A stretch of DNA of 64,000 nt from Bacillota bacterium (GTDB lineage: Bacteria; Bacillota; UBA994; UBA5500), in contig JAAYHE010000029.1 in the NCBI GenBank assembly GCA_012735505.1, positions 1,988 to 65,987 of the forward strand. Reading direction: 5' to 3'. The translations under genes and the position numbers were made by a program. Position 1 is the first letter of the stretch; every line of letters starts with the position of its first letter. Positions 1-64,000 of the stretch are shown one piece after another. The notes below the pieces were generated by a model, which searched no databases, was not told where the DNA came from, and saw only the letters and a list, made by a program, of their open reading frames with translations.

Positions 1-256
1 GGTTAATTGTATGGGTGGAAATCACGGCTTTTGCTTTCTGGCCCGAGGCAAGCAATGAGAGGACGGCCAGTAAGTAGGCTAGTGATTTGCCTGTTCCAGT
101 CCCTGCCTCAACCAATACGTGTTTTCTCTTGTAAATCCCATTAAGGATTAGACTAATCATTTCACTTTGGGCGTCCCGGCGTTCATAATTAGGGAATCTT
201 TCACCGAGTGTATCGAAAAAATGCTGCAAACAGTTCTTGATGGCTAACACGTCCAT
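1..256 (-). CDS. DinG-family ATP-dependent DNA helicase, N-terminal fragment (3' part outside the window)
   Basis: Reverse-complement translation from ATG at 254-256 gives MDVLAIKNCLQHFFDTLGERFPNYERRDAQSEMISLILNGIYKRKHVLVEAGTGTGKSLAYLLAVL. This has the Walker A GTGKS motif and the DinG/Rad3-like N-terminus. A GGGGGT RBS lies 7 nt upstream. The ORF is not in the ORF track because it runs off the window edge. Confidence 0.5.
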   Translation of the reverse strand, partial: MDVLAIKNCLQHFFDTLGERFPNYERRDAQSEMISLILNGIYKRKHVLVEAGTGTGKSLAYLLAVLSLLASGQKAKAVISTHTIN

Positions 257-288
257 GCTGTTACCCCCTTTCTGTCACAGCCCAGTTA

Positions 289-297
289 ATTATACCA
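289..297 (-). promoter_or_regulatory. extended -10 element (TGgTATAAT on the minus strand) upstream of the dinG-like start
   Basis: The reverse complement of attatacca is TGGTATAAT, about 35 nt upstream of the minus-strand ATG. No clear -35 is visible. Confidence 0.3.
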
Positions 298-371
298 TGC
301 TTCCATACCACAGACTTTACGAGTAAGGCTTATGTCTAGCGGGGTAAAATATGTGACAAGCAAGGGGGTGC

Positions 372-1292
372 TTGGAAATAGGGAAACTACGACTGTTATG
401 CAGGCGGCTAGTGCCATATTGGCATGCAATTCGAGGACCTTTTCTTTTTGCCTCCTGTATTCCCGCGTTGTTGGGAACAGCCATCAGCTACGCAGATCTG
501 GGCAGGATAAATTTGCCTCTGTTTCTGGCCTCTCTTTTCGGGTGTCTTGCCTTACATGCTGGGGCCAACGCTGCTAACGAATATTACGACTGGCTATTAG
601 GTGCAGATGCTTACCAGTCGCCGCAGGCTTTTTCCGGGGGCAGCCAAATGGTTGAAAAAGGGCTGTTGCCCGATGTGCGATTGCGGCAAGTATACTTAAC
701 ACTATATGTAGTAGCCGGCATCTTAGGAGTATTAGTTGCCAGGCGGGTAGGTTATTTGGCACTAGTAATAGGTGGGCTCGGGCTATTATTTGGACATTTT
801 TATACAGCTCCTCCAGTGTCCTTTTCCTACCGCGGATGGGGAGAACTGGTAACGGGAATTACTTTTGGGCCTTTGATAGTACTAGGCACTTATTACGCGC
901 AAACAGCTCGTCTCGATTGGAGGCCAATGTTGGCTTCTATGCCGCTAGGGCTGTTGATCACGGCAGTACTCTATATCAACGAGTTTCCTGATCGTGAAAG
1001 CGACGCCGTTGCCGGGAAGCGGAATTGGGTGGTCCTGACGCAAGGCCAAAACATAGGCATCTACCAAGCTCTTGTGTTGTTTGCTATTTTGGCAGCAATG
1101 CCGCTACTATCGACAACAAGCCCTTGGGTTATTTGCTTATACTTGCCTATCGCAGTCTTGGGGCTGCAAGCTGCATGGCAAGGAAAGAGAATTTTTCTGC
1201 GTCCTGAACGTTTATTACCAGTACAGGCCAAAACGATGCTCTTTTATGCGTTAACCGGCCTTTTCTTGTGCATCGTGTACCTTAAGGCGTAG
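372..1292 (+). CDS. menA: UbiA-family prenyltransferase, MenA-like (1,4-dihydroxy-2-naphthoate polyprenyltransferase)
   Basis: It is a 306-aa polytopic membrane protein. It has the Asp-rich motif ANAANEYYDWLLGADA (NxxxDxxxD-like) and a second D-rich region EFPDRESD. Length and hydrophobicity profile fit MenA. Confidence 0.55.
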   Translation: MEIGKLRLLCRRLVPYWHAIRGPFLFASCIPALLGTAISYADLGRINLPLFLASLFGCLALHAGANAANEYYDWLLGADAYQSPQAFSGGSQMVEKGLLPDVRLRQVYLTLYVVAGILGVLVARRVGYLALVIGGLGLLFGHFYTAPPVSFSYRGWGELVTGITFGPLIVLGTYYAQTARLDWRPMLASMPLGLLITAVLYINEFPDRESDAVAGKRNWVVLTQGQNIGIYQALVLFAILAAMPLLSTTSPWVICLYLPIAVLGLQAAWQGKRIFLRPERLLPVQAKTMLFYALTGLFLCIVYLKA

Positions 1293-1620
1293 GGCCAACG
1301 GTGGAAGTCCCGGGAACAAGGGACACCTTCACCGGCATACTAAAGTTGCAGTGAGGGCAGCAAGCGAGGTGTTGACAGTAGCCTTCGTAAACCGAGTCAT
1401 TGCTTTGTTGCAGCAACTCGTCTTCTTCATAGGGGGCGTAGGGTGCTAGAAGGCTATGCAGTTGCCCGTAGTCTTCCATCGATTTACTACACCGAGGGCA
1501 AGGAGTCCCGAGATTCTGCATGCCATTACAGACTGGACAGATGCTAGGCAATCTAACCACCTCCTTTGAACTATTCTTTCCTTGGAGTCTTATCGACATG
1601 CTCACTTTGGGGTCTGGCAT
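1282..1620 (-). CDS. hypothetical Cys-rich (double zinc-ribbon-like) small protein
   Basis: The 112-aa ORF contains CPVC...CPRC...CCPHC. It runs divergently from the DUF2229/activase genes. No recognisable family, so coding status is uncertain. Confidence 0.3.
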   Translation of the reverse strand: MPDPKVSMSIRLQGKNSSKEVVRLPSICPVCNGMQNLGTPCPRCSKSMEDYGQLHSLLAPYAPYEEDELLQQSNDSVYEGYCQHLACCPHCNFSMPVKVSLVPGTSTVGPTP

Positions 1621-1686
1621 AATACCCCTTATGTCTGGGAAAGATAGGCAGTAGGTTTATATATTACTAGGATTTGGGGTGATAGC

Positions 1687-2631
1687 TTGCGCGTTGGTAT
1701 TCCTCGGGCCCTCACCTACCATGATTATTTTCCGTTGTGGGAGACCTTTTTTCATAACTTAGGATGTGAAGTAGTTACTTCGCCCCCTACCACTCCAGAG
1801 ATTGCTAATGCTGGTGTGACTTTAGCGGGCGATGATGTTTGCTACCCAGTAAAGGTAATGTATGGGCACGTGGCGGAGTTGGCGAATAGGGTCGATGTGA
1901 TCTACGTGCCTCGCCTGTTCAGTACGGCCGGGGGTACCTGTGAATGCCCCAAATTGATTGGCTTGGCAGATATGTTGCGCCATAGTATTCCCCGCTTACC
2001 TCCTTTAATATCGCCCTACGTTAATCTGCGTCGAGGGAAAAGGGGGCTGTGGCGGGCGATTTATGCCACAGCTGCACCGATTACTCGTAACCCGAGACGC
2101 ATTTTTCGCGCGTATCAGGCGGGAAAAAAGGAGCTAATAGCATATCAGCGTCGCTACCAAACTGGCCTATTGCCGAATGAAAGCAAATCGCCAGCAGCTG
2201 ACAAAGGGCAGCTAGCTATAATTGGTCATTCCTACAACATTTATGACGGCTATGTAAACTTACGGCTCGTAGAACGACTCCTGGCCCGGGGCTACCGGGT
2301 ACTGACGCCCCAAATGTTAAGCAAGCGGGCTTTGGCTGAAGCTAACAAGATACTGCGTAAACCTCTATTTTGGTCAGCTGGGCGTACTGTTTTCGGAGCT
2401 GGTGCTTACTATGCCCGCCGTCCCGACGTAGCCGGCATCATTCACTTGGCATCTTTTGGGTGTGGGCTCGAGTCTTTACTTATCGATTTGGTGCAACGCG
2501 TGGCTAATGCGCATGGTAAGCCTCTGCTTTTGTTAACCATGGACGAGCATACGGGAGCAGCGGGAGTTGAAACCCGACTAGAAGCCTTTTTGGATATGCT
2601 CGCCTGGAAGGAGGATGTGGCTTGCGTGTGA
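1687..2631 (+). CDS. CoA-substrate-specific enzyme activase-associated protein (DUF2229-like), subunit 1
   Basis: TTG start with a GGGGGTGA RBS. It is paralogous to the next gene (shared ...LDEHTGAAG...RLEAF..DML C-terminal motif). Both lie just upstream of a BadF/BadG/BcrA/BcrD-type ATPase. Confidence 0.5.
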   Translation: MRVGIPRALTYHDYFPLWETFFHNLGCEVVTSPPTTPEIANAGVTLAGDDVCYPVKVMYGHVAELANRVDVIYVPRLFSTAGGTCECPKLIGLADMLRHSIPRLPPLISPYVNLRRGKRGLWRAIYATAAPITRNPRRIFRAYQAGKKELIAYQRRYQTGLLPNESKSPAADKGQLAIIGHSYNIYDGYVNLRLVERLLARGYRVLTPQMLSKRALAEANKILRKPLFWSAGRTVFGAGAYYARRPDVAGIIHLASFGCGLESLLIDLVQRVANAHGKPLLLLTMDEHTGAAGVETRLEAFLDMLAWKEDVACV

Positions 2632-3740
2632 CTTTCCCTCATATGGGGATGACCTGGGTGGGCGTCAAGCATCTGTTAGCCGAAGTCGGTTTCGACGTGG
2701 TAGTACCACCGCCCATCACACGGGCGACTCTAGAACTGGGCTCAAAACATTCCCCAGAATTCATTTGCCTGCCCTTTAAGGTGATGATCGGTAACTACCT
2801 GCAAGCTGTCGAGGCCGGGGCCGAAGCCATATTTATGTTAGGGGGTGTCGGGCCCTGCCGCTTGGGCTACTATGCTGAAGTGCAGCGTGAAATTCTTCAA
2901 GATTTAGGATTGCAGGTGCGCATGATCGTCTTGGAGAGGGATAACTTCGTCGGGGAAATATATCAAGCTGTGAAGTCAATTGGAAAAAAGATCGCGTGGC
3001 ATAAGTTACTACCCTTAGTGCGTTTTTGCTTAGCGAAAGTTGCCTACCTTGATAGACTCGAGGCCCAATTATTGCGAGAGCGCTACGGGGAAAGACAAGC
3101 AGGTAGCTGCAGCCAGCTTTTAGCTCGAGCAATGCAGCTGGTAGATCAAGCAAGTACTTGGACAGAGCTAAAGCATGTGCAAAAGGATATTGACCTTCAC
3201 CTACAACATATACTTCTGCCGGCTGCTGCAGGCCCGGCCCTGCGTATTGGCATTATTGGGGAAATCTACATGCTGATCGAGTCGGCAGTCAACTTTGGTA
3301 TAGGCGAACGTTTAGGTGAGTTGGGGGCTTCGGTGTCCCGCAATATGTATGGGTCTACTTGGGTACGAGAACACCTAATTCCCGATTGGCGAGCCTTTTT
3401 TAACGCACGACGTATTGCCCGGCATTGCCGTCCCTATATAGGGCAACGAGTTGGCGGACATGGTTTCGAATCCATTGGTTATGCTGTCGAATATGCTCGC
3501 CGCGGCTATGACGGACTAGTGCAAGTACTTCCCCTCACCTGCATGCCTGAGATAATCGCCAAGAGTATTTTGCCTACCGTCAGCCGAGACTGGCAGATTC
3601 CAATACTGACAGTTACCTTAGATGAACACGCTGGGGAAGCGGGCTTAATAACTAGGTTGGAAGCTTTTGTAGATATGTTGTTAGAACGAAAGAATCTTAG
3701 GGCAGGAGGGAAGTCGTATGCGCCTAGCTTTGGGAGTTGA
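2622..3740 (+). CDS. CoA-substrate-specific enzyme activase-associated protein (DUF2229-like), subunit 2
   Basis: It is a paralog of 1687..2631 with the shared C-terminal motif TLDEHAGEAGLITRLEAFVDML. It overlaps both neighbours, consistent with one operon. Confidence 0.5.
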   Translation: MRVTFPHMGMTWVGVKHLLAEVGFDVVVPPPITRATLELGSKHSPEFICLPFKVMIGNYLQAVEAGAEAIFMLGGVGPCRLGYYAEVQREILQDLGLQVRMIVLERDNFVGEIYQAVKSIGKKIAWHKLLPLVRFCLAKVAYLDRLEAQLLRERYGERQAGSCSQLLARAMQLVDQASTWTELKHVQKDIDLHLQHILLPAAAGPALRIGIIGEIYMLIESAVNFGIGERLGELGASVSRNMYGSTWVREHLIPDWRAFFNARRIARHCRPYIGQRVGGHGFESIGYAVEYARRGYDGLVQVLPLTCMPEIIAKSILPTVSRDWQIPILTVTLDEHAGEAGLITRLEAFVDMLLERKNLRAGGKSYAPSFGS

Positions 3741-4698
3741 CGTCGGGTCAGTTAGTACAAATTTAGTGGCTGTAGACGAGCAGGGGCGAGTACAAAGCAA
3801 GTTATATTTGCGTACCCAGGGAAATCCCATTCGGGTTGTGCAAGAAGGCCTAAAAGAGTTAAAAGCGACTTTGCCTCCCGACGCCGAGATTGTAGCCTGT
3901 GGCACTACAGGTAGCGGGCGCCGCCTTGCCGGTCATCTCCTGGCCGCTGATAGTGTGAAGAACGAAATTACAGCTCATGCTATGGCTGCTTTGTCGGTCA
4001 ATCCGCAGGTAAGAACAGTCTTCGAAATCGGAGGCCAAGACTCTAAGATCATCATCTTGAGAGATGGTGTAGTTGTTGACTTTGCTATGAACACCATCTG
4101 TGCAGCCGGCACAGGTTCGTTTCTTGACCGGCAAGCTGCCCGCCTAGGTGTACATATTTCGGAACTAGGTGATCTGGCTCTGTCTGCCAAACAGGCTACC
4201 CGTATCGCTGGGCGTTGTGCTGTTTTCGCCGAGTCGGACATGGTACATAAGCAACAAATGGGACATCCGGTAGCAGAAATTGTACGTGGACTCTGCGATG
4301 CGTTAGTGCGTAACTATTTAGGTAACGTGGCCAAAGGCAAGGATATCGAGCCGCCCATTATCTTTCAGGGTGGCGTGGCGGCAAATAAAGGGATACGTCA
4401 GGCTTTCGTTTCAGCCCTCCAGCAAGAAATTGAGGTACCTGAACACTATGATGTGATGGGAGCTTTAGGAGCCGCCTTGTTAGCAGAGCGAGCTACTGTG
4501 CATCGCGGTAAAGCTAGTTCATGGCGGGGATTTGCTGTGGCAGACGCTGATTGCCAAGCCGTTTCGCATGACTGCAATGGCTGTTCCAACTGTTGTGAAG
4601 TAGTAGAATTTCGCATTGCTAACGCTAGTATAGCTTGTTGGGGAGACCGTTGTGGCAAATGGAGCCATGGTAAAGTGGCTGAGGTAGCGGATAGTTAA
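3718..4698 (+). CDS. BadF/BadG/BcrA/BcrD-type ATPase (CoA-substrate-specific enzyme activase, HgdC-like) with a Cys-rich C-terminal tail
   Basis: It shows actin/ASKHA-fold motifs: LGVDVGSVSTNLV at the N-terminus, EIGGQDSKII, and AAGTGSFLD. The C-terminus carries CQAVSHDCNGCSNCC...CWGDRCGKW. Confidence 0.7.
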   Translation: MRLALGVDVGSVSTNLVAVDEQGRVQSKLYLRTQGNPIRVVQEGLKELKATLPPDAEIVACGTTGSGRRLAGHLLAADSVKNEITAHAMAALSVNPQVRTVFEIGGQDSKIIILRDGVVVDFAMNTICAAGTGSFLDRQAARLGVHISELGDLALSAKQATRIAGRCAVFAESDMVHKQQMGHPVAEIVRGLCDALVRNYLGNVAKGKDIEPPIIFQGGVAANKGIRQAFVSALQQEIEVPEHYDVMGALGAALLAERATVHRGKASSWRGFAVADADCQAVSHDCNGCSNCCEVVEFRIANASIACWGDRCGKWSHGKVAEVADS

Positions 4699-5263
4699 AG
4701 CGGAGAAGGGTGCGGTCGGGCGTGGTTATGGCGGTGCGTGCGCCCTTTTCCCCATGTGTTTATCCGGCCTGGGGCATCGTCCCCGGTGAGCCTATGGCCT
4801 ACCAGGCGGGCGTGTTTCAAAATGCCCAAGCCTGGAGGCTGTCCATTTTCCAAGACGCCCTACGATATGGCCAACATGCTGCCATATCTGTAGGGGCATC
4901 CCGCGGGCAAAATTGCCGGAGGCAATTTTGGCCAAGGTGCGCCCGCAATGGATTAACCACTGGCCCTGCAGCAAGCGTGGCGTTGCGCGTCATACGTAAA
5001 GCGCATTGGAGCCATAAATCACTAGAGCGAAGGAGCCAAGGAGAAAGGTGCGGCCAGCATTAAGTGGGCTCCTAGACTTCTGACTCTCCCCTTGGCAACG
5101 AAGCTCTTATCTACAGCTGCTGGCTACCAGCGCGCGATAACGCCGCCACGCTAGGCAGCAGTGTGCGCGAGCATGACTACGTCTGACCGACTTGCATTAG
5201 GGAACTTCCATCAGCCGAAAGGCTTCTCAATATGCCTTAAGAGGGCATTTTTTTATGCCGGGA

Positions 5264-5295
5264 TTGTTGACTAGGCCAGTGATGAGGGTTAACAT
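5264..5295. promoter_or_regulatory. candidate BirA operator (bioO-like inverted repeat TTGTTGAC-N16-GTTAACAT) upstream of bioY
   Basis: An imperfect inverted repeat with TGTTAAC-like half-sites lies 36 nt upstream of the bioY start. The birA gene 600 bp downstream encodes an N-terminal HTH, so it is a repressor-type BirA. Confidence 0.35.
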
Positions 5296-5330
5296 TATCA
5301 TCGTAGGAGAAAGAAAAGGTGTGACTTAGA

Positions 5331-5921
5331 ATGAAGTTAAACAGTAGGGAATTGACTAGAGCAGGGCTGTTTACTGCCTTACACATCGCGGCTGCTGTCA
5401 TTCTGCGTTTTGGTGGCGAGGCGGCGGTACCATTCAGTCTGGTGCCTTTGTTTGTGATCTTAGCAGGTACTTTGTTAGGCCCGCAAGGTGCTTGGAGCTT
5501 AGTGTTGTACGCCGTCATGGGCTTTTTGGGATTGCCTGTTTTTGCTCAGCCGCCTTACGGAGGAATTTCTTATCTGCTTCTACCTAGTGCAGGTTACATT
5601 TTTGGTTATATCTTAGCAGCTTGGTTTATCGGATGGGTCAGCAATCGGCTAGCCAAATTGACTGTTACTCGGCTCTTTTTGGTTAGCGTAGGCGGATTAG
5701 TCTTGCTTTATGCCTGTGGCCTACCCTATCTCTACGGCGTGTTTCGCTGGGTTGTCGGCAAACAACTGGAGCTGCAGCAGGTGTTGACCTTTGGTCTTTA
5801 TCCCTTCATTGGTTTCGACCTGGCCAAGGCCCTAGTGGCGTCTATGCTAACTATAGTTATTCGTAAACGCTTGCCCTCACTGCAAACAAAAGAGCCTGCC
5901 TCAGGACGTGCAGGCTTTTAG
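5331..5921 (+). CDS. bioY: biotin transporter BioY (ECF-type S component)
   Basis: It is a 196-aa membrane protein. It has BioY-like motifs LFVILAGTLLGPQGAW and GLPVFAQPPYGGISYLLLPSAGYIFGY. An AGGAGAAAG RBS precedes the ATG. Confidence 0.75.
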   Translation: MKLNSRELTRAGLFTALHIAAAVILRFGGEAAVPFSLVPLFVILAGTLLGPQGAWSLVLYAVMGFLGLPVFAQPPYGGISYLLLPSAGYIFGYILAAWFIGWVSNRLAKLTVTRLFLVSVGGLVLLYACGLPYLYGVFRWVVGKQLELQQVLTFGLYPFIGFDLAKALVASMLTIVIRKRLPSLQTKEPASGRAGF

Positions 5922-5928
5922 GTTCCCT

Positions 5929-6891
5929 TTAGCGGCTGGGACGGATGGAAACATCGCCAGCCAATACCTCTTTTGTTGAACCTCCGGGTAAGGCGATACG
6001 TAAAGCTCCAGTCGGTGTAATCCCTAATACGGTGCCAGAATATTGTTCAGTAGTTTCAATAACATTTACTTCTTTACCCTGCAAGCGATCATGTTTTTGC
6101 CAGGCCTGCAAGAGAGGTGTTACATCGGTTTGTTCTAGTAGCGGTAGTATTTGTTCCAACTCGAGGAGAATACGGGCCACAAGTTCCGCCCGATTTTGGG
6201 TTTTCTGTGTTTCCTGATAGAAAGACGTGGTCTTGGCCGCCATCTCAGCAGGTAATTGGGTGTGCTGCACATTCACCCCCATACCGATAACTACAAAGTC
6301 CACCTGGTCAAGCTCGCCACTTAATTCTGAGAGGATACCAGCGAGTTTGCGGTTGCCTACCCAGACATCGTTAGGCCATTTTAACCAGGCGTTCGTAAGG
6401 CCATAGGCATGTAGAGCTTCAACTAAAGCGACTCCGGCTGCTAAAGTCAGCATGGGTACCCGGCGCGCGGGTAAACGAGGGCGCAGGATTAAAGAGGCAA
6501 ATATGCCGCTCCCCTTAGTCGATATCCAGGTTCGCCCGCGCCGCCCGCGGCCTGCAGTTTGTTCCTCTGCAACAACCAGAGTCCCGTGGGCTGCCCCTTG
6601 CCGCGCCAATTCTTTAGCGGTGGTATTAGTGCTGGCTAAGCTATCTTGCCAGACGATATGCCTTCCCAAGTTGCCAGCTAAATAGAAGCCTATGAGCTCT
6701 GGTAACAAAAGATCAGGCCATTCTAACAGTTTATAGCCACTATTTTGTCGACCTTCGATTTTGAGGCCCAGTTTTTGTAATTTCTGCATTTGCTTCCAGA
6801 CAGCGGCTCGTGAGATACCCAGAGCGGTAGCGATCTCCTCACCGGATATTGGCCGAGGGTAAGCAGCGAGGAGCTTCCTAAGAACAGTCAT
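5929..6891 (-). CDS. birA: bifunctional biotin-[acetyl-CoA-carboxylase] ligase and biotin operon repressor BirA
   Basis: The N-terminal HTH (ISGEEIATALGISRAAVWKQMQKLQKLG) is followed by a ligase domain with GRGRRGRTW. It runs convergent with bioY. Confidence 0.8.
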   Translation of the reverse strand: MTVLRKLLAAYPRPISGEEIATALGISRAAVWKQMQKLQKLGLKIEGRQNSGYKLLEWPDLLLPELIGFYLAGNLGRHIVWQDSLASTNTTAKELARQGAAHGTLVVAEEQTAGRGRRGRTWISTKGSGIFASLILRPRLPARRVPMLTLAAGVALVEALHAYGLTNAWLKWPNDVWVGNRKLAGILSELSGELDQVDFVVIGMGVNVQHTQLPAEMAAKTTSFYQETQKTQNRAELVARILLELEQILPLLEQTDVTPLLQAWQKHDRLQGKEVNVIETTEQYSGTVLGITPTGALRIALPGGSTKEVLAGDVSIRPSR

Positions 6892-7570
6892 TATTCAACC
6901 TCCTGTCCCTCTTGCTGCTGCCGGTGAGCAAGCCAAGCTTCTCTAGCTGTTTCAATAAAACGATAATCAGCATAGCGCGGGGAGAAAATAATTGACTGAA
7001 CCAGCGGCGGGCCTGAGGAATACGTCCTAAACGCAGGTTAGTTTCAGCCAACATGTGTAGGAAATAGGCGGTGTCATCATCGTCCAACTGGGTCTCATAC
7101 GCTACCGTAAAAAAACGGCAGGCCGCTACGAGAAACTCTTTTTCCTTATCTGGCCGATTTCCTTGCCGATGCAACCAAGCAATGCGCATACAAATCCCAG
7201 CAAGGTATTTAAGCTGTTCTCGTTTGATATAGCCAGCGCCAAGAGCTAACTTGAAAGCATAAATAGCTTCTTGTTCGCCTCGCACATCACACAGCTGGGG
7301 CGGTCCTTTGAGTATATAGCGACTATAGGTGTCGTAAACAGTCTGTTTTTGTGCAGGTGAAAAAGGCGTGAAAGAATCAGAAAAGGCCCAGCCGCAGTAG
7401 GGGCAGACGTTGATTTCATAATAATATGGGTTAATAGGCTCAAAGTAGGCGCAAAGGTCACTATCCTGCCGAACAACCCGAGCTTTGTTGCTGCGCACCT
7501 TCTTAGTGGTAAATTCTTCGTTGCAGGCCAGGCAATTGTAACGTTTGTCATATAAGAATTGATTCATCAA
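6878..7570 (-). CDS. DUF2225-like protein (N-terminal zinc ribbon plus helical/TPR-like domain)
   Basis: It has CLACNEEF...CPYCGW at the N-terminus. It overlaps the birA start, suggesting they are co-transcribed. Confidence 0.45.
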   Translation of the reverse strand: MMNQFLYDKRYNCLACNEEFTTKKVRSNKARVVRQDSDLCAYFEPINPYYYEINVCPYCGWAFSDSFTPFSPAQKQTVYDTYSRYILKGPPQLCDVRGEQEAIYAFKLALGAGYIKREQLKYLAGICMRIAWLHRQGNRPDKEKEFLVAACRFFTVAYETQLDDDDTAYFLHMLAETNLRLGRIPQARRWFSQLFSPRAMLIIVLLKQLEKLGLLTGSSKRDRRLNNDCS

Positions 7571-7676
7571 GTTGACACTCCCGGTGAATACGTTATTTTA
7601 CCAGCCGCTTTTTATTATATTGCATTTGTTAGGGTTGAGCAAAAGGCCAAGGCAAAAGGTTTTTTTGGAGACCCCC

Positions 7677-7705
7677 TTGTCAAGTGGACAACTTTGTTGT
7701 ATCAT
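7677..7705 (+). promoter_or_regulatory. sigma-A-type promoter for rubrerythrin (TTGTCA -35, 17 nt spacer, TATCAT -10)
   Basis: TTGTCA at 7677-7682 and TATCAT at 7700-7705, about 45 nt before the ATG, which has an AAGGAGG RBS. Confidence 0.45.
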
Positions 7706-7749
7706 AGATACAAATAAATAATAATCACTACTATTAAGGAGGTGCCTCA

Positions 7750-8283
7750 ATGAACCTAAAGGGTACAAAGACAGAAGCTAATTTGTGGACTGCTTTTGCT
7801 GGTGAGTCTCAAGCTCGCAACAAGTATAGTTATTGGGCTAGCCAGGCCAAGAAAGAAGGTTATCAGCAGATTGCTGCTATCTTCGAAGAAACGGCCAATG
7901 ATGAAAAGGAGCACGCTAAGAGGCTATTTAAGTTTCTAGGCGGCATCACTAATACAGCTGACCATCTGAAGCTAGCAGCTGAGGGTGAAAACTACGAGTG
8001 GAGCACCATGTACAAAGAATTTGCCGAGGTAGCACGCGAAGAAGGCTTCGAAGAGATCGCTAGGGTCTTCACCGAGATCGCAGAGGTAGAAGTTGAACAC
8101 GAGAAACGCTACCTAAAGCTATTAGAGAATGTAAAAGCTGGCCGCGTATTTAAGCGCGATGAGGTAGTTAAGTGGCATTGCCGCAACTGCGGTTATGTAC
8201 ATGAAGGCAAGGAAGCCCCCGAGGTCTGCCCTGCCTGCGATCATCCACAAGCATACTATGAGCTCTACTGCGAGAACTATTAA
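7750..8283 (+). CDS. rbr: rubrerythrin (diiron domain plus C-terminal rubredoxin-like CxxC...CxxC)
   Basis: It has E..H diiron ligand motifs (EKEHAKR, EVEHEKRY). The C-terminus carries CRNCGYVHEG...CPACDHP. Confidence 0.85.
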   Translation: MNLKGTKTEANLWTAFAGESQARNKYSYWASQAKKEGYQQIAAIFEETANDEKEHAKRLFKFLGGITNTADHLKLAAEGENYEWSTMYKEFAEVAREEGFEEIARVFTEIAEVEVEHEKRYLKLLENVKAGRVFKRDEVVKWHCRNCGYVHEGKEAPEVCPACDHPQAYYELYCENY

Positions 8284-8294
8284 TCTACAAGAAG

Positions 8295-8320
8295 CCGCCC
8301 GTAAAGGGCGGTTTTCTTTT
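8295..8320 (+). terminator. rho-independent terminator after rubrerythrin
   Basis: A ccgccc/gggcgg stem with a gtaaa loop is followed by TTTTCTTTTT. Confidence 0.6.
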
Positions 8321-8374
8321 TAGTAGGAGGCGTTTACTTTTCCTGTTGCCGGCGAAGCTTATAGTGTATACTGG

Positions 8375-8535
8375 ACATGGAGCAAGGTGCCCCTTTGTGG
8401 GAGAATAGGGAATCAGGTGAGAAACCTGAGCGGTCCCGCCACTATAACTACCCTGCTATTAGGGGTAGAAGCCAGGAGACCTGCCTTGCGCTTATGGCAC
8501 CGGCCTTCGGAGCAAAGGTCAGGGCATATTTGTCC
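8375..8535 (+). promoter_or_regulatory. cobalamin (B12) riboswitch
   Basis: The conserved core GGGAAtcaGGTGagAAaCCtgaGCgGtCCCGCCACTaTaa lies at 8408-8448 and the B12 box GCCAGGAGACCTGCC at 8471-8485. A possible -10 TATACT lies at 8367-8372. Confidence 0.75.
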
Positions 8536-8539
8536 TTTT

Positions 8540-8565
8540 GCTTAGGCGGTGGCCTAAGCTTTTTT
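8540..8565 (+). terminator. riboswitch expression-platform terminator (gcttaggc-ggtg-gcctaagc + T6)
   Basis: A perfect 8-bp stem followed by TTTTTT lies immediately before the permease RBS GGAGGAGGGG. Confidence 0.6.
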
Positions 8566-8585
8566 AATTGGGAGGAGGGGTGGTT

Positions 8586-9638
8586 GTGCACGAACGACGG
8601 CAAAGTCACCGCTGGCTGACGATTTTATTGTTATTAGCACTTCTTTTATTGGTAGTATTGGTTTTAGCAGTGGCCATCGGCCGCGTCAGTATTCCAGCAG
8701 GAGAAGTTGTGGATATTATCCTCAGCCGCGTACGCGCGTTAATTACTTTTCAACCAGCCCCTATGAACACCTCCAACGAAATCATTGTTTGGAACTTACG
8801 CTTACCCCGAGCGCTATTAGCTGCAGCTGTGGGAGCTTGCCTTGCCTTAGCTGGAGGAATGATGCAAGGTCTCTTGCGTAACCCGATGGCCGATCCTTAC
8901 GTGCTCGGTGTTTCTGCCGGCGCCTCTGTCGGAGGGGCTCTGGCATTTATTATCACAGGGACGTGGGGTTGGCGTTTTGGTGTTGCGTTAACACCGATCC
9001 TAGCCTTCTTCGGAGCCATTGCTGCCGTCCTGATGGTCTATTCGTTAGCCAGAGTGGGGGGGCGTGTACCTATCATGAACTTGCTGCTGGCAGGCATCGC
9101 TCTCAATACAGTCTTGTCAGCAGTGCTTTCCCTACTGATTTATTTTACTAACAAAGAATTACAGGCCCTCATTTACTGGTTGATGGGCAGTTTTACGGGC
9201 CGCGGTTGGACACAAGTGGCGATTATTATTCCCCATTTGTTGCTAGGATTAGCGTTCTCAGTCTACCTAGCCAGAGACCTTAACGCACTTAGCATGGGTG
9301 AAGACGCAGCTGCGACCCTAGGGGTCGACGTGGAAAAAACTAAACACCTGTTGCTTCTTGCCTCAACTGCGCTGACAGCGGGAGCAGTATCTGTGAGTGG
9401 CATTATAGGTTTTGTTGGTTTATTAGTGCCTCACATTAGTCGTTTGTTGTTCGGACCAGACCACCGTCTGCTTTTGCCGGCGTCAGCTCTGTTGGGTGGG
9501 ATTTTCTTAGTTGGCGCTGACTTATTAGCACGTACCTTAATCACTACTGGCGAGTTACCTGTGGGTATTATCACCTCTCTTTGCGGAGGGCCCTTTTTCC
9601 TTTATCTGTTGCGACGTAACGAAGCGCGCCGTTCCTAG
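8586..9638 (+). CDS. FecCD/BtuC-family ABC transporter permease (iron-siderophore or cobalamin type)
   Basis: It is a 10-TM FecCD-family protein (VLGVSAGASVGGALAFII, LLAGIALNTVLSA). A GTG start at 8586 is preferred for spacing to the GGAGG RBS. The ORF track starts at TTG 8568. Confidence 0.8.
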   Translation: MHERRQSHRWLTILLLLALLLLVVLVLAVAIGRVSIPAGEVVDIILSRVRALITFQPAPMNTSNEIIVWNLRLPRALLAAAVGACLALAGGMMQGLLRNPMADPYVLGVSAGASVGGALAFIITGTWGWRFGVALTPILAFFGAIAAVLMVYSLARVGGRVPIMNLLLAGIALNTVLSAVLSLLIYFTNKELQALIYWLMGSFTGRGWTQVAIIIPHLLLGLAFSVYLARDLNALSMGEDAAATLGVDVEKTKHLLLLASTALTAGAVSVSGIIGFVGLLVPHISRLLFGPDHRLLLPASALLGGIFLVGADLLARTLITTGELPVGIITSLCGGPFFLYLLRRNEARRS

Positions 9639-9650
9639 GAGGTTTTGTTT

Positions 9651-10454
9651 GTGCTGGTAGCTACAGATTTGAAGCTAGCCTATGGCCATAAACTGGTCAT
9701 CGACCAGGTTACTTTTGCAGTTCCGCAAGGGCAATTTGCGGTTATTTTAGGTCCTAACGGATCGGGCAAATCAACTTTGCTTCGCTCCCTCTGCCGCTTG
9801 CACCAACCGCAAACAGGCACCATCAGTTTGGCGGGTCGTGATTTGCGCCATTATTCTCAGCAGGAACTAGCGCGTAATGTTGCTTTCGTGCAGCAGACTA
9901 AATCTGTTGCTTTCGACTTTACGGTAGAAGAAATAGTTCTATTAGGACGTCTACCCCACCTGCGCCGTTTTCAGACAGAAACCCAACATGATTATGCCGT
10001 GGTGGAACATTTCTTGCGGTTAACAGGTTTATGGGAGCTGCGACAGCGTCGCTTACATTCTTTAAGCGGGGGAGAACGGCAGAGGGTCTTTCTGTGCCAA
10101 GCTCTGGTGCAAGAGCCAAAACTGCTACTACTAGATGAACCGACTAACCATTTAGATATCAACCACCAACTAGAGATCCTTGATCTGGTGTCAGCTCTCA
10201 ACCAGGACCAGGGCTTGACCGTAATCGCAGTTTTGCATGACCTGAATTTGGCGGCTCTTTATGCCCAACGTCTACTAGTATTAAGCGCAGGCCGTCTAGT
10301 TGCCGACGGCCCGCCGCAGCAAGTGTTGCAAGCAGATTTACTACGGCACACCTACGGCTGTGGAGTCGCGGTCCTAACGCATCCAGTTACAGAGCAACCC
10401 CAGGTCCTGCTGGTCCCTAAGAGGAAGGCAAGACCCCTAGATCTTGGCCACTAG
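9651..10454 (+). CDS. ABC transporter ATP-binding protein (FepC/BtuD-like)
   Basis: Walker A GPNGSGKST, signature LSGGERQRV and Walker B LLLLDEP. The GTG start at 9651 is 8 nt after a TAGGAGG RBS. The ORF-track TTG at 9645 is too close to the RBS. Confidence 0.8.
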   Translation: MLVATDLKLAYGHKLVIDQVTFAVPQGQFAVILGPNGSGKSTLLRSLCRLHQPQTGTISLAGRDLRHYSQQELARNVAFVQQTKSVAFDFTVEEIVLLGRLPHLRRFQTETQHDYAVVEHFLRLTGLWELRQRRLHSLSGGERQRVFLCQALVQEPKLLLLDEPTNHLDINHQLEILDLVSALNQDQGLTVIAVLHDLNLAALYAQRLLVLSAGRLVADGPPQQVLQADLLRHTYGCGVAVLTHPVTEQPQVLLVPKRKARPLDLGH

Positions 10455-10469
10455 CTTCGCAGTAATCCT

Positions 10470-11714
10470 TTAAGATTCGAATATACTGGCAAACGGTGCT
10501 TCTAACAATTCACCAGTGCGGCGGAAATGAGCGTGCACCTCTACCTCGATAGGCATTTCGGGGAAGTATCCTTCCCAATTCACGCTCTCGAACACTTTAG
10601 GATAAAGGCGATAGGCACGGTCGCCGATACCAATGATGTCTGCACGCAATTCCTGCTGTATCTTCTTCAGTGTTGCTTGCACATCGGCTTCGATGCGGGC
10701 GCTGAGCAAGGCATCTAACTGTTGCATCGTGGCGCTGTTTAGCTCCTTTGGCCCAGTTAGATTATGTTCTATCAAATCGCCATCCTGATAGATAATTATT
10801 TTTGCCCGCAACCTGTCATCTTCATTTGTCAGGCGCAACACCCGCCGCGCGTAGATTTGACCTTGTACAACGTAGCCTTGTCCAGGCACTTCTACCATTA
10901 ATGTTCCCCTTTTGCTTTCGCCGCGCAGCCATAACACGCTACGGCTGTCCGTAGCATCGAGGGTGCCTACCATCTTGTCGCCTCGAAAGACGGCTAACCC
11001 TGACATAGCTAAACTTTTTTCTTCGTTTTGCCCCTCGTCTGCAGTTGTGTCCTGACCTTGTTTTCCTGCACTAGAAGCCTGTTTTTCAGGGCTGGTTGCT
11101 TCAGCCGTGAGTAAAGGTAGAATTGCTTCAGTTCCCTTTTGCTCTAGTAGGAGCAGAATTAAGTCTAAAAGGGTACGCGAGGCAGTTACCGAAGTATCTT
11201 TAGCGATTTGATTGAGATTAATCAAGTGCTCTGCCGGCAATTTGCTCAGCTTAGGCACCACCTGTAGCAGATCCTTGGCGGAACCTTGGCTCACCATCAC
11301 TTTGGTTGAAAAACGAAAATCGCGATTGCGTATTAGATAATCAAGGATAGGGGCGATACCCTTTCTGGCTAATTCCTCTCCTATAATTATTACCCGAGTA
11401 TGAGACCAAAAGGGGTATTTTCCCGCATATGTGCGCACTTGTTCTATAGCATTAGCGAAATTTTTGGCTTTGCTGCTAACCGTCCAAACTGGCGCTTCCG
11501 AACCGCCCCCGCCACCACCGCCTCCGCCTTCAGCAGGGCTTAAAGCAGCTGTTATGGCGAGCTGCACGTTGAGCTCTATCTGCCCATCTTCCGCCGCGTC
11601 TATCGCCACCAGGGTGGCGAAACCCAAAGCTTCAATTTCTCGCCGACTCCAGCAGCTTGTTAGTGACAAACTACAGCCTATGATGAGAATAATGCTAATT
11701 AGGCGCCTGCTCAC
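10470..11714 (-). CDS. gerAC: spore germination protein, Ger(x)C-family lipoprotein (germinant receptor C subunit)
   Basis: Lipoprotein signal with an LTSC lipobox. It has the Ger(x)C architecture and overlaps the B-subunit gene. It contains an unusual Gly9 insertion. Confidence 0.75.
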   Translation of the reverse strand: MSRRLISIILIIGCSLSLTSCWSRREIEALGFATLVAIDAAEDGQIELNVQLAITAALSPAEGGGGGGGGGSEAPVWTVSSKAKNFANAIEQVRTYAGKYPFWSHTRVIIIGEELARKGIAPILDYLIRNRDFRFSTKVMVSQGSAKDLLQVVPKLSKLPAEHLINLNQIAKDTSVTASRTLLDLILLLLEQKGTEAILPLLTAEATSPEKQASSAGKQGQDTTADEGQNEEKSLAMSGLAVFRGDKMVGTLDATDSRSVLWLRGESKRGTLMVEVPGQGYVVQGQIYARRVLRLTNEDDRLRAKIIIYQDGDLIEHNLTGPKELNSATMQQLDALLSARIEADVQATLKKIQQELRADIIGIGDRAYRLYPKVFESVNWEGYFPEMPIEVEVHAHFRRTGELLEAPFASIFES

Positions 11715-12813
11715 GAGAATCGCCTCCCATTTTGCGTAACCACGCTAACAGCAATGTAAATAAAGGGACCCCGGCTCCGACAAATAGAAAAGCTCGATTA
11801 ACCATCTCGTCAAGAAGCAGCGCCGTTGGCAGGTTGGGAGCTCTTAATGCTATAAAGGCTGCTAAAGGCAAAGAGGCTAGAGCCATCCAGGCTATCTTTA
11901 ATCCTGGTATCAATTGGCTAAGCCCCAGAGCGGCAATGTAAAAGCAGAAACTAATCCTCAAGAAGGCGGCTAAGATCCAGATAACCATGAACAGGGCTTC
12001 GCCCCTTTCTATAAGGCGAATATTTTCGGTGACGGTCAAATAGGGCCAAGTAAATTTAGAACCAGCAGTATGGCCTAAAAAGAGCAAGGTGTTAAGATAT
12101 GTGCCAAATAGAATCCCGCCCCCGAAAAGGGTGTAACGGCGACCTGCCTTTTTACTATTCTCTGGGTCTACTAAGTAAGGGTAAATAAATAACAGATATG
12201 AAACGATAGTTATGTCTGCGACGACATCAAGGAAGACGTCCCAGACACCCTTGCCTATGCCTTGGTCGAGCCAAGGCAGTAGGTACCAAGGGTTAAGTTG
12301 GACTGTGCTTGCCAGGATGACGAAAAAGGTACCGATTAACACGGGAAATATCAGTTCGTTAAAACGGACCATGCCCTCTAGGCCGGCCAAAGTACCACTG
12401 GCGGTTAAGACCAGCATCACCAAGATGACAGCGCTAATGGGTGTTTCCTGCAAAATAGCAGCGACAACGAACTCGGTAACATTGCGTAATGATAGGGTGC
12501 CTTGCACGAAGAAAGCTACGGCAAGTGCTATGACCAAGGGGTAACCTAGCCAAGGGCTCCACACGCGTGGGGCATATTCGGCGATGCTTTGCTGAGGGAA
12601 GCGTTGCGCCAGCCGGATGATAAGGCCAACAAGGATTAAGCCTATTACTACGGCCGCTAAAATTGGCAACCAGCCACCATTGCCGGCCCAAAGCATAAAA
12701 TTCCGGAAGCTAGGTCGTAGAACTTCAGTACTAGCCAGGCTGGCTAGAATGAGGAATGCTTGTCGCGATGTGATTTGGTCACGGTTCAAGCTTGCTTCCT
12801 CCTTCCTCTGCAT
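11695..12813 (-). CDS. gerAB: spore germination protein GerAB-type (APC-superfamily permease-like B subunit)
   Basis: A polytopic membrane protein with ITSRQAFLILAS near the N-terminus, typical of GerAB/GerKB. Start chosen at the ATG at 12811-12813 (MQRKEE...). The ORF-track start at 12891 is probably too long. Confidence 0.7.
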   Translation of the reverse strand: MQRKEEASLNRDQITSRQAFLILASLASTEVLRPSFRNFMLWAGNGGWLPILAAVVIGLILVGLIIRLAQRFPQQSIAEYAPRVWSPWLGYPLVIALAVAFFVQGTLSLRNVTEFVVAAILQETPISAVILVMLVLTASGTLAGLEGMVRFNELIFPVLIGTFFVILASTVQLNPWYLLPWLDQGIGKGVWDVFLDVVADITIVSYLLFIYPYLVDPENSKKAGRRYTLFGGGILFGTYLNTLLFLGHTAGSKFTWPYLTVTENIRLIERGEALFMVIWILAAFLRISFCFYIAALGLSQLIPGLKIAWMALASLPLAAFIALRAPNLPTALLLDEMVNRAFLFVGAGVPLFTLLLAWLRKMGGDSREQAPN

Positions 12814-14482
12814 CGTCTGGCAAAGGTGCGATTTCAAAACCGCCAGGATGCAAATCTTGCTTGTGTTGGTAGTAGCTTGGCGCAGGCCCACTACGGAAGG
12901 GGTTGTGGGGCCGGAATATTCCTGGACGCCGTTGCCGTTTCCATATGGGAGCCCGCACTATGGTATCAGTCAGCCCGCTTAAAGTCTGTGGTGCAACCGG
13001 GGACAAATAGGGAACGCCAAATGATTTTAAGGTCACGATGTGTAAAACAATTAGAATTACACCCGCGGTGAGACCGTACAGTCCAAATATGCCTGCTAGT
13101 GCCATCAAGGGGAAGCGCAGGATGCGAATAGACAAGGCCACATTAAAACTAGGAATGGCAAAGGAACCGATAGCTGTCAGAGCCACTACAATCACCATGA
13201 TGGGGCTCACTAAGCCGGCACTCACGGCTGCTTGTCCGATGATAATACCGCCCACGATACCAATAGTAGACGCGATCGGGTTGGGCAAGCGAATACCTGC
13301 TTCTCGCAAGAGTTCAAATGTGAGCTCCATCAAGAAGGCTTCTACTAGGGCTGTAAAGGGTACGCCAGAGCGAGCACCTGCCATTGCCAGAGCGAGTTTG
13401 GTTGGGATGACCTCCTGATGAAAATTTACAAACGCGATGTATAAAGATGGTAATAAGATGGAGTTGAGGATGCCAAAAGTACGCACGATGCGGAGTGCAG
13501 TCGACAAAATCCAGCTTTCGTAATAATCCTCTGGCGAAGGCAAGAAATTGCTTAGTGTAGCTGGAGCCAAGAGAGCATTAGGGCTCCCATCGCTAATGAT
13601 GGCGATTCGCCCCTCTAGGATGGCGGCAGCTACCCGATCAGGCCTTTCCGTGTATTGTATCTGTGGGAAAGGCGAGTAGGGCGAGTCTTGAATAAACTGC
13701 TCTATAAAGCCACTATCCAAAATACCATCATAATCGATAAGCTCCAGCCGCCGTCGTACTTCGTTTACTAACACAGGGTTAGCAACATCCTCCAGATACA
13801 GAACGGCACATTCGGTTTTGGAGCGTTGCCCGACGGTGACGAATTTCACCGTTAATTTAGGGTCTTTTATACGGCGGCGAACCAAGGCCACACTAGACTT
13901 CATCAGCTCATTGAAGCCCTCCCGCGGCCCGCGGATCAGGTTTTCATTGGAAGGTTCCGATATGGAACGGTGTTCCCATTTTTTTGCTCCGAGGATAAAC
14001 GCTATATCAAGGCCGTCTATAATGAGCACGGCGTCGGCGCCTAAAATAGCATCGATCACTTTTGGATAATTATTTTCTTCTTTTAGTTCTAAGAAGGACA
14101 AGAAATGCTCCGAGAGCAGCGCTCTAATAGCCTCTGGTGTAGTCACGGCAGGGGCTGCGATTTTTTTTGCCCATAGCATCAGAGGTGTCATGACATTGAG
14201 TTGTAAGGATTCCTTATCTACTAAGCCATCGACCAAAATAAGGACGGCTTTTAGTTCATTAGCGTTGCCGATAGTAAAATCCCGAAAAATGATATCGTCG
14301 CTATTGCCTAATAATTGCTTGAGGATATCTACATTTTCAGATAGGTCTTTGCTCAATGGTCGGTCATAGCTGGCGACCAAATTCGAGTTCTTTGCACCAG
14401 TCTCTGACCCGTTTACTTCAGGCTGCCGTCTGCCCTTGAGCGCAGCAGCTGGTATCGGTTGTCGCTTCCGGCGTCGCCCCAT
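12779..14482 (-). CDS. gerAA: spore germination protein GerAA-type (germinant receptor A subunit)
   Basis: 567 aa with a GerA-family conserved core (DGLVD...PLxxIxxxxxRxxxLxxxL, C-terminal TM segments). First gene of a gerA-type tricistronic operon. Confidence 0.8.
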   Translation of the reverse strand: MGRRRKRQPIPAAALKGRRQPEVNGSETGAKNSNLVASYDRPLSKDLSENVDILKQLLGNSDDIIFRDFTIGNANELKAVLILVDGLVDKESLQLNVMTPLMLWAKKIAAPAVTTPEAIRALLSEHFLSFLELKEENNYPKVIDAILGADAVLIIDGLDIAFILGAKKWEHRSISEPSNENLIRGPREGFNELMKSSVALVRRRIKDPKLTVKFVTVGQRSKTECAVLYLEDVANPVLVNEVRRRLELIDYDGILDSGFIEQFIQDSPYSPFPQIQYTERPDRVAAAILEGRIAIISDGSPNALLAPATLSNFLPSPEDYYESWILSTALRIVRTFGILNSILLPSLYIAFVNFHQEVIPTKLALAMAGARSGVPFTALVEAFLMELTFELLREAGIRLPNPIASTIGIVGGIIIGQAAVSAGLVSPIMVIVVALTAIGSFAIPSFNVALSIRILRFPLMALAGIFGLYGLTAGVILIVLHIVTLKSFGVPYLSPVAPQTLSGLTDTIVRAPIWKRQRRPGIFRPHNPFRSGPAPSYYQHKQDLHPGGFEIAPLPDDAEEGGSKLEP

Positions 14483-14537
14483 AGTCAGCCTCCTTTCCTT
14501 GCACTACACTGTACATAGTATTTCCCTGGCGAGAGGC

Positions 14538-14570
14538 AAATAAAAAGACCGTGCTGCGACGGCAGCACGG
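14538..14570 (-). terminator. rho-independent terminator downstream of the CDF gene (minus strand)
   Basis: A perfect 9-bp stem ccgtgctgc/gcagcacgg with a 4-nt loop. On the minus strand it is followed by TCTTTTTATTT. Confidence 0.5.
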
Positions 14571-14607
14571 CTGGGGAGCTGGGCAGTCAGGTTTGAACAT
14601 TGGTTTC

Positions 14608-15495
14608 TTAACAGGCTTCTTTTGTGCACGGGTTAACGTGTACCATAACGGTTTCCACTGTTTTAACGTTTTCCTTAATTTTGTCTGCAACTTGGTGGGC
14701 TAGGGTATGGCTTTCTTGTAGAGACATATTAGGGTTAACACAGATTTCTAGATCTACCTTAATATAGGGGCCGTGTTGCCGGGCTTTCAGATCATTAACG
14801 TCGATGATACCTAACTGGGCTAAGGCGGTTTGTTTGATAGCCTCGGTGACCTCAAATTCAGGAGCGCTGTCGATAAGTTCACGAATGGATTGTAAGTATA
14901 CATCGAAGCCTACCTTACAGACTAGTACTGCAACGATGATGCCTGCTAAAGGGTCTAGCCAAGGAAAAGCCAAGCGGGCTCCGGCAATGCCGACTAGAGT
15001 GCCAACGGAAGAAAATGCGTCGGAGCGATGGTGCCACGCATCTGCTACCATGGCTGAGCTATTTATCTGCCGGGCAGTTTTTAGCGTGTAATTGTACATT
15101 AACTCTTTCACCACAATGGAGAGGATAGCAGCATAAAGGGCCAGGGGGCCCGGTGCGGTAGCTGTATTGCTTAGTAAGACACGCCCCGAGCTATAGGCGA
15201 GGCCTAGGCCGGTGATGACAAGCAGGGTAGCCACGATCTGGGCGGTGACCGTCTCTAGGCGACCATGCCCGTAAGGGTGCCTTTCATCTGCCGGCTTGCT
15301 AGCCATGGCGAGGCCAACAATAACGGCGACAGATGTTAGTATGTCGCTTCCGGTGTGCACTGCGTCAGCCACCATGGCTGAGCTCTTAGCTAGAATTCCG
15401 GCCACCAATTTAGTCAGGGCCAGAGCCAGATTAACCCAGATAGTGATTTTGATGACCTTGGTTCCCAGTCTTATTCGCTCTTCTTTGTGTAGCAT
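14608..15495 (-). CDS. czcD: cation diffusion facilitator family metal exporter (CzcD-like)
   Basis: Six TM segments with the CDF signature ...AVHTGSDILTSV..., HHRSDAFSSVG, and a C-terminal cytoplasmic domain. Confidence 0.8.
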   Translation of the reverse strand: MLHKEERIRLGTKVIKITIWVNLALALTKLVAGILAKSSAMVADAVHTGSDILTSVAVIVGLAMASKPADERHPYGHGRLETVTAQIVATLLVITGLGLAYSSGRVLLSNTATAPGPLALYAAILSIVVKELMYNYTLKTARQINSSAMVADAWHHRSDAFSSVGTLVGIAGARLAFPWLDPLAGIIVAVLVCKVGFDVYLQSIRELIDSAPEFEVTEAIKQTALAQLGIIDVNDLKARQHGPYIKVDLEICVNPNMSLQESHTLAHQVADKIKENVKTVETVMVHVNPCTKEAC

Positions 15496-15588
15496 TTGAT
15501 CACCCTCGGTTAGATGTGCTTACTATCAGCATAAACCTTTTTCAATTCCCGTGTCAATGAAAATATGTTAAAGAATGACTGAAAAGGA

Positions 15589-15602
15589 ATTTCATATGAA
15601 AT
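15589..15602. promoter_or_regulatory. perfect 14-bp palindrome ATTTCATATGAAAT about 95 nt upstream of the CDF gene (candidate ArsR/SmtB-type operator)
   Basis: Seen directly. The TTCA-N-TGAA core resembles operators of ArsR/SmtB-family metal sensors that control czcD-type exporters. Confidence 0.3.
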
Positions 15603-15650
15603 AGAAAATCGGTGTCAGTTGACGCTAGTTATCAGTCGCACCAAACATAA

Positions 15651-15680
15651 CTAGGGGGCAGCTACAGCTGCTCCCTAGTT
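15651..15680 (-). terminator. hairpin just downstream of the solute-binding-protein gene (minus strand)
   Basis: ctagggggcagc/gctgctccctag inverted repeat, 11 of 12 bp. The trailing U-tract is weak. Confidence 0.3.
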
Positions 15681-15686
15681 ATTAGC

Positions 15687-17057
15687 TTAAGGTCCGGTCA
15701 TGGTTGCTCGCGCTAAGCCTGACAGTACGGCTTGTACGAATTGCTCTTTAGTATACTGACCTGTTACATAAGCAGACCAAGCGGGCGCAATCGTATGTTG
15801 CCAGTGTTCTTCTGCAAGACCAGGCTCGGGTCCATAGCTATAAGGCCGGCTGAGTGCCTTATCAATAGCAGTATATGTTTGCCGGGAAGCCGGGTCGTAT
15901 GGGAGTTCCAGACTCGTCAAAAGGCTAGTTTGAGCAGGTATGGCCGAGGCAAAACGCCCCATGTATTCTGCTAAGTGGGGAGCTAGCCAGAGGGCAAATT
16001 CTGCGGCTGCCTTGGTGTGACGATGTCCTTGGTACTCCGCTTGCCGAAAAACCGCTAGGTAGACGCTGCGAAAATCGCTATGCCCTGTTTCGTTAGGTAG
16101 GGGCCATATTGCTGGCTGTATACCTGCCTTTAAGGCTTCTTGCCAAAGCCAAGGTGTCAAGTTGTGGTTTAGGGGGCCGATGCTAGCTGCCCTTTGTTGT
16201 AAAAAGAGAACTAAACAGTTTTCATCCATAGTGTTAGCCGGAGTAGGCACCCCTGGGGATTGCTGTAACTTCTTCCAGCCCGCGGCTATGTTTTCTAGGA
16301 AAGCTTCGGTCCAAAGCGGTGCTCCATCGGGATCAAAGGCAGCAGGTTGCCCCCAAACAGTGGTCATGGCTGCAAAAAGGGCATCGCCAATTGAGGTCGG
16401 GACAAAACCATAAACTTGGGCCTGTTTAGCCTCGGCGATGGCCGCTAAAAATTGATCCCAGTTCCATCCGCTAGTTAATACTTGCTCGAGGCTAAGGTTG
16501 GTCGGCTGCCATAAGGAAGAATTGACCATCATTACTCGCGGAAACAGGGCTACCGGCAACGCATACACGCGGTTGTTAACTAGAGCCTGCTGCCATACGG
16601 CCTCGGGCCAAGCTGTTCTGTCTTGCTGATTAAGGTACAGGGATAGCGGTACTTGCAGCTCTCCATAGAACGCTTGTGAACTGTCGGCGTGGAAAAGGAC
16701 GTCAGGCGGAGTGCCAGTGGCTAGCGCCTGTTGCAAACGTTGCCCTGCTTGTGCTGGCGGCAGATAAGTAATATTAACCTTTATATTGCTTCTCCCAGTC
16801 GTGAAGTCGGCTATACACTGTTCTAAGGCTTCTTGGAAAGGCCGGGTGTTGGCAATGGAGGGAAGCCTCACCCAGAATTCAAGTTCATAGCTTTCGTGAG
16901 CTTTAAGGCTTACGCGAGGATTAATATATTGTTGACCGCTGAAGACAGTGTACAAATAGGGGTAGAGGGCGTAAGCGGAGACGACCAAGATAACGATTAT
17001 AGCTAGCAGCCAAGACAGGCGTCTAAAGGGGCAGCGACGATCTCGGACTCTGGCCAT
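15687..17057 (-). CDS. extracellular solute-binding protein (ABC family-1-like), membrane-anchored, orphan
   Basis: It has an N-terminal TM anchor followed by a roughly 420-aa periplasmic-binding-protein-like domain. No adjacent permease or ATPase genes. Confidence 0.45.
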   Translation of the reverse strand: MARVRDRRCPFRRLSWLLAIIVILVVSAYALYPYLYTVFSGQQYINPRVSLKAHESYELEFWVRLPSIANTRPFQEALEQCIADFTTGRSNIKVNITYLPPAQAGQRLQQALATGTPPDVLFHADSSQAFYGELQVPLSLYLNQQDRTAWPEAVWQQALVNNRVYALPVALFPRVMMVNSSLWQPTNLSLEQVLTSGWNWDQFLAAIAEAKQAQVYGFVPTSIGDALFAAMTTVWGQPAAFDPDGAPLWTEAFLENIAAGWKKLQQSPGVPTPANTMDENCLVLFLQQRAASIGPLNHNLTPWLWQEALKAGIQPAIWPLPNETGHSDFRSVYLAVFRQAEYQGHRHTKAAAEFALWLAPHLAEYMGRFASAIPAQTSLLTSLELPYDPASRQTYTAIDKALSRPYSYGPEPGLAEEHWQHTIAPAWSAYVTGQYTKEQFVQAVLSGLARATMTGP

Positions 17058-17060
17058 ACG

Positions 17061-18032
17061 CTACCTCCTCAAATCTAGCAGAGAGAGCACGTTATTATCA
17101 GCATGTCCGGTGGGGCGTAAGCCGTAGTGGATCTGCAGTCTGTTTACAGCAGTTTCTGTGTCGGGTCCGTAACGCCCATCGGTATATCCCGGATTAAAAC
17201 CCGCCTCGCGCAAGGCCAACTGTAGCACCTGTACTTCCTTACTATTTTGCCCAGGGCGTAGAGGCTGACTAATGCGCAGCCGTGGGTAAGGGCCGATAAT
17301 CGAGACCCGCGTGCCAACCTTGATCCACGGGTACAGTTCTTCCACATCTCTATTATGCATACGGATACAACCGGCGCTCGCTGCCGTGCCTATAGAGCTA
17401 GGGTTGTTGGTACCATGAATACCATATATCCCCCAAGGGACGTTGAGTCCTAGCCAGCGAGTCCCGAACCCTCCTCCCCAATTGGTACCTTTTTGGATGA
17501 TCCGCCATTCGCCTACGGGTGACTTAGTGGATGCTTTTCCTACGGCACATGGATATGTCTTGAAGACTTGATCATCAACCAGCAGAGTTAGCGTCCTTTT
17601 ATCCACATCAATTTCGATACGTAGCTCTCCTGGCGGCGGGCCGGGGGTAGCGACACTCAGGCTCTCATGGGCTAAGGCGATAGTTAGTGCGTTACGTTCT
17701 TGCGCACCAAAAACTCCCGTTGCTTTGAGACCTACCCAGCTTTGAAATCTTTCCACCGCTGCCGCAGTAGACTGATCGTAGACGCCGGTGATCGCATTAT
17801 TGTAATAGCCTAGGGTTGTGAGGATCGCCTGCAACTCTTCTACATCTGTTCCCTCCAGCGGAGGTGAATCTAATCGCATGTCCCGATCTTCATCTTGGCA
17901 GGCGCAATTGAGAGGATTGGCACTCGCTAGAGGGGCGGCAAGCGTGAAGCTTAGGACTAGAATACATAATGTCAGCCAAGTTTTTCGTCGCAAGATGAGC
18001 ACCTCCCTTACCTGTTCATTTTCTCTGTCCAC
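17061..18032 (-). CDS. L,D-transpeptidase (YkuD fold) flanked by peptidoglycan-binding domains
   Basis: Signal peptide. The catalytic motif GIHGTNNPSSIGTAASAGCIRM (conserved H...C) is present. PG-binding-like repeats lie at both the N- and C-terminus. Confidence 0.75.
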   Translation of the reverse strand: MDRENEQVREVLILRRKTWLTLCILVLSFTLAAPLASANPLNCACQDEDRDMRLDSPPLEGTDVEELQAILTTLGYYNNAITGVYDQSTAAAVERFQSWVGLKATGVFGAQERNALTIALAHESLSVATPGPPPGELRIEIDVDKRTLTLLVDDQVFKTYPCAVGKASTKSPVGEWRIIQKGTNWGGGFGTRWLGLNVPWGIYGIHGTNNPSSIGTAASAGCIRMHNRDVEELYPWIKVGTRVSIIGPYPRLRISQPLRPGQNSKEVQVLQLALREAGFNPGYTDGRYGPDTETAVNRLQIHYGLRPTGHADNNVLSLLDLRR

Positions 18033-18065
18033 TATATGAACAAGCCTGAGAAATTATGAGGTGGA

Positions 18066-18108
18066 AGCAAAAGGCTGGTTCAGATCTTTGCTGAACCAGC
18101 CTTCATTT
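18066..18108 (-). terminator. rho-independent terminator after nrdD (ggctggttcag/ctgaaccagcc stem)
   Basis: An 11-bp perfect stem with a 7-nt loop. U-tracts on both strands make it potentially bidirectional. Confidence 0.55.
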
Positions 18109-18146
18109 TCGTATTATCATGGCTCGTGGATGGCAGGTGCCCTTGT

Positions 18147-20177
18147 CTATGCGTGCGCCACCCGTGCCTTTAGTTCGGCCAGCTTGCCGGGGTTAAAACG
18201 ATCGACCGTTGATAGATAGCCGGTGATGCGGCGGATACGGCGAATGGCCTCAGATTTGCAGCTAGGACATTCCGCTGGGAAAACGCCGGTATAACCACAA
18301 GCTAAACACTCGTCGACGGGGAAGTTGATTGCTCCATAGCCGAATCCAGCAGCAGCCATAGCGCGGACGATAGCATCAGTTGCTTGCCAGTTAGGGCCGG
18401 GCGGAGCATCTAGCTCAACATAAGAGATGTGTCCGGCGTTGCATAGTTCGTGGAAAGGAGCTTCAACTTTGATCTTCTCTGCAATTCCTATGGAATGGTA
18501 GACAGGAACATGATAGGAGTTGGTGTAAAAATCGCGGTCGGTCACCCCCGGGATAGCCCCAAAACGCTCCCGGTCGGGAATGACCATTTTCCCAGAAAGC
18601 CCTTCTCCGGGAGTTGCTAATAGGGTAAAGTTTAACTTATGCGCCTCTGTAGCTTCATCACAGCGGCGCCGCATGTGGCTGATGATTTTATACCCTAAGG
18701 CATGGGCCTCCTTACTTTGTCCGTGATGTTGCCCGCAAAGTGCCATTAAAGCTTCAGCTAAACCAATAAACCCGATGCTGAGAGTACCATGTTTTATTGC
18801 AGGTTCAATACGGTCAGAGGATTGCAGTTGGTCACTATCTAAGTATACGTGTTGGCCCATTAAGAACGGCATATCCTTAGCCTTAAGGTTGGCCTGAATG
18901 CGGTAACGGTGTAAAAGCTGTTCAATTACTAGCTCTATCATTTCATCTAGAAGGGCAAAAAAACGGTCTATATTGCCCTCGGCTCTGATCGCCAGGCGAG
19001 GTAAATTGATGCTAGTGAAAGATAAATTGCCTCGTCCAGACGTTTGCGCGGGGCCGTTAATATTGCTAACTACGCGGGTGCGACAGCCCATGTAAGCTAC
19101 TTCGTCGGGGTTTTGATTAAAGGGCGAATCTAAGAAAGAAAAAGAAGGGTTTAGGCGCACGGAAGCGACTTCTAGGGCTAGTAAATAAAGATCGTAATTA
19201 GGATCCCCGGGCCTAAAATTGATACCCTCTTTCACCTTAAAAATGATATTAGGAAAAATAGGATGTTCGCCCCGCCCTAGGCCAGCCTTATAAGCAAGCA
19301 AAAGCTGCTTCGTTACCTTCCTCGCTCCTGCGCTGGTACCAGTGCCGACGTTAAGACTGCTAAAAGGTACTTGCGCCCCTGCCCGAGAATGTAAAGTGTT
19401 GAGATTAAATATGAGAGATTCCATCGCTTGGTAGACATCGTCATCGGATGCCTGTTCTGCGAAAGGGCCAATGTCTTTATCGAAGTTGGGAAAAGATTGG
19501 CCACCATGCATGTCATTCTGTAAGCCCTGCAAAATTATGGCCGCCAAGGCTGCCGCCGAACCAATACGCTTTGGCGGACGGATGTATCCGTGTCCAGGAT
19601 TGAACCCCTGGGATAACAAGCGATAGAGGTCGGTTTGCACGCAGGTGAGTGTCATGCCATACCAGGCAAAATCGTGGATATGAATGTCTTTCTGCTGATG
19701 GGCTGTTGCCATATGAGTTGGCAGACCGCGTCTTTCCCATAAGTAGGCACTAGCGGCTTCGAAGATTTGCAGACCCTTGGCAGATGGCGAATTGCCAACG
19801 TTGGCATTTTCTTTATGGGTCTCTTTCATAATCTGCTGCATGGTGTCTAATAGTGCATGTTTGCCTTCGCGATAGGCTGTCCTTTGATTACGGTATGTAA
19901 TATACGCCCGCGCTGTCCGCAGATAGCCAGTTTGCATGAGCACTCGTTCGGCAGCATCTTGTACTTCTTCTACTGTTGGAAAGGGTCCGGTGGTGAGCCG
20001 ACTCAGTTCCTCCAAAACCAACGGGCAGAGTTTGACCGCGGTGGCGGTGTCGCCTTCTTGGGTGGCGGCTAAAGCCTTACTTAAGGCAGCAATTATTTTC
20101 TCGGGTGCGAAATCCACCTGCCGCCCATCACGTTTTACAATGGTTTTAAAAGATATTTTCTTTTCTTTTATGGGCAT
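18147..20177 (-). CDS. nrdD: anaerobic ribonucleoside-triphosphate reductase (class III RNR) NrdD
   Basis: It has an N-terminal ATP-cone (VKRDGRQVDF). The C-terminus carries CLACGYTGVFPAECPSCKS and the glycyl-radical motif RRITGY. Start chosen at Met6 (ATG 20175-20177), which has a GGGAG RBS. The ORF track begins at 20192. Confidence 0.85.
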   Translation of the reverse strand: MPIKEKKISFKTIVKRDGRQVDFAPEKIIAALSKALAATQEGDTATAVKLCPLVLEELSRLTTGPFPTVEEVQDAAERVLMQTGYLRTARAYITYRNQRTAYREGKHALLDTMQQIMKETHKENANVGNSPSAKGLQIFEAASAYLWERRGLPTHMATAHQQKDIHIHDFAWYGMTLTCVQTDLYRLLSQGFNPGHGYIRPPKRIGSAAALAAIILQGLQNDMHGGQSFPNFDKDIGPFAEQASDDDVYQAMESLIFNLNTLHSRAGAQVPFSSLNVGTGTSAGARKVTKQLLLAYKAGLGRGEHPIFPNIIFKVKEGINFRPGDPNYDLYLLALEVASVRLNPSFSFLDSPFNQNPDEVAYMGCRTRVVSNINGPAQTSGRGNLSFTSINLPRLAIRAEGNIDRFFALLDEMIELVIEQLLHRYRIQANLKAKDMPFLMGQHVYLDSDQLQSSDRIEPAIKHGTLSIGFIGLAEALMALCGQHHGQSKEAHALGYKIISHMRRRCDEATEAHKLNFTLLATPGEGLSGKMVIPDRERFGAIPGVTDRDFYTNSYHVPVYHSIGIAEKIKVEAPFHELCNAGHISYVELDAPPGPNWQATDAIVRAMAAAGFGYGAINFPVDECLACGYTGVFPAECPSCKSEAIRRIRRITGYLSTVDRFNPGKLAELKARVAHA

Positions 20178-20193
20178 ACCATCCACTCCCATG

Positions 20194-20241
20194 CTACAAT
20201 ATCTAGTGTATGTTACATTTTTTTAGTACGATAATTAGTGT
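20194..20241. promoter_or_regulatory. tandem NrdR boxes (cTACAATATcTAGTGT and gtACGATAATTAGTGT) 32 bp apart in the nrdD/nrdG divergent region
   Basis: Both match the 16-bp NrdR-box consensus acaCwAtATaTwGtgt at 12-13 of 16 positions. The 32-bp phasing is typical, and nrdR is encoded in this window. Confidence 0.5.
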
Positions 20242-20283
20242 ATCAATCGGAGCGGATTCTTACAAGCCTTTGAGGTGATTAAT

Positions 20284-20757
20284 ATGCAAGTACGATTAGC
20301 TGGTATAAAACCTGAGAGCGTGACCGATGGAGTTGGTGTAAGAGCTGTTATTTATTTTCAGGGTTGCCCGCATGACTGCTTGGGTTGTCACAATCCTGAG
20401 AGCCACGATCCTAGCGCTGGCTATGCGGCAGATACCGCGGAAATATTGCCTGTCGTGCTCGGTAACCCTCTGGTCGAAGGAATTACCTTATCAGGTGGCG
20501 AACCTTTTGAGCAACCTCTCGCTGCCTTGGCTTTGGCGCGGGGAGCGAAGGAACGCGGAAAATCGGTTTGGGTGTATACGGGCTATAGGCTAGAGGAGAT
20601 CTTGCAACGCCCAGCCTGTAGACGGGTGCTTCGTTACATAGACGTGTTAGTGGATGGGCCCTTTGTCTTAGCAGAGAGAGATCTAGCTTTGCCCTATCGA
20701 GGTTCCCGCAATCAACGTTTACTGGCTCTAGCTGACTGGCAGGATTGGCTTAATTGA
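20284..20757 (+). CDS. nrdG: anaerobic ribonucleotide reductase activating protein NrdG (radical SAM)
   Basis: It has CPHDCLGCHNPE (a radical-SAM Cx3Cx2C variant) near the N-terminus. ATG at 20284 follows GAGGTG by 6 nt. The ORF track begins at GTG 20275. Confidence 0.8.
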   Translation: MQVRLAGIKPESVTDGVGVRAVIYFQGCPHDCLGCHNPESHDPSAGYAADTAEILPVVLGNPLVEGITLSGGEPFEQPLAALALARGAKERGKSVWVYTGYRLEEILQRPACRRVLRYIDVLVDGPFVLAERDLALPYRGSRNQRLLALADWQDWLN

Positions 20758-20819
20758 GAAGTGCTACTTTTTTAAGCGTTTCACGTATAGATAGGTAAAG
20801 GGGTGGGAGGTGAGCTAGG

Positions 20820-20996
20820 ATGCAAGTTCGCAGACTGACCAGGAGCAGAACCAACCGGGTGCTGACAGGGCTCTGCGGTGGGATTGGCGAATATTTAGGC
20901 ATAGATCCTGTTGTTATTCGCTTGATTTGGATTATTGTCCCGGGGCTAAACCTGTGCGCATATATAATCGGGTCCATCATCGTCCCTGAGGAATAA
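20820..20996 (+). CDS. PspC-domain small membrane protein (58 aa)
   Basis: Translation MQVRRLTRSRTNRVLTGLCGGIGEYLGIDPVVIRLIWIIV... matches the PspC-domain signature (R.R..R...GVCGGLAEY.G.DP..VR). An AAAGGGGTGGGAGG RBS precedes it. It is below the 60-aa ORF-track cutoff. Confidence 0.5.
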   Translation: MQVRRLTRSRTNRVLTGLCGGIGEYLGIDPVVIRLIWIIVPGLNLCAYIIGSIIVPEE

Positions 20997-21121
20997 CGTC
21001 TTAGCAGGAGGCTACTGAAAAGGTTCTGTTAGGGAAAGGATGACCGCTATATCTAGGACTAAGTGCGCTAACATGAGCGCGACCGGCTGTGCTTCCTGCA
21101 GTCGGCGGGGGAGGAGTTATT

Positions 21122-22141
21122 ATGCAGAAGCGTGTTTTAGCATTTTGCCTGCTTGCGTTACTCATGATTCCCAGAGGGGTAGCGCAAGCGGTAGTACCCG
21201 TTCTTAGTCATATCACTACCCAAGAAAAGATCATTGCCCTTACTTTTGATGACGGCTGGAGCAATTCTACTAGTGAAAAGGTGCGCCAGATCCTTCAGGA
21301 TCATACAGTCGTTGCCACCATTTTTCCCGTATCCACCTGGGCAGCTAGCAACCGGAGCATTATCAAGCGATTTCTGGATGATGGGCATGAAATTGGTAAT
21401 CATAGTGCAACCCACCCAAAGCTAACATCTCTAAGTCGGAAGCAACAAGAGCAAGAGATAAGGGAAGCACATGAGGCGCTGGCTAAACTGGCGGGTGAGC
21501 AACTAACCAATTTTTTTCGCCCCCCGTATGGAGCCTATAATCAGGACACCCTGCAGGTAGCTGCTAAATTGGGTTTGCAGCCTGTTACTTGGTCTGTTGA
21601 CAGCTGGGATTGGCGTGACATTCCGGTAGAACAGGTGGTAAAGCGAACGTTAGAAGGGGCGAAACCAGGAGCCGTTATTCTTATGCATCTAGCGGGGCGG
21701 AATACAGTTAAGGCATTACCGGGTATCATTACTGGTTTGCGGGAGCAGGGTTATAGATTTGTAAAATTGTCGGAGTTGTTTGCTGGCCATCCGGTAGCTA
21801 GGCCCGTTCAATCTGCCAGCAAACCGGTACAGCTAGAGTATCAAGGAGAGGCGCTACTGTTAGAGCCGGCTGCCAAGTTGAGAGACGGTATGACGCTGGT
21901 ACCCTGCCGAGAATTCTTGCAGCATTTTGGTTGGCAGGTGTTTTGGGATGGCGACAGGCAGCGAGCAGTCTGCCGCCAAGGTGTTAAATACTTTGTAGTT
22001 CAGAGTGGGAATACTGGGCCTGATGCGCTTGCTGGTAGCCTGGAGGGTGGAAAGCTGTTTGTGCCGCTCAGGCAGATAGCTGCGCAGATTGGCTTAGGGC
22101 TGGATTGGGATTCCCAGACTAATAAGGCTATCCTCCGTTGA
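21122..22141 (+). CDS. polysaccharide deacetylase (NodB homology) with a C-terminal copper-amine-oxidase-N-like stalk domain
   Basis: It has a signal peptide, TFDDGWS, HEIGNHSATHP and the other NodB motifs. A C-terminal roughly 100-aa domain ends ...GLGLDWDSQTNKAIL. ATG at 21122 follows GGGGGAGGAG. Confidence 0.75.
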   Translation: MQKRVLAFCLLALLMIPRGVAQAVVPVLSHITTQEKIIALTFDDGWSNSTSEKVRQILQDHTVVATIFPVSTWAASNRSIIKRFLDDGHEIGNHSATHPKLTSLSRKQQEQEIREAHEALAKLAGEQLTNFFRPPYGAYNQDTLQVAAKLGLQPVTWSVDSWDWRDIPVEQVVKRTLEGAKPGAVILMHLAGRNTVKALPGIITGLREQGYRFVKLSELFAGHPVARPVQSASKPVQLEYQGEALLLEPAAKLRDGMTLVPCREFLQHFGWQVFWDGDRQRAVCRQGVKYFVVQSGNTGPDALAGSLEGGKLFVPLRQIAAQIGLGLDWDSQTNKAILR

Positions 22142-22210
22142 ACTAACGGAGTGAATTTGTATGACAAGAAGCGTTCTGTCGAACGCTCCCTTTTGGATTC
22201 CTCGAAATAG

Positions 22211-22248
22211 AACCACGGCCTGATTCATAGCAGGTGGCCGTGGTTTTT
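22211..22248 (+). terminator. rho-independent terminator (aaccacggcc/ggccgtggtt + T5) after the deacetylase gene
   Basis: A 10-bp perfect stem that overlaps the stop of the convergent MFS gene. Confidence 0.5.
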
Positions 22249-23473
22249 ACTTATTCTTTTCGTTTTGCTTGTTTTGGCCAGGCATGGTAGGTGGTTTGAT
22301 ACAGGCATAAGCTACGCCTCCAATCAAGGCAACCGTAATGGCCGAAAAGATGAATAGCAGATTCTTGTTTTTTTCAACTAAAAGGCCGAAAGTAGGTGGT
22401 CCTAGGGCAGCTCCAAAAAATCGGGCGGTGCCGTAAAAGGCTGTAATCATCCCGCGTTCCCTCTGATCGGCTGCCCCAGTGATTAGCAAGTTGATGGCGG
22501 GCAATACACCGCCGGTGCCTATGCCTTGTAGCGTAGCCGCCGTCAACAATATATAGAGGTTATTAGTAAGGGCTGGGGCTAAAAGGGATATAGCAACCAA
22601 AAGCATGCCGCCTATCGAGACCCATTTGCATGTCTTGCCTGTTTGCTCCTGCAGCCAAGTGCCACTCAAATAGGAAGTCAGCGCCATGCCGAGGACGGGG
22701 ATGGCTATTACAAATCCCTTCTTTAAACCATCTATATTATATTCATCCTCCAAAACGTCCGAAAGATAGCTTAAAAGACCAAACAGCATAAACAAAACCA
22801 AAAGACCTGTTAGCAGGGCTGCTGCTAATGAGAGAGCGTCACGCCGCAGTATTTTGCCTATGCTACTCAGATAAGAGCGAATGCTATTGTGTTGCCGTTC
22901 CCGCTCGGGTTCTTGTACTTTCACCCAGACTCCTACTGCGATCGGTATCGCTAAGAGTGGGTAAATATAAAAAGGAGCAAACCAGATGATTAGCCCGGCC
23001 AGCGATCCGATAATCGGGCTGACGACCTTGCCTAAGCCGTTGGCCGATTCCAATAGACCGAGGGCTTTAGCCCGCTCTGACGATTGAAATATATCTCCTG
23101 TCAGGGCCATGGCCATTTGGTAAGTGCCCCCTCCGCCTAAACCCTGTAAAACCCGCGCGGCTAGAATCCAAGGGAAAGGCCGGGATGTGAGCAGAGCAGC
23201 CACCCCAGCTAGCAAACCTCCTAAACCAAAGATGAACAGGGCAGGTACGATCACAATTTTGCGTCCAAATCGATCCGAAAGGTATCCGGCAATAGGGATG
23301 GTCAAACCAGCCGGTATCGAAAAGGCAGTAACTATTAGCCCAATCTGAAAGGGAGACAATTTCATTTGCGACTGCATTAAAGGCAACACAGGGATCAGCA
23401 TGCTGTTGCTGAGGACCATTACAAATGGCACACCACAGAGAAGCGCAAAAGGCAAGCGCATTTTAGGTTTCAT
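22247..23473 (-). CDS. MFS transporter (12-TM)
   Basis: MFS motifs GYLSDRFGRKIVIV and LQGLGGGG. Start at ATG 23471-23473 (MKPKMRLPF), which has a GGAGG RBS. Confidence 0.7.
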   Translation of the reverse strand: MKPKMRLPFALLCGVPFVMVLSNSMLIPVLPLMQSQMKLSPFQIGLIVTAFSIPAGLTIPIAGYLSDRFGRKIVIVPALFIFGLGGLLAGVAALLTSRPFPWILAARVLQGLGGGGTYQMAMALTGDIFQSSERAKALGLLESANGLGKVVSPIIGSLAGLIIWFAPFYIYPLLAIPIAVGVWVKVQEPERERQHNSIRSYLSSIGKILRRDALSLAAALLTGLLVLFMLFGLLSYLSDVLEDEYNIDGLKKGFVIAIPVLGMALTSYLSGTWLQEQTGKTCKWVSIGGMLLVAISLLAPALTNNLYILLTAATLQGIGTGGVLPAINLLITGAADQRERGMITAFYGTARFFGAALGPPTFGLLVEKNKNLLFIFSAITVALIGGVAYACIKPPTMPGQNKQNEKNK

Positions 23474-23582
23474 TTGGCAGCCTCCTTGCGATGTTACTGG
23501 TTGGTACAAGCCAACCTATGTTAGCATCACCTTCCGCAAGGCACCGTATACAAGACTCGAAGCCACCCAGAGGCAGGCGCTA

Positions 23583-24990
23583 TCAGGACGCATGCCGTTC
23601 CTCAGTTTTCACCGACTCTCTTGTGCGCATACTGAGTAGCAGTACCCAAGCCGTCGCCTGCAAAAGCGCGGCTAAGAAAAAGCCACTATTAAAGCTGCCG
23701 GTTATGTCAACGATCAAACCTGTTATGGTGGGAGCTAATACCATACTCACAGTGCCTGCGAAATTGAGTAAAGCAAAGGCTTTACCGTGGGCCCTAGCGT
23801 CCGTTTGCTCTGCCACTGACGCGATCAGCAGCGGGTCGATAACTAGTTTTCCACTTAAGCCGTAAAGCAATAGGGCAGCATACAGCCCGAATAAGGAGGA
23901 CGACCAAACTACCATGGCCAAGGCAATAGCACCTGCTGGTAGCAAGCAGGCCATGATCCGCCGTCTTTGGCCGCTGCGATCGGCCAAATAGCCGAAGCCG
24001 ATGGCACTAGGGATGGTAGCAAGAGGCATTATGGTACTTACGGCTCCAGCTAGCCTCCCTCTATCTCCCTGGCAACTTGCAGGTAATAGGGTAACCAGGT
24101 GACGATAACATAAAACCCATACATGGACAGGGCACCAACCAAGAATAGCTTGATCAGATTAGCGTTGAGTTTAAATGTGGTTTGAGGGCCCGCCCCTGCC
24201 TTGGCCGCAGGCTGAACAACCTGATCAGGCTTAATTGCTTTGGCCATGATTCCAGTCAGTAGTAAGGTTGCGCCTCCGAAGAAAAGCAGAGGTACGCGCC
24301 AGTTTAATTCCAAACGCCAAACCATAAAAGAAGCTAACAGTGTACCAAGGCCAATGCCGAGGGCGCTGCCACTCATGGTGATGGCACTAGCTACCGTTTT
24401 GTAGCGGGAACTTGGCTAGCGCTAATGGCATATTGGGGAGAAAAATATGTTCCTTGGCTCAAACCTGTAACGGCGCGGGCACCCAAAAGCCAAGGATAGC
24501 TCCTAGCAAAGGCCGAGGCAATTGCACCTAGGGCATGCACCAAGAAACCGGGCACTAGTATTCTTTTGCGACCAAAGCGGTCGGCCAATAAGCCTGCTGG
24601 AACTTGTGCGGCAGCGTAGAAAAAGAAAAAAAGTGAATTAAGCAACCCCAATTGGGTGCGATTTAAGTGCCATGACGTTTCCAAAACAGCCATTATTCCC
24701 GTTAGGGCGGTGCGGTTGGCATACATGAGCAGCCAGCCTAAGAAAAAGATGGCCACCAGTTTTTTCCAATAGCTATCCTTGATCACGATATTGCCTCCTA
24801 ATATTAATGTATACAGATGCTCAGTCTCTGGCAGGTTTTGCTTGTTGAGAAGTTCTGTCCTAATTTTAGCTGTGGTATTATAAGAAAAAGTAGGCTGGAA
24901 GCCCCAACTTATAGCCGGCCGGGAATTGCCCCAGGCCGGATACACGAATGGTAGCAAACATGGCGCGAGCATGACGCAATGTCGGCACAA
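23583..24990 (-). pseudogene. MFS transporter gene broken into three consecutive ORFs (frameshifts)
   Basis: The ORFs 24391..24990 (MFS N-half, ...ADRFGRKRILVPG...), 24050..24376 (middle) and 23583..24029 (C-terminal TMs) are collinear on the minus strand. Together they reconstitute one roughly 450-aa MFS protein. Confidence 0.55.
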
Positions 24991-25004
24991 AGGAGGTTTT
25001 ATAT

Positions 25005-25742
25005 TTGGACCCCGTTGCTTTTACGGTTGCTGGCATCCCTATCCGCTGGTATGGCATCTTGATTGCGGCGGGAATGTTTATCGGGTTACAATTGGCCTTG
25101 CGCGAAATCAAACGTTTAGGCGAAGATGAGGACAAGTTTATCGACCTGTTTTTGTGGGCCATACCGGCGGCGATCTTAGGAGCCCGTTTATACTACGTTG
25201 CTTTTTCCGGTATGCTAGATTGGTATTTGCGACATCCCCTAGAAATTCTCAACACCCGGCACGGAGGTATGGCCATCCATGGTGGGCTAATAGGGGGCTT
25301 CTTAGCGGGTTGGATATATACGCGCCGGCACCGGATCAACTTTCGTAAGTGGGCAGATGTCGCAGCGCCTAGTGTCATTTTGGGGCAAGCGATAGGGCGT
25401 TGGGGCAACTTTTTTAACCAAGAGGCTTACGGACGCGAAACAAATTTGCCTTGGGCCATGTACATTGATGGGGCTTATCGGCATCCTACTTTTCTTTATG
25501 AATTCCTGTGGAATATGTTGGTGTTTGCCTGGTTGTTAAGGCAACGGCGTCGAAAAAGATTCGATGGCGAAATAGTGCTTTGGTATTTCATGCTCTATTC
25601 CATAGGGCGCTTCTTTATCGAAGGTTTGCGTACCGACAGCCTCATGCTGGGGCCTTTGCGTGTTGCCCAGCTACTGAGTTTGTTGGTAATACTGATTAGC
25701 GGCTGGCTCCTGAGACGCGGTAGACAAAAGGTGCAAAGCTGA
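25005..25742 (+). CDS. lgt: prolipoprotein diacylglyceryl transferase Lgt
   Basis: Lgt signature motifs (IRWYGIL, HGGLIGG, GNFFNQEAYG). TTG start 8 nt after AAGGAGG. Confidence 0.85.
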   Translation: MDPVAFTVAGIPIRWYGILIAAGMFIGLQLALREIKRLGEDEDKFIDLFLWAIPAAILGARLYYVAFSGMLDWYLRHPLEILNTRHGGMAIHGGLIGGFLAGWIYTRRHRINFRKWADVAAPSVILGQAIGRWGNFFNQEAYGRETNLPWAMYIDGAYRHPTFLYEFLWNMLVFAWLLRQRRRKRFDGEIVLWYFMLYSIGRFFIEGLRTDSLMLGPLRVAQLLSLLVILISGWLLRRGRQKVQS

Positions 25743-25797
25743 AGAAAATGGGCAGAAGGGTCATCTCCAGGGCGAGATGGCCTTTTTGTTTTGAGGT

Positions 25798-26247
25798 TTA
25801 GGTAATCCCTCTGGTTGTTAGCCAGCTGATTAACGGGTATCCTAGGCCGACTACCACAACAGCCTCGCTAATTGATAAGGTCAACACGCACAACCAATAG
25901 GGTAAACCTAGCATCGGTGCTAAATAGATACTCACTAAAAATCCGTTTAGCAGCACCGGCCAGACATATGCCAGCCAACTATCTCTCGTGCGATAGGTCA
26001 AATAGGCGGCCATTAGGGTAATCAAGCTACCGCCGAAAATGTCTACCGGGCCTAATCCACCTAAGAAGTTGGCCAACATTACCCCTATATAGAGGGCTAC
26101 TATCGACTCGGGAAATATAATGGGTAATACCGTCAAAGCTTCACTCGCTCTAAATTGAATGTGTCCAAAGCCGACAGGCGCAACCACGAAGGTTATAGTC
26201 ACATACAGGCTAGCAATTATTGCCCCTCGTACCAATCTTTTTGTCAC
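25798..26247 (-). CDS. queT: QueT-family queuosine-precursor transporter (ECF S-component-like)
   Basis: A roughly 150-aa 5-TM protein with the RASEALTVLP motif characteristic of QueT. GTG start preferred (RBS GAGGATGG). Confidence 0.55.
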   Translation of the reverse strand: MTKRLVRGAIIASLYVTITFVVAPVGFGHIQFRASEALTVLPIIFPESIVALYIGVMLANFLGGLGPVDIFGGSLITLMAAYLTYRTRDSWLAYVWPVLLNGFLVSIYLAPMLGLPYWLCVLTLSISEAVVVVGLGYPLISWLTTRGIT

Positions 26248-26530
26248 TTCGTCCACCATCCTCGTGCGGTAAATTCAGTCTTTAGCAGCAGTGTCAAAGT
26301 TGACTCAGCAAACATAGTCTAATAGAACAACAGGTAAATAGCAACTTGGCGCGATGAAAGTGCAAGCTGGTTAACACACTCAGGGGAGAAAATACATATT
26401 ATGCAGCATGCGCCTGGTTAAGAAGTCGTGGTGGAACACAATTATGCTCCTTTTCATAAGATGGTCTGAGAGTACCGCACGACGCGCTCCCTGGCGCCGA
26501 GCAGAATGAGCAAAGGAGGGAAAAGGAAGC

Positions 26531-27133
26531 ATGTGGAATAGCAGTAAGCTGTCAGGCGGTCTGCGCGAGATAAGTACCAGGGCAGTTTGTGCCAAGGGAC
26601 AAAAGCGTTTTCGTCAGATAGATAGCATCGCAACTAGCCAACCGGCTGAAATGGTCTTAGGGCATCGGATCACCAGCCATTCCTTTACAGCAAGGCCCAA
26701 CGTCAATTCGGTAGAAATAAAAGGTAGGTATGATGTGCATATCTGGTATACATACGCCCAAGGCGCTTTGACGGCCGTGGAGAAAAAGACTGTGCACTAC
26801 ACTGAACATCTGCCTGTGGTAGAGCTAGAGGGCACACGTTTGGGCCAAAACGAAACTGTTGAAGTCGAAGTCATCAGGGATCCATCAGTGACCAATGTGC
26901 AAGTTAGGCGCGGCGCAGTTCAAGTCGAAGTGGAAGTGGAGTTTTATGTTGAAATTACCGGAGAGACGAAACTCTGGGTAAGAGTCTACGAGCCTCCCTT
27001 TGCCGACGACAAGAAAGATAAGAAAGCGTTTGACCTTGACCTTAGCAGCGATTACTTCGATGAAGATGACTTCGATGAAGATGGGGAATATGACGACGAA
27101 TTTGAGGATGAAGACCTAGATTTCGTTCCATAA
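26531..27133 (+). CDS. cotE: spore coat morphogenetic protein CotE with an acidic C-terminal tail
   Basis: Aligns with B. subtilis CotE: RAVCAKGQKRF / KAVVAKGRKF, VEIKGRYDVHIWYTYA / VEIEGYYDINVWYSYA, VEITGETKLWV / EVVGETKVVV. It has a poly-acidic tail DEDDFDEDGEYDDEFEDEDLDFVP. Confidence 0.75.
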   Translation: MWNSSKLSGGLREISTRAVCAKGQKRFRQIDSIATSQPAEMVLGHRITSHSFTARPNVNSVEIKGRYDVHIWYTYAQGALTAVEKKTVHYTEHLPVVELEGTRLGQNETVEVEVIRDPSVTNVQVRRGAVQVEVEVEFYVEITGETKLWVRVYEPPFADDKKDKKAFDLDLSSDYFDEDDFDEDGEYDDEFEDEDLDFVP

Positions 27134-27272
27134 TCCCTCCTCTGCTGCTGCAGATGCCGTAGGACTTTGCTCCAGAGGATGACTCTGGAGTTCTTTTTTT
27201 ATAGAGGGTCTTTAGCGCACCGCTTTTCGTACAACAACATATTTTGTAGGGGATGATTGGGGGTGCAGCAGT

Positions 27273-28625
27273 GTGATCAGAGTACAGCTGTACAAATTGC
27301 CACAAACTGGCGAAATACGATTGCCAGCAAACTTTATCAAAGGACGTAGAATCAATGCTAATAACATAATCGTATCTTTTGGTCAAAGACAGGTGGAAGC
27401 TTCTCTAGAGTCCGATCCACACCCTAGTCCTCGCTTTAGGGTCGGACTAAGTTCCGACCTTATGTCTGAGCTAGGTCTAAGGTCCGGTGTCAGGCTGAGA
27501 GCATTTTGGGACGCTCGCAAGCAGCAATTTCGTTTGGGGCCTGTTGTCGCTATCATGGTCTGGCGTTATCGCAGGGTGTCGTCTGCTTGGTTGTTCGGGG
27601 CAGCAACCGACATGGCTCGCACTTTTGTGCGTTTAGCCCGGAGCAGGGGCGTAGTCGCTTATGCTTTTTCTCCTCGCGATATAGATTGGAATAGCAAAGG
27701 GGTTATCGGTTTTGTGCCCGCCGGCAGAGGTTGGCGTAGGGTAAGCCTACCTTTGCCTGATGTGGTTTATGACCGCATCCAGAGTCGGGCCTTAGACGCT
27801 ACTCGCCGCATGCAGAATGTTAAGCGACAACTGATGGCTCTAGAAGGTTTGCATTATTTTAACCCGTGTTTTCTAGATAAATGGGATACTTATCAGGCTT
27901 TAGTGAAAGACCCGATAGTTCAGCGCTACTTGCCTAGGACTGAAAAATTAACTTCCTTGGATCAATTGGGCCCTTGGTTGCGCACTTACCCGACGGTTTA
28001 TATTAAACCCTCACGCGGTTCCTTAGGTCTTGGCATCGTTAAAATATCCCGCATGGCAAGAGGCTTTCGCTACCAACGTATCCGCATGGGGGGAGGTAGT
28101 CAGGCTGGCTTGTGCAGTTCACTCCCTAAACTGGAGCGACGCCTGCGGAACATACTGCCCAAACGAACTATGATTATCCAGCAAGGCTTGCGTTTGGCCC
28201 GATACAAAGGCAGGCCTTACGACATTCGGGTCATGGTACAGAAAACGACCCGAGGCAATTGGGTGTGCACCAATATGATTGCCCGGGTAGCATCAGCCGG
28301 TAGCGCCGTTTCTAATGTAGCCGAAGGAGGGACGATGATTTCCGTGCGCCGAGCTATCCGTGGCTCGCTAAGGATCAATGTTGGATCAGCCGTGCGTCGT
28401 ATTCGCCGAGGGGCGAGACTGATCGCTAGAGCTGTTGAAGAACAATACGGGCAAGAGTTCGGAGAGTTCGGCATCGACATGGCCTTAGATAGGCGTGGCA
28501 GGGTTTGGCTGATTGAAGTAAATGCAAAGCCTGGTAGGCAGACCGACGAACCGGGAACGCCTCCTTCTATGCGGCGGGTTACTCGTTACGCCATAGCGAA
28601 AGCAGGGTTTAGCGAAAGGGGGTGA
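27273..28625 (+). CDS. YheC/YheD-family ATP-grasp enzyme with an N-terminal tandem swapped-hairpin (AbrB/MraZ-like) module
   Basis: ATP-grasp C-terminal motifs (GLRLARYKGRPYDIRVMV, SNVAEGG, IDMALDRRGRVWLIEVNAKPG). They are shared with 30173.., 31252.. and 32597... The N-terminal roughly 100 aa carry two AbrB-like hairpin repeats. Confidence 0.7.
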   Translation: MIRVQLYKLPQTGEIRLPANFIKGRRINANNIIVSFGQRQVEASLESDPHPSPRFRVGLSSDLMSELGLRSGVRLRAFWDARKQQFRLGPVVAIMVWRYRRVSSAWLFGAATDMARTFVRLARSRGVVAYAFSPRDIDWNSKGVIGFVPAGRGWRRVSLPLPDVVYDRIQSRALDATRRMQNVKRQLMALEGLHYFNPCFLDKWDTYQALVKDPIVQRYLPRTEKLTSLDQLGPWLRTYPTVYIKPSRGSLGLGIVKISRMARGFRYQRIRMGGGSQAGLCSSLPKLERRLRNILPKRTMIIQQGLRLARYKGRPYDIRVMVQKTTRGNWVCTNMIARVASAGSAVSNVAEGGTMISVRRAIRGSLRINVGSAVRRIRRGARLIARAVEEQYGQEFGEFGIDMALDRRGRVWLIEVNAKPGRQTDEPGTPPSMRRVTRYAIAKAGFSERG

Positions 28626-28629
28626 GCTA

Positions 28630-30042
28630 GTGGCGCGGAGCCTAGTTATTATGCCTTCTGAAACTAATCGGGCTATCTTAGCAGAGCTGTTGCCCGATGT
28701 AGTTGTCAGCCCCACCTATCAAACGGGAGCTTGGCGTTTCATCATTCGCTTCGGTGATGCAACAGGAAGTGATGACAACGCACTAGTTCTCAATCGGGCT
28801 AGTGCATTGGCCACACCCGATCTAACTGCTAAGGCTCAAGAACATTGGCGAGCCAGTTCCTTACGGTATCACAAGCCGGAAAACAGGGTTACTTTCTATA
28901 AAAGATACCGGGTGCAGGTTTTTGACTGTACCGCTATTTACATGCAAAGGGTTGAAATTGGCAGCCGCCGGGTACGTGTCATACGGCCGAACTTGTCTCG
29001 AGAAACACGGCGTGTAAGTGAACTGGCTTGGCGCGCCTTATATACAGCTGGTTTAGATATAGGTGCAGTAGATATTGGCCTCTCTAGTAGTGGCAAGTTA
29101 TATGTTCTGAGTATCAATCCGTGCCCTCGCTTTAATAGAGCCATTGGGGCAGCATATGCGCGGCACATAACAGCTTGGATGCAGCGGATGGAAGGTCGTG
29201 GAGCTGCTGGCCCCTTGCGATCTTTACTCAACCCTCAAGAAAATGAGTGCCCCCAATACCTGCTGGGGGCAGATCCCGAGTTTACCTTGCGTGACGCTCG
29301 CACGGGGCGCATGGTTTTTGCCTCGGATTATTTCCCGATGCAGGGAGTCATTGGTTGCGATGCTCGGCGCGTAAGGCTAGGCCGGTCCGGTTATCCTCTA
29401 GCCGAGGTAAGGCCTGCTCCAACCCAATGCCCCTTAGAGCTTTACGAAAGCATTCGCGATCTCCTATTGATGGCCCACCGCAAGGTTCCTCGCCGCTACA
29501 TCCAGTGGCGAGCTGGAACTTTACCATTCAGCCAACTGCCGGTTGGAGGACACATCCATTTTAGTATGTTACCTACTAACCATTTTTTACGAGCACTAGA
29601 TAATAGTTTAGCTGTTGTTTTCCTAATGCTAGAAAACCCTGGAGCGGCTCGCAGACGGCGCCGCAGTTATGGTTGGTTGGGTGACTATCGTCTCAAAAAG
29701 CATGGCGGATTTGAATATCGTGCTATCCCTAGTTGGCTAGTCAGTCCAGTATTTGCCCGCGGGGCTTTGTGTTTGGCCAAAGTTATAGGGTGTGACTGGC
29801 ATCGTTGGCGTTACGATTTTTTCCTCCGTCCTGAAGCCCAAGTTGCCTTTAAAAGAGCTGATCAAGATTACTTTCGAGTCGAATTAGCGAAAGTGCTTGT
29901 AGCTATTAGGTCGTTATCTAGTTATGTCAAATATTCCCAAGAAATCGAGGCGCTGTTGAATTACGTTGAGCAAGGACGGCGCTGGACTACAGCGACCGAC
30001 ATCAGACGCAGTTGGCGATTACGCGCTTCTAGTCGCACTTAG
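28630..30042 (+). CDS. fusion protein: truncated ATP-grasp C-terminal subdomain plus COOH-NH2 ligase-like (glutamine-synthetase-fold amidoligase) domain
   Basis: The N-terminal roughly 190 aa match only the C-terminal lobe of the neighbouring ATP-grasps (AVDIGLSSSGKLYVLSINPCP). The C-terminal roughly 270 aa have GADPEF...GGHIHFS motifs reminiscent of GCS2 / phiEco32-like COOH-NH2 ligases. Confidence 0.5.
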   Translation: MARSLVIMPSETNRAILAELLPDVVVSPTYQTGAWRFIIRFGDATGSDDNALVLNRASALATPDLTAKAQEHWRASSLRYHKPENRVTFYKRYRVQVFDCTAIYMQRVEIGSRRVRVIRPNLSRETRRVSELAWRALYTAGLDIGAVDIGLSSSGKLYVLSINPCPRFNRAIGAAYARHITAWMQRMEGRGAAGPLRSLLNPQENECPQYLLGADPEFTLRDARTGRMVFASDYFPMQGVIGCDARRVRLGRSGYPLAEVRPAPTQCPLELYESIRDLLLMAHRKVPRRYIQWRAGTLPFSQLPVGGHIHFSMLPTNHFLRALDNSLAVVFLMLENPGAARRRRRSYGWLGDYRLKKHGGFEYRAIPSWLVSPVFARGALCLAKVIGCDWHRWRYDFFLRPEAQVAFKRADQDYFRVELAKVLVAIRSLSSYVKYSQEIEALLNYVEQGRRWTTATDIRRSWRLRASSRT

Positions 30043-30045
30043 CGC

Positions 30046-30109
30046 GGGCACAAGGTTTTCGCGAAAACCATATATTGTACTACTATAGGAAACATCCTTC
30101 CTTGTGCCC
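30046..30109 (+). promoter_or_regulatory. nested inverted repeats between paralogs 2 and 3 (gggcacaagg...ccttgtgccc enclosing palindrome ggttttcgcgaaaacc)
   Basis: 10-bp perfect arms at 30046-30055 and 30100-30109, and a 16-bp perfect palindrome at 30054-30069. No U-tract follows. Confidence 0.3.
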
Positions 30110-30172
30110 ACGTGTGGCTGGGCTGTAATGAGACGGGTACACCAGAGGGAGAGGCAGTGGGGGTGGCTATAT

Positions 30173-31255
30173 ATGGTAAAGGGTAGAGACTTAGTAGGGG
30201 TGCTATCTATCCGCCGGCCTGGTCCGCGTCCTTTTGCAGAAGGTAGATTCTTTCGGGAATTGATGTGGGCAGGCCGGCAAGTTGGCATACGACTAATTAT
30301 ATTTAGCCCGTTGGACATCGACTGGGAGAGGGGTAGAGTCTTAGGTTTTGTTTATGTGCCCAGTAGGGGCTGGCGGTCCAGATATTATCCTGTTCCGCGC
30401 CTTATTTACGACCGTTTGTTTCCCAGCTCTGGTACCTGGGGGTTGTACTATAACCAAGTTATCCGCATGCGGCGTGTTTTTCGGGTAAGAATGCTGAACC
30501 GAGGTTTGCGTGGGAAATGGCAGATGTATCGCATTGTGAGAAGGTACGAGGATCTACGGCCCTATCTGCCCGAAACTCGCCTCGGCAGTTACCGCAACTT
30601 GTCTGTCATGTTAGCCAAATACAGTACCGTATTCGTTAAGCCTGTTTTTGGCAGTGGTGGCAAAGGCATTTGCCGCATCCAAAGGGGACGCGACGGTTAT
30701 TTGGTCGATAGGAGTGGCAGGCCGCGCATTCGCACGCACTCTCTATTAGGCGTCATCTATGCTTTAGGGGGCATAAATCGGCGTTATCTGATTCAGCAAG
30801 GCTTGAAGCTCAACTACTTAAACGGGAGAACTTTTGATGTTCGCAGCATCGTGCAAAGGAACGGTCAAGGCGAATGGCAGGTTTCCGGCAAAGCGATCCG
30901 AGCTGGTCGACGGGGCAGAATTACTTCCAATTTACATACGGGAGGCCGGGCCTACAACGTTTCTTCCGTATTGCAGCAGTATTTTCCTGATCGAGCTGAA
31001 GAGATTGAAAAAGAAATGGAAGCATTGGCAGTACGAGTGGCAGAGGTCATGAGTCAGCGTGCGGGTCCTCTATGCGACCTAGGACTAGATATGGGCGTAG
31101 ATGTTAATGGTAAAGTATGGTTGATAGAGGTTAACTCTAAGCCAGGGCGCACTGTCTTTCTGCGCATGGGCGATCGAGAAGGCCGGCGCCGGGTTGTGCA
31201 GACGTTAATGGAATATGCCCGCTATCAGATAGATCAACAGCGTCAGAGGAGGTGA
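30173..31255 (+). CDS. YheC/YheD-family ATP-grasp enzyme (no N-terminal extension)
   Basis: Motifs GLKLNYLNGRTFDVRSIV, GRITSNLHTGG, LDMGVDVNGKVWLIEVNSKPG. ATG at 30173 follows GGGGGTGG. The ORF track starts at 30104. Confidence 0.7.
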   Translation: MVKGRDLVGVLSIRRPGPRPFAEGRFFRELMWAGRQVGIRLIIFSPLDIDWERGRVLGFVYVPSRGWRSRYYPVPRLIYDRLFPSSGTWGLYYNQVIRMRRVFRVRMLNRGLRGKWQMYRIVRRYEDLRPYLPETRLGSYRNLSVMLAKYSTVFVKPVFGSGGKGICRIQRGRDGYLVDRSGRPRIRTHSLLGVIYALGGINRRYLIQQGLKLNYLNGRTFDVRSIVQRNGQGEWQVSGKAIRAGRRGRITSNLHTGGRAYNVSSVLQQYFPDRAEEIEKEMEALAVRVAEVMSQRAGPLCDLGLDMGVDVNGKVWLIEVNSKPGRTVFLRMGDREGRRRVVQTLMEYARYQIDQQRQRR

Positions 31256-32619
31256 TACCGGATATGGTGGAAACAGGTTATGCGCGGGTGCTTGGTTATG
31301 CTAGCGAATCAGCTTCGTGTATTTTGCCCCGCAGTTTGCTCGCCCGTCTCGGCTGGCGCCAAGGCGACATAGTCAATATAGCTTTCGGCCGTGCCAGCAG
31401 GCCCGTTAAGTTAAGGGCAGGCGATGACGATGTTTGGCGGGTTTCTACCGACTTGTTGCGCCATATAGGTCTTCGTCCCAGGAAATGGCTCTATTGCGTT
31501 GACACTGGGCGCAAGTTGATACGCTTTGGTCCATTAATCGGGATTATGACAACTTGGCATGTTACTCCGTATTTTCGTTCTGTGATGCGAGCAGCTGCCC
31601 GCAAAGGTATGATGGCGGTTGTTTTTAGACCCTATGACTTGCGCCTTGGTGGCAGGCAAATGAGTGCCTGGGCTCTGGTTGGCGGCGGAATGCAGAGAAT
31701 ACGGGTCCCTTGGCCCGATGTGGTTTATAACCGCATCCCCAACCGGGGGGGAGAATTGTTAGGCAGCACTAGAGCCTGCAGACGATTATTAGCACGCGCT
31801 TCAATCCCTGTTTTTAATAGCAAATTTTTTCATAAATGGCGCATCCATCGCCTCCTGCGGAGAGATGAACAGGCTAGGCAATATTTACCTGAGACACAAC
31901 CCATGGTTAGTATGAAACAAGCACGTCAGTTTTTGCACAAATACCCGATGATTTATCTCAAACCCAATGGCGGTAGTAAGGGACAAGGAATTGTACGCAT
32001 TAGGCGTGGGCAAGGGTACTCGGTCTCTTTCCGTCGGGGTCACCATAATTTCCAGCGTACATGTACCAGTTGGCTTGAGGCAGGAAATTTAGCCAGAAGA
32101 GGTATGCATAGACGGACTTACGTTGTGCAGGAAGGTGTGCCCTTAGCTAGGTACCATGGGCGTCCTTTCGACGTGCGGGTAACGTTATACAAGAATGGAA
32201 ATGGGGAATGGATTCCCTGCGGTCCAGCAGCAAAAATAGCCGGGCGGGGTAGCATCACAACCCATGTGGCTAACGGAGGACGAGTAGTTCCATTAGATCG
32301 AGTGCTCCGCCACGTCTTCGGCAGCGAGGCAGAGACAATGCGAGTGCGGATTGAAACGGCTTCTATAGACTTGGCTCGCGCGGTAGAACGGGTAACCGGG
32401 CTCGAATTGGGTGAGCTGGGATTAGACATCGGTCTTACTACCCAAGGCCGTGTTGCGATGTTTGAAGCCAATAGCAAGCCTGGCCGTGCCATCTTTGCGG
32501 CTGCTTGGAATCGTGACGATAGGCGGAAATCGTTATCGTACCTATGTGATTATGCCGCTTCTTTAGCAGGGTTTACGAATAGCGGGGTGAAGACTGATGC
32601 CAAAACTGCTAACTGTTAG
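31252..32619 (+). CDS. YheC/YheD-family ATP-grasp enzyme with an N-terminal tandem swapped-hairpin module
   Basis: Motifs GVPLARYHGRPFDVRVTL, GSITTHVANGG, LDIGLTTQGRVAMFEANSKPG. The N-terminus has CILPRSLLARLGWRQGDIVNIAF and WRVSTDLLRHIGLRPRKWLYCVDTGRKLIRF. The start is ambiguous (GTG 31252 or ATG 31264). Confidence 0.7.
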   Translation: MIPDMVETGYARVLGYASESASCILPRSLLARLGWRQGDIVNIAFGRASRPVKLRAGDDDVWRVSTDLLRHIGLRPRKWLYCVDTGRKLIRFGPLIGIMTTWHVTPYFRSVMRAAARKGMMAVVFRPYDLRLGGRQMSAWALVGGGMQRIRVPWPDVVYNRIPNRGGELLGSTRACRRLLARASIPVFNSKFFHKWRIHRLLRRDEQARQYLPETQPMVSMKQARQFLHKYPMIYLKPNGGSKGQGIVRIRRGQGYSVSFRRGHHNFQRTCTSWLEAGNLARRGMHRRTYVVQEGVPLARYHGRPFDVRVTLYKNGNGEWIPCGPAAKIAGRGSITTHVANGGRVVPLDRVLRHVFGSEAETMRVRIETASIDLARAVERVTGLELGELGLDIGLTTQGRVAMFEANSKPGRAIFAAAWNRDDRRKSLSYLCDYAASLAGFTNSGVKTDAKTANC

Positions 32620-33895
32620 GGTGTCATTCGCTGGCACAAGTAAGATTAACCTCCATCTGCCCGGATGCAAAAATGAATCTGTATCCCTCAGTATGGGATC
32701 TTTTAACGCCCTTGCACAAATGCAACCGGCAGACACAGCCGAGTTGGTCCTACATCGCACAGCTGCCCGTCAGATGGGGTTAAGGGATAAAGAAAAAATA
32801 GCTTATTACCGGCAGGGTAAAACCGTTAAGACAGGGCCTGTAGTAGGAATCTTAACCGCAGGCCAAGGTGTAGTTCCGGGGAACCGCGAGATGTTTCGAT
32901 TCGTGCAAAGGGCCTGCCAGCAGGCGGGCCTGGTGGCTTATGTTTTTACCCCAGCTGATGTAGATTGGACGCGCAACGTGGTCAGGGGATATCAATATCG
33001 TCAGGGACGCTGGCAATCTCGCCGTTTTCCTTTGCCCGACGTCGTCTATAATCGTGTCCCCAATCGGCAATTGGAGAGGGGTAGCGCCGTACGGTTGGTT
33101 AAACAGCGCCTGCGTTCTCGCGGCATTCCTTATTATAACTCCCATTATCTTAATAAATATGACTTGTATCGCATCTTGAGAGACACCGAAGTAGAGCCCC
33201 ACTTACCTTGGACCAGATCAGTAAGCAAAACTAGCGATATCGCAGGCGCCTTAAGACGGTTTGGCAGTGTTTACCTAAAGCCTAAACATGCTTTTGCTGG
33301 CAAAGGTATTTTGCGCGTCGATCTGCGGCCGTCTGGCTGGACTCTAAGATATCGTATGGGTCGTAATAGGGAAGTTAATGGCAGCACTCTAGCCGCTTTG
33401 TGGCCTGTACTTCATCGCCATATGGGCGGAAAAGGCTACGTGGTGCAGCAAGCTATACCTTTAGCACGCTATCAGGGGAGAGCTTTCGATGTGCGGTTGC
33501 TGGCACAGAAAAATGAGGCAGGTTACTGGCAAGTAACTGGCATGGGAATTCGCGTTGCTGGTAAGGGTAGCATCACAACACATGTTCCCAATGGTGGCTT
33601 TATCGCATCTGCTGATAAGGTCATTCCCGAGGTGTTCGGTTCACAAGCAGCTGAGGTTAGAGAAAATGTCGTGCGCTTAGCCCTTATGGTGGCACCCATC
33701 GTAGAAAAAAGTAGTCGGGGGCTATTTGGCGAGATGTCCATGGACATTGGTATTGATAGACAAGGGTGGCCTTGGTTCTTTGAAGCCAACGCCAAACCCA
33801 TGCGTTTTGACGAATCAGGTATCAGGAGGCGAGGGTTGGCGACCTTGGTCGCATATGCGAAATATCTCGCAGGAGTGCCCGAGGGAGGAGGGTAG
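32597..33895 (+). CDS. YheC/YheD-family ATP-grasp enzyme (single N-terminal hairpin-like motif)
   Basis: Motifs AIPLARYQGRAFDVRLLA, GSITTHVPNGG, MDIGIDRQGWPWFFEANAKP. It overlaps the previous gene by 23 nt. Confidence 0.7.
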   Translation: MPKLLTVRVSFAGTSKINLHLPGCKNESVSLSMGSFNALAQMQPADTAELVLHRTAARQMGLRDKEKIAYYRQGKTVKTGPVVGILTAGQGVVPGNREMFRFVQRACQQAGLVAYVFTPADVDWTRNVVRGYQYRQGRWQSRRFPLPDVVYNRVPNRQLERGSAVRLVKQRLRSRGIPYYNSHYLNKYDLYRILRDTEVEPHLPWTRSVSKTSDIAGALRRFGSVYLKPKHAFAGKGILRVDLRPSGWTLRYRMGRNREVNGSTLAALWPVLHRHMGGKGYVVQQAIPLARYQGRAFDVRLLAQKNEAGYWQVTGMGIRVAGKGSITTHVPNGGFIASADKVIPEVFGSQAAEVRENVVRLALMVAPIVEKSSRGLFGEMSMDIGIDRQGWPWFFEANAKPMRFDESGIRRRGLATLVAYAKYLAGVPEGGG

Positions 33896-33901
33896 CAAGG
33901 C

Positions 33902-34372
33902 ATGGTAAGGTACCAGCGCATCACTGAGCTTGATTTGGCGCGGCACAGGAGAGCTATGTTGCGCCTGATACGAGCCCACGGTGATAGGCACATCACACGT
34001 AAAGCCTACCAGAATTTGCGTACCATGCGGCCCGCGAGGTTAGCGCGAGAGGGGAATGTGATCTGGACAGCTTGGGATGGCGATCTCTTAGTAGGTGTGA
34101 TTATTTGTGAAAGTTATGGTAAGCGTACTTCTTTTTCAGTTGTGCGCAAGAGTCACCGGTCGCGCGGAATTGCTAAGGCACTTTTACTGCGTGCAGTAAA
34201 CTCTATGGGTAGGTTTTATGCCGAGGTAGCGTCTGATAACCTGGCTAGCATGAAAGTGCTATTTGGCATGGGTATGGTAGCCTACGATGCTTTCGTGCGC
34301 TATGGCAAAATCATCTTACGTGTACGTAATGGCTTCAACGTTTCATCGCTTGAGGAAGAAGACCGTGGGTGA
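33902..34372 (+). CDS. GNAT-fold acetyltransferase-like protein
   Basis: 156 aa with an acyl-CoA-binding-like segment VVRKSHRSRGIAKALL. It follows the last ATP-grasp gene by 6 nt and has a GGGAGGAGGG RBS. Confidence 0.45.
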   Translation: MVRYQRITELDLARHRRAMLRLIRAHGDRHITRKAYQNLRTMRPARLAREGNVIWTAWDGDLLVGVIICESYGKRTSFSVVRKSHRSRGIAKALLLRAVNSMGRFYAEVASDNLASMKVLFGMGMVAYDAFVRYGKIILRVRNGFNVSSLEEEDRG

Positions 34373-34535
34373 AATATTAATCAGGCCGCGACCTGTTGGG
34401 AGAGTCTCCGACAGGTTGTGGCCTGATTGTTTAAGTGAAGGTCTCTTTTGCTTCCTGGCTCAGGCAAGCATAAAGTTAAAGTCCGCCCCATAGAAATGAA
34501 ACGATGGAGAATACTGCGGGGAAGGAGCGATTGGC

Positions 34536-35888
34536 GTGAACATATGGCGTGGGGCAGACATCGCTCAAATATTTGGTGTAGAAGATGAGGGGTTAGTGCA
34601 AAATGGAGTGTTTTGTTTAAGCACTCCTTTCGGGCCGGCCGCACCTTCCGTCTATCGGGGTGATGTACGTTTCCTACAGTGGTTAGGGGCTGAGCTGCCC
34701 AGCATTACCACTAGGCTGGGGCGCCTAGGATTAAGTCGACTGTTACCTACGCCTGCAGGCCAATATTATGCCAATCTAGGTGGTGAATATGTGCTGCTGG
34801 CAACACTAGAGACGGGGCCGATTTGCGATGTCCATAACGCCTTTGAATTATTTACCGTCTCTGTTGGCCTAGCCCATGTCCATGCACAAGATGTGGGGGG
34901 AATAACGAGCAGTTCTCCTGATTGGTCAACTTATTATCAGGCTCAACGCGATAAGTTAGAACAAATAAGGCCGCCAGATCTATCTAGGCGAGCGCGGGCT
35001 GCCTGGGCTTTGTTGGAGGAGAGTTGGCAGCTTTGTATCGACGAAGCAGTGAGTCTGCTGGCAGATATACCTCGCGAAGCACGTGCGACTTGTTTAACCT
35101 TGGGGTTGAAAAGCTTCAGTGATTTTATTTATTTACCTGATTTACACCGAGTGCATTATAACCCGATTGCTAATTGCCGCCTGGATTCACCTGCCGTTGA
35201 CATCGCGCGTCTGTTGCTATCTGCTTCTGGCGATGTGCGTGTGATACATAACATGTTGTTATCGTACCAGCGGGTGAGGGAAATACCACCGGTGGAAGGG
35301 CAAGAAATATTGGCGCACCTTTGGTTCCCCCATGAAATAGATCTGCAAGTATTAGGAGAGCAAGGAGCAAATACGCTAAGCGTGCAGCGGCATTATAATC
35401 TTTTGCGAGATAAGATCGCGATGATAGCCGAAGTGGAAGATTTACTCTCACCCTTTGAACAAGGGGAAAATAATGAAGAGGAAACGGAGGTGCTGTCGAT
35501 GGCTAAAAGACAATCGAGGGAAGCGAGGACGAACCCGGTGACCTTAACTACGGCAGGAGAGGAAGACAATATTTTAACGCAAGAGCAAGTAGAATTGGTG
35601 GAACCGGCTGGGGACGGCGAGCCAGTAAATGTTAGTCAACCGCAAGAGGTGCCTGAACCCGCGCCAGAAGTGGCAGAGGAGGAAACAGTGCCACGTATCA
35701 ACCTAGAGGCGAAAAGAGAGGTAAAACCTATAGTCTGGGGTCCTTTCCCTAAACCTTTGGGAGCCGCCGATGACGAGGATGACGAGGAAGATAACATTGC
35801 AGTTGAACAAGAACCATTATCTGAGGAAGTAAGCTCGGAAGAACCAGATGCCTCAATAGAAACGGAGCCTCAACCAGATATTTGTTAA
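34536..35888 (+). CDS. CotS/kinase-fold-like spore coat protein candidate with a roughly 150-aa poly-acidic C-terminal tail
   Basis: The N-terminal roughly 300 aa are globular with a degenerate phosphotransferase-like segment (IYLPDLHRVHYNPIANC...VDIARLL). The C-terminus is low-complexity, rich in E/D/P (DDEDDEEDNIAVEQEPLSEEVSSEEPD...). GTG start after AAGGAG. Confidence 0.35.
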   Translation: MNIWRGADIAQIFGVEDEGLVQNGVFCLSTPFGPAAPSVYRGDVRFLQWLGAELPSITTRLGRLGLSRLLPTPAGQYYANLGGEYVLLATLETGPICDVHNAFELFTVSVGLAHVHAQDVGGITSSSPDWSTYYQAQRDKLEQIRPPDLSRRARAAWALLEESWQLCIDEAVSLLADIPREARATCLTLGLKSFSDFIYLPDLHRVHYNPIANCRLDSPAVDIARLLLSASGDVRVIHNMLLSYQRVREIPPVEGQEILAHLWFPHEIDLQVLGEQGANTLSVQRHYNLLRDKIAMIAEVEDLLSPFEQGENNEEETEVLSMAKRQSREARTNPVTLTTAGEEDNILTQEQVELVEPAGDGEPVNVSQPQEVPEPAPEVAEEETVPRINLEAKREVKPIVWGPFPKPLGAADDEDDEEDNIAVEQEPLSEEVSSEEPDASIETEPQPDIC

Positions 35889-35950
35889 TGGCTGCGTCGG
35901 CAAATGGGGCATACTAGTTATGTCACGTAGCTGTAAATCTAGCAGAAAGG

Positions 35951-36127
35951 ATGATGGTCGTGGCTCGAGGACGAGGCTTTATGTCCGACGAACTCAAGTA
36001 CCGACTGGCTGACGAGCTAGGTTTCGGGGATATAGTTCGCCAACATGGTTGGGGAGCTATCACTACCCGGGATGCAGGCAATCTGGTAAAGGCGGCTATC
36101 GCCAAGGCCCAGCAGATGATGCAATAA
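35951..36127 (+). CDS. ssp: alpha/beta-type small acid-soluble spore protein (SASP)
   Basis: Translation ...MSDELKYRLADELGFGDIVRQHGWGAITTRDAGNLVKAAIAKAQQMMQ follows the alpha/beta SASP pattern (KYEIAxEFGV...TSRxNG...KRLVxxAQQ). Three alternative in-frame starts exist (35951, GTG 35960, ATG 35981). Below the ORF-track cutoff. Confidence 0.5.
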   Translation: MMVVARGRGFMSDELKYRLADELGFGDIVRQHGWGAITTRDAGNLVKAAIAKAQQMMQ

Positions 36128-36143
36128 CAGCTATAGTGACAGA

Positions 36144-36175
36144 GGGCTGTCTCCGTCAGGAGCAGCCCTTATTTT
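36144..36175 (+). terminator. rho-independent terminator after the SASP gene
   Basis: A gggctgtctcc / ggagcagccc stem followed by TTATTTT. Confidence 0.5.
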
Positions 36176-36294
36176 ACTTCGCAGCAAAGTTGACAGGAGT
36201 ATATTACCGCAGCTAGCGCCAAACATGGTGCTGTAGGCAGTTACAGCTGCATAAACATAGAATAGCTCACTCTTGGTACCACCCTTATTTCAAC

Positions 36295-36323
36295 TTGACA
36301 CCCGAGGCCGTAATCTGTATGAA
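36295..36323 (+). promoter_or_regulatory. sigma-A-type promoter (TTGACA -35, 17 nt spacer, TATGAA -10) about 170 nt upstream of the small-peptide ORF
   Basis: Perfect -35 at 36295-36300 and a 5-of-6 -10 at 36318-36323. Confidence 0.4.
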
Positions 36324-36495
36324 TTGGCACATTCCGTTTGCTCGCGATTGGCAACAAGAGCACAGACCTCCCATTTGAAATTCTTCTGCATTTTCTTATC
36401 AGTAGGGCAGGAATACGCTAGGTAATTAGAGAATATGGCATTTAGTGAGTGAGGCTGACCTCTACAGCCTTGAGGTACCAGGGAGGTGAAAAAGC

Positions 36496-36573
36496 ATGTG
36501 GGATACCTATAATATCATTTTTGCCATTGTGGTCGTTGTAGTTGGCGTTGTCGCCTTAATGTCTTCTAAGTAG
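36496..36573 (+). CDS. 25-aa hydrophobic single-TM peptide (MWDTYNIIFAIVVVVVGVVALMSSK)
   Basis: A strong GGGAGGTG RBS lies 9 nt upstream and a clean terminator immediately downstream. It has its own promoter, and an anti-SD CCTCCC sits in its 5' leader. Confidence 0.4.
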   Translation: MWDTYNIIFAIVVVVVGVVALMSSK

Positions 36574-36608
36574 CTACAAAGACCTATAAGACACTTGGCT
36601 CTAGCTGA

Positions 36609-36644
36609 CCCATAACTAGGTGAAGTTATGGGCAGCTTTTTTTT
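36609..36644 (+). terminator. rho-independent terminator (cccataact/agttatggg + T8)
   Basis: A 9-bp stem with a 6-7 nt loop, followed by TTTTTTTT. Confidence 0.6.
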
Positions 36645-36885
36645 GCCCATTTTTAGGCTTACGCAGGTGGTGCATCCGTACGCTTGCACTGCTTGAACAG
36701 CCTTAGTTAGGCCTCGAGGCTTACCTGCTGCTGCCCCTTTAGGGCATTAGTCACATAAGTCAGTAGAATTTCTGAAAAAGCAGTGGGGAAAGAAGGAGTT
36801 GTTATGGCTGAAGCGAATATAATGTGGTGAAAAGTGGTGTATAGTGGGGATAAGTGGTGTAGTACCCAGCAAAGGGGGGAGGCAA

Positions 36886-37317
36886 GTGCTCCTAGGCGAG
36901 TATCAACATAGCGTTGATGAAAAGGGACGACTGACTATTCCCTCGCGTTTGCGAGAAGGTTTAGGCGAACGATTCGTGGTTACTAAGGGATTAGACAGTT
37001 GTCTCTTTGTCTACCCCCTAGCAGAGTGGAATGCTCTAGAAACTAAGTTAAGGGCTTTGCCCCTAACACGTCCCGAGGCCCGTTCTGTCGTTCGTTTGTT
37101 CTTCTCTGGCGCCATCGAGTGTGAGCTTGATCGCCAAGGTCGCATTTTATTGCCTCCCAATTTGCGTAGCCATGCTCGACTCGTAAAAGATGCATACATT
37201 ATTGGCGTATCTAATCGAGTAGAAATTTGGGATAAGGAAACATGGGAAGAATACAGTCAACAAGCTGCGGCTTCTTTCGAGCAAGCTGCTGCGCATCTGG
37301 ATGATCTAGGCATCTAG
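36886..37317 (+). CDS. mraZ: transcriptional regulator MraZ
   Basis: A GTG start (VLLGEYQHSVDEKGRLTIP) lies 6 nt after AAAGGGGGGAGG. It carries the tandem DxxGR swapped-hairpin repeats typical of MraZ. Confidence 0.85.
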   Translation: MLLGEYQHSVDEKGRLTIPSRLREGLGERFVVTKGLDSCLFVYPLAEWNALETKLRALPLTRPEARSVVRLFFSGAIECELDRQGRILLPPNLRSHARLVKDAYIIGVSNRVEIWDKETWEEYSQQAAASFEQAAAHLDDLGI

Positions 37318-37333
37318 CGAGAGAGGTGGCAAA

Positions 37334-38263
37334 ATGAGCTTTTCACATGAACCTGTATTACTGCAAGAAACTCTAGACCTATTGGAGCCACTACCCGGGG
37401 AAACCGTCGTAGACTGCACTTTAGGTGCTGGTGGACACACCATGGCCATGTGGCAACGCATGCAAGGCAAGGGACGACTGATTGCTATCGACCAAGACCC
37501 TGCTGCTATTGCCAACGCTAAGGCCACGCTGCCAACTGAAATTGTACTTGTGCATGACAACTTTCGCAATTTAAAATCCATCCTTCTATCATTAGGCGTT
37601 GACTATGCGCACCGGATACTTTTTGACCTCGGAGTATCATCGCCACAATTAGATATAGCTGAACGGGGCTTTAGTTATCAACAAGAGGCGGCACTCGATA
37701 TGCGCATGAACCCTGACAATAGCTTGACAGCTGCCCAATTAGTAAATGAATCGACGGAGGAAGAACTAGCACGCATCATCTGGGAATATGGAGAAGAACG
37801 CTGGGCAAAGCGCATAGCAGCCTTTGTGGTTAAGTATCGGCAAGAAAAGGGCCCAATCGAGACAACAGGTCAGTTGGTAGACATTATTAAGCGGGCCGTG
37901 CCAGCCGCTGCTCGCCAAAATGGACCTCATCCAGCCAAGCGCACCTTTCAGGCTTTACGTATCGCCGTTAATAATGAATTAGAGCTCTTGGCGCCTGCCT
38001 TGGAGATAGCGATTGATTCGTTAACACCGGGCGGGCGTGTAGCGGTTATTTCTTTTCATTCCTTAGAAGATCGTATCGTAAAACAGGTCTTCCGCAAACT
38101 GGCACAGGGTTGTACTTGCCCGCCCCGTTTACCTGTCTGTATTTGTGGGAAGGAGCCGAAGTTAAAAATCATAACGAAAAGACCGGTCACCCCGAGTAAA
38201 AGTGAAATAAAAAATAACCCTAGGGCCCGCAGCTCTAAACTGCGTGTAGCTGAGCGCTGCTAA
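37334..38263 (+). CDS. rsmH: 16S rRNA (cytosine1402-N4)-methyltransferase RsmH (MraW)
   Basis: SAM-binding motif VDCTLGAGGH. Full-length match to RsmH architecture. Confidence 0.9.
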   Translation: MSFSHEPVLLQETLDLLEPLPGETVVDCTLGAGGHTMAMWQRMQGKGRLIAIDQDPAAIANAKATLPTEIVLVHDNFRNLKSILLSLGVDYAHRILFDLGVSSPQLDIAERGFSYQQEAALDMRMNPDNSLTAAQLVNESTEEELARIIWEYGEERWAKRIAAFVVKYRQEKGPIETTGQLVDIIKRAVPAAARQNGPHPAKRTFQALRIAVNNELELLAPALEIAIDSLTPGGRVAVISFHSLEDRIVKQVFRKLAQGCTCPPRLPVCICGKEPKLKIITKRPVTPSKSEIKNNPRARSSKLRVAERC

Positions 38264-38293
38264 GGTTCTAGCTAAAAGGAGATGTGAATAACC

Positions 38294-38671
38294 TTGTTAG
38301 TAGCAAGACAGCCATTGTACCAACCGCAACCGCCACTACATACACCTAAGAAGAAAAGCCAACCCAAGAAAAAAATCGTCGGGGTCAGCGACGCCGAAAA
38401 GCGCTTAATCTTGATCAGTGTTCTCGTGGTGGCTTTAAGTAGTCTAGGTATGGTATGGCGATTCGCCAGCATTAATGACCTGCAGACTCGAGTTAATCAA
38501 CTCCAAAAGCAAGTAACGCTTTTAGAGAAGGAAAATGCCACTCTTACTATAGAGCAAAGGAGGCTAAGTTCTCCCAGGCAAATAGAAACCCGGGCCAACG
38601 CGGAGCTAGGCATGCAGTGGCCGGCACAGGAACAAATTGTTAACGTGTTGGGGGTAGCACCGGGGCATTAG
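38294..38671 (+). CDS. ftsL: cell division protein FtsL (septum formation initiator family)
   Basis: A small bitopic protein with a coiled coil (LQTRVNQLQKQVTLLEKENATL), in the canonical dcw position. Confidence 0.6.
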   Translation: MLVARQPLYQPQPPLHTPKKKSQPKKKIVGVSDAEKRLILISVLVVALSSLGMVWRFASINDLQTRVNQLQKQVTLLEKENATLTIEQRRLSSPRQIETRANAELGMQWPAQEQIVNVLGVAPGH

Positions 38672-38722
38672 CAATTTACAGCTCGCCGCAAGTTTCCGCG
38701 GCGGGCTGCTGTTTAAGGAGGC

Positions 38723-40828
38723 ATGCTGATGGGAACGACCATGCACGTCCGGCGCCGGGCAGCCTTTACCATGTCAGTATTGATGTTAGCTCTTTTTTGT
38801 CTAATCGGCAGATTGGCATGGATACAGATAGTGAAAGGGCCGGAATTGAGTGCTAAGGCTATTGCTCAATGGATGCGTGAAATCCCGGTTGAGCCTAAGC
38901 GGGGAATAATCTATGACCGCAATAACAATGAACTGGCTATCAGTGCTAGTGCAGACACAGTAGTGGCTTTACCAGCTCAAATTAAACCCGAGGAAGCTCC
39001 CGCGACGGCAGCTAAGCTGGCCGAGATCCTTAATATGGACGCGGATCGGGTGCTGGAGCTAATTACTAGAAAAAGAGCAGCTGTTTATGTGGCGCGCAAG
39101 GTAGATCCGGAAATAGCTAGGGCTATCCGCGAACTGGAGTTGCCCGGAATTACTTTTGCAGAAGAAAGCCGCCGTTACTACCCCTATGGTAACCTGGCAT
39201 CGCAAGTTATCGGCTTTGCCGGTATCGATAGCCAAGGTCTTTATGGTATTGAAGTAAAATATGACGAATATTTGCGGGGTAAATCAGGCTATCTACAATA
39301 TCCGACTGATAACCGGGGGCAAGAGATTCCTACCGGAACGCCTAGCTATATTCCTCCGCAAGATGGGTATAATGTTCACTTAACGATAGATCAAGTCATA
39401 CAACATATAGTAGAGCGCGAGCTGGATAACTTAATGGCAATGCATAACGCTGAATCTGCCACAGCAATCGTTATGGATCCTCATACCGGGGCCATTTTAG
39501 CCATGGCTAATCGCCCTGATTTTGACCCCAATGATTTTATGGCCGCAGTACGGGAAACCGGGTCCCAATCAGTTTGGCTTAATCAGGCAATCTCGGGAGG
39601 ATTCGAGCCTGGCTCTACCTTTAAGGTAATTACAGCTACAGCCGGGCTGGAGCAAGGCATAGTCAGCGAGGATTCGCTCTACTTTGATAAAGGATACGAG
39701 CTGGTGGCAGGGCATCGACTTCATTGTTGGAGGCGAACCGGGCATGGCCAGCAAACATTCTTAGAGGTAATGCAAAATTCCTGCAACCCTGGCTTTGTCG
39801 ACGTGGGGCTAAAACTAGGAGCTGACACCATGCTGGATTATGTAAAGAGATTTGGTTTCGGCCAAAAGACAGGGATTGACTTGCCGGGTGAAGCAGTAGG
39901 AGTTATGTTTAACAAGGTAGGCCCTGTAGAGTTAGCCACCATGTCCTTCGGGCAAGGTCCATCTGTGACACCAATCCAACAAGTGGTGGCAATGGCGGCA
40001 ATCGCTAATGGAGGCAAGTTAGTCAGGCCTTATGTGATGGAAAGCATACGAGATCTTGATGGAACAATTATTAAGCAAACTGAACCAGAAGTAGTACGTC
40101 AAGTAACATCTCCCGAGATTGCTGCCCGGATGCGAGCTATGCTAGAAAGTGTAGTAGCCGACGGCGGAGGTCGCAATGCATATATTCCTGGCTTCCGGGT
40201 TGCTGGTAAAACAGGCACGGCGCAGGTACCGAGGCCTGGCGGTGGCTATTATCCTAACAAATATATCGCATCTTTCAGTGGCTTTGCCCCTGCCGATGAT
40301 CCTAAAATAGCCGTTTTTGTTTCTATTCATGATCCTAAAGGTAAGTATGGTTATTATGGGGCTAACGTCGCTGGTCCTGCTTTCCGCAACATGGCTGAAG
40401 ACATATTATATTACCTGGATGTACAGCCGCAAACTGAAGCAACGAGCGTGCAAGCGCAATCGATTGTGGTGCCTGACCTGGTTGGGCAAAGCTCTGCCCA
40501 GGCATTGGAAAGCTTGCGGGACACAGGTCTCAATGTTCGCATAGATGGGCACGGTGCAAAAATCCTGGATCAAGCCCCGAAAGCTGGCGTGAAAGTGCCG
40601 CCAGGGTCTACCGTGATCGTGTTTATGGGAGAAAAGCCTCCTAGCGCGGGAGAACCGGTGGCAGTCCCAGATGTGGTAGGTTTATCTTTAAGAGATGCTA
40701 GTGTAAAACTATCGGCTGCGGGCCTGCAAATACAGGCAGTAGGGTCCGGTATAGCCACCAAACAGCAGCCTGCTCCGGATACGGTCATACCAGCCGGTAG
40801 TGTCGTAACCGTACATTTTAGCCCTTGA
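38723..40828 (+). CDS. spoVD: penicillin-binding protein (FtsI/SpoVD class B transpeptidase) with C-terminal PASTA domains
   Basis: PBP dimerisation domain plus a transpeptidase domain (STFK, SxN, KTG motifs). Two PASTA-like repeats at the C-terminus (VPDLVGQS..., VPDVVGLS...). Confidence 0.85.
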   Translation: MLMGTTMHVRRRAAFTMSVLMLALFCLIGRLAWIQIVKGPELSAKAIAQWMREIPVEPKRGIIYDRNNNELAISASADTVVALPAQIKPEEAPATAAKLAEILNMDADRVLELITRKRAAVYVARKVDPEIARAIRELELPGITFAEESRRYYPYGNLASQVIGFAGIDSQGLYGIEVKYDEYLRGKSGYLQYPTDNRGQEIPTGTPSYIPPQDGYNVHLTIDQVIQHIVERELDNLMAMHNAESATAIVMDPHTGAILAMANRPDFDPNDFMAAVRETGSQSVWLNQAISGGFEPGSTFKVITATAGLEQGIVSEDSLYFDKGYELVAGHRLHCWRRTGHGQQTFLEVMQNSCNPGFVDVGLKLGADTMLDYVKRFGFGQKTGIDLPGEAVGVMFNKVGPVELATMSFGQGPSVTPIQQVVAMAAIANGGKLVRPYVMESIRDLDGTIIKQTEPEVVRQVTSPEIAARMRAMLESVVADGGGRNAYIPGFRVAGKTGTAQVPRPGGGYYPNKYIASFSGFAPADDPKIAVFVSIHDPKGKYGYYGANVAGPAFRNMAEDILYYLDVQPQTEATSVQAQSIVVPDLVGQSSAQALESLRDTGLNVRIDGHGAKILDQAPKAGVKVPPGSTVIVFMGEKPPSAGEPVAVPDVVGLSLRDASVKLSAAGLQIQAVGSGIATKQQPAPDTVIPAGSVVTVHFSP

Positions 40829-40879
40829 TGTGTACTGTGGAGCTTAGAAGAAAACTTAATAGGCAAGGGGGCGACCAAA

Positions 40880-42388
40880 TTGCTGTTAGCAGAATTGGTT
40901 TCCGCCCTCGCGCCGTTACGTCTGTCTGGCTCGCTAGATAAGAAGATCACTGGTTTGGCCTATGATTCCCGTCTGGTGGAGCCTGGCAACCTCTTTGTTG
41001 CAATACCTGGTTTTAACCAAGATGGACATGAGTTTCTTGCTGAAGCTGCAGCCCGTGGAGCTGTGGCCGCCATTATCTCACGCGATATACCTGTGCCTGA
41101 GCAGCTAACTAGCATCTTGGTAACGGATTCGCGGAGGGCACTAGCCGCGTTAGCTGAAAAGTTTTTTGATTACCCGTCCCGGCAGTTACGACTGATAGGT
41201 GTTACTGGCACTAATGGCAAGACTACAACCACCTGGCTCATTGATAGCTTACTGAGAGCGGCTGGTTACCCGGTGGGGATTATAGGTACAGTTCTCGTGC
41301 GTATAGGAAACAGCAGCCAGCCTGCTGTTCGTACTACGCCCGAGTCGTTAGATTTGCAGCAGTTTCTGGCAAGAATGGTAGAGGCAGCTGCTTCTCATGC
41401 TGTCTTGGAAGTTTCATCGCACGCTTTGGCTTTAGACCGGGTGGCGGGATGCGAATTTGATGTGGCTGTGTTTACCAATCTGACGCAAGATCATCTAGAC
41501 CTACACGGGAATATGCAAGAATATTTGGCTGCTAAATCCCAGCTTTTTAGCCAGCTGTCTAACAACGGCAAGCCGCGAAAACTAGCAGTTATTAACCTAG
41601 ACGATGCTGCAGCCCCTTTTCTATTAGAGAAAACCCGGGTGCCGGCCTTGACCTATGGTATCAAGGAGCCAGCTAACCTGAGGGCGAAGGAGATCTCTAT
41701 TTCTGAGTCAGGTTCGCGTTTTCAAGTGTGGTTGCATAACGAGCCCCTAGGCTTCACTAGTGTTCCTACGCCTGGTTATTTTAGCGTCTACAACGCCTTA
41801 GCTGCTATTGCTGTTGCTATCCACGAAGGTGTCCCTTGGTCGCTGGTGCAAGAGCTATTACCTGCTACGCAAGCAGTACCAGGCCGCTTTCAGCCTATTC
41901 GCAAGGGGCAACCCTTTACTGTTATTATTGATTATGCCCACACGCCTGGTGGCTTAAAAAATGTCTTAGAAACGGCGCGCAGCTTTGTCGATGGACGTAT
42001 TATTGTTGTTTTCGGATGTGGAGGTGACCGCGATCGCGGTAAACGTGCACTCATGGGAAAAGTGGCTAGCCAGTTGGCCGACGTAATTATCCTTACCGCT
42101 GATAATCCACGTTCGGAAGACCCGACCCAGATTGCGGCAGATATTGCTAAAGGCATCGCGGCCGATAAAGACGTAACGATTATTCTTGATAGGGCTTTGG
42201 CCATCCAGAGAGCAATTGCTTTAGCGTGCCCCGGTGACGCCGTACTCGTGGTAGGAAAAGGACACGAAACGTATCAAATATTTGCTGAACGCATCATACA
42301 TTTTGATGATCGAGAGGTTGCTGAGCAAGCTTTGGAGGTAGCGATAAATGAAAAAATGGACTTTAGGAGAGGTAGCTCATCTAGCTGA
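40880..42388 (+). CDS. murE: UDP-N-acetylmuramoyl-L-alanyl-D-glutamate--2,6-diaminopimelate ligase MurE
   Basis: Mur ligase motifs GVTGTNGKTTT and DNPR. The DAP-specific region is present. Confidence 0.85.
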   Translation: MLLAELVSALAPLRLSGSLDKKITGLAYDSRLVEPGNLFVAIPGFNQDGHEFLAEAAARGAVAAIISRDIPVPEQLTSILVTDSRRALAALAEKFFDYPSRQLRLIGVTGTNGKTTTTWLIDSLLRAAGYPVGIIGTVLVRIGNSSQPAVRTTPESLDLQQFLARMVEAAASHAVLEVSSHALALDRVAGCEFDVAVFTNLTQDHLDLHGNMQEYLAAKSQLFSQLSNNGKPRKLAVINLDDAAAPFLLEKTRVPALTYGIKEPANLRAKEISISESGSRFQVWLHNEPLGFTSVPTPGYFSVYNALAAIAVAIHEGVPWSLVQELLPATQAVPGRFQPIRKGQPFTVIIDYAHTPGGLKNVLETARSFVDGRIIVVFGCGGDRDRGKRALMGKVASQLADVIILTADNPRSEDPTQIAADIAKGIAADKDVTIILDRALAIQRAIALACPGDAVLVVGKGHETYQIFAERIIHFDDREVAEQALEVAINEKMDFRRGSSSS

Positions 42389-43778
42389 TGGGGTACTGGT
42401 TAAGGGAAATAAAGAAACGGTTATTGACCGGGTGGTAATCGACAGCAGGGTGGCCACTCCTGGTTGCCTATTTATCCCCCTACGAGGTGAACGGGTTGAT
42501 GGGCATCGTTTTATTGCTGATGCAGCCGGCAGAGGGGCAGTTGCTACCCTAGCCGGCTGTGCTTGGTTGGAGTCTAATCCGCTGCCTCAGATAGAGGTAA
42601 TTAGAGTAGGAGATACAGGTATTGCGTTGCAGCAGTGGGCACGCCGCTATTTAACTCACTTGCCGGCCCGTATAGTGGGTGTCACAGGTAGCACCGGCAA
42701 AACAACAACGAAAGAGATGATCGCTGCAGTATTACAAGCAAGTTTTTGCGTGCTTAAGAACGAAGGTAATCTAAATACTGAAATAGGTTTGCCACTCACA
42801 GTAATTCAGGCTGAGCCTCAACATGAGCTTCTGGTTCTGGAAATGGCCATGCGGGGTAAGGGCGAAATAAAGCAACTTACCGAGATTGCCGTGCCAGATA
42901 TAGCAGTTATTACTAATGTGGGTGAAGCCCATATTGAGTTACTGGGTAGCCTAGAGCAAATCGCTGAAACCAAGGGTGAAATTCTAGAGGGCATGGCGGA
43001 TGATGGAATAGCTGTGCTCAATGGTGACGATGAGCAAGTGCTAGCGCAAGCCCCGAAAGCACCTGGTGACATCATCTATTTTGGTGTGGGTCGCAAGCCG
43101 GAACAAACACGGCGCCTATCAGCAGTTGAATTCACCAATAAGGGAGATTGCTTGGAATTCGTGATCGAATGGCAAGGTGAGCGGCGAGAAGTCTTCTTCC
43201 CCTGGCCGGGCCAGCACAACGTTTACAATGCAACTGCTGCCTTAGCAGTCGGATTAGCTTGCGGTATGACCTTGAATCAGGCAATCGAGGGATTAGCTTC
43301 GTATCGACCGGCGCAAAACAGATTAAACATTCATACTGTGCGCGGTTTTACAGTTATCGATGATACTTATAACGCTAACCCAACGTCCATGCGGGTCGGA
43401 CTTAGAGTTTTACAAGAGTATCCGCAGGCATCGCGTCGCGTTGCGGTTTTAGGGGATATGTTGGAGCTCGGCGATTTAGCCGAGGAGGCGCATTTCCAAC
43501 TGGGAGAGCTTGTAGCGGAGCAGGGATTGGACGAACTGCTTACGGTGGGCGAGTTGGCTCGGAGTATTGCTCGCGGAGCTATAGCTGGCGGACTTGCACC
43601 CCATAAAGTACGTAGCTTTGCCACTAATCAGGAAGCGGCAGCCTATTTGCTGGCGACGCAGGTTCCAGGGCAGCTACTACTAATCAAGGGGTCCCGCGGT
43701 ATGCAGATGGAAGAGATTGTGGAGGTCTTGCTGGGAGAGGAAGGTGAGGCAGATGACTCTGGAAATGCGCCTGCTTAG
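42348..43778 (+). CDS. murF: UDP-N-acetylmuramoyl-tripeptide--D-alanyl-D-alanine ligase MurF
   Basis: Mur ligase motif GVTGSTGKTTTKEM. Overlaps murE. Confidence 0.85.
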   Translation: MKKWTLGEVAHLADGVLVKGNKETVIDRVVIDSRVATPGCLFIPLRGERVDGHRFIADAAGRGAVATLAGCAWLESNPLPQIEVIRVGDTGIALQQWARRYLTHLPARIVGVTGSTGKTTTKEMIAAVLQASFCVLKNEGNLNTEIGLPLTVIQAEPQHELLVLEMAMRGKGEIKQLTEIAVPDIAVITNVGEAHIELLGSLEQIAETKGEILEGMADDGIAVLNGDDEQVLAQAPKAPGDIIYFGVGRKPEQTRRLSAVEFTNKGDCLEFVIEWQGERREVFFPWPGQHNVYNATAALAVGLACGMTLNQAIEGLASYRPAQNRLNIHTVRGFTVIDDTYNANPTSMRVGLRVLQEYPQASRRVAVLGDMLELGDLAEEAHFQLGELVAEQGLDELLTVGELARSIARGAIAGGLAPHKVRSFATNQEAAAYLLATQVPGQLLLIKGSRGMQMEEIVEVLLGEEGEADDSGNAPA

Positions 43779-44733
43779 TGCAGCCTTGACTGCCTTGCTG
43801 ATAGGTTTAGCTATGGGCCCCGCTATTTTGCCGATACTGCGTAGGTTAAAAGTGCAACAAACTGTGCGCGAAGAAGGCCCTGCTAGCCATCTGAAAAAGG
43901 CTGGGACTCCTACTATGGGTGGGGTGCTGTTCCTTATCCCTCTTGTAATAGCAGCCATTATCTTCGTACCGGCAAAAGATCGCCCCCGAGCGGCAGCTTG
44001 GTTATGGTTAGTACTGGGCTCAGGGCTTGTGGGGTTCTTAGACGACTATATAATAGTCGTCAAACGTCAATCTCTAGGCCTGCGGGCACGAGAAAAGTTA
44101 GTCGGACAAATCTTGGTGGCTCTAATCTTCTATGGCATGTTAGTTTACCTTGGCCACTCGCGCGAACTTATCGTGCCTTTCCTTGGACTGCGTATAGATC
44201 TAGGTTGGCTATATTTGCCGTTTGTGGTGTTGATCGTGCTATCAGCTGGTAATGGCGCGAACTTGACTGACGGCGTTGATGGCTTACTGGGAAGTACCAT
44301 GGTGGTCACCTCATTAACCTATCTTTTCATCGGGCTTGTTACAGAAGTTGAGGTGGTTGCTGTACTGAGCGCAGCCCTCATTGGTGCTCTCTTGGCTTTT
44401 CTTCGTTTCAACTGGCATCCTGCATCCGTCTTTATGGGTGATGTTGGCTCCTTAGCCTTAGGAGGAGCGCTTTCTGGTGCCGCGATTTTGACGAAAACAG
44501 AACTTCTGCTAATTCCTATCGGCATCATTTTGGTGATTGAAACGTTATCCCTGATCATACAGGTAATGTATTTTCGCAGAACCGGCGGGCGACGTTTCTT
44601 TCGTATGGCACCTATTCATCATCACTTTGAGTTAGGTGGCTGGTCTGAGGTCAAAGTGGTGGCAGTTTGGTGTTTGACAAGCGTCGTAGGCAGTCTCGTC
44701 GGTCTTTGGGCCTTATCTACTATGGGTATTTAG
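43753..44733 (+). CDS. mraY: phospho-N-acetylmuramoyl-pentapeptide transferase MraY
   Basis: Carries conserved MraY segments (GTPTMGG, NLTDGLDGL-like DGVDGLL, HHHFEL). ATG at 43753 follows AAGGTGAGG. The ORF track starts at 43717. Confidence 0.9.
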   Translation: MTLEMRLLSAALTALLIGLAMGPAILPILRRLKVQQTVREEGPASHLKKAGTPTMGGVLFLIPLVIAAIIFVPAKDRPRAAAWLWLVLGSGLVGFLDDYIIVVKRQSLGLRAREKLVGQILVALIFYGMLVYLGHSRELIVPFLGLRIDLGWLYLPFVVLIVLSAGNGANLTDGVDGLLGSTMVVTSLTYLFIGLVTEVEVVAVLSAALIGALLAFLRFNWHPASVFMGDVGSLALGGALSGAAILTKTELLLIPIGIILVIETLSLIIQVMYFRRTGGRRFFRMAPIHHHFELGGWSEVKVVAVWCLTSVVGSLVGLWALSTMGI

Positions 44734-44766
44734 AGACTAGGCATCCGACACGGAAGGTGGGTAGAT

Positions 44767-45885
44767 ATGAAGCGGCGAAAACACGCTCCTGATTTCGTGT
44801 TGTTGGTCACTACCCTTTTACTATTAGCTATCGGCATAGTCATGGTTTATAGCGCTAGTGAATATGAATCTCGCAAAGTGACGCGAACGGCAGAAAACCC
44901 AGAGGGATACAACTATTTTGTGGTACGGCGACAATTAATCTGGATTGCTCTCGGCCTGGTAGCTATGTATGTTGGATCCAAAATAAACTACTGGTATTTG
45001 GCCCGCTTAGCAAAATTCGGCTACATAATGACAGTTATCCTATTAATTATGGTGAAAATACCTGGGCTGGGAGTTTCCCGTTATGGTGCTACCCGCTGGC
45101 TTGGGTTTGGTAATATTGTTTTTCAGCCGTCTGAGATCGCGAAATTGACTCTTACTCTTTTCCTTGCCCGCTGGTTGGCCATGCGGGGTGACCAGGTGAA
45201 AAGTTTTTCAAAAGGATTGGTTCCCCCAATACTGTTTACAGGCCTTATCTGCGGCCTGATCATGTTACAGCCTGATCTAGGCACCACAATCTCGGTGTTG
45301 GCCATAGCAGCTGTTCTGATTTTCGTGGCAGGGGCCCAGTGGAAGCACATCTTTGTGCTCGGCAGCGGAGCAATCTTGGGGATTATCGGGCTTATCTTTT
45401 CGGCTGACTACCGTTCCGATCGCTTAAGTTTTCTCAACCCTTGGGCAGACCCCCTCGCTAGCGGTCACCAATTGATACAATCCTACTATGCCTTAGGTTC
45501 TGGCGGCCTGTTTGGGCGCGGCTTGGCGCAAAGCATTCAGAAGCGCTTTTATTTGCCTTTTCCCCATACAGATTTTATTTTGGCCATCATCGGCGAGGAA
45601 TTAGGTTTCTTAGGCACATCCATTATTTGCGTTCTGTTTGCCGTCTTTGTGTGGCGGGGTTTTAAGATCGCGATGAGTGCTCCCGACTCTTTTGCTTCCT
45701 TGTTGGCTTCGGGTATGACTGCCATGGTGGGTACGCAGGCTGTTATCAACATTGCTGTCGTTACAGGCTCGATTCCAACTACTGGCATTCCGTTGCCCCT
45801 AATTAGCGCAGGAGGATCTTCTCTAATCTTTACCTTAGGCGCTATCGGTGTTTTGTTGAACATCTCCAAATATGCTCATGAATGA
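44767..45885 (+). CDS. ftsW: FtsW/SpoVE (SEDS family) peptidoglycan glycosyltransferase
   Basis: A 10-TM SEDS protein with conserved PSEIAKL and ...DFIL..IGEELG... motifs. Confidence 0.85.
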   Translation: MKRRKHAPDFVLLVTTLLLLAIGIVMVYSASEYESRKVTRTAENPEGYNYFVVRRQLIWIALGLVAMYVGSKINYWYLARLAKFGYIMTVILLIMVKIPGLGVSRYGATRWLGFGNIVFQPSEIAKLTLTLFLARWLAMRGDQVKSFSKGLVPPILFTGLICGLIMLQPDLGTTISVLAIAAVLIFVAGAQWKHIFVLGSGAILGIIGLIFSADYRSDRLSFLNPWADPLASGHQLIQSYYALGSGGLFGRGLAQSIQKRFYLPFPHTDFILAIIGEELGFLGTSIICVLFAVFVWRGFKIAMSAPDSFASLLASGMTAMVGTQAVINIAVVTGSIPTTGIPLPLISAGGSSLIFTLGAIGVLLNISKYAHE

Positions 45886-45895
45886 TGGTGATAGA

Positions 45896-47002
45896 ATGAA
45901 AGTCTTGCTGGCGTGTGGCGGTACAGGAGGGCATATTTTCCCTGCAGTGGCAATCGCTAAAGCACTGCAAGCACAAGATCCCTCTTGTGAGATCTTGTTT
46001 CTGGGAGCCGAATATGGCATGGAAAAGAAGCTAATTCCGCAGGAGGGATTTCGCTTAGAAACTATCGAGGTCACCGGTTTGTCGCGCAGCAATCCGCTGG
46101 CAGCAGCACGCAGCTTAGCGCAAGCGGCACGTGGCCTATTGCGTGCCCGTAGCTTGATCAAACAATTTAATCCAGACCTGGCTATCGGCACTGGTGGCTA
46201 TGTCAGTGGGCCTGCTATTTTAGCTGCTGCGCTCCTAGGTATACCGACGATGATTCATGAACAAAATGCCTTCCCAGGATTGACGACCCGTATTTTGGCT
46301 CGCTTTGCTAGCGTCGTGGCTGTTAGCCATGAGGCTGCCATTGCTCGCTTGCCACAAGCCAGGCGCATTGTAGTTACCGGCTTACCTATCCGTCCTGCCT
46401 TCTATCAGATGGATAAGGCGCAAGCACGGGCTAAGATGGGGTTACCCCCTGAGGCAGTAGTAATATTGGCAGTAGGCGGGAGTGGTGGTGCCTTACGTTT
46501 GAACGAGGCTATTTCGCAAGCAGCACCCCATTTGTTGACAAAGCAAGAATTGGTCTTGCTTCAGATAACTGGGGAACGGTACTATGATAATGTGATAACT
46601 GTTGCTAAGAGTCTCGGGTGGCCAACAGTCTGGTCCAATCGCTGGCAGATCATCCGTTTTATGCACGACATGCCTGCAGCTCTAGCAGCAGCCGACCTAG
46701 TTATTTCTCGGGCTGGTGCTAGTACTCTTGAGGAAATTGCCGCCGTAGGTGTTCCCGCCATTGTCATTCCTTCTCCTAACGTTACGGATAATCATCAGGA
46801 GCATAATGCACGGGCTTTGGCAGCGCAAGGGGCAGCTGTTATCATTCTGGATCATCTTTTGACAGCAAAGAATTTGCTATCTACAATTGATGGCCTATTG
46901 AGGAATCCTGCCCAATTAGAGACAATGGCCCAGGCTTCTAAATCTGCCAGTCATCCGCAAGCGACGGCAGACTTGGTAGATCTTGCTCTTTCCTTGCTAT
47001 AG
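45896..47002 (+). CDS. murG: UDP-N-acetylglucosamine--N-acetylmuramyl-(pentapeptide) pyrophosphoryl-undecaprenol N-acetylglucosamine transferase MurG
   Basis: GGTGGHIFPA motif. Start at ATG 45896 (MKVLLACGG). The ORF track starts at 45872. Confidence 0.85.
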   Translation: MKVLLACGGTGGHIFPAVAIAKALQAQDPSCEILFLGAEYGMEKKLIPQEGFRLETIEVTGLSRSNPLAAARSLAQAARGLLRARSLIKQFNPDLAIGTGGYVSGPAILAAALLGIPTMIHEQNAFPGLTTRILARFASVVAVSHEAAIARLPQARRIVVTGLPIRPAFYQMDKAQARAKMGLPPEAVVILAVGGSGGALRLNEAISQAAPHLLTKQELVLLQITGERYYDNVITVAKSLGWPTVWSNRWQIIRFMHDMPAALAAADLVISRAGASTLEEIAAVGVPAIVIPSPNVTDNHQEHNARALAAQGAAVIILDHLLTAKNLLSTIDGLLRNPAQLETMAQASKSASHPQATADLVDLALSLL

Positions 47003-47135
47003 GCAGCAGTTTCGGACTAGGCGTCTAGCGGACAAGCCCGAGTAACACAATAGCGCGATTACCCATACAATGGTGTTATAGATGCACAACTAGGCGACAC
47101 AAGCAACATGATGAGAGTGGGGTGACCACATACCG

Positions 47136-48392
47136 ATGGAACGGATTGTGATTGCAGGAGGAAGGCCGCTGTCGGGTAGAGTGCGTGTAGGCGGCGCAAA
47201 AAACGCTGCTCTACCTATCTTAGGAGCAACTCTGCTTACCGGCGAACCGTGTACAGTTCGAGATCTACCTAACTTAACGGACATTGATGTGATGCGTAAC
47301 ATACTGCGGGCGTTAGGAGCGAGAGTGGAAGTGTTTGGCAGCTCAACTACGGTTGAAGCGAAACACTTGACTTCGCAGACGGTGCCAGAACATTTGATGC
47401 GCGAGATGCGCTCTTCCATCATTGTCATGGGAGCCTTGCTGGCTCGTTTTGGCAGAGTGAAGGTTTCGCAACCTGGAGGCTGTGCCATTGGTTCGCGACC
47501 TATCGACTTGCACCTCAAAGGATTAAAAGAATTAGGTGCGGAAATTACGGAAAGACATGGCTACATCATCGCCGAATGCGACCGCTTGCGAGGTGCTTCT
47601 ATTCACTTGGATTTTCCTAGCGTGGGCGCAACCGAAAATATAATGATGGCTGCCACTCTGGCCGAGGGGCAAACAGTCATTACTAATGCGGCTAAGGAGC
47701 CCGAAATAGTAGATCTGCAAAACTTCATAAACTCCTTAGGTGCTAAGATTAAAGGTGCTGGTACCGATACTATTCGCATAGAAGGCGTAGAAAAACTACA
47801 CGGAGCCGATTATTCAGTTATTCCCGACCGGATTGTAGCCGGTACATATATCATAGCTGGAGCGATAACAGGGGGTAATATTGTAGTTGAAAATGTTATT
47901 CCCGAGCACCTTGATTCCTTGTTGGCTAAGTTGCGGGAAATGGGTGTTGAACTGGACGTTAAGGGTGACAGTGTGGCTGTCAGTGCCCAGCATCCTCTCC
48001 GAGCCATCGATTCTTTGCGGACTTTGCCTTACCCAGGCTTTCCTACCGATCTGCAGGCTCCGATGATGGCTCTGCTTTGCTTAGCTAGTGGCACCAGTAT
48101 TGTTACCGAAACAGTTTTCGAAAGCCGCTTTAAACATGTAGATGAATTACGCAGGATGGGAGCCAACATCAAGGTCAACGAGCGGACAGCTGTTATTAAA
48201 GGCGTGCCCACACTATCTAGCGCTACGGTAGCAGCAACTGACTTGCGCGCTGGTGCTGCTCTAGTCCTAGCTGGATTGGCGGCTGATGGTATTACTATCG
48301 TTGAAGACGTACACCACATCTATCGTGGTTACGATAACCTAGAAGATGACTTGCGATCTCTAGGTGCGCGCATCGAGCGCATCGGAGGCTAA
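47136..48392 (+). CDS. murA: UDP-N-acetylglucosamine 1-carboxyvinyltransferase MurA
   Basis: Full-length MurA with the N-terminus MERIVIAGGRPLSGRVRVGGAKNAALP and the catalytic Cys region. Confidence 0.85.
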   Translation: MERIVIAGGRPLSGRVRVGGAKNAALPILGATLLTGEPCTVRDLPNLTDIDVMRNILRALGARVEVFGSSTTVEAKHLTSQTVPEHLMREMRSSIIVMGALLARFGRVKVSQPGGCAIGSRPIDLHLKGLKELGAEITERHGYIIAECDRLRGASIHLDFPSVGATENIMMAATLAEGQTVITNAAKEPEIVDLQNFINSLGAKIKGAGTDTIRIEGVEKLHGADYSVIPDRIVAGTYIIAGAITGGNIVVENVIPEHLDSLLAKLREMGVELDVKGDSVAVSAQHPLRAIDSLRTLPYPGFPTDLQAPMMALLCLASGTSIVTETVFESRFKHVDELRRMGANIKVNERTAVIKGVPTLSSATVAATDLRAGAALVLAGLAADGITIVEDVHHIYRGYDNLEDDLRSLGARIERIGG

Positions 48393-49156
48393 TGTCGCTA
48401 TCTGGAAAGACGAAGGAGGCAGGCAGTTTGATGGTAGCTAAGAAAAAAGTTAGATTAGCCTTCCTTCTGCTGCTTCTCCTTCTTTTTTGCTGGCAGTTGG
48501 TACAAGCCCCCTGGTTTCTGGCTGTAAGAGAAGTGGAAGTACGGCAAACCTCTACCTTAAGCCCTTGGGAAGTGGAGCAGATTGCCGGGGTCTATCGGGG
48601 AATGAGTTTGCTTAAGGTAGATATAAAACAAATGCAACGACGTCTGGAGGCCGACCAGCGCATTTTGCAGGCAGAAGTTACCCGGCGTTTACCAGGTGCT
48701 CTAGTAATTACTATCCAGGAGAATGTAGGGATAGCGGCAGTTCCTTACTTTACCGGTTGGTTAGAAGTCAATCGGGAAGGATGCGTACTTTCGGTCACCC
48801 ACCAGTTTGCTTCTCTCAATTTGCCGATCGTTGTAGGTCTAAAGCCACAAGTGGTTACTGTCGGTGAAAAGCTAGACGATGAACTAGGTTGGCAGGTAGC
48901 TAGCACTTGCTTAACTCTTTTGCCCCCTAACCTGCTGGAGCAGATTTCCGAGATCAACGTGAGCAACCCAGAGAGTATAGTTTTCTACACACGTGATCCT
49001 CTGCGCGTTATGATCGGCGACAGCAAGAATCTTACCCAGAAGTTTAATGCCTTATCCAAAATGCTAGATCAAATTCGTACCGACCATGCGTCGTCATTAC
49101 AAGACGGGCAAGTAGATGTTAGCAGCGGTAGGGCTGTTTTTATAAAAAAACGCTAA
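48392..49156 (+). CDS. ftsQ: cell division protein FtsQ/DivIB (POTRA domain)
   Basis: A bitopic protein with a POTRA-like domain. Its ATG overlaps the murA stop by 1 nt. Confidence 0.7.
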   Translation: MSLSGKTKEAGSLMVAKKKVRLAFLLLLLLLFCWQLVQAPWFLAVREVEVRQTSTLSPWEVEQIAGVYRGMSLLKVDIKQMQRRLEADQRILQAEVTRRLPGALVITIQENVGIAAVPYFTGWLEVNREGCVLSVTHQFASLNLPIVVGLKPQVVTVGEKLDDELGWQVASTCLTLLPPNLLEQISEINVSNPESIVFYTRDPLRVMIGDSKNLTQKFNALSKMLDQIRTDHASSLQDGQVDVSSGRAVFIKKR

Positions 49157-49175
49157 AAAATGAGGTTGGCTATCA

Positions 49176-49898
49176 ATGAAAAATAAAACGACCCAGTTAA
49201 CGTTATCTTTTGTTTCCCTTCTATTAGGAGTGTTGATTGCAGTCCAGCTCAGGTCTGCCGCAGATGTGTATAATGCGGTACCAGACCTGCGTGTTACTGA
49301 AATGCGCGCCGTGCTTATGGAGACTATTACACAAAATCAGCTTTTGACCCGGGAGCTAGAAGAGGCGCGCGACAAATTGCGTCAATTTGAAGAGATGGCT
49401 ATGAGAGGTGAGGGAGCCCTAGAACTCATTGAAGCCGAGCTAAACAACGCCCGGATGTTGGCAGGTTTGGTAGACGTAAGTGGCCCCGGCTTGACCGTAA
49501 TACTCACCGATAGCCAAGCGCCTGCAATGCCGGGAGACAATCCTAACGTCTATATTGTGCATGATGAAGACTTGTTGAAACTAGTTAATGTATTGGCTGC
49601 GGCCGGAGCGGAAGCAATATCTATCAACGATCAGCGCCTTTTAGCTACTTCCGAAATCCACTGCGCAGGGCCCACAATTTCAATTAACAATATTCGAGTG
49701 GGGGCACCTTTTGTCATCAAGGCAATAGGTAACCCAGAAACTATGGAGAGTGCGCTGCGGATGCGTGATGGGATTGTTGACACCCTAAATTTCTATGGCA
49801 TCGGGGTTCAGGTTAAACGGGAAGCTAATTTGGTAATTCCGGCATATAAACGGCCCCTACGTTTCGATTATGCCCGGCCGGAAGGAGGGGGTAAGTAA
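49176..49898 (+). CDS. DUF881-family protein (YlxW/YlxX-like, dcw-cluster associated)
   Basis: TM anchor, coiled coil and DUF881-like C-terminal domain. Its position between ftsQ and ftsA matches B. subtilis ylxW/ylxX. Confidence 0.55.
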   Translation: MKNKTTQLTLSFVSLLLGVLIAVQLRSAADVYNAVPDLRVTEMRAVLMETITQNQLLTRELEEARDKLRQFEEMAMRGEGALELIEAELNNARMLAGLVDVSGPGLTVILTDSQAPAMPGDNPNVYIVHDEDLLKLVNVLAAAGAEAISINDQRLLATSEIHCAGPTISINNIRVGAPFVIKAIGNPETMESALRMRDGIVDTLNFYGIGVQVKREANLVIPAYKRPLRFDYARPEGGGK

Positions 49899-49899
49899 T

Positions 49900-50259
49900 A
49901 TGCTTTTACCACTAATGGCGCTTCTTCTCGGTCTATTCATAGGGCAAGTTGCTAAAATCAATATTTCGGCCGCTCTCGCGACCTATATGTCGGTCGCCCT
50001 CCTAGCTGCCCTAGATTCGGTATTAGGAGGAATTCGAGCCTCATTAGAAGGCAATTTTGACGACCTCATCTTTGTTACCGGTTTCTTCAGCAATGCCCTC
50101 TTGGCAGGAGTGCTGGCCTTCATTGGCGACAAGTTGGGAGTCAACTTATATATGGCGGCCATTTTCGCGTTTGGCGTGCGTCTTTTCCAGAACCTGGCTA
50201 TTATTAGGCGTATCTTGGTACAAAACGTTTCCAATTGGTTTCATGAAAGACGAGAATAA
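49900..50259 (+). CDS. sbp: small basic protein Sbp-like membrane protein (DUF1290)
   Basis: A roughly 119-aa 3-4 TM protein just upstream of ftsA, as in Bacillus. ATG at 49900 follows GGAGGGGG. Confidence 0.5.
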   Translation: MLLPLMALLLGLFIGQVAKINISAALATYMSVALLAALDSVLGGIRASLEGNFDDLIFVTGFFSNALLAGVLAFIGDKLGVNLYMAAIFAFGVRLFQNLAIIRRILVQNVSNWFHERRE

Positions 50260-50417
50260 GTTGGCGTTAAAGGCCCTAGGTAAGCAAGATTTCTGCAAAA
50301 TTGTAACAGGAACCTGGCAACATATGTTGAATTACTATAGATAGGTGTAGCTTTTAGGCCGGGTGAAGATGGGCTGATTGGGGTTGGCACTTTGACGCCC
50401 GTGTGGGAGGTGGGAGA

Positions 50418-51638
50418 GTGGCCAGAAGGGGCATAATTGCGGGTCTTGATGTGGGAACATCCTTTGTCCGCTGCGCTATTTGCGAAGTAGATCAGCGAGG
50501 CAGCTGGAATGTTATTGGTCTTGGGAGCAGCCGCTCTGAAGGCATCAAGAAGGGTATTGTTGTTGATATTGAAAGCACTGTGCGCTGTATAGAAGAAGCG
50601 GTAGATTCGGCTCAGCGTATGGCGGGCGTTAGCCTCGATTCAGTTTATGTGGGCGTGCCCAATGCTCATGCTTCATTAATAGTAAACCGGGGAATCGTAG
50701 CTGTCTCTAGTGATGATAAGGAGATAACCGAGGCAGATGTGGAACGCGTATTACAAGCAGCCCGGGTTATTAACCTGCCCCCGAACCGACAAATTATCGA
50801 TGTCATTCCGCGCCAGTACATTATTGATGGCTATGAAGGAATTCGCTCACCGGCAGGTATGGCAGGCATTCGGCTGGAAGTTGAGGCTTTGCTGGTGACG
50901 GGTGCTGTTACCTCCATCCAGAACTTAGTGCGATGCGTGGAAAGAGCTGGCCTTGAAGTCGAATCGTTAGTTTTGAACGCCATGGCTTTAGGTGAACTAG
51001 CTTTATCTCCCGACGAGAAAGAACTTGGTGTAGTATTAGTTGATCTCGGTGGTGGCATCTGCGAAATAGCCTATTTTAGTAACGGTGCGTTGCAGTCTAT
51101 CGGCGCAATCCCTCTCGGTGGAGACCATATAACTAGCGACATTGCTTATGGTTTGCGTACCAGTTTAGGTGTAGCAGAACAGATTAAGATTGACCATGGC
51201 ACGCTATTACATATACCGGAAGACAAGACTTTTGAAATTCCCGATGTGGGAGGTCAAAGTAGCCGTAACGTTTCGTCGCGAAAACTGGCCGCTATCATTG
51301 AAGCGCGGGTACATGAAATATTGAGTTTCATTAGAGACGAGTTGCCCAACCTCAGGGTGCCTGAGGCAATACCTTCGGGCCTTGTTTTGGTTGGCGGTGT
51401 AGCTCAAACTGAGGGGCTTGCGGCCTATTTGCGAGAGATGCTCGAATGTAGTGTGCGGTTAGCGCAAGATGGTACCACAGGGGTAGAAGATGCCTCATAC
51501 GCCTTGGCCATCGGTCTAGTCATGCATGCATTGCGGCGGTCGTCTGGAAATGAATCCCTTCATACCGCGCGTCGGGAACGAAAAACAGGCGGCTTTTTGT
51601 CCCGAGTAGCCAATTGGTTAAGAGATATGTGGGAATAG
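50418..51638 (+). CDS. ftsA: cell division protein FtsA
   Basis: Actin-like ATPase ([13 protein letters not shown]). GTG start after GGGAGGTGGGAG. Confidence 0.85.
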
Positions 51639-51661
51639 GTCCAGCAGAGGGAGGAAAGAAG

Positions 51662-52711
51662 ATGCTAGAACTCGATATGGAGTTAGAACAGTACGCTAAG
51701 ATAAAAGTAGTCGGTGTTGGTGGCGGCGGAAATAATGCTGTCAATTGCATGATCGAGGCCGGGTTGCAGGGCGTGGAGTTCATCGCAGTTAATACCGACG
51801 TACAGGCCCTTTCTCGCTCGTTGTCGCCCCACAAAATCCAGATTGGCGAGAAATTGACTCGGGGCCTAGGTGCCGGCGCTAACCCGGAGATTGGTAAGAA
51901 AGCTGCAGAAGAAAGCCGTGAACAGCTGCAGCAGTGTTTGCAGGGGGCCGACATGGTTTTTGTAACGGCAGGAATGGGCGGCGGTACAGGCACCGGCGCG
52001 GCACCAGTGGTGGCCTCAATTGCCCGAGAACAAGGGGCCCTGACCGTGGGCGTTGTCACGAAACCTTTTAGTTTTGAACAGAGGCGTCGTATGATGCAAG
52101 CGGAAAAGGGAATCCAGGTTCTGCGCGAGTGCGTTGACACCATCATTACCATTCCTAATGACCGCCTCTTACAAGTAATCGACAAAAACACCCCGATCCT
52201 GGAAGCTTTTAAAGTAGCAGACGATGTTTTGCGCCAAGGTGTTCAGGGTATTTCTGATCTGATTGCTGTTCCAGGTTTAATAAACCTAGATTTTGCAGAC
52301 GTTAAGACTATCATGACCCAAACCGGTTCTGCTCTCATGGGTATAGGACAAGCATCTGGCGAAAATCGAGCGGTAGAAGCAGCAAAACAGGCTGTTTCTA
52401 GTCCCTTACTAGAAACGTCAATCGAGGGGGCTAGAGGTGTGCTCCTCAGCATCACTGGTGGTGTTGATCTAAGCTTATTTGAGGTCAACAGAGCTGCCGA
52501 GATGATATCGCAAGCAGTTGATACTGATGCTATTTTTATTTTTGGAGCTGTTATCGACGAAAATATGAAAGATGACATTCGCATCACGGTGATAGCTACA
52601 GGCTTTGATGATCGTCCTCCGGAACCTATGTTTGAAGAAGTAGAAATTAAGCCTTTACACCACCTGAGCGACGATTTGGATATACCGGCTTTTATGCGAA
52701 GAAAACGCTAA
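51662..52711 (+). CDS. ftsZ: cell division GTPase FtsZ
   Basis: Tubulin signature GGGTGTG, N-terminal [15 protein letters not shown], and the C-terminal peptide [16 protein letters not shown] at 51662 follows AGGGAGGAAAG. Confidence 0.9.
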
Positions 52712-52726
52712 TCTTGTATTAAAAAA

Positions 52727-52774
52727 CCCTGCTTTCTGACCGTGAGGTCTGGAAAGCAGGGTTTTCTTTCTTTC
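52727..52774 (+). terminator. rho-independent terminator after ftsZ
   Basis: A ccctgctttc / gaaagcaggg stem followed by TTTTCTTTCTTTC. Confidence 0.6.
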
Positions 52775-52818
52775 GACGGCGTCAAGTGACATTTTCCGCA
52801 AGACAACCTTCCTATAAT
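52772..52818 (+). promoter_or_regulatory. spoIIG-type promoter: Spo0A-box-like TTCGACG, GTGACA -35, 21-nt spacer, TATAAT -10
   Basis: The spacer is unusually long and a 0A-box (the reverse complement of TGNCGAA) sits just upstream. This matches the known Spo0A-P-dependent architecture of the B. subtilis spoIIG promoter. Confidence 0.45.
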
Positions 52819-52841
52819 GGGAATAGGGGGGCCGAAAGGTT

Positions 52842-53750
52842 ATGGACGTTTATGTTGATCTTCTATTTCTCGTCAACTTCGTACTGAATCTCTGGATCCT
52901 GTGGGCGACAGCTAGTCTTAGTGGTACGCCCGTAAAGCGGTCACGGCTGTTCTGGAGTAGTACATGCGGTGCCCTTTACGCTTTTGGCCTGTTGACGCCT
53001 TGGGGTTCAGTTTTTGCCCATCCTGCTAGCAAGCTTGTTCTAGCACTAACCATGATTCGGCTGGCTTTCAATCCGAGCAAGAGGAGGCAAGTACTACAAC
53101 TACTAGGCCTATTTTTACTCATCTGTTTCGCTACGGCTGGCGCTGTATTGGGTGTATATGTTTGCTTGGTAGACAAAAGCCCGGGCGGCGCCTTACTTGC
53201 TTGGGGTGACTTACCCCTCTGGGTGTTAGGACTATCCATAATTATGTTAGCTGTTTCCGGTAGACGCTGGTTGGGGAACTTGGAGAATCGGTTTGTGCGA
53301 GTAGCCAACGAAGCCCACTTGAGTGTGACCATCGGCGACCTAATTTTCGAACTGCAGGCCTTAGTTGATTCGGGTAACCAGTTGGTGGAGCCGCTGACGG
53401 GACGAGCGGTGGTAGTCGTGGCAACAGCTGCCATCAGTCATCTTTTGCCGAAAGAGATCGTATCTTTAACCCAAACTAATCCCATCTGGTCGGCTCAGAT
53501 CGATAAGTTAGCAGCCAGCGATTGGGTGCAACGGATTCGTTTTGTTCCCTTTCAGGCAGTAGCCAATAGTGGGGGGGTTCTGCTCGGTATCCGCACCGAC
53601 TACTTAGAAATTAGATGCCAGGAGGAAGTGAGACAGGTTGAGGGGGTGACTATAGCGTTGAGCCCAGCAGGTCTAGGAGAAAACAACCAATATCAAGCTT
53701 TAGTGCCCCCACGCCTTTTGCCGGCTGCAAGGTCGGGCAAGGCAGTGTAA
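52842..53750 (+). CDS. spoIIGA: sporulation sigma-E factor processing peptidase SpoIIGA
   Basis: A 5-TM N-terminal domain plus an aspartic protease motif LVDSGN. Confidence 0.8.
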   Translation: MDVYVDLLFLVNFVLNLWILWATASLSGTPVKRSRLFWSSTCGALYAFGLLTPWGSVFAHPASKLVLALTMIRLAFNPSKRRQVLQLLGLFLLICFATAGAVLGVYVCLVDKSPGGALLAWGDLPLWVLGLSIIMLAVSGRRWLGNLENRFVRVANEAHLSVTIGDLIFELQALVDSGNQLVEPLTGRAVVVVATAAISHLLPKEIVSLTQTNPIWSAQIDKLAASDWVQRIRFVPFQAVANSGGVLLGIRTDYLEIRCQEEVRQVEGVTIALSPAGLGENNQYQALVPPRLLPAARSGKAV

Positions 53751-53791
53751 GGTAGCGCTTTGCATCCAGTCATCCTGATACAAATAGGGAG

Positions 53792-54538
53792 GTGTGTCCC
53801 ATCAAACGTATCTTGTCATATTGGAGACTAAGGTTTCGCATTCTATTTTATAGGTTCCTGCTCCTTCTTGGTGTCGATGCAGAACAACGGGCGATTCATT
53901 TCATCGGCAGCTCAGAAGCATTACCGCCCCCCTTATCGGCGGAGGAGGAGGCATATCTGTTACAGCAGTTGCGGGTTGGCGATGAAGCTGTCAAGAGCGT
54001 TCTCATCGAACGTAACCTGCGACTAGTAGTGTATATTGCTCGCAAGTTTGAAAATACCGGGATTCCTATTGAAGATCTCTCCTCGATTGGTTCAATAGGT
54101 CTCATTAAGGCTGTCAATACTTTTAATCCAGAGCGTAATATCAAGTTGGCCACTTACGCTTCTCGCTGCATAGAAAATGAAATTCTAATGTTTCTAAGGC
54201 GTAATCAACGCCACCGGGTGGAAGTGTCTTTAGACGAACCGTTAAATATTGATTGGGACGGTAACGAGCTATTGTTATCAGATGTAATTGCTATTGAAGG
54301 CTGTGAAGTCCATAAAAAACTGGAAGCGGAAGTAGATCGTACTTTGCTCAAGCATGCTTTAGAGCGCTTGAGTGAGCGGGAAAGAACCATTGTCGAATTA
54401 CGGTTTGGCTTACGCGATGGCACCGAGTGTACCCAAAAAGAGGTCGCAGACCTATTGGGCATTTCCCAATCATATATTTCGCGCTTAGAAAAACGCATCA
54501 TAAAGCGATTGCGGCGTGAGTTTCAGAAGATGGAGTAA
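53792..54538 (+). CDS. sigE: sporulation sigma factor SigE (pro-sigma-E)
   Basis: Pro-sequence ...ILSYWRLRF...[12 protein letters not shown], then sigma-70 regions 2-4 ([29 protein letters not shown]). The start is uncertain (GTG 53792 or TTG 53812). Confidence 0.85.
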
Positions 54539-54579
54539 CAATTAGTGCCAGTTAGTGCCATCTCCCCGTTGTGGTCTAG

Positions 54580-54609
54580 GTATATTCGTCAGTAGGCGAG
54601 GTCATAATG
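54580..54609 (+). promoter_or_regulatory. sigma-F/sigma-G-type forespore promoter upstream of sigG (GTATA -35, 15 nt spacer, GGtcAtAaTg -10)
   Basis: It matches the sigma-F consensus -35 GyATA / -10 GGnnAnAHTR. A direct repeat TTAGTGCCA x2 lies at 54542-54560. Confidence 0.35.
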
Positions 54610-54644
54610 CAAGATAGCAGAAGACAGCGGGGGAGGCTAATGCC

Positions 54645-55436
54645 ATGAATCGCGTAGAAATCTGTGGTGTGAACACATCAAAATTAAAGGTATTAACAAA
54701 TGCCAAGATGCGAGAGTTGTTCGTCCAGCTGCAGAGCGGTGAAGAAGCGGCTCGTGAACAACTCGTTATGGGTAACCTACGCCTTGTGCTGAGTGTAATC
54801 CAACGCTTCAGTAATCGGGGGGAATATGTAGACGACCTGTTTCAAGTTGGTTGCATCGGCTTGATGAAGGCCATTGACAACTTTGACCTGTCTCAGAATG
54901 TAAAGTTTTCCACCTACGCGGTACCCATGATTATCGGAGAGATACGACGCTACTTACGCGACAATAATCCGATCCGTGTTAGTCGCTCCTTGCGAGATAT
55001 CGCCTACAAAGCTTTGCAAGTGCGAGATACTTTAGTCAATCGCCATTCGCGCGAACCTACAGTGTCAGAAATTGCAGCCGAACTTAATGTGCCCCGCGAG
55101 GAGGTAGTCTTAGCTTTAGACGCTATCCAAGAACCGGTGTCTCTTTTTGACCCTATTTACCAAGAGGGCGGAGATCCTATATACATTATGGACCAGATCA
55201 AGGATGAGCGGGATACCGACAACACTTGGGTAGAGGGTATTGCCTTGCGGGAAGCCTTGGACAAGCTAGGTGAGCGGGAGCGGCTGATTCTCTCGCTACG
55301 TTTTTTCGCCAGCAAAACGCAAATGGAAGTGGCCGAAGAAATTGGTATTTCTCAGGCCCAAGTATCCCGCCTGGAAAAGGCAGCTTTGCAGCATATGCGC
55401 AAGCTAATTGCAGAACGGGATGGTAGCAAGATTTAG
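54645..55436 (+). CDS. sigG: sporulation sigma factor SigG
   Basis: Carries sigma-70 regions 2-4 (GNLRLVLSVIQRF, FSTYAVPMIIGEIRRYLRD). 263 aa. Confidence 0.85.
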   Translation: MNRVEICGVNTSKLKVLTNAKMRELFVQLQSGEEAAREQLVMGNLRLVLSVIQRFSNRGEYVDDLFQVGCIGLMKAIDNFDLSQNVKFSTYAVPMIIGEIRRYLRDNNPIRVSRSLRDIAYKALQVRDTLVNRHSREPTVSEIAAELNVPREEVVLALDAIQEPVSLFDPIYQEGGDPIYIMDQIKDERDTDNTWVEGIALREALDKLGERERLILSLRFFASKTQMEVAEEIGISQAQVSRLEKAALQHMRKLIAERDGSKI

Positions 55437-55454
55437 GATAGTAAAACAGGGGGT

Positions 55455-56042
55455 TTGGGTGTGTACAAGAGTCGAGCTAAAGTTTTGCTCAGCGTTGTTC
55501 TTACATATTGCTTATTTAGCCTGTTTACGGGTGTGCTAGAGGCTAAGGCAGAGCCCATACAGGCTTCAGAATTGATTAGGTTGCATGTTTTAGCCAATAG
55601 CGAATCGTTGCAGGATCAACGCATTAAGTTAGCCGTGCGTGATGAACTATTGTCCGTATTACAACCGTTGCTAGCGACAGCAGCTTCGTTAGCTGAAGCG
55701 GAGCAGTTGATAAAAGCCAATTTGAACCAGCTCAAGCAAGCTGCAGCCACGGTCGTGGCGCAGCTGGGAGCTGACTATGAAGCCGATTTTCAATTAGGGC
55801 TGTTTAACTTTCCCGATAAATATTATGGCAAGTATACTCTGCCAGCTGGTCGATACACTGCCTTAAATGTTACTCTAGGCACAGGTGAGGGGCGTAATTG
55901 GTGGTGTGTCATTTTTCCCGCCATGTGTTTCACAGCAGGGGTTTGCCAGCAGGTAGAGGTTGCCGAAGATCAAGTTTATCATCTGCGTAGCAAACTCGTG
56001 GAATGGGTAGGAAAGTTTTTGACATGGTGTTTGCGACGCTGA
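55455..56042 (+). CDS. spoIIR: stage II sporulation protein R (SpoIIR)
   Basis: Signal/TM segment, then the IRLHVLANSES...DQ motif. Conserved C-terminal WWCVIFPAMCF. Confidence 0.7.
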   Translation: MGVYKSRAKVLLSVVLTYCLFSLFTGVLEAKAEPIQASELIRLHVLANSESLQDQRIKLAVRDELLSVLQPLLATAASLAEAEQLIKANLNQLKQAAATVVAQLGADYEADFQLGLFNFPDKYYGKYTLPAGRYTALNVTLGTGEGRNWWCVIFPAMCFTAGVCQQVEVAEDQVYHLRSKLVEWVGKFLTWCLRR

Positions 56043-56109
56043 CTTCGAAGCGTGGTTATGCTTTTTGCTTCCCCGGCATATAAATGGTGAAGAACGGGGG
56101 GCGAAAGAG

Positions 56110-56367
56110 ATGCTGAAAATATCTGATTTGCGACTGCGTGAGGTCGTCAATGTGATAGATGGCCGGCGCTTAGGCTTTGTACATGATTTGGATATTGATC
56201 TAGAAGAAGGGCGAGTTAGGGGTTTTACTGTTATAGAGCAGCAGGGTCGGCTTTTTGGGATTTTGGGAGGAAATAGCGAAATATATATCGCTTGGGAGCA
56301 AGTAATTCGTATCGGGACTGATGTTATCTTAGTGGAGATAGATAGCAGATTGCCTCATGCCAATTAG
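56110..56367 (+). CDS. ymxH: YlmC/YmxH-family sporulation protein (PRC-barrel)
   Basis: LRLREVVNVIDGRRLGFVHDLDIDLEEGRV is typical of YlmC/YmxH. ATG at 56110. Confidence 0.6.
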   Translation: MLKISDLRLREVVNVIDGRRLGFVHDLDIDLEEGRVRGFTVIEQQGRLFGILGGNSEIYIAWEQVIRIGTDVILVEIDSRLPHAN

Positions 56368-56478
56368 GGGATCATACAGCGATCATACAGCGTCATAGTA
56401 AAAGGCTGTCCTTAGCAGTTTCGTAGGACAGCCAGTTTTATTTATGCAACAATTTATGCGCTTGGCTAGCCCGCAACC

Positions 56479-56500
56479 GCTATATCTAGTAGACTATAAT
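56479..56500 (+). promoter_or_regulatory. candidate NrdR box (gCTATATCTAGTaGac) abutting a TATAAT -10 upstream of nrdR
   Basis: The core ATATCTAGT is identical to nrdD box 1. TATAAT at 56495-56500 lies 31 nt before the nrdR GTG. Confidence 0.3.
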
Positions 56501-56531
56501 CAAGTAGGGACCATATTAAGGAGGGATATCC

Positions 56532-56987
56532 GTGAAGTGCCCATATTGTGCGGTGATAGATAGCCGTGTTATCGATAGTAGGCCGACCGACGAAGGCAAT
56601 GCTATACGGCGACGCCGCGAATGTACAAGCTGCGGGCGCAGATTTACTACCTATGAAAAAATCGAAGAACTTCCTTTAATAGTAATCAAGAAAGATGGCA
56701 GTCGTGAAGCATTCGACCGCAATAAAATACTTACCGGGTTGTTCAAAGCTTGCGAAAAGCGTCCTGTAACAACAGCTACACTAGAACAGGTTGTTGATGA
56801 AATAGAGTTGGCTTTGCGCAACCAGCTCAGCCCCGAAGTGAAATCTCAGACTATAGGGGAAATGGTGATGGACCATCTTGCCGAAATTGACCAAGTAGCC
56901 TATGTGCGGTTTGCCTCGGTTTACCGCCAGTTCACAGACATCATGCGCTTTAAGCAAGAACTGGACAAGCTACTGGGGGAAAAATGA
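56532..56987 (+). CDS. nrdR: transcriptional repressor NrdR (zinc ribbon plus ATP-cone)
   Basis: [42 protein letters not shown] matches NrdR nearly position-by-position. Confidence 0.85.
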
Positions 56988-58810
56988 TGATTGAATGGGT
57001 AAAAAAGCGCGACGGTCGCATCGTGCCCTTTAGGGCGGAAAAGATTGCTGACGCTATTTTTGCGGCGGCACAAGCAGTGGGCGGAGAAGACCGGCGGCAA
57101 GCAGAATTCCTAGCTGGACAGGTTATTCATCTATTGCAGCAAAGCACTTTATCCCGGGAAGTGCCACAAGTTGAGGAAATCCAAGATTTGGTAGAAAAAG
57201 TACTTATCGAGCATGGACACGCACGTACTGCCAAGGCATTTATTCTTTATCGCAATCAGCGTACTCGTATTCGTGAAGCTAAAAGCGAATTGATGGACGT
57301 CGTCAGTGAAATCTTCCAAGAGTCTGGGAGCGAGGCCCAGTCTGCTTCTCTGCCGCTAGATAAGCTACAGCGGATCGCGAGTGCTGCCAGTGAACGCTAC
57401 AGCCTAAATAACCTTTTACCGCGGGAGTATGCCTTAGCTCACCAACGAGCAAGGATTCATATTGATCGTTTAGCACATTACAGTACAGCCGTCACGGCTG
57501 TTAGCTTAGATATGAAGAGACCTTTAGCTGCCGGTCAGACGGTGGGGCGTGTGCCTATTCCGCCCTTGCGTGATCTAGACGACTTAGCATATTTCAGCGC
57601 AGCTTTGGTACTGGCGGCTCAAAACGAAGCCCTCGAAGAGGTTATGTTAGCGAATGTCGACGCTGTTTTCGTTAACTTATGTGAGCGGTGGCAGCAGCAA
57701 CCGAGCCAGAGTGAAGTACAGCGATTAGCGGCTAGTTTCTTAACGGCCATTAACCTGGCCCTAGCGACTGGAGCAGGGTTACCAGCAAAGATTTGCGTCA
57801 GTGTCGGTACAGCTATTTCGCCTATCGGACAATTGTTTACCAATTCCTTACTGGCGGCCTTGCAAGAGGGGCAACACTTTCATACTGATTTGTTCTTGCC
57901 CCAGATCGTCTTTCAGTTACTGGAAGGAGTTAACGCTTCTCCTGGCGACCCGGGCTATGAGCTGGCGCAGTCAGCTAAGCAAGTTGCCCAGCAATATGGA
58001 AATCTGTCTTTCGTTTACCTAGCCAACGGTGAGCCTAGCTCTCACTTCTTAGCCAGCGGTTGCCGGCTAGAGGCAGATTTCCCAGTTTTGATTGGTAGAA
58101 CTTTTATTAACATGCCGCGCTTAGTCTTGGAGGCAGACACTGCCACAGGCTTCTATGCTAATGTGGATGCTATCTTTAGTTTAGTGGCTCGCCAGATGGC
58201 CCATCGCTACGAAGTGCTTACTGCTTTAAAACCGACAGATTTGCCTTTACTAGGGCAACAGCTAGGATGGACGGACGACACCAACGAGTCACTATTGAAA
58301 CAGGGGCTCTTATTGCTGGTGCCCATAGGGATTAACGATGCTTTGCGGCTGGCTCAATTGCGGTTTGGCAATGCCATGGAGTTGACCGATAAAGATTTCC
58401 TTAGATTACTACTAGAGATTTGCGAGCATTGGCGCAACTATTATTCCTTAAATTTACAGATAGGCGTTGGGCAATATGAGGGTGTTGCCCGCCGTTTCTT
58501 CAATTATGATGCTAGTCTTTTCCCCTTGGTCAACATGGTTTGGCCCGAACGCATGGCTTATAGCGATAGGTTAGGACAAGTAGCCCTTCCACCTCTACCT
58601 GGCGGCCAGTTAGAGCACTGGTTACCCACACAAGCTCTACAGGCAGGGGCGGTGTTGGTCAGCAACCACATTCAGGCCAGCTGCTCTAGCTGTGGGGAGG
58701 TTCTGGCACCGGGAGAATCTAGTTGTCCAGCCTGTAAAGGTGAAGGTGAAATAAGGATCGTGCAGCGGGGCGGGTACCTAAAACCCCAAGCGCCTGGCTT
58801 GCCGTCTTGA
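56984..58810 (+). CDS. divergent class III ribonucleotide reductase-like glycyl-radical protein (second NrdD paralog), overlapping nrdR by 4 nt
   Basis: The ATP-cone is highly similar to nrdD ([18 protein letters not shown] vs ARAYITYRNQRTAYREGK). The C-terminus has [20 protein letters not shown] followed by RIVQRGGY, matching the NrdD Zn-ribbon plus RxxGY glycyl-radical pattern. The central domain is strongly diverged. Confidence 0.55.
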
Positions 58811-58897
58811 TGTGCGGGGAAGGTTAAATATGGTGATGCAGGATTTTTGTTGCGGATAGAGAATACTGGAACAAGCGGGTAGCGGGGGTGATCAGAT

Positions 58898-60187
58898 ATG
58901 GCGAGAAAGAAACGTAAGCGAAGAAGATTCAGACCCCGCAAGTTAATAAGGCGTTTATTAGTGCTCGGGATTCTGTTTAGCTTTTTCGCTGGGGTATTCT
59001 GGTTAGGTAGGGGTACCTATCGCCTGATACGAGGCTGGCTTAATCGGCCCCACCTGCTCAAGACCGTTGTAGCGCAGGAGATACAAGGTGGCGATGGCAT
59101 CAGAGCTGAAGCCATTTTGTTACGGCAAGAGGTTGTCGTTTTGGCTGATAAGCCGGGCAAAGCCAATCTTTTGCTAGGGGATGGCGAGCAAGTGGAGCAG
59201 GGCCGTTTGGCCTTAGAGGTAGTCGATAAGGCCCTTTTAGCCAGTATCGACGCGGAACTACAGAAGATTGAGCAAGGTAGTTCGTCAAATTCAGGTGCTA
59301 ACAGCCAAGAGCTGGCGAATGTGGAAACGAAGTTGATAGAGAGTCGTAATCAACTCTATTCTGCCGGGGCCGTCTATCGCGAGGCCTTGCGCACCCAGGC
59401 GGTAGCCAGCTATAACAACCTTTATAATACTTTTGCCAAGTCGGCGCGGTCGGTAGTACAACTACAGCAAGATTATCTGCGTTTAGTGCAGAGCCAAGGG
59501 GCAGCCGCCGAACGCAGGCAGGAGCTGACTGAACGGCGGCAAGCCGCTATTGTTCCAGTGCGGGCTCCTGTTGCAGGCACCATTTTTTATTGGGTAGATG
59601 GTTTAGAGCAACAGGCAGTTGTTAACAATTTGAAGCCTCAGCTTTGGGATCAGTTACAGGCGGCAAAGAACAATAAGTGCTACCAGACTAGCCCTGACAG
59701 TCAAATAGAAGCAGGTCAACCTGTTTTTAAAATAGCGGTAGGCAAGGAGGCCTATTTGCTATTGCAACTGGCAGGTGACGTTGCGGAACTCCCAGCCGAT
59801 TGGGACTCTCTCAGCGTACATGTTCTGGGGGAAGCTGGCACGACATTTTCAGCTTCTGTCGTTAGCAGATCTGAGTTAGGGCCAGGCCAAGTTTTGTTGC
59901 AGACAAGCCTGCCCGAAACCTTGTCTTTATCCCGGTTTTTTGAGGTCGACCTACATAAGGAAGGGACTGTTTTTTGCCGTATACCAGCGCAAGCGATTAT
60001 CTCCATTGAAGACGAGACGGTTGTTTTTGTCTTAGACGGCAATACTGTAAAGGCACACGCTATCGAGGTCTTGCGTCCAGACAAAAAATATATGATTGTC
60101 ACTGGGATTGAACCAGGCGTTAACCTTATAGTGAATCCAGATGGGCTGGTGGATGGCCAAGACGTGACAGACAGACTAAGGAAGTGA
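58898..60187 (+). CDS. HlyD-family membrane-fusion-like protein (N-terminal TM, coiled coil, beta-barrel)
   Basis: Basic N-terminus plus TM anchor, long coiled coil, and VRAPVAGTIFYW lipoyl-like hairpin. Confidence 0.4.
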   Translation: MARKKRKRRRFRPRKLIRRLLVLGILFSFFAGVFWLGRGTYRLIRGWLNRPHLLKTVVAQEIQGGDGIRAEAILLRQEVVVLADKPGKANLLLGDGEQVEQGRLALEVVDKALLASIDAELQKIEQGSSSNSGANSQELANVETKLIESRNQLYSAGAVYREALRTQAVASYNNLYNTFAKSARSVVQLQQDYLRLVQSQGAAAERRQELTERRQAAIVPVRAPVAGTIFYWVDGLEQQAVVNNLKPQLWDQLQAAKNNKCYQTSPDSQIEAGQPVFKIAVGKEAYLLLQLAGDVAELPADWDSLSVHVLGEAGTTFSASVVSRSELGPGQVLLQTSLPETLSLSRFFEVDLHKEGTVFCRIPAQAIISIEDETVVFVLDGNTVKAHAIEVLRPDKKYMIVTGIEPGVNLIVNPDGLVDGQDVTDRLRK

Positions 60188-60194
60188 GACACAA

Positions 60195-60896
60195 TTGTAT
60201 TCTATGTTATGTGGCAACTTGGCAGCTATTAAGACTGTCATGCAGCAGGCAGCGGCCAAGTCAGGTCGTCAATTAGAAGATATAACGCTGATTGGTGTCA
60301 GCAAAACCCACCCAGCAGATGCCGTAAGAGCAGCCGCCCAATGCGGGCTTAAGCACTTTGGTGAAAACCGGGTGCAGGAAGCCGTTCCTAAGATTGATAG
60401 CCTAACTGATTTAGATATCAAATGGCATTTCATAGGCAGTTTGCAGACCAACAAAGTGAGATATATTTTACCTAAGGTACAGTTGATACATTCTCTAGAT
60501 AGATGGTCGTTGGTAAAGGAACTTGAACGCTTAGCTCCTAGGTTTACTACCCAGGCCAATTGTTTGGTACAAGTGAACATTGCCGGGGAGGCTAGTAAAT
60601 CTGGGCTGGCACCAGTTGAAGTGTGCGATTTTATCCAAGCTGTAGTCACTGAGTGCCAACATGTTCGCATTTGTGGCCTGATGACCATAGCTCCCATAGC
60701 AGAAAATCCCGAAGAGGTGCGTGGTTACTTCCGACAGATGAAGGCGCTTTTCGACGAGTTAGCACAGTCGGCTACAGGTTACACTATGCAACACTTATCT
60801 ATGGGGATGTCGGGTGATTTTGCTGTTGCTATCGAGGAAGGGGCCACTATGATTCGAGTGGGCTCTGCGATTTTTGGTAGGAGGCGAACCGAGTGA
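60195..60896 (+). CDS. ylmE: PLP-homeostasis protein YggS/YlmE (alanine-racemase-N-fold)
   Basis: Carries LIGVSKTHP (the PLP-binding Lys) and HFIGSLQTNK. Confidence 0.8.
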   Translation: MYSMLCGNLAAIKTVMQQAAAKSGRQLEDITLIGVSKTHPADAVRAAAQCGLKHFGENRVQEAVPKIDSLTDLDIKWHFIGSLQTNKVRYILPKVQLIHSLDRWSLVKELERLAPRFTTQANCLVQVNIAGEASKSGLAPVEVCDFIQAVVTECQHVRICGLMTIAPIAENPEEVRGYFRQMKALFDELAQSATGYTMQHLSMGMSGDFAVAIEEGATMIRVGSAIFGRRRTE

Positions 60897-61324
60897 GTAT
60901 CTGGTCCAAATTCTTAAACCTGATAGGCTTTGAAGAAGAAGACGACGAAGAAGAAGCTGTTGAAGAACTCCAGCCAGTGGTAGAGCAGCCGACAAGATTT
61001 AGGCCCAATGTAGTAGAGCTGCAGTCGGCTAAGAACATGAAGCTAGTCGTGTTAGGGCCGACGACCTATGACGATGTGCAAGCCATTGTAGACCATTTGC
61101 GAGCCAAAAGGCCGGTAGTGGTAAATCTAGAGAGGGCTGAACATCGGGTAAGGGTACGTATTTTAGACTTCTTGAGCGGCGCTGCCTATGCTTTAGGAGG
61201 GCGCAACCAACGAGTGAGCGAGTTCATTTTTGTACTTGCTCCGGCAAATGTAGATGTCAACAATTTATTAGAAGATGATGCTATAGCACACATGGACCGG
61301 CATGGTGGAACAGGGGGGCTTTAG
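60893..61324 (+). CDS. sepF: cell division protein SepF
   Basis: Acidic N-terminus, then the SepF core (VVLGPTTYDDVQAIVDHLRAKRPVVVNL...LDFLSGAAYALGG). Confidence 0.8.
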   Translation: MSIWSKFLNLIGFEEEDDEEEAVEELQPVVEQPTRFRPNVVELQSAKNMKLVVLGPTTYDDVQAIVDHLRAKRPVVVNLERAEHRVRVRILDFLSGAAYALGGRNQRVSEFIFVLAPANVDVNNLLEDDAIAHMDRHGGTGGL

Positions 61325-61568
61325 CTTGGGCCTAATTCTTCTAGCCCTGGACTTATTACTCTGGCTGCTCATATTGCGTGTTTTTGTAGATTTTATTATG
61401 CCGCTTCGCTCTACTGCTTTTGGACGCTTTATTACCGCCGCGACCGAACCCTTTTTGGCTCCCGTGCGCAGGTTCATGCCGCAAATTGCTGTCGGGGAAA
61501 CCTTGGTAGACGTATCAGCATTGATTTTGACGCTGATCATACAAATAATCTACACCTTAATCTCGTAA
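61302..61568 (+). CDS. ylmG: YggT-family membrane protein (YlmG)
   Basis: A roughly 88-aa 2-TM protein in the conserved position between sepF and divIVA. Confidence 0.55.
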   Translation: MVEQGGFSLGLILLALDLLLWLLILRVFVDFIMPLRSTAFGRFITAATEPFLAPVRRFMPQIAVGETLVDVSALILTLIIQIIYTLIS

Positions 61569-61583
61569 AGGGGGTGCTCGTCT

Positions 61584-62066
61584 ATGCCAATTACACCGTT
61601 GGACATTCATAACAAAGAGTTTAAAACGGTCTTACGTGGCTATGATCGCATTGAGGTTGACGAATTTCTTGACGATATCGTCAAGGACTTAGAACAGCTG
61701 CTGCGGGAAAATGCTGCTCTTAAAGATGAGAACCACGCCCTCAAAGAAAAGCTTCAACATTATCATGATTTAGAGCAAACACTACATAATGCTTTAGTAG
61801 TAGCCCAAGAGACTGCAGAGGAAGTAAAAACTGCTGCTAAACGAGAAGCCCAGCTCATTATCAAGGAATCTGAAATGAAGGCAGAGCGCTTAGTAGACGA
61901 AGCCATCGGCAAAGTACGGCGCATGACATCAGAGCTGGATGAACTGCGCAAGCAGTCTGAAGTATTTCGGGCTCGTATGATCAATTTACTTAAGGCTCAG
62001 CTAGACATGTTGGAAAACGAGGGCTGGGATCAACGGGAAACGGCAGCCAGCCTAGCTCTCGATTAA
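61584..62066 (+). CDS. divIVA: cell division protein DivIVA
   Basis: N-terminal PITPLDIHNKEFKTVLRGYDRIEVDEFLD, which is the DivIVA lipid-binding domain, followed by a coiled coil. Confidence 0.8.
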   Translation: MPITPLDIHNKEFKTVLRGYDRIEVDEFLDDIVKDLEQLLRENAALKDENHALKEKLQHYHDLEQTLHNALVVAQETAEEVKTAAKREAQLIIKESEMKAERLVDEAIGKVRRMTSELDELRKQSEVFRARMINLLKAQLDMLENEGWDQRETAASLALD

Positions 62067-62117
62067 AGTCTGGGTGGCCGATTAGCAAGCTTACCAAATG
62101 CTATAAGGGGTGGTTCT

Positions 62118-62414
62118 ATGGCGGGGGATGATGCTGCCAAGAAAGATCTAAACAGCAAGGTAGAAGAATTAGCCTATTATCTAGAGCGCATGCGTTTGGC
62201 AGAATACATTGCGCTTTTTAATCGACCTTGGCGACTAATGTGGCTCAATTTTTTGGCCGGGCTAGCACGCGGAGTGGGAATTGCGATTGGGGGAACAATA
62301 TTAGCGGCCCTCGTTATTTTCTTGCTCAGCCAGCTAGCCATTTTGAACTTGCCAGTAATAGGCGATTTCATTGCAGAGCTGGTGAAAATAGTGCAGGGCC
62401 AATTAGCTAGATAG
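62118..62414 (+). CDS. small membrane protein (DUF5665-like), hypothetical
   Basis: 98 aa with an amphipathic N-terminus and two TM helices. No functional assignment. Confidence 0.35.
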   Translation: MAGDDAAKKDLNSKVEELAYYLERMRLAEYIALFNRPWRLMWLNFLAGLARGVGIAIGGTILAALVIFLLSQLAILNLPVIGDFIAELVKIVQGQLAR

Positions 62415-62425
62415 GAGGTCCCGGC

Positions 62426-63130
62426 ATGCAACGAGCTCTCTTAGAGAAGTTTCGTCGCCGATTGGAAGCCGAAAGGGAAAAAACCAAGGCTACTTTGGCC
62501 GATATCACTAGCGAGCTAAATCAATCACTATCTGCGTCAATCAGTGAATTCTCAACCTATGATAATCATCCTGCCGACGTCGCCTCTGAAACTTATGAGC
62601 GCGGTAAAGACCTTGCCTTGCGAGGCCAACAAGATTATATCTTGAGCCAGATCGATGCTGCCCTTGAGCGTATAGACGAGGGTAGCTTTGGCTGGTGTAT
62701 AGATTGCGGGGCTCCCATATCCGCAGGTAGGCTGGAGGCTATACCATATGCAGCCCGTTGTCTCAGCTGTCAAGGAGCCTTGCCCGCTCGCGAACACGAG
62801 CGCCCCCTAGAGGAGCCTTTAGTCAACGAACTTTATCGTAACAGTTTTACCGACCATGCAGCCAATGAAAATGTCGGTTTCGACGGTGAAGATAGCTGGC
62901 AGGCTGTCGCCCGTTACGGCACGTCTAACACGCCTGGGGATTTTCGCCAGGTAGAAGATTATAACGATGTCTATATTGATCACAACGAACCAATCGGTAT
63001 TGTTTGGGAAGAAGAGGCTTTACCAGCTTCTTACGATCGTAGTCATGACCAATTCGTCAAGCGAGGTCGCCGCATAGGCTTAGAAAAAGCACCTCTGAGG
63101 GTTCGTAAGAAGCCCAAAAGAAGCAATTAA
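62426..63130 (+). CDS. DksA/TraR-family C4-type zinc-finger protein (YteA-like)
   Basis: Coiled-coil N-terminus plus CIDCGAPIS...CLSCQ zinc finger. Long C-terminal extension. Confidence 0.6.
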   Translation: MQRALLEKFRRRLEAEREKTKATLADITSELNQSLSASISEFSTYDNHPADVASETYERGKDLALRGQQDYILSQIDAALERIDEGSFGWCIDCGAPISAGRLEAIPYAARCLSCQGALPAREHERPLEEPLVNELYRNSFTDHAANENVGFDGEDSWQAVARYGTSNTPGDFRQVEDYNDVYIDHNEPIGIVWEEEALPASYDRSHDQFVKRGRRIGLEKAPLRVRKKPKRSN

Positions 63131-63199
63131 CAACGAGTCGGGCGCAGCACAATCAGCGTGCGTGCCCGACTTCACTAATAAGGAGCTATAGAGCAATAG

Positions 63200-63658
63200 A
63201 TGGTATACATTGTTTTGTCTGTAACTGTTTGGCTGCTGGATCGCTTCACCAAGATCTGGGTCGCCAAGACCTTACCCTTGTGGTCCAGTCGCCCTTTACT
63301 GGGAAAGTGGTTGTCATTAACCCACGCCCGCAATACCGGGGCGGCCTTTGGGCTCTTGAGCGGTCAGGCTGTTACCCTCGGTATCTTTGGCCTTGCTTGT
63401 TTGGCAGCGCTACTGTTCTGGCGAGAAAGCATCTACCAGCTTAGCTGCTGGGGCAAACTAGCGTTAGCCTTGACCGTTGGTGGAGCTGCCGGCAACTTGT
63501 TTGATCGTTTAGTCTATGGTTATGTAATCGACTTTCTTGACTTAGGCTGGTGGCCCATTTTCAATGTAGCTGATTGCGCCCTCGTAGTAGGTACTGGTAT
63601 GCTCATTTGGGTTCTTTGGCGCAGCGAATTAGGGGGTGGGCACCGTGCAGGAGTATGA
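63200..63658 (+). CDS. lspA: lipoprotein signal peptidase II LspA
   Basis: 152 aa and 4 TM, with the conserved NTGAAFG and FNVAD motifs. Confidence 0.8.
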   Translation: MVYIVLSVTVWLLDRFTKIWVAKTLPLWSSRPLLGKWLSLTHARNTGAAFGLLSGQAVTLGIFGLACLAALLFWRESIYQLSCWGKLALALTVGGAAGNLFDRLVYGYVIDFLDLGWWPIFNVADCALVVGTGMLIWVLWRSELGGGHRAGV

Positions 63659-64000
63659 GTTTATCGTTGGTCCTGCCGATGTAGGCCAACGTCTAGATGC
63701 TTGGTTGGCACAGCAGAATTTAGATATTTCCCGTTCCCAGATTCAGCGCTTGATCAGTGAAGGATATATCAGGGTTGATGGGTGTTTGCGCAAGAATAAT
63801 TATCGCTTACGGGCGGGGGAACAGGTGTTTGTTTCCATGCCCCAACCGCGGCCTTTAGAAGTTGTGCCCGAGAATATTCCGCTGTGCATAATTTATGAAG
63901 ATGCCCATCTGGTTATAGTTGATAAACCGCAAGGCATGGTTACTCACCCGGCGCCAGGCAATATTACTGGTACTTTGGTTAATGCCTTGCTTTACCAGGT
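63645..64000 (+). CDS. rluD: RluA-family 23S rRNA pseudouridine synthase (RluD-like), N-terminal part (continues beyond the window)
   Basis: GTG at 63645 overlaps the lspA stop. It has an S4-like domain followed by the pseudouridine synthase motif HLVIVDKPQGMVTHP. Confidence 0.6.
   Translation, partial: MQEYEFIVGPADVGQRLDAWLAQQNLDISRSQIQRLISEGYIRVDGCLRKNNYRLRAGEQVFVSMPQPRPLEVVPENIPLCIIYEDAHLVIVDKPQGMVTHPAPGNITGTLVNALLYQ

What the first reader, a model, noticed from the sequence alone, without database searches (positions are those of the whole stretch)
34536..35888. Both structural proteins flanking the ligase array end in long poly-acidic tails (candidate RimK/TTLL-like ligation substrates)
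Seen: CotE (26531..27133) ends ...DLDLSSDYFDEDDFDEDGEYDDEFEDEDLDFVP. The CotS-like ORF ends in a ~150-aa E/D/P-rich low-complexity region (..NNEEETEV..DDEDDEEDNIAVEQEPLSEEVSSEEPDASIETEPQPDIC). Established: RimK extends the acidic C-terminus of ribosomal protein S6 with Glu, and TTLL enzymes glutamylate acidic tubulin tails; both are ATP-grasps. Inference: the adjacent ATP-grasp paralogs may extend, branch or cross-link these acidic tails (for example isopeptide links to lysines of other coat proteins).
Basis: inference. Interest (0 to 1): 0.6.

Follow-up and report, generated by a model that had tools for sequence, protein, structure and literature searches.

The report
Acidic tails beside spore-coat ligase operon
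Two spore-coat proteins on either side of an operon of six peptide-bond-forming enzymes do carry long, negatively charged, disordered tails, but such a tail is a general and already studied feature of CotE, and the idea that the enzymes chemically modify the tails is plausible, apparently not new, and untested.

Summary
CotE (26531-27133) has 17 D/E in its last 30 residues. The kinase-fold ORF (34536-35888) ends in a 145-aa disordered region with 28% D/E, 12% Pro and net charge -32. These are the two most acidic C-termini among 59 ORFs in the window.

For it:
- CotE sits next to a PF14395 COOH-NH2 ligase in several unrelated genomic contexts.
- All four YheC/D paralogs keep the ATP-grasp catalytic residues.
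- The nearest solved structures to YheC/D-1 are RimK and ArgX/LysX, which modify acidic protein C-termini.
- All six enzymes are extremely basic (net +15 to +49).

Against it:
- The acidic tail occurs across the CotE family and has ligase-independent roles in B. cereus and B. subtilis.
- Neither protein ends in Glu.
- Conserved terminator-like hairpins split the locus into three transcription units.
- Ligase arrays occur without CotE in Syntrophomonadaceae.
- The kinase-fold protein belongs to a tiny lineage-restricted family. Its conserved tail feature is a WxPFP motif, not acidity.

The CotE-ligase association is, as I recall, already in the literature and in Pfam annotation. No covalent modification can be shown from sequence.

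The parts
26435..26464 (+). Conserved promoter-like element upstream of cotE (AACAC-N15-CATAAGATGG), resembling mother-cell sigma-K/sigma-E -10 boxes
   Evidence: TCATA.GATGG and ACAC are invariant in 5 loci (alignment A8). Assignment to a sigma factor is inference from B. subtilis consensus sequences.
26531..27133 (+). cotE, outer spore coat morphogenetic protein (200 aa, pI 4.6, net -18)
   Evidence: PF10628, E 4.9e-33, residues 11-178; charge.
26999..27130 (+). CotE acidic/aromatic C-terminal tail (aa 157-200: FADDKKDKKAFDLDLSSDYFDEDDFDEDGEYDDEFEDEDLDFVP)
   Evidence: 17 D/E in the last 30 aa. The core G[DE][YF][FY]DEDDF is conserved in L001-L007. An equivalent tail is unstructured in B. 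cereus CotE (PMC11980541).
27169..27191 (+). Terminator-like hairpin plus T-run after cotE
   Evidence: Hairpins at the same place in L001, L002, L003, L006 and L007.
27218..27246 (+). Conserved promoter-like element upstream of the ligase operon (CACCGC..ACATATTTTG)
   Evidence: Alignment A4. Sigma assignment is inferred.
27273..28625 (+). YheC/D ATP-grasp paralog 1 (450 aa, net +49, pI 11.5), with an N-terminal small beta-barrel domain (aa 1-95)
28630..30042 (+). COOH-NH2 ligase type 2, glutamate-cysteine-ligase-like (470 aa, net +30)
   Evidence: PF14395, E 6.7e-87. Relatives found in 567 species genomes.
30104..31255 (+). YheC/D ATP-grasp paralog 2 (383 aa, net +42; lacks the N-terminal barrel)
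   Evidence: PF14398, E 1.6e-75; alignment A5.
31252..32619 (+). YheC/D ATP-grasp paralog 3 (455 aa, net +42); start overlaps the previous stop by 4 nt
   Evidence: PF14398, E 6e-77.
32597..33895 (+). YheC/D ATP-grasp paralog 4 (432 aa, net +34); overlaps the previous gene by 23 nt
   Evidence: PF14398, E 4e-68.
33902..34372 (+). GNAT acetyltransferase-fold protein (156 aa, net +15), last gene of the ligase operon
   Evidence: PF00583, E 5e-6; PF13673, E 9e-6.
34381..34426 (+). Strong terminator-like hairpin (20-bp stem) after the GNAT gene
   Evidence: Comparable hairpins in L001-L003, L006 and L007.
34468..34497 (+). Conserved sigma-E-like promoter element upstream of the kinase-fold gene (GCATAAA-N14-CATAGAAAT)
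   Evidence: Alignment A3; GCATAwt-N14-CATAGAwA in 5 of 6 loci. Sigma assignment is inferred.
34536..35453 (+). Kinase-like (APH/CotS superfamily) domain of the 'CotS-like' protein, aa 1-306; probably non-canonical or inactive
   Evidence: Foldseek top hits: 4pdy APH (E 2e-7) and 2q83 YtaA (E 1e-4) on a low-confidence model. hhalign to an APH-family protein: probability 95%. TIGR02906 scores only 21 bits against a 172.7 cutoff.
35454..35885 (+). Acidic Glu/Pro-rich disordered C-terminal region (aa 307-450, net -32)
   Evidence: pLDDT below 50; composition.
35730..35762 (+). Invariant short linear motif IVWGPFPKPLG inside the disordered region
   Evidence: V400, W401, P403, F404 and P405 are invariant in 14 homologues. 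W[KGR]xFP is retained in distant relatives whose tails are not acidic.

Best explanation
The two acidic regions are genuine, conserved, intrinsically disordered modules of two mother-cell-expressed coat proteins. Their primary role is most likely non-covalent.

CotE's tail is the family-wide polyanionic assembly and docking module. In B. cereus it gates CotE meshwork formation through Ca2+. In B. subtilis it docks CotH.

In this locus the tail is the most probable contact surface for the six unusually cationic amidoligase-type enzymes encoded next to it: four RimK-like YheC/D ATP-grasps, one glutamate-cysteine-ligase-like COOH-NH2 ligase and one GNAT. The proposed effect is electrostatic recruitment of the enzymes to the nascent outer coat. 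There they ligate amino acids or peptides onto coat components, possibly including CotE itself.

The tail of the kinase-fold protein is a flexible acidic spacer. It presents a conserved WGPFPxPLG docking peptide from a probably non-catalytic CotS/APH-like domain.

Shown: sequence features, disorder, conservation, gene linkage, enzyme fold and charge.
Inferred: mother-cell expression, the docking role, and any ligation chemistry.
For: - Tails are real, conserved and disordered.
- The acidic tail is present in all tailed CotE homologues examined, and the Pfam CotE profile extends into it.
- Published ligase-independent functions exist for the CotE tail: PMC11980541 (recombinant B. cereus CotE; deleting the tail removes the Ca2+ requirement) and PMC4618286 (B. 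subtilis CotE needs an acidic C-terminus to bind CotH).
- The CotE-ligase linkage recurs in different contexts: lgt..mraZ in this lineage, miaB-ymcA-cotE-ligase-mutS-mutL in Thermoactinomycetaceae, Tepidibacillus and Ammoniphilus, and other orders in Thermincola-type, Kyrpidia and Limnochordales loci.
- The enzymes carry net +49, +30, +42, +42, +34 and +15, against -18 and -44 for the flanking proteins. Across loci, 151 YheC/D homologues have median pI 10.0 and 83 ligases have median pI 9.6.
- The conserved feature of the kinase-fold protein's tail across its whole family is the WxPFP motif, not acidity.
- All three units carry conserved mother-cell-type CATA -10 boxes.
Against: - No binding data exist for this system.
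- In B. subtilis, a bacterial two-hybrid assay found no YheD-CotE interaction, and YheD localisation depends on SpoIVA rather than CotE (PMC7911427, PMC7725329).
- High pI could instead serve binding to another polyanion.
- The strong CotE-ligase linkage and RimK/LysX-like fold fit a true enzyme-substrate relation at least as well as mere docking.
- The docking role of WGPFPxPLG is inferred only from its conservation inside a disordered region.
Confidence: 0.45

Rival explanations
1. Covalent tail modification (the first reader's reading; as I recall, essentially the prediction of Iyer et al. 2009). The YheC/D ATP-grasps and the COOH-NH2 ligase activate Asp/Glu side-chain or C-terminal carboxylates of the CotE tail as acyl-phosphates. 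They then add amino acids, either as branches or chains in the TTLL manner, or by ligating the tail to lysines of other coat proteins in the PafA-Pup manner. The GNAT caps the free amines.
For: - CotE-ligase adjacency is conserved in unrelated contexts.
- Four anciently diverged (28-33% identity) but catalytically intact paralogs suggest distinct sequential specificities, as with TTLL initiases and elongases.
- The enzymes are cationic.
- The tail has a positionally conserved acidic-aromatic core, suggesting specific recognition.
Against: - No C-terminal Glu in this lineage, and the C-terminal residue varies.
- The tail is Asp-rich (16 D against 6 E), whereas RimK, TTLL and LysX act on Glu.
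- The tail is equally acidic where only one ligase is adjacent, and in B. cereus (PMC11980541); I recall the same for B. subtilis.
- Unmodified recombinant CotE is functional in vitro (PMC11980541).
- No paper in the searched library reports CotE glutamylation or any YheC/D activity.
- The YheC/D proteins are not RimK-family members by sequence (16 bits against a 21 cutoff; TIGR00768 19 against 143).
- cotE is a separate transcription unit.
Confidence: 0.3
2. The ligase operon makes or modifies something other than the two flanking proteins. This could be a non-ribosomal peptide or polymer of the coat or cortex, or tags on other coat proteins. On this reading CotE and the kinase-fold gene are merely co-located sporulation genes, and the acidity of their tails is unrelated to the enzymes.
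For: - Ligase/YheC/D arrays occur without any CotE or acid-tailed ORF within 10 kb in 16 of 39 well-flanked loci, mostly Syntrophomonadaceae.
- The locus is three separate transcription units.
- Within the window's lineage the whole region lgt..dcw is syntenic, so linkage there carries little weight.
- B. subtilis YheD shows no interaction with CotE (PMC7911427).
Against: - Independent re-occurrence of cotE-ligase adjacency in at least four gene orders is hard to explain without a functional link.
- Acid-tailed ORFs in these neighbourhoods are almost exclusively CotE.
- The extreme enzyme basicity next to polyanionic proteins would be coincidental.
Confidence: 0.2
3. The acidic disordered region of the kinase-fold ('CotS-like') protein is itself a ligation substrate of the array, for example by polyglutamylation of its many Glu residues.
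For: - It is Glu-rich (32 E), disordered and adjacent to the array.
- The gene order array-then-kinase-fold gene is kept in all six loci of the lineage, including the divergent L007.
Against: - The family is tiny: 21 representatives at E<=1e-3 among 1.84 billion, against relatives of the ligase in 567 species genomes.
- Distant members P0239, P0241 and P0242 have non-acidic tails (net +2, -1, +3) yet keep the WxPFP motif.
- The gene has its own promoter-like element and follows a terminator-like hairpin.
- Tail sequence outside the motif is unconserved and the C-terminus is variable.
Confidence: 0.1

Closest known systems
RimK and ribosomal protein S6 (E. coli; PDB 4iwx, 5zct, 5zk6)
   Different: The YheC/D proteins fail the RimK family thresholds. 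They have an extra N-terminal barrel domain and are far more basic. RimK extends a C-terminal Glu-Glu (established knowledge), whereas CotE here ends ..DFVP and the second protein ends ..PDIC.
TTL/TTLL enzymes and tubulin C-terminal tails
   Different: Only a borderline 51-residue PF03133 match was found, in one paralog (20.4 bits against a 20.1 cutoff). TTLLs branch from Glu gamma-carboxyls, while CotE's tail is mostly Asp. No modification has been shown.
LysX/ArgX and the amino-group carrier protein LysW (PDB 3vpb, 5k2m)
   Different: From general knowledge, LysW is a small zinc-finger carrier in a biosynthetic operon. There is no lysine or arginine biosynthesis context here, and neither flanking protein ends in Glu.
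PafA and Pup (pupylation)
   Same: A carboxylate-amine ligase of the glutamine-synthetase / glutamate-cysteine-ligase-like superfamily, the superfamily to which the PF14395 ligase is assigned (from memory), joins the carboxylate of a disordered protein's C-terminal Glu to lysines of other proteins.
   Different: From general knowledge only. No PafA/Dop family match was sought or found, there is no C-terminal GGQ/GGE, and there is no proteasome context.
CotE C-terminal tail of B. cereus and B. subtilis
   Same: It is the same protein family (PF10628) with the same unstructured acidic tail. In B. cereus the tail spans residues 147-180 with 15 acidic residues. It inhibits meshwork assembly until Ca2+ is present (PMC11980541). 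In B. subtilis an acidic C-terminus is needed to bind CotH (PMC4618286).
   Different: To my knowledge the model-organism cotE has no ligase next to it (order ymcA-cotE-mutS). Here, and in many other Bacillota, cotE is followed by one to six amidoligase genes. The tail here ends in a hydrophobic D[FY][VT][LP] rather than an acidic residue.
Bacterial spore kinases: CotS, YtaA/CotI (PDB 2q83), YutH, YsxE; APH family PF01636
   Same: The domain has a kinase-like fold. Top Foldseek hits are an APH and YtaA. Profile hits reach APH-family proteins, with hhalign probability 95%. It has a mother-cell promoter-like element and coat-gene neighbours.
   Different: It scores below every curated family threshold. 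In the hhalign alignment the HxDxxxxN loop is shortened, keeping only D196, and the metal-binding Asp aligns with Asn209, so it may be a pseudokinase. As far as I know it is alone among these proteins in carrying a 110-185-aa disordered tail with a WxPFP motif.
Graspetide (microviridin-type) ATP-grasp ligases MdnC, PsnB and CdnC
   Different: They form intramolecular lactones and lactams in small leader-bearing precursor peptides. No such precursor was noticed among the ORFs of the locus, although this was not specifically searched.

Membership tests
CotE (PF10628) | Match to the CotE profile above the gathering score | tested here: met
   114.6 bits against a cutoff of 25, residues 11-178.
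CotE (PF10628) | Acidic unstructured C-terminal tail as in characterised CotE proteins | tested here: met
   17 D/E in the last 30 aa. The same holds in 35 CotE homologues from related loci. The B. cereus tail is described in PMC11980541.
YheC/D ATP-grasp (PF14398) | Profile match above cutoff, and intact ATP-grasp catalytic residues (Lys plus Gly-rich loop, D..R, D, E-x-N) | tested here: met
   230-259 bits against a cutoff of 26.8 for all four paralogs. K245, P246, G252, G254, Q303, D317, R319, D402, E415 and N417 are invariant.
COOH-NH2 ligase type 2 (PF14395) | Profile match above cutoff | tested here: met
   291 bits against a cutoff of 25, residues 212-464.
RimK family (PF08443 / TIGR00768) | Sequence membership above the curated cutoffs | tested here: not met
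   Best PF08443 score is 16.0 bits against 21. TIGR00768 scores 19.3 against 143.4.
RimK family (PF08443 / TIGR00768) | RimK-like three-dimensional structure | tested here: met
RimK family (PF08443 / TIGR00768) | Substrate protein ends in Glu-Glu, which is extended by alpha-linked Glu | tested here: not met
   CotE ends DLDFVP and the kinase-fold protein ends PQPDIC. Homologue C-termini vary: L, P, R, V, H, W, E.
TTL/TTLL (PF03133) | Sequence membership | tested here: inconclusive
   Only paralog 1 matches, at 20.4 bits against a cutoff of 20.1, over a 51-residue stretch (386-436). The other three do not match.
TTL/TTLL (PF03133) | Acts on disordered, Glu-rich C-terminal tails of a polymer-forming protein | not testable with these tools
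   Tails of the right kind are present. No modification can be read from DNA.
CotS / bacterial spore kinase (TIGR02906; APH PF01636) | Sequence membership above the curated cutoffs | tested here: not met
   TIGR02906 scores 21.2 bits against 172.7. No Pfam family matches.
CotS / bacterial spore kinase (TIGR02906; APH PF01636) | Kinase-like (APH/CotS) fold | tested here: met
   Foldseek top hits are 4pdy APH (E 1.9e-7) and 2q83 YtaA (E 1.1e-4), though the model is weak (domain pLDDT about 60-85, TM 0.3-0.4). hhalign to APH-family P0247 gives probability 95.4%. Distant profile hits are PF01636 proteins.
CotS / bacterial spore kinase (TIGR02906; APH PF01636) | Catalytic HxDxxxxN loop and metal-binding Asp | tested here: inconclusive
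   In the hhalign alignment D196 aligns with the catalytic Asp, the loop Asn falls in a gap, and the FDMD Asp aligns with invariant N209. Alignment confidence in this stretch is unknown.

The most novel reading that the evidence does not exclude
The six polycationic ligases build heteropeptide branches on Asp/Glu side chains of the CotE tail, a bacterial counterpart of the tubulin code. This would tune Ca2+-gated CotE meshwork assembly or covalently stitch CotE to lysines of outer-coat proteins. The kinase-fold protein's acidic region and WGPFPxPLG peptide would act as a second substrate or a competitive regulator of the same enzymes.
Probability: 0.2. Interest if true: 0.8.

Novelty: new member of a known kind. 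Interest (0 to 1): 0.4.

Why it matters
YheC/D proteins are conserved spore-coat components whose biochemical function is still unknown (PMC7911427; bioRxiv 10.1101/2022.02.25.481979). CotE is the central outer-coat organiser. If the linked ligases modify or cross-link CotE's tail, that would be, to my knowledge, a previously undescribed ATP-dependent post-translational system for building spore coats. It would also be a prokaryotic analogue of tubulin polymodification.

This work does not show that. It narrows the question to a testable one:
- CotE is the credible partner; the lineage-specific kinase-fold protein is much less so.
- RimK-style C-terminal extension is unlikely, so side-chain chemistry or docking are the options.
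- Cultured genera carrying the linkage are available for experiments: Thermoactinomyces, Kroppenstedtia, Tepidibacillus, Ammoniphilus, Phosphitispora, and perhaps Thermincola and Kyrpidia (only MAG loci of the last two were seen here).

Tried and rejected
- The key prior paper could not be read: Iyer, Abhiman, Burroughs and Aravind 2009, Mol Biosyst 5:1636, PMC3268129. My statement that it and the Pfam texts for PF14395 and PF14398 already link YheC/D and COOH-NH2 ligases with CotE rests on memory. only confirms the citation.
- Literature searches for CotE glutamylation or YheC/D enzymology found nothing relevant.
- Sequence search of the PDB with the kinase-fold family profile and with YheC/D-2 gave no meaningful hits.
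- Pfam at E<=10 on the N-terminal domains of YheC/D-1, -3 and -4, on the ligase N-terminus and on the acidic region gave only sub-threshold hits: UFD1_N1 at E 0.038 and Dala_Dala_lig_C at E 0.17.
- Rfam found nothing in 24000-38000.
- The sigma-70 promoter scan was no better than shuffled sequence.
- The genomic context of the distant kinase-fold relatives P0239 and P0240 could not be judged because the contigs end just upstream.
- Chance or a spurious ORF extension was considered and rejected, because the tail contains an invariant in-frame motif across 14 or more homologues.
- RimK-type C-terminal polyglutamylation was considered and rejected as the mechanism, because the C-termini are non-acidic and variable.
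- Reading the three units as one operon was considered and rejected, because terminator-like hairpins are conserved between them.
Full report
**What is there**

The window comes from an uncultured Bacillota MAG. Its 450-aa protein is 100% identical to P0001, 'MAG: Firmicutes bacterium GX060_04330'. On the + strand between lgt/queT and mraZ lie:
- cotE (26531-27133; PF10628);
- four YheC/D-type ATP-grasp genes (27273-28625, 30104-31255, 31252-32619, 32597-33895; PF14398);
- a PF14395 COOH-NH2 ligase (28630-30042);
- a GNAT gene (33902-34372);
- the ORF of the finding (34536-35888).

**Observation**

Both quoted tails are in the sequence.
- CotE has 17 D/E and no K/R in its last 30 residues.
- The second protein has about 306 folded residues, then 145 residues with 28% D/E (32 E, 9 D), 12% Pro and net charge -32.
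- AlphaFold2 gives pLDDT below 50 for residues 307-450.
- Among 59 non-nested ORFs of the window, these two have the most acidic C-termini.
- Across 84 related loci, 37 of 2024 ORFs have 12 or more D/E in the last 30 residues: 35 are CotE and 2 are this protein.

One caveat: the second 'tail' is an acidic Glu/Pro-rich disordered region interrupted by a conserved motif, not a homopolymer-like acidic run.

**The 'CotS-like' protein**

No curated family reaches threshold. TIGR02906 scores 21 bits against 172.7, and there is no Pfam hit. Three lines still place it in the kinase-like superfamily:
- The best Foldseek matches of a weak model are an aminoglycoside phosphotransferase and B. subtilis YtaA/CotI.
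- An exhaustive profile search reaches APH-family proteins at its weak end.
- Profile-profile alignment to one of them has 95% probability.

In that alignment only the catalytic Asp (D196) is retained. The loop Asn is deleted and the metal-binding Asp is Asn209. This suggests a non-canonical or dead kinase, tentatively.

The family is tiny. There are 14 clusters in 5.8 billion proteins and 21 representatives at E<=1e-3 in 1.84 billion.

Its tail sequence is unconserved except for EKEVLxVSKK just after the domain and the invariant V-W-G/K-P-F-P-x-P-L-G. More distant relatives (P0238-P0242) keep W[KGR]xFP at the end of a disordered linker. In three of them the linker is not acidic, with net +2, -1 and +3. 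The selected feature is therefore the motif, and acidity is clade-specific.

**CotE and the ligases**

Relatives of the PF14395 ligase were confirmed at 567 places in the species-representative genome collection. In 39 fetched loci with at least 5 kb on both sides, 23 have cotE within 10 kb. The gene orders and surroundings differ:
- this lineage: lgt-queT-cotE-array-kinase-fold gene-mraZ;
- Thermincola/Phosphitispora type: two CotE paralogs (the first tailless, the second acid-tailed), four YheC/D and the ligase;
- Kyrpidia and Limnochordales variants;
- Thermoactinomycetaceae, Tepidibacillus and Ammoniphilus: miaB-ymcA-cotE-ligase-mutS-mutL. From my knowledge this is the B. subtilis cotE site with a ligase inserted.

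This recurrence argues for a functional link between CotE and the amidoligases. To my recollection the link was already noted by Iyer et al. 2009 and in the Pfam annotation of PF14395 and PF14398. I could not open the paper.

The remaining 16 loci, mostly Syntrophomonadaceae, have YheC/D-ligase pairs with no CotE or acid-tailed ORF nearby.

**Are the enzymes of the RimK/TTLL kind?**

- The four paralogs share only 28-33% identity but keep every ATP-grasp catalytic residue.
- They are not RimK-family members by sequence.

So 'works like RimK, LysX or TTLL' is reasonable at the level of fold. Membership in those families is not.

**A new supporting observation: charge**

All six enzymes are extremely basic: net +49, +30, +42, +42, +34 and +15, with pI 10.3-11.5. 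The two flanking proteins carry -18 and -44. This holds across loci: 151 YheC/D homologues have median pI 10.0 and 83 ligases have median pI 9.6.

**Evidence against a simple substrate reading**

1. RimK needs a C-terminal Glu (established knowledge). CotE here ends DFVP, the other protein ends PDIC, and the termini vary among homologues.
2. CotE's tail is mostly Asp, with 16 D against 6 E.
3. The tail is family-wide and the Pfam CotE profile extends into it. It has demonstrated ligase-independent roles. The unstructured tail of recombinant B. cereus CotE blocks meshwork assembly until Ca2+ is added, and deleting it removes the Ca2+ requirement (PMC11980541). B. subtilis CotE must end in an acidic residue to bind CotH (PMC4618286).
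4. In B. subtilis, YheD showed no two-hybrid interaction with CotE, and its function is called unknown (PMC7911427).
5. Terminator-like hairpins follow cotE (27169-27191) and the GNAT gene (34381-34426). They recur at both places in five related loci. Each unit has its own conserved CATA-type, mother-cell-like promoter element. The locus is therefore three transcription units, not one operon.
6. Within the lineage the whole lgt-to-dcw region is syntenic. The position of the kinase-fold gene therefore carries little independent weight.

**Conclusion**

The tails are real. CotE is a credible functional partner of the ligases. The kinase-fold protein is a weak candidate.

- The best-supported mechanism is electrostatic docking and assembly control by the polyanionic tails, with the cationic ligases recruited to the CotE layer (confidence about 0.45).
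- Covalent modification of the CotE tail by side-chain or cross-link chemistry remains a live rival (about 0.3). It is apparently a previously predicted hypothesis, and RimK-type extension is not the likely route.
- Ligases acting on unrelated substrates: about 0.2.
- Modification of the kinase-fold tail: about 0.1.

Nothing here can show a covalent product. The decisive experiments are listed separately.

Noticed in passing
window 35951-36127 (+), with GGGGCATACTAG at 35906-35917: A 58-aa ORF (MMVVARGRGFMSDELKYRLADELGFGDIVRQHGWGAITTRDAGNLVKAAIAKAQQMMQ) resembles an alpha/beta-type small acid-soluble spore protein. PF00269 gives E 8e-4 and 19.8 bits, just below the cutoff of 22, while covering nearly the whole profile. 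A sigma-G-like CATACTA box precedes it. A 52-60-aa gene sits at the same place in L001-L003.
   Followed up: partly
window 27273-27557, 31252-31530, 32597-32835 (N-termini of YheC/D paralogs 1, 3 and 4): Three of the four ATP-grasp paralogs carry an extra N-terminal domain of about 80-95 aa; paralog 2 lacks it. In the confident model of paralog 1 it is a small beta-barrel with two short helices. It may be of the swapped-hairpin or double-psi (AbrB/VAT-N/UFD1-N) type. The only hit is UFD1_N1 at E 0.038. It is a candidate substrate- or peptide-binding module, and it is also present in Syntrophomonas homologues that lack a nearby CotE.
   Followed up: partly
window 27273-34372: All six enzymes of the operon are extraordinarily basic and Arg-rich: 45-65 Arg each in the ATP-grasps, net +15 to +49, pI 10.3-11.5. 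The other 51 ORFs of the window have median pI 7.7. The charge is spread over all domains.
   Followed up: yes
L009 2837-4048; also L014, L018, L021, L026, L029: Thermincola/Phosphitispora-type loci encode two tandem CotE paralogs ahead of four YheC/D genes and the ligase. The first ends right after the fold (..VQVYSETE, no tail). The second has a linker and an acidic/aromatic tail (..DLKYDEDLPEDDDDYDY).
   Followed up: partly
L013 6721-15918 (Thermoactinomyces sp. DSM 45891); similar in L015, L024, L027, L056, L057 and others: In several Bacilli the PF14395 ligase is inserted between cotE and mutS, giving the order miaB-ymcA-cotE-ligase-mutS-mutL, with no YheC/D gene adjacent. CotE there ends in a conserved DLDPDL[VI][IF]DDL[ED]D motif.
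   Followed up: partly
window 23583-24990 (-): An MFS-transporter gene that is intact in related loci (397-431 aa in L001-L003) is split here into three consecutive ORFs in three different frames (24391-24990, 24050-24376, 23583-24029). This points to a pseudogene or to frameshift errors in the MAG assembly.
   Followed up: no
window 28630-29265 (N-terminal 212 aa of the COOH-NH2 ligase protein): The region ahead of the PF14395 domain has no family assignment. There is only a faint Dala_Dala_lig_C (ATP-grasp) hit at E 0.17. One database homologue (P0133) is a PF14398-PF14395 fusion. This hints that the N-terminal part may be a degenerate ATP-grasp remnant.
   Followed up: no
window 36128-36843: About 700 bp between the SASP-like ORF and mraZ have no ORF of note and no Rfam match. 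In L001 and L002 the corresponding interval holds fumarate hydratase genes, so this looks like a lineage-specific deletion or gene loss.
   Followed up: no

Follow-up and report, generated by a model that had tools for sequence, protein, structure and literature searches.

The window analysed here is a stretch of 64,000 nucleotides from an uncultured, endospore-forming Bacillota MAG lineage of anaerobic digesters, and the spacer between its alpha/beta-type SASP gene and mraZ contains a compact array of expression signals around a 25-codon ORF (Table 1). We put the probability that this unit is a stand-alone, lineage-specific gene for a small membrane peptide, whose translation would be damped by its own leader, at about 0.5. 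A first-pass annotation had described a self-contained module of promoter, leader, Shine-Dalgarno (SD) sequence, ORF and terminator at this place. The anatomy of the sequence and the statistical excess of its parts bear this description out: every motif was found where it had been located when the sequence and the ORF list were read directly, and the unit does lie between the SASP gene and mraZ. Given that the promoter is rare, the SD enriched and the ORF rare and followed by a terminator 35 nt past its stop, an accidental ensemble is unlikely. The unit is a candidate for a known kind of gene, that of hydrophobic micro-proteins, and falls in no known family.

Table 1. Features of the peptide unit, its flanks and the intervals compared (positions of the window unless a locus is named)
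Feature	Position	Strand	Details
alpha/beta-type SASP gene	stop at 36127	+	5' flank of the 25-codon ORF unit
Putative sigma-A-type promoter	36295..36323	+	TTGACA 36295-36300, 17 nt, TATGAA 36318-36323
5' leader, ~166 nt (inferred)	36330..36495	+	little local structure
Anti-SD segment ACCUCCC	36366..36372	+	CCTCCC at 36367-36372; 110 nt 5' of SD
Shine-Dalgarno GGGAGGTGA	36481..36489	+	GGGAGG 36481-36486; GGAGG core ending 9 nt before ATG
25-codon ORF and stop	36496..36573	+	MWDTYNIIFAIVVVVVGVVALMSSK; ATG 36496; from the ORF list
Intrinsic terminator	36604..36644	+	13-bp interrupted stem, 6-nt loop, T8 at 36637-36644
mraZ	GTG at 36886		3' flank of the unit; start of the cell-division/cell-wall operon
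SASP-mraZ interval compared	window 36128-36780; L008 3692-3890; L087 3184-4840; L097 3684-5440; L100		

The sigma-A-like promoter is proposed to drive a monocistronic transcript of ~315 nt, extending from about 36330 to 36644. The TTGACA-17-TATGAA arrangement that had been reported for it is present in the sequence. A perfect TTGACA combined with a 16- to 18-nt spacer and a -10 hexamer matching at least 4/6 positions was found only four times on the two strands of the window (128 kb), and three of these four promoter-like sites are intergenic and located upstream of genes. The site is absent from the list produced by an automatic promoter scan of the window because its -10 hexamer lacks the final T (position 6). 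This imperfect hexamer and the unremarkable folding of the whole transcript (z = -0.93) count against the reading as a small gene, and the latter would equally suit a non-functional spacer transcript. The start at about 36330, and hence the length of the leader, is estimated from sequence.

Further upstream, the SASP gene (35951-36127, plus strand) has its own terminator (z = -4), which separates the SASP and peptide units. Its most likely start is GTG 35960, which is preceded by AAAGGA at a distance of 8 nt; ATG 35951 is less likely because the proteins of relatives open with MARGRG. The Pfam score of the SASP was 19.8 bits, just below the gathering cut-off of 22. Two inverted-repeat pairs, each with 92% complementarity and 372 nt between the arms, were noticed around the unit, one of 13 nt (36210-36222/36595-36607) and one of 12 nt (36377-36388/36761-36772), and both are close to chance expectation. 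The former would link a site 5' of the promoter with the part of the 3' UTR that directly precedes the terminator and would be relevant only if transcription began further upstream, for example, at TTCGCA-16-TATATT (36178-36205).

The 8-nt SD (GGAGGTGA, 36482-36489) is well spaced and would direct the translation of a peptide of 25 residues; the ORF cannot begin further upstream because of an in-frame TGA at 36487-36489. There are five copies of GGAGGTGA in the window, compared with 1.4 expected, and of the four copies elsewhere two are found at gene starts and two are not. About 9 spurious ORFs with 20 aa or more that combine GGAGG with a start codon occur in 128 kb, which leads to an expectation of ~0.05 on this strand of the spacer. 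When 1.57 Mb of related Bacillota DNA was inspected on both strands, just two GGAGG+ATG ORFs of 15-45 aa with a membrane-helix-like window were detected, one of them encoding MWDTYNIIFAIVVVVVGVVALMSSK. The prediction of a 25-aa hydrophobic peptide with one helix was well founded: a single hydrophobic helix spans residues about 7-22, 14 of the 15 residues of the best window, IIFAIVVVVVGVVAL, are hydrophobic, and the mean hydropathy of 1.64 is the highest among all GGAGG-led ORFs in the window. Being essentially one hydrophobic helix, the peptide would be expected to reside in the cytoplasmic membrane.

No exact copy of the peptide exists among ~15 billion called proteins, and it has never been annotated as a gene; Prodigal, a commonly used gene finder, has a minimum gene length of about 90 nt, and the 25-codon ORF is shorter. 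Pfam and NCBIfam profile searches with the peptide returned sub-threshold, unrelated matches only, none of the five other ORFs of the spacer was assigned to a Pfam family, and the 64-kb window contains neither a second copy of the peptide nor tandem copies. Another GGAGGTGA SD precedes a 58-aa ORF (20820-20996, plus strand) that opens with MQVRRLTRSRTNRVLTGLCGGIGEYLGIDPVVIRLIWIIV and presumably resembles a PspC-type membrane protein; short SD-led genes thus do occur in the genome of the host.

The first-pass annotation also held that an anti-SD in the leader sequesters the ribosome-binding site, and it proposed RNA folding as a check. Two folds were compared, namely, that of the leader alone up to position +15 and that of the full transcript (321 nt). 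In the former, ACCUCCC pairs with GGGAGGU at 36481-36487 with a probability of 0.94-1.0, and 36339-42 pairs in addition with 36493-96, so that the AUG is covered at its first base. The SD is paired with a probability of 0.99 in this fold, as compared to 0.73 +/- 0.16 for 300 dinucleotide shuffles of the leader and 0.70 for 21 real genes of the window; equal occlusion was reached by 3% of the shuffles, and two of the 21 genes (0.97 and 0.98) came within 0.02 of the value of the unit. In the fold of the full transcript, however, the probability of the helix is only 0.36-0.39, and the helix lies outside the minimum-free-energy structure, 1 kcal/mol above it. Occlusion of the SD is thermodynamically feasible, and for a transcript that starts near 36330 its occurrence is plausible and mildly significant. 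According to this model, ACCUCCC would mask the SD in a long-range helix while flanking pairings would cover the AUG, and the mRNA would therefore probably be poorly translated unless the helix is opened.

Apart from this long-range pairing, the region comprising the leader (36250-36499, plus strand) is less structured than shuffled sequences, with z-scores of +0.4 to +2.75 in sliding 90-nt folds. A search of the unit, including the leader, against Rfam on both strands (E<=10) gave no matches, and the leader DNA has no similarity to any of the relatives' loci. On the minus strand (36241-36357), the CCTCCC of the leader reads GGGAGG and is followed after 9 nt by the TTG of a 38-aa ORF, MLPIASKRNVPIHTDYGLGCQVEIRVVPRVSYSMFMQL. 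This ORF has no Pfam match and no support, and it offers an alternative reason for the presence of the hexamer.

The strong terminator noted at 36609-36644 was confirmed, with a free energy of -18.6 kcal/mol, a local z-score of -3.7 and the T8 tract. Its core stem (36609-36632) can be extended to 36604-36636, and since the minus-strand copy is not followed by a U-run, termination is predicted in one direction only. The terminator would close the unit and insulate the conserved promoter and operator of mraZ located downstream. This operator is presumably the array of four GTGG[TG]G boxes at 36824-36859 (plus strand), which have an exact 10-nt spacing and lie 27-62 nt 5' of the mraZ start; we assume that it serves the autorepression by MraZ. 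The four-box array is unique in the window and was seen in 0/100 shuffles, and 94 of 106 loci fetched across the Bacillota have a three-box version in the corresponding position.

Relatives were obtained through a scan with MraZ, and 99 of the 106 loci are from other species. Four independent assemblies of a single species, namely, the window and loci L001, L002 and L106, carry identical copies of the unit, and they differ close to it only by a 1-nt indel outside the unit, at 36208. At this position, in the spacer 5' of the proposed promoter, the window is one A short compared to all three other assemblies, which reflects strain variation or else a mistake in the assembly. There are no strain SNPs in the unit, with only about one expected, which is too sparse a number to help. 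The 90% cluster of MraZ comprises near-identical sequences only, and the collections contained no intermediate relatives. A tblastn search, which had been suggested as a measure of conservation, was run with the peptide against the 106 loci, together with a blastn search with the spacer, and the conservation sought was not found: both retrieved the same species only. A degenerate DNA pattern for MWDTYNII matched one metagenome contig of the same species and no viral contig, and searches of plasmid and phage collections with the peptide and the DNA gave no matches. The unit is thus an orphan that is restricted to one species in the data searched.

In the nearest relatives, MraZ is 81-84% identical and the SASP at least 90%, and the content of the interval between the two genes differs. 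The spacer of 759 bp in the window compares with one of 310 bp in the UBA5500 relative L008 (MraZ 81% identical), which does not contain a hydrophobic ORF. In L087-L099 and L103-104, two fumarase-subunit genes are located between the SASP gene and mraZ, and in L100-102 the interval lies in a rearranged block. Conservation is limited to the ~110 bp that immediately precede mraZ, and the spacer at 36128-36780 has no counterpart in relatives. Among close relatives, the SASP-mraZ interval is a hot spot for changes in gene content, and since the nearest relatives carry other content there, purifying selection on the peptide is not demonstrable.

Several origins of the spacer were considered and rejected. 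Descent from decayed fumarase genes was not supported, as tblastn and blastn searches found no trace of them. Small hydrophobic ORFs are not a usual feature upstream of mraZ, as only 3 unrelated cases, all in Paenibacillaceae, were found among 97 loci. As for the insertion of a mobile element, the flanking repeats amounted only to chance-level matches of 12-13 nt. A 17-nt match between 36487-36503 and 36773-36789, which might have pointed to a partial duplication of the block upstream of mraZ, was judged to be due to chance because it does not line up collinearly with the second repeat.

Since conservation is lacking altogether, a non-functional by-product is the main alternative to a small gene. 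A spacer of fast turnover would then carry an SD-led, GT-rich ORF by chance and would give rise at most to a non-coding transcript or a proto-gene, with a peptide that is not under selection. This alternative is possible and appears less probable than a small gene. The unmatched spacer and the varying content of the interval between close lineages are what it would predict, as is the absence of the peptide from gene calls; Val-rich hydrophobic peptides are an automatic outcome of GT-rich DNA, and the window does hold spurious ORFs behind GGAGG. It has to account, however, for a perfect -35 element, an 8-nt SD, an ATG, an ORF of helix length and a strong terminator together within 350 nt, and the promoter and ORF censuses place the chance of such a co-occurrence well below 0.01 per spacer. 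If the unit is a small gene, its peptide could modulate a membrane protein, act as a toxin or be the product of a young gene with little function. The toxin proposal had been made in the first-pass annotation, and in its full form, that of a new type I toxin-antitoxin system with a membrane-damaging peptide silenced by SD occlusion and an undetected antisense RNA, it is unlikely. The type I toxins of Gram-positive bacteria are peptides of 25-60 aa, made from mRNAs of 150-400 nt with an anti-SD-sequestered SD and a 3' terminator (PMC10730256; PMC8594479). The peptide shares the hydrophobic single helix with those of Fst/RNAII, BsrG/SR4, BsrE/SR5, TxpA/RatA and SprA1, at the low end of their size range, and the unit resembles their genes in its sigma-A-type promoter, upstream anti-SD with predicted SD occlusion, and 3' terminator stem-loop behind a short monocistronic mRNA. 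Promoter type and peptide size agree with published descriptors (PMC10730256), and so does an mRNA of ~315 nt with its SD/anti-SD pair and terminator, given a start near 36330 (PMC8594479). Fozo et al. recognized a transmembrane segment in a small protein by at least 10 of 15 residues being I, V, L, F, C, M or A (PMC2887945), and the 25-aa peptide reaches 14 of 15. The same 2010 search also used gaps of >400 nt upstream and >250 nt downstream and a cluster of polar, charged or bulky residues at the C-terminus (PMC2887945). Here, the downstream gap of 312 nt is large enough, whereas the upstream gap, at 368 nt, is too short, and the C-terminus, ALMSSK, has one Lys as its sole charge. In contrast to the Gram-positive systems, the unit has no predictable antisense RNA overlapping its 3' end: no Rfam antitoxin family was matched on either strand (E<=10), there are no predicted minus-strand promoters or terminators within the unit, and the opposite-strand search for an antisense promoter that had been suggested did not yield a promoter-terminator pair. 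A single A5 run on the plus strand provides the only minus-strand U-run, which is not preceded by a stable hairpin, the minus-strand structure minimum merely mirrors the terminator, and the terminator itself is not bidirectional. A charged or bulky C-terminal cluster, links to plasmids, phages or prophages, paralogues or tandem copies in the 64 kb, and matches to toxin HMMs (Pfam, NCBIfam) were equally absent, so that the proposal has gained no support. The enterobacterial Ibs toxins have 18-19 aa and are extremely hydrophobic, consisting nearly entirely of Val, Ile and Leu (PMC2887945). The peptide is likewise very short and composed almost wholly of these residues, but the proteobacterial Ibs/Sib loci are arranged in tandem repeats and are fully covered by the antisense Sib RNAs, none of which is seen at the unit, and the Pfam scan of the peptide gave no match to a toxin family. 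The principle of an anti-SD within the same mRNA is shared with AapA1/IsoA1 of Helicobacter pylori, for which an intramolecular anti-SD is described to occlude the SD and to keep the primary transcript translationally inert (PMC6733600). That system, from another phylum, depends on 3' processing and on an antisense RNA that has been defined, neither of which is detectable at the unit, and the sequences are unrelated.

The other function that had been proposed, a sporulation-specific small membrane peptide of the SpoVM/CmpA size class that is co-expressed with the adjacent spore genes, is improbable. The host forms endospores, and the unit adjoins the SASP gene and a cluster of YheC/D ATP-grasp genes, upstream of the division/cell-wall operon. 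Yet the promoter that is present is sigma-A-like, the SASP terminator splits the two units, and the peptide is absent from all 99 loci fetched from other species, even where the SASP is at least 90% identical or the same YheCD cluster is present, so that no relative examined has it beside the SASP gene and the proposal finds no backing there. SpoVM is conserved in endospore formers, whereas the peptide is confined to one species, and it has no SpoVM-type Pfam match. Upstream of the unit, there are no matches to sigma F, G or K patterns and one weak sigma-E-like match at chance rate; these patterns, which were derived from B. subtilis, are poorly calibrated and also miss the promoter of the SASP gene. 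In size and spore-forming host, the peptide is comparable to SpoVM (26 aa) and CmpA of Bacillus subtilis (PMC10730256), but the helix of SpoVM is amphipathic (PMC10730256) and lies at the surface, its promoter is of the sigma-E type, and the core of the peptide is uniformly hydrophobic. There is also a formal likeness to micropeptides of the KdpF, AcrZ and MgrB type, which are single-helix proteins of <50 aa with their own small gene, KdpF being the small-protein partner of the Kdp pump (PMC10730256); the genes of such proteins usually belong to the operon of the partner or adjoin it, and they are conserved together with it, whereas the peptide has no linked partner and no conservation. Its codon usage suggests yet another role, since Val accounts for seven of the 25 codons, five of them consecutive, with three Ile codons besides, and the terminator stands 35 nt past the short ORF. 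A Val-codon leader peptide that controls this terminator by ribosome-mediated attenuation, in the style of ilvL/ivbL, has next to no probability, however, and was rejected. The terminator hairpin is present in all 5' truncations folded, a competing antiterminator was not found, and the best fold without the terminator is 16.6 kcal/mol worse. The genes downstream are mraZ and the division operon rather than an operon for branched-chain amino acids, and a conserved promoter and operator belonging to mraZ itself lie 150-200 nt beyond the terminator.

A more specific proposal can be advanced only tentatively and with low odds: the unit may found a species-specific family of type I-like toxins, or be a newborn membrane micro-gene, that is silenced mainly in cis by its anti-SD leader and not by a classical antisense RNA. 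Such a unit would have arisen in a fast-turnover spacer and would already be equipped with promoter, SD, self-silencing leader and terminator. If expressed, it would be an example of the lineage-specific membrane micro-proteins, possibly toxins, that annotation misses in uncultured Bacillota, and of a complete expression unit in a spacer whose content differs in each close relative. As it stands, the peptide ORF is an ordinary candidate small ORF and of modest interest unless it is expressed or toxic.

Other parts of the window deserve mention. Upstream of the SASP gene, a conserved cluster on the plus strand (27273-35888) comprises four YheC/D-type ATP-grasp genes and the genes for a COOH-NH2 ligase, an acetyltransferase and a 450-aa protein. 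The latter (34536-35888) has no Pfam domains and a highly acidic C-terminal tail. The cluster might, as a speculation, encode a system for peptide ligation or tagging that is linked to sporulation. At 8368-8502 (plus strand), a cobalamin riboswitch (RF00174, 77 bits) is located 5' of a membrane/transporter gene pair that starts at 8568.

Follow-up and report, generated by a model that had tools for sequence, protein, structure and literature searches.

A degenerate NrdD paralog overlapping nrdR in uncultured Bacillota is most likely a non-catalytic nucleotide-sensing subunit

The DNA analyzed here (the window, a stretch of 64,000 nucleotides from a Bacillota bacterium) contains, downstream of ylmC, the repressor gene nrdR and an overlapping gene for a diverged homolog of NrdD, the catalytic subunit of class III ribonucleotide reductase (RNR). 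We refer to the product of this second gene as the paralog. The locus comprises the following features:

56404..56443, + strand: intrinsic terminator 3' of ylmC, read from the sequence as a stem GGCTGTCCT/AGGACAGCC followed by a T-run
56477..56500, + strand: conserved block CCGCTATATCTAGTAG that resembles an NrdR box and overlaps a TATAAT -10 hexamer (56495-56500)
56532..56987, + strand: nrdR, 151 aa, a repressor with a Zn-ribbon and an ATP-cone (TIGR00244, 216 bits, cutoff 124.65; Pfam Zn_ribbon_NrdR and ATP-cone)
56984..58810, + strand: degenerate NrdD paralog (pseudo-NrdD), 608 aa, assigned from its ORF, homology, fold and clade alignment

As predicted originally, the paralog ORF overlaps the nrdR stop codon (ATGA). 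The start homologous to that of its relatives (MIEW...) is probably the second ATG at 56987, with which a 1-nt overlap with the nrdR stop persists. BLASTP revealed full-length homology to the canonical NrdD encoded in the window (30% identity, E 1e-53), and the paralog is 73 aa shorter than this protein, close to the predicted difference of about 70. Pfam detected the ATP-cone (82.6 bits) and NRDD (118 bits; cutoff 26.2). The paralog fell short of the NrdD equivalog models of NCBIfam, the best being PRK07111 with 220.6 bits (cutoff 764); TIGR02487 yielded 87.6 bits (cutoff 326). [quoted passage not shown] Among 1.84 billion proteins, the paralog and its relatives form a clade of 22 clusters at 90% identity, or 3 at 50% identity, whose members all stem from uncultured Bacillota. 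Synteny around the paralog is conserved in all clade loci, and the stop/start overlap with nrdR amounts to -4 or -8 nt in 9/9 of them.

The hairpin 3' of ylmC was missed by a simple scanner because its loop is 12 nt long. A GC-rich hairpin with a T-run is kept at this position between ylmC and nrdR in the aligned clade loci, and the terminator, as read from the sequence, separates the nrdR operon from the upstream sporulation genes. A scan of positions 56000-59000 for promoters and terminators gave no more matches than expected by chance, and the nrdR-paralog junction has no internal promoter. The block upstream of nrdR (CACAAYATCTAGTAGACTATAA) is kept in six loci and resembles the nrdD-proximal box (CTACAATATCTAGTGT); it possibly marks a candidate autoregulated promoter of the nrdR-paralog operon. 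Membership in the NrdR regulon would call for two NrdR boxes that are separated by 15-16 bp and overlap the promoter, and a 16-mer consensus search upstream of nrdR detected no second box at a spacing of 21 or 31-32 bp. With a single box and no spaced partner, autoregulation is something that we infer. Two further matches to the NrdR box, at 699 inside a UbiA gene and at 14506 upstream of gerA, were attributed to chance. An Rfam scan of the window found no RNA element near the paralog locus; its sole match was an unrelated cobalamin riboswitch at 8368-8502.

A canonical class III system is encoded elsewhere in the window:

18147..20192 (probable start 20177), - strand: canonical catalytic nrdD (PRK07111, 966 bits, cutoff 764)
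20194..20241, between the divergent nrdD and nrdG: NrdR box pair, 20194-20209 and 20226-20241, 32 bp from start to start
20275..20757, + strand: nrdG activase (TIGR02491, 136 bits, cutoff 126.1)

This NrdD carries the complete catalytic signature NNHDCMCNENCCCCRGY and scores 536 bits against PcNrdD (8P23). Nowhere else in the window do two boxes have the correct spacing shown by the pair between nrdD and nrdG; shuffled sequences contained a mean of 0.1 such pairs. A tblastn search of the window found no second nrdG-like gene, which bears out the expectation of a single activase gene beside the canonical nrdD. A catalytic nrdD-nrdG pair accompanied the paralog, on the same contig or in the same assembly, in 3/3 genomes checked. 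Compared between the same genome pairs, the canonical NrdDs share 84% and 76% identity and the paralogs 55% and 46%.

The original prediction regarded an nrdD following nrdR as unusual. This is wrong for the lineage: in related Firmicute loci with the same synteny, nrdR lies directly upstream of nrdD in 62/75 cases, and nrdG is present in 60/75. The presence of nrdR-nrdD-nrdG in the same slot of these 62 loci indicates that the paralog is the degenerated resident nrdD. The ancestor would have possessed nrdR-nrdD-nrdG between ylmC and ylmD/yggS-sepF-divIVA, an arrangement retained by most related Clostridia-type Firmicutes. In the uncultured Bacillota lineage of the window, a catalytic nrdD-nrdG pair is located at another place in the genome behind an NrdR-box pair, and the copy next to nrdR has lost both nrdG and its catalytic machinery. 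Because the linkage to nrdR reflects inheritance of an ancestral operon, adjacency alone is no evidence of an interaction. The sole clade-specific part of this linkage is the tightened overlap; canonical loci exhibit a median nrdR-nrdD gap of +24 nt and an overlap in only about 5/61.

A sporulation-specific role, proposed from the spoIIGA-sigE-sigG-spoIIR neighborhood, has in its favor the location of sigG, spoIIR and ylmC 1.5 kb upstream of the paralog. However, dozens of Firmicutes carry an ordinary nrdR-nrdD-nrdG in the same neighborhood, which thus represents generic synteny at the end of the dcw/ylm cluster. Moreover, nrdR is preceded by a terminator and its own promoter-like region, and sigE- or sigG-type evidence was not found. 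We consider such a role very unlikely.

To compare the residues required for catalysis, 21 clade sequences were aligned with 31 canonical sequences using MAFFT; RNR residues described as strictly or completely conserved were taken from PMC4493059 and PMC11226230. The regions of the paralog relevant to this comparison are:

56984..57283, + strand: ATP-cone, aa 1-100, the most constrained region (Pfam ATP-cone, 82.6 bits)
57458..57469, + strand: H-I-D-R, aa 159-162, replacing H-x-H-D (clade alignment)
57497..57499, + strand: Ala172, which takes the place of the catalytic Cys on the bottom face (Pc C171, Ec C175, T4 C79)
58046..58066, + strand: shortened finger-loop remnant L-A-S-G-C-R-L, aa 355-361, with Cys360
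58682..58735, + strand: Zn-ribbon remnant Cx2C-x10-Cx2C, aa 567-584 (C567, C570, C581, C584)
58772..58780, + strand: G-Y-L of the glycyl-radical motif region (G in 21/21, Y in 20/21 and L in 20/21 clade members)

Overall, 138/278 columns that are near-invariant in canonical NrdDs are lost in the clade, distributed as 0/36 in the cone, 102/173 in the core and 19/28 in the glycyl-radical domain (GRD). The HxHD motif, which binds the substrate triphosphate (PMC4493059), has become H-I-[DE]-[RQH]: the H159 position is Asp in 17 and Glu in 4 members, and the D160 position is Arg in 13, Gln in 6 and His in 2, where all 31 canonical sequences have His and Asp. The bottom-face Cys, a requirement for catalysis (PMC4493059), is present in 31/31 canonical NrdDs and is replaced by Ala (15), Gly (5) or Ser (1) in the clade; the predicted pairing of LTCVQTDL in nrdD with VTAVSLDM in the paralog was recovered in the BLASTP alignment. 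The finger-loop region has lost 8 aa relative to canonical NrdDs. The thiyl Cys (Pc C416, T4 C290) aligns with Cys360 in the BLAST register and with Ser358 in the MAFFT register. Position 360 is Cys in the window copy only and Thr, Val, Ala, Leu or Met in the 20 other clade members; position 358, in the MAFFT register, is Ser in 18 and Gly in 3, compared with Cys in 31/31 canonical sequences. Met414, located at -2 of the thiyl Cys and its thiosulfuranyl partner, is exchanged for Leu (13) or Phe (8), and N435 of formate-type NrdDs for Leu (15), Val (2), Met (2) and others. Within the NxN flap (PMC11226230), N114 is deleted and N116 is replaced by Gln, Gly, Leu and others; E581 is retained in 6/21 members and loop 2 is unconserved. 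The only Cys residues conserved clade-wide are those of the Zn ribbon, each non-Zn Cys occurring in at most 13/21 sequences. The specificity-site Gln (T4 Q114, St Q225) was dropped as a membership criterion because Ile occupies this position also in the canonical NrdD of the window and in PcNrdD. The original prediction had allowed for a simple duplicate with all catalytic residues conserved; in the alignment with canonical NrdDs they clearly are not, so the paralog is no simple NrdD duplicate.

The C-terminal Cx2C-x10-Cx2C followed by RIVQRGGY is present as predicted, at aa 567-584 and then as ...RIVQRGGYL. Its reading as a radical Gly in an RxxGY context does not hold, since the motif is Q-R-G-G-Y, with Arg at -2 and Gln, not Arg, at -3 in the window copy; Arg at -3 is found in 6/21 clade members. 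Position -1 of the motif Gly is Asp in 11 and Gly in 9 clade sequences, compared with Thr or Cys in canonical NrdDs, and position -2 is Glu or Arg, replacing the Ile or Val of R-[IV]-x-G-Y. The four Zn-ribbon Cys residues are kept in 19, 19, 19 and 15 of 21 members. Two members, P0013 and P0014, possess none of them, and in L004/P0022 the GRD is gone, L004 ending at a premature stop codon beyond which a decayed remnant persists. To judge from these members, the GRD is dispensable in the clade, and radical formation by the retained G-Y-L loop appears doubtful. The window copy, which has the Zn ribbon, the G-Y-L and a Cys that could lie at the finger-loop tip, might sustain residual radical chemistry.

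The ATP-cone presents the opposite picture. Its identity to the cone of the canonical NrdD in the window is 43.8% over 105 aa, somewhat below the figure of about 50% given originally. In PcNrdD, the nucleotide ligands in the cone are K7, R8, D9, R11, Y83, R87 and R91 (PMC11226230); these are matched by K8, R9, D10, R12, Y89, R93 and R97 of the paralog, which are invariant in 22 clade sequences. By this comparison, the cone keeps every residue for binding two nucleotides. Identity within the clade is 87% for the cone and 49% for the core and is lowest for the C-terminus (0.32), giving a cone/core ratio of 1.84 versus 0.91 in canonical NrdDs. Near-invariance has arisen anew in the clade at 42 positions, some of which make up one face of cone helix 2.

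Clade ORFs are intact and conserved in length in 22 clusters spanning 45-100% identity. The dN/dS values were 0.03 for the cone, 0.14 for the core and 0.15 for the C-terminus at a dS of about 0.62, all derived from the single pair L081/L083 as deep pairs were saturated (dS >1.5 or undefined). The paralog is under purifying selection, which is strongest on the cone. L005 (UBA5500) was left out owing to frame breaks in several genes of its contig. In a neighbor-joining (NJ) tree, the degenerate NrdD groups A and B were joined in 100% of bootstraps; the identities between A and B equal those between A and the canonical NrdDs, so this grouping may result from long-branch attraction.

The protein qualifies as a pseudoenzyme: its catalytic residues are lost, it is under purifying selection, and the genome also encodes an active paralogue (3 genomes). 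We consider it probable that the paralog descends from the catalytic subunit of a class III RNR and has lost its activity, making it a pseudo-NrdD; a dead catalytic site, maintained selection and a very conserved ATP/dATP cone point most likely to a non-catalytic ATP/dATP-sensing regulatory partner. One of the two readings offered originally, a specialised or alternate class III RNR that still reduces ribonucleotides with an altered active site, could draw on the full-length NrdD homology and fold and on the Zn-ribbon, G-Y-L and single Cys near the finger loop of the window copy. It is extremely improbable given that the thiyl Cys is missing in 20/21 members, that the NxN flap, HxHD, Met414, Asn435 and loop 2 are gone across the clade, that the activase is not adjacent, that the scores fall far under all NrdD equivalog cutoffs (220 bits against 764) and that some members have no GRD at all. 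For a glycyl-radical enzyme that catalyzes a different radical reaction and relies on the single NrdG for activation in trans, one can cite the near-invariant G-Y-L, the Zn-ribbon in 19/21 members and the Gly at the tip of the AF2 beta-hairpin. In all known glycyl-radical enzymes, however, a conserved Cys receives the radical (PMC4493059), and the clade has no conserved radical-relay Cys; with the -3 Arg in 6/21 only, Asp or Gly at -1, P0013 and P0014 devoid of Zn cysteines, L004 devoid of the domain and the C-terminus the least conserved region, we regard this reading as most unlikely. That the gene is a decaying, functionless relic of an old nrdD would fit the loss of half of the canonical invariant positions and an evolution about three times faster than that of the catalytic copy, but it is highly improbable in view of intact ORFs in 22 clusters, dN/dS of 0.03-0.15 in all regions, the 42 newly invariant positions, the confident fold prediction and the conserved nrdR overlap.

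The regulatory role that we infer for the pseudo-NrdD derives from the conservation pattern and the gene arrangement, and its partner would be NrdR and/or NrdD. The other original reading, a repurposed glycyl-radical/ATP-cone protein acting with NrdR, fared better: the invariant cone ligands, the conserved coupling to nrdR and the purifying selection speak for it, and its 'glycyl-radical' part is doubtful. A prozyme-like subunit that heterodimerises with catalytic NrdD via the dimer interface of the barrel and does not act via NrdR would explain purifying selection on the barrel core (omega 0.14) and the co-occurrence of catalytic NrdD in each of the three genomes checked, and would suit NrdD as an obligate dimer regulated via its cone (PMC11226230, PMC12662201). 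Yet catalytic NrdD already has a complete ATP-cone, and its gene is unlinked to that of the paralog, whose translation is instead coupled to that of nrdR; we rank this arrangement second and consider it unlikely. In NrdR, ATP-cones drive nucleotide-dependent oligomerisation (PMC9110341). Our preferred, though tentative, mechanism is that the pseudo-NrdD, made in fixed proportion with NrdR, would use NrdR as its cone partner in nucleotide-dependent cone-cone oligomers that tune repression of the catalytic nrdDG. Among the group B degenerate NrdDs, an adjacent nrdR is often absent, which weakens an obligate partnership with NrdR as a general rule.

The pseudo-NrdD shares with formate-dependent class III NrdDs (PcNrdD, 8P23; StNrdD, 9D3X; T4 NrdD, 1H7A) the cone ligands, the linker helix and the 10-stranded barrel, together with the ancestral nrdD slot after nrdR and, in the window copy, the C-terminal Zn-ribbon and Gly-Tyr loop. 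It differs from them in lacking the ATPxE and YTNS motifs, in deletions of about 8, 17 and 16 aa, and in its inverted constraint, the cone being much more conserved than the core. With NrdR it has in common the use of an ATP-cone, the operon and the overlapping stop/start; unlike NrdR, it has no N-terminal DNA-binding Zn-ribbon and carries a large dead barrel, and the two cones are only about 26% identical. Catalytically inactive RNR homologues that were kept and repurposed are known from betaherpesviruses, as exemplified by the large-subunit homologues HCMV UL45 and MCMV M45. The likeness, which belongs to general knowledge, lies in the retention of a dead RNR homologue and the relationship only in the RNR fold: UL45 and M45 descend from class Ia R1 in viruses of eukaryotes, have no ATP-cone role and act on host cell-death signalling. 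The trypanosomatid AdoMetDC prozyme is likewise a dead paralogue under selection beside an active copy, with a presumed regulatory role; the fold and pathway are unrelated. Our search of the literature, including the full text of PMC9531940, found no described pseudo-NrdD in what is searchable, which is no proof of absence.

Several such proteins are labeled 'anaerobic ribonucleoside-triphosphate reductase' in public records, and RNR repertoires deduced from genomes would credit these lineages with too many class III enzymes. Structural work on RNR control by ATP-cones and NrdR is active (PcNrdD in 2024, StNrdD in 2025, NrdR in 2022-2025). In current models, to our knowledge, the NrdD cone regulates its own active site and NrdR acts alone. 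A dead NrdD maintained by selection would separate cone signalling from catalysis and thus constitute a natural experiment; no active NrdD compared has so conserved a cone, and the protein is a candidate new partner in dNTP homeostasis. Pseudo-NrdDs may, as a rather speculative generalization, represent an undescribed bacterial class of ATP-cone signalling proteins, in which dead barrels would have arisen repeatedly in Firmicutes from nrdR-nrdD-nrdG to serve as stoichiometric NrdR co-subunits or prozyme-like NrdD subunits. If this is true, the pseudo-NrdD adds a protein layer to the control of the dNTP pool beyond the models based on NrdR.

The open reading frame downstream of nrdR was borne out as originally predicted, its first ATG forming an ATGA sequence with the nrdR stop codon. 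The second ATG (56987), which shares one base with this stop, is the counterpart of the MI[EK]W start seen in all relatives. The corresponding features are:

20194-20241, NrdR-box pair CTACAATATCTAGTGT + GTACGATAATTAGTGT (32 bp spacing) between the divergent nrdD and nrdG
56404-56443, terminator 3' of ylmC
56477-56500, conserved NrdR-box-like block over a TATAAT hexamer, upstream of nrdR
56532..56987, + strand, nrdR, a clear orthologue (TIGR00244, 216 bits)
56984..58810, + strand, the NrdD-like paralog, 608 aa

Pfam assigns to the paralog an ATP-cone (82.6 bits) and an NRDD match (118 bits) that spans profile positions 12-432 of 562 only. Over its whole length the protein can be aligned with the canonical NrdD (18147..20192, - strand) at 30% identity (E 1e-53); against the best NCBIfam equivalog model it scores 220.6 bits versus a cutoff of 764, a model that the canonical copy matches with 966 bits. 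Its C-terminus reads C567-x2-C570-x10-C581-x2-C584 ... RIVQRGGYL. The expected Cx2C-x10-Cx2C zinc site is present, but the RxxGY context is not, the actual sequence being Q-R-G-G-Y with Arg at -2.

A search of 5.8 billion proteins revealed a discrete clade (the paralog and its relatives, P0001-P0022), whose members share 45-100% identity, range from 557 to 611 aa and come exclusively from uncultured Bacillota/Firmicutes. At the clade edge the score drops from 456 to 297 bits, the latter belonging to ordinary NrdDs of ~674 aa, and three 50%-identity representatives make up the whole clade in a library of 1.84 billion representatives. In one locus (L005, UBA5500 contig DIPA01000046.1) sigE, sigG and the paralog all have broken frames on a single contig; because this is probably an assembly error and not biology, the locus was left out of the analyses.

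The defining NrdD residues were drawn from structural papers (PMC4493059, PMC11226230, PMC12662201), with numbering anchored by alignment of the window canonical NrdD to PcNrdD, StNrdD and T4 NrdD.

Table. Catalytic residues in the clade (n = 21) and in canonical NrdDs (n = 31), PcNrdD numbering
NxN flap N114: clade, deleted; canonical, N31
NxN flap N116: clade, Q/G/L and others; canonical, N31
HxHD triphosphate motif: clade, H-I-[D17/E4]-[R13/Q6/H2]; canonical, H-x-H-D
Bottom-face Cys C171: clade, A15/G5/S1; canonical, C31
Finger-loop Met414: clade, L13/F8; canonical, M31
Thiyl Cys416 (MAFFT register): clade, S18/G3; canonical, C31
Asn435: clade, L15/V2/M2/A1/T1; canonical, N31
Glu581: clade, kept in 6; canonical, E30
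YTNS and AGH motifs: clade, replaced; canonical, conserved

The thiyl Cys, the finger-loop Met and other active-site residues are replaced throughout the clade. In the BLAST register, T/V/A/L/M occupy the Cys416 position, with Cys in the window copy only, and no cysteine outside the zinc ribbon is found in more than 13 of the 21 members. Conservation is also absent from loop 2, the element that relays the specificity signal to the active site. Overall, 138 of the 278 columns near-invariant among canonical NrdDs are lost: 0/36 in the cone, 17/41 in the N-linker, 102/173 in the core and 19/28 in the glycyl-radical domain. Judged by its residues, the active site of the paralog is dead and the protein no working NrdD; together with the score far below the equivalog cutoff, these replacements lead us to reject the proposal of an alternate or specialised class III RNR.

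The glycyl-radical domain, too, is eroding. Its G-Y-L residues are retained in 21, 20 and 20 of the 21 members, Arg at -3 occurs in only six, and residue -1 is Asp or Gly. The zinc cysteines are missing from P0013 and P0014. In P0022 (locus L004, 9998-11674, on a 1.1-Mb contig) a premature stop precedes the Zn-ribbon, and the reading frame continues over the next ~120 nt (...RLRCTLTVSADRLVGFWYL...) with what looks like the decayed rest of the Zn/Gly region.

The paralog is nevertheless not a dying pseudogene: purifying selection acts over the whole protein. In the sole unsaturated pair (L081 vs L083; 88% amino-acid identity, dS about 0.62), dN/dS comes to 0.03 across cone plus linker, rising to 0.14 in the core and 0.15 in the C-terminus. 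AF2 models the protein with confidence (pLDDT 88.8, pTM 0.85), low values being limited to the old flap region (aa 115-119) and the tail, and the model best matches StNrdD, PcNrdD, T4 and T. maritima NrdD (TM up to 0.72). Cone and core identities are 0.87 and 0.49 in the clade (ratio 1.84) versus 0.64 and 0.70 in canonical NrdDs (ratio 0.91), a pattern of constraint that, from these alignments, is inverted relative to the active enzymes. In the PcNrdD cone two ATP or dATP molecules are bound by K7, R8, D9, R11, Y83, R87 and R91 (PMC11226230); the counterparts K8, R9, D10, R12, Y89, R93 and R97 of the paralog are invariant in 22 sequences. A further 42 positions are near-invariant in the clade yet different or variable among canonical NrdDs, including Q39, G45, H49, L50 and Q53 on cone helix 2 and R460, F461, W483, R484, P514 and W520 in the C-terminal barrel half. 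Such new constraints imply a new function. The cone is 43.8% identical to that of the window canonical NrdD, below the predicted ~50%. That canonical cone (aa 12-112) is unusually divergent; typical Firmicute NrdD cones are ~64% identical to the paralog cone, which has therefore kept the more "standard" sequence.

Every clade locus conserves the same neighbourhood, the dcw/ylm cluster end: ftsA-ftsZ-spoIIGA-sigE-sigG-spoIIR-ylmC(PRC)-nrdR-paralog-(ylmD)-HlyD-like-yggS-sepF-yggT-divIVA. Several clade genomes have ylmD (Cu-oxidase_4/YfiH family) separating the paralog from the HlyD-like gene (L081:9779-10657, L084:9761-10573); it is missing from that position in the window (58811-58897) and in L001. 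In 75 ordinary-NrdD loci of related Firmicutes (Syntrophomonadaceae, Pelotomaculum, Desulfotomaculum, Desulfofundulus, Ammonifex, Moorellales and others), nrdR lies directly 5' of nrdD in 62 and nrdG directly 3' in 60, with the same synteny. Contrary to the original prediction, nrdR followed by nrdD is thus the rule in this lineage, and a sporulation link is not supported, as the same synteny surrounds ordinary nrdR-nrdD-nrdG. The paralog is therefore the positional descendant of the resident nrdD, with nrdG deleted from the locus. Its translational coupling to nrdR is conserved: the two overlap by 4 or 8 nt in 9/9 clade loci, versus a median gap of +24 nt and overlap in about 5/61 at canonical nrdR-nrdD loci. 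A single NrdR-box-like element lies upstream of nrdR; autoregulation through it is plausible, nrdR being "often" under the control of its own product (PMC9110341).

The catalytic enzyme of the lineage is the separate divergent nrdD/nrdG pair, whose boxes are the sole correctly spaced NrdR-box pair in the 64-kb window (shuffle mean, 0.1). This NrdD forms its own orthologue group (75-100% identity) and accompanies the paralog on one contig (JAKOXL010000024.1) or in one assembly (JAEZJZ01), in both with the nrdG<->nrdD-ykuD-SBP synteny of the window. Identities to the window are 84% for the catalytic NrdD and 55% for the paralog in JAKOXL01, and 76% and 46%, respectively, in JAEZJZ01. Two unpaired 16-mers within three mismatches of the NrdR-box consensus, at 699-714 (inside a UbiA-family gene) and 14506-14521 (24 nt 5' of a gerA gene), are probably chance matches. 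ORFs 8568-9638 and 9645-10454 are preceded by a cobalamin riboswitch (RF00174, 77 bits; 8368-8502, + strand) with no evident connection to the RNR genes.

NrdD degeneration seems to recur, the catalytic signature being missing in 12 of the 13 50%-identity representatives whose match to the clade profile spans the core. A second set, group B (L008, L019, L020, L026, L028, L052 and L069, with ORFs at about 10 kb per locus; also P0069 and P0093), comprises degenerate proteins of 612-625 aa that combine an ATP-cone with an NrdD-like part and likewise occupy the ylmC-...-yggS slot. These lack the whole Zn-ribbon/glycyl-radical domain and carry C171 to S and C416 to S/N/T replacements; here too, conservation is higher in the cone (0.77) than in the core (0.58). 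They have no nearby nrdG, and nrdR adjoins in L019 and L069 only. Partial or different degenerate signatures occur in L023 and L047 (697 aa), L024 (640 aa), L006/P0044 (662 aa), P0049 (647 aa) and P0121-P0136; L024, L023/L047 and L006 also occupy the slot of the paralog, and L023/L047 keep the Met, thiyl Cys, Zn site and Gly while losing NxN, HxHD and the bottom Cys.

The dead site, constrained cone, purifying selection and coupling make a repurposed ATP-cone protein acting with NrdR the best-supported of the original readings, and we infer that the paralog is a non-catalytic ATP/dATP sensor. How it would act with NrdR is a more tentative matter. ATP-cones work by nucleotide-dependent oligomerisation, into tetramers and dodecamers in NrdR (PMC9110341) and as cone dimers and tetramers in NrdD (PMC11226230, PMC12662201), and for this reason we favour, at somewhat short of an even chance, a cone-mediated complex of the paralog with NrdR that would modulate repression of nrdDG. 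Group B often has no adjoining nrdR, which speaks against NrdR as a partner that all degenerate NrdDs require. A prozyme-like heterodimer with the catalytic NrdD ranks next and is rather unlikely; action as an NrdG decoy is conceivable at most. A scaffold function is possible for the retained barrel and the Zn/Gly remnant.

Taken together, the clade is a pseudoenzyme branch of NrdD, of which we found no description in the searchable literature. It corrects the annotation of pseudo-NrdD genes as RNRs, and the paralog is a new candidate component of dNTP-pool regulation that lends itself to testing.
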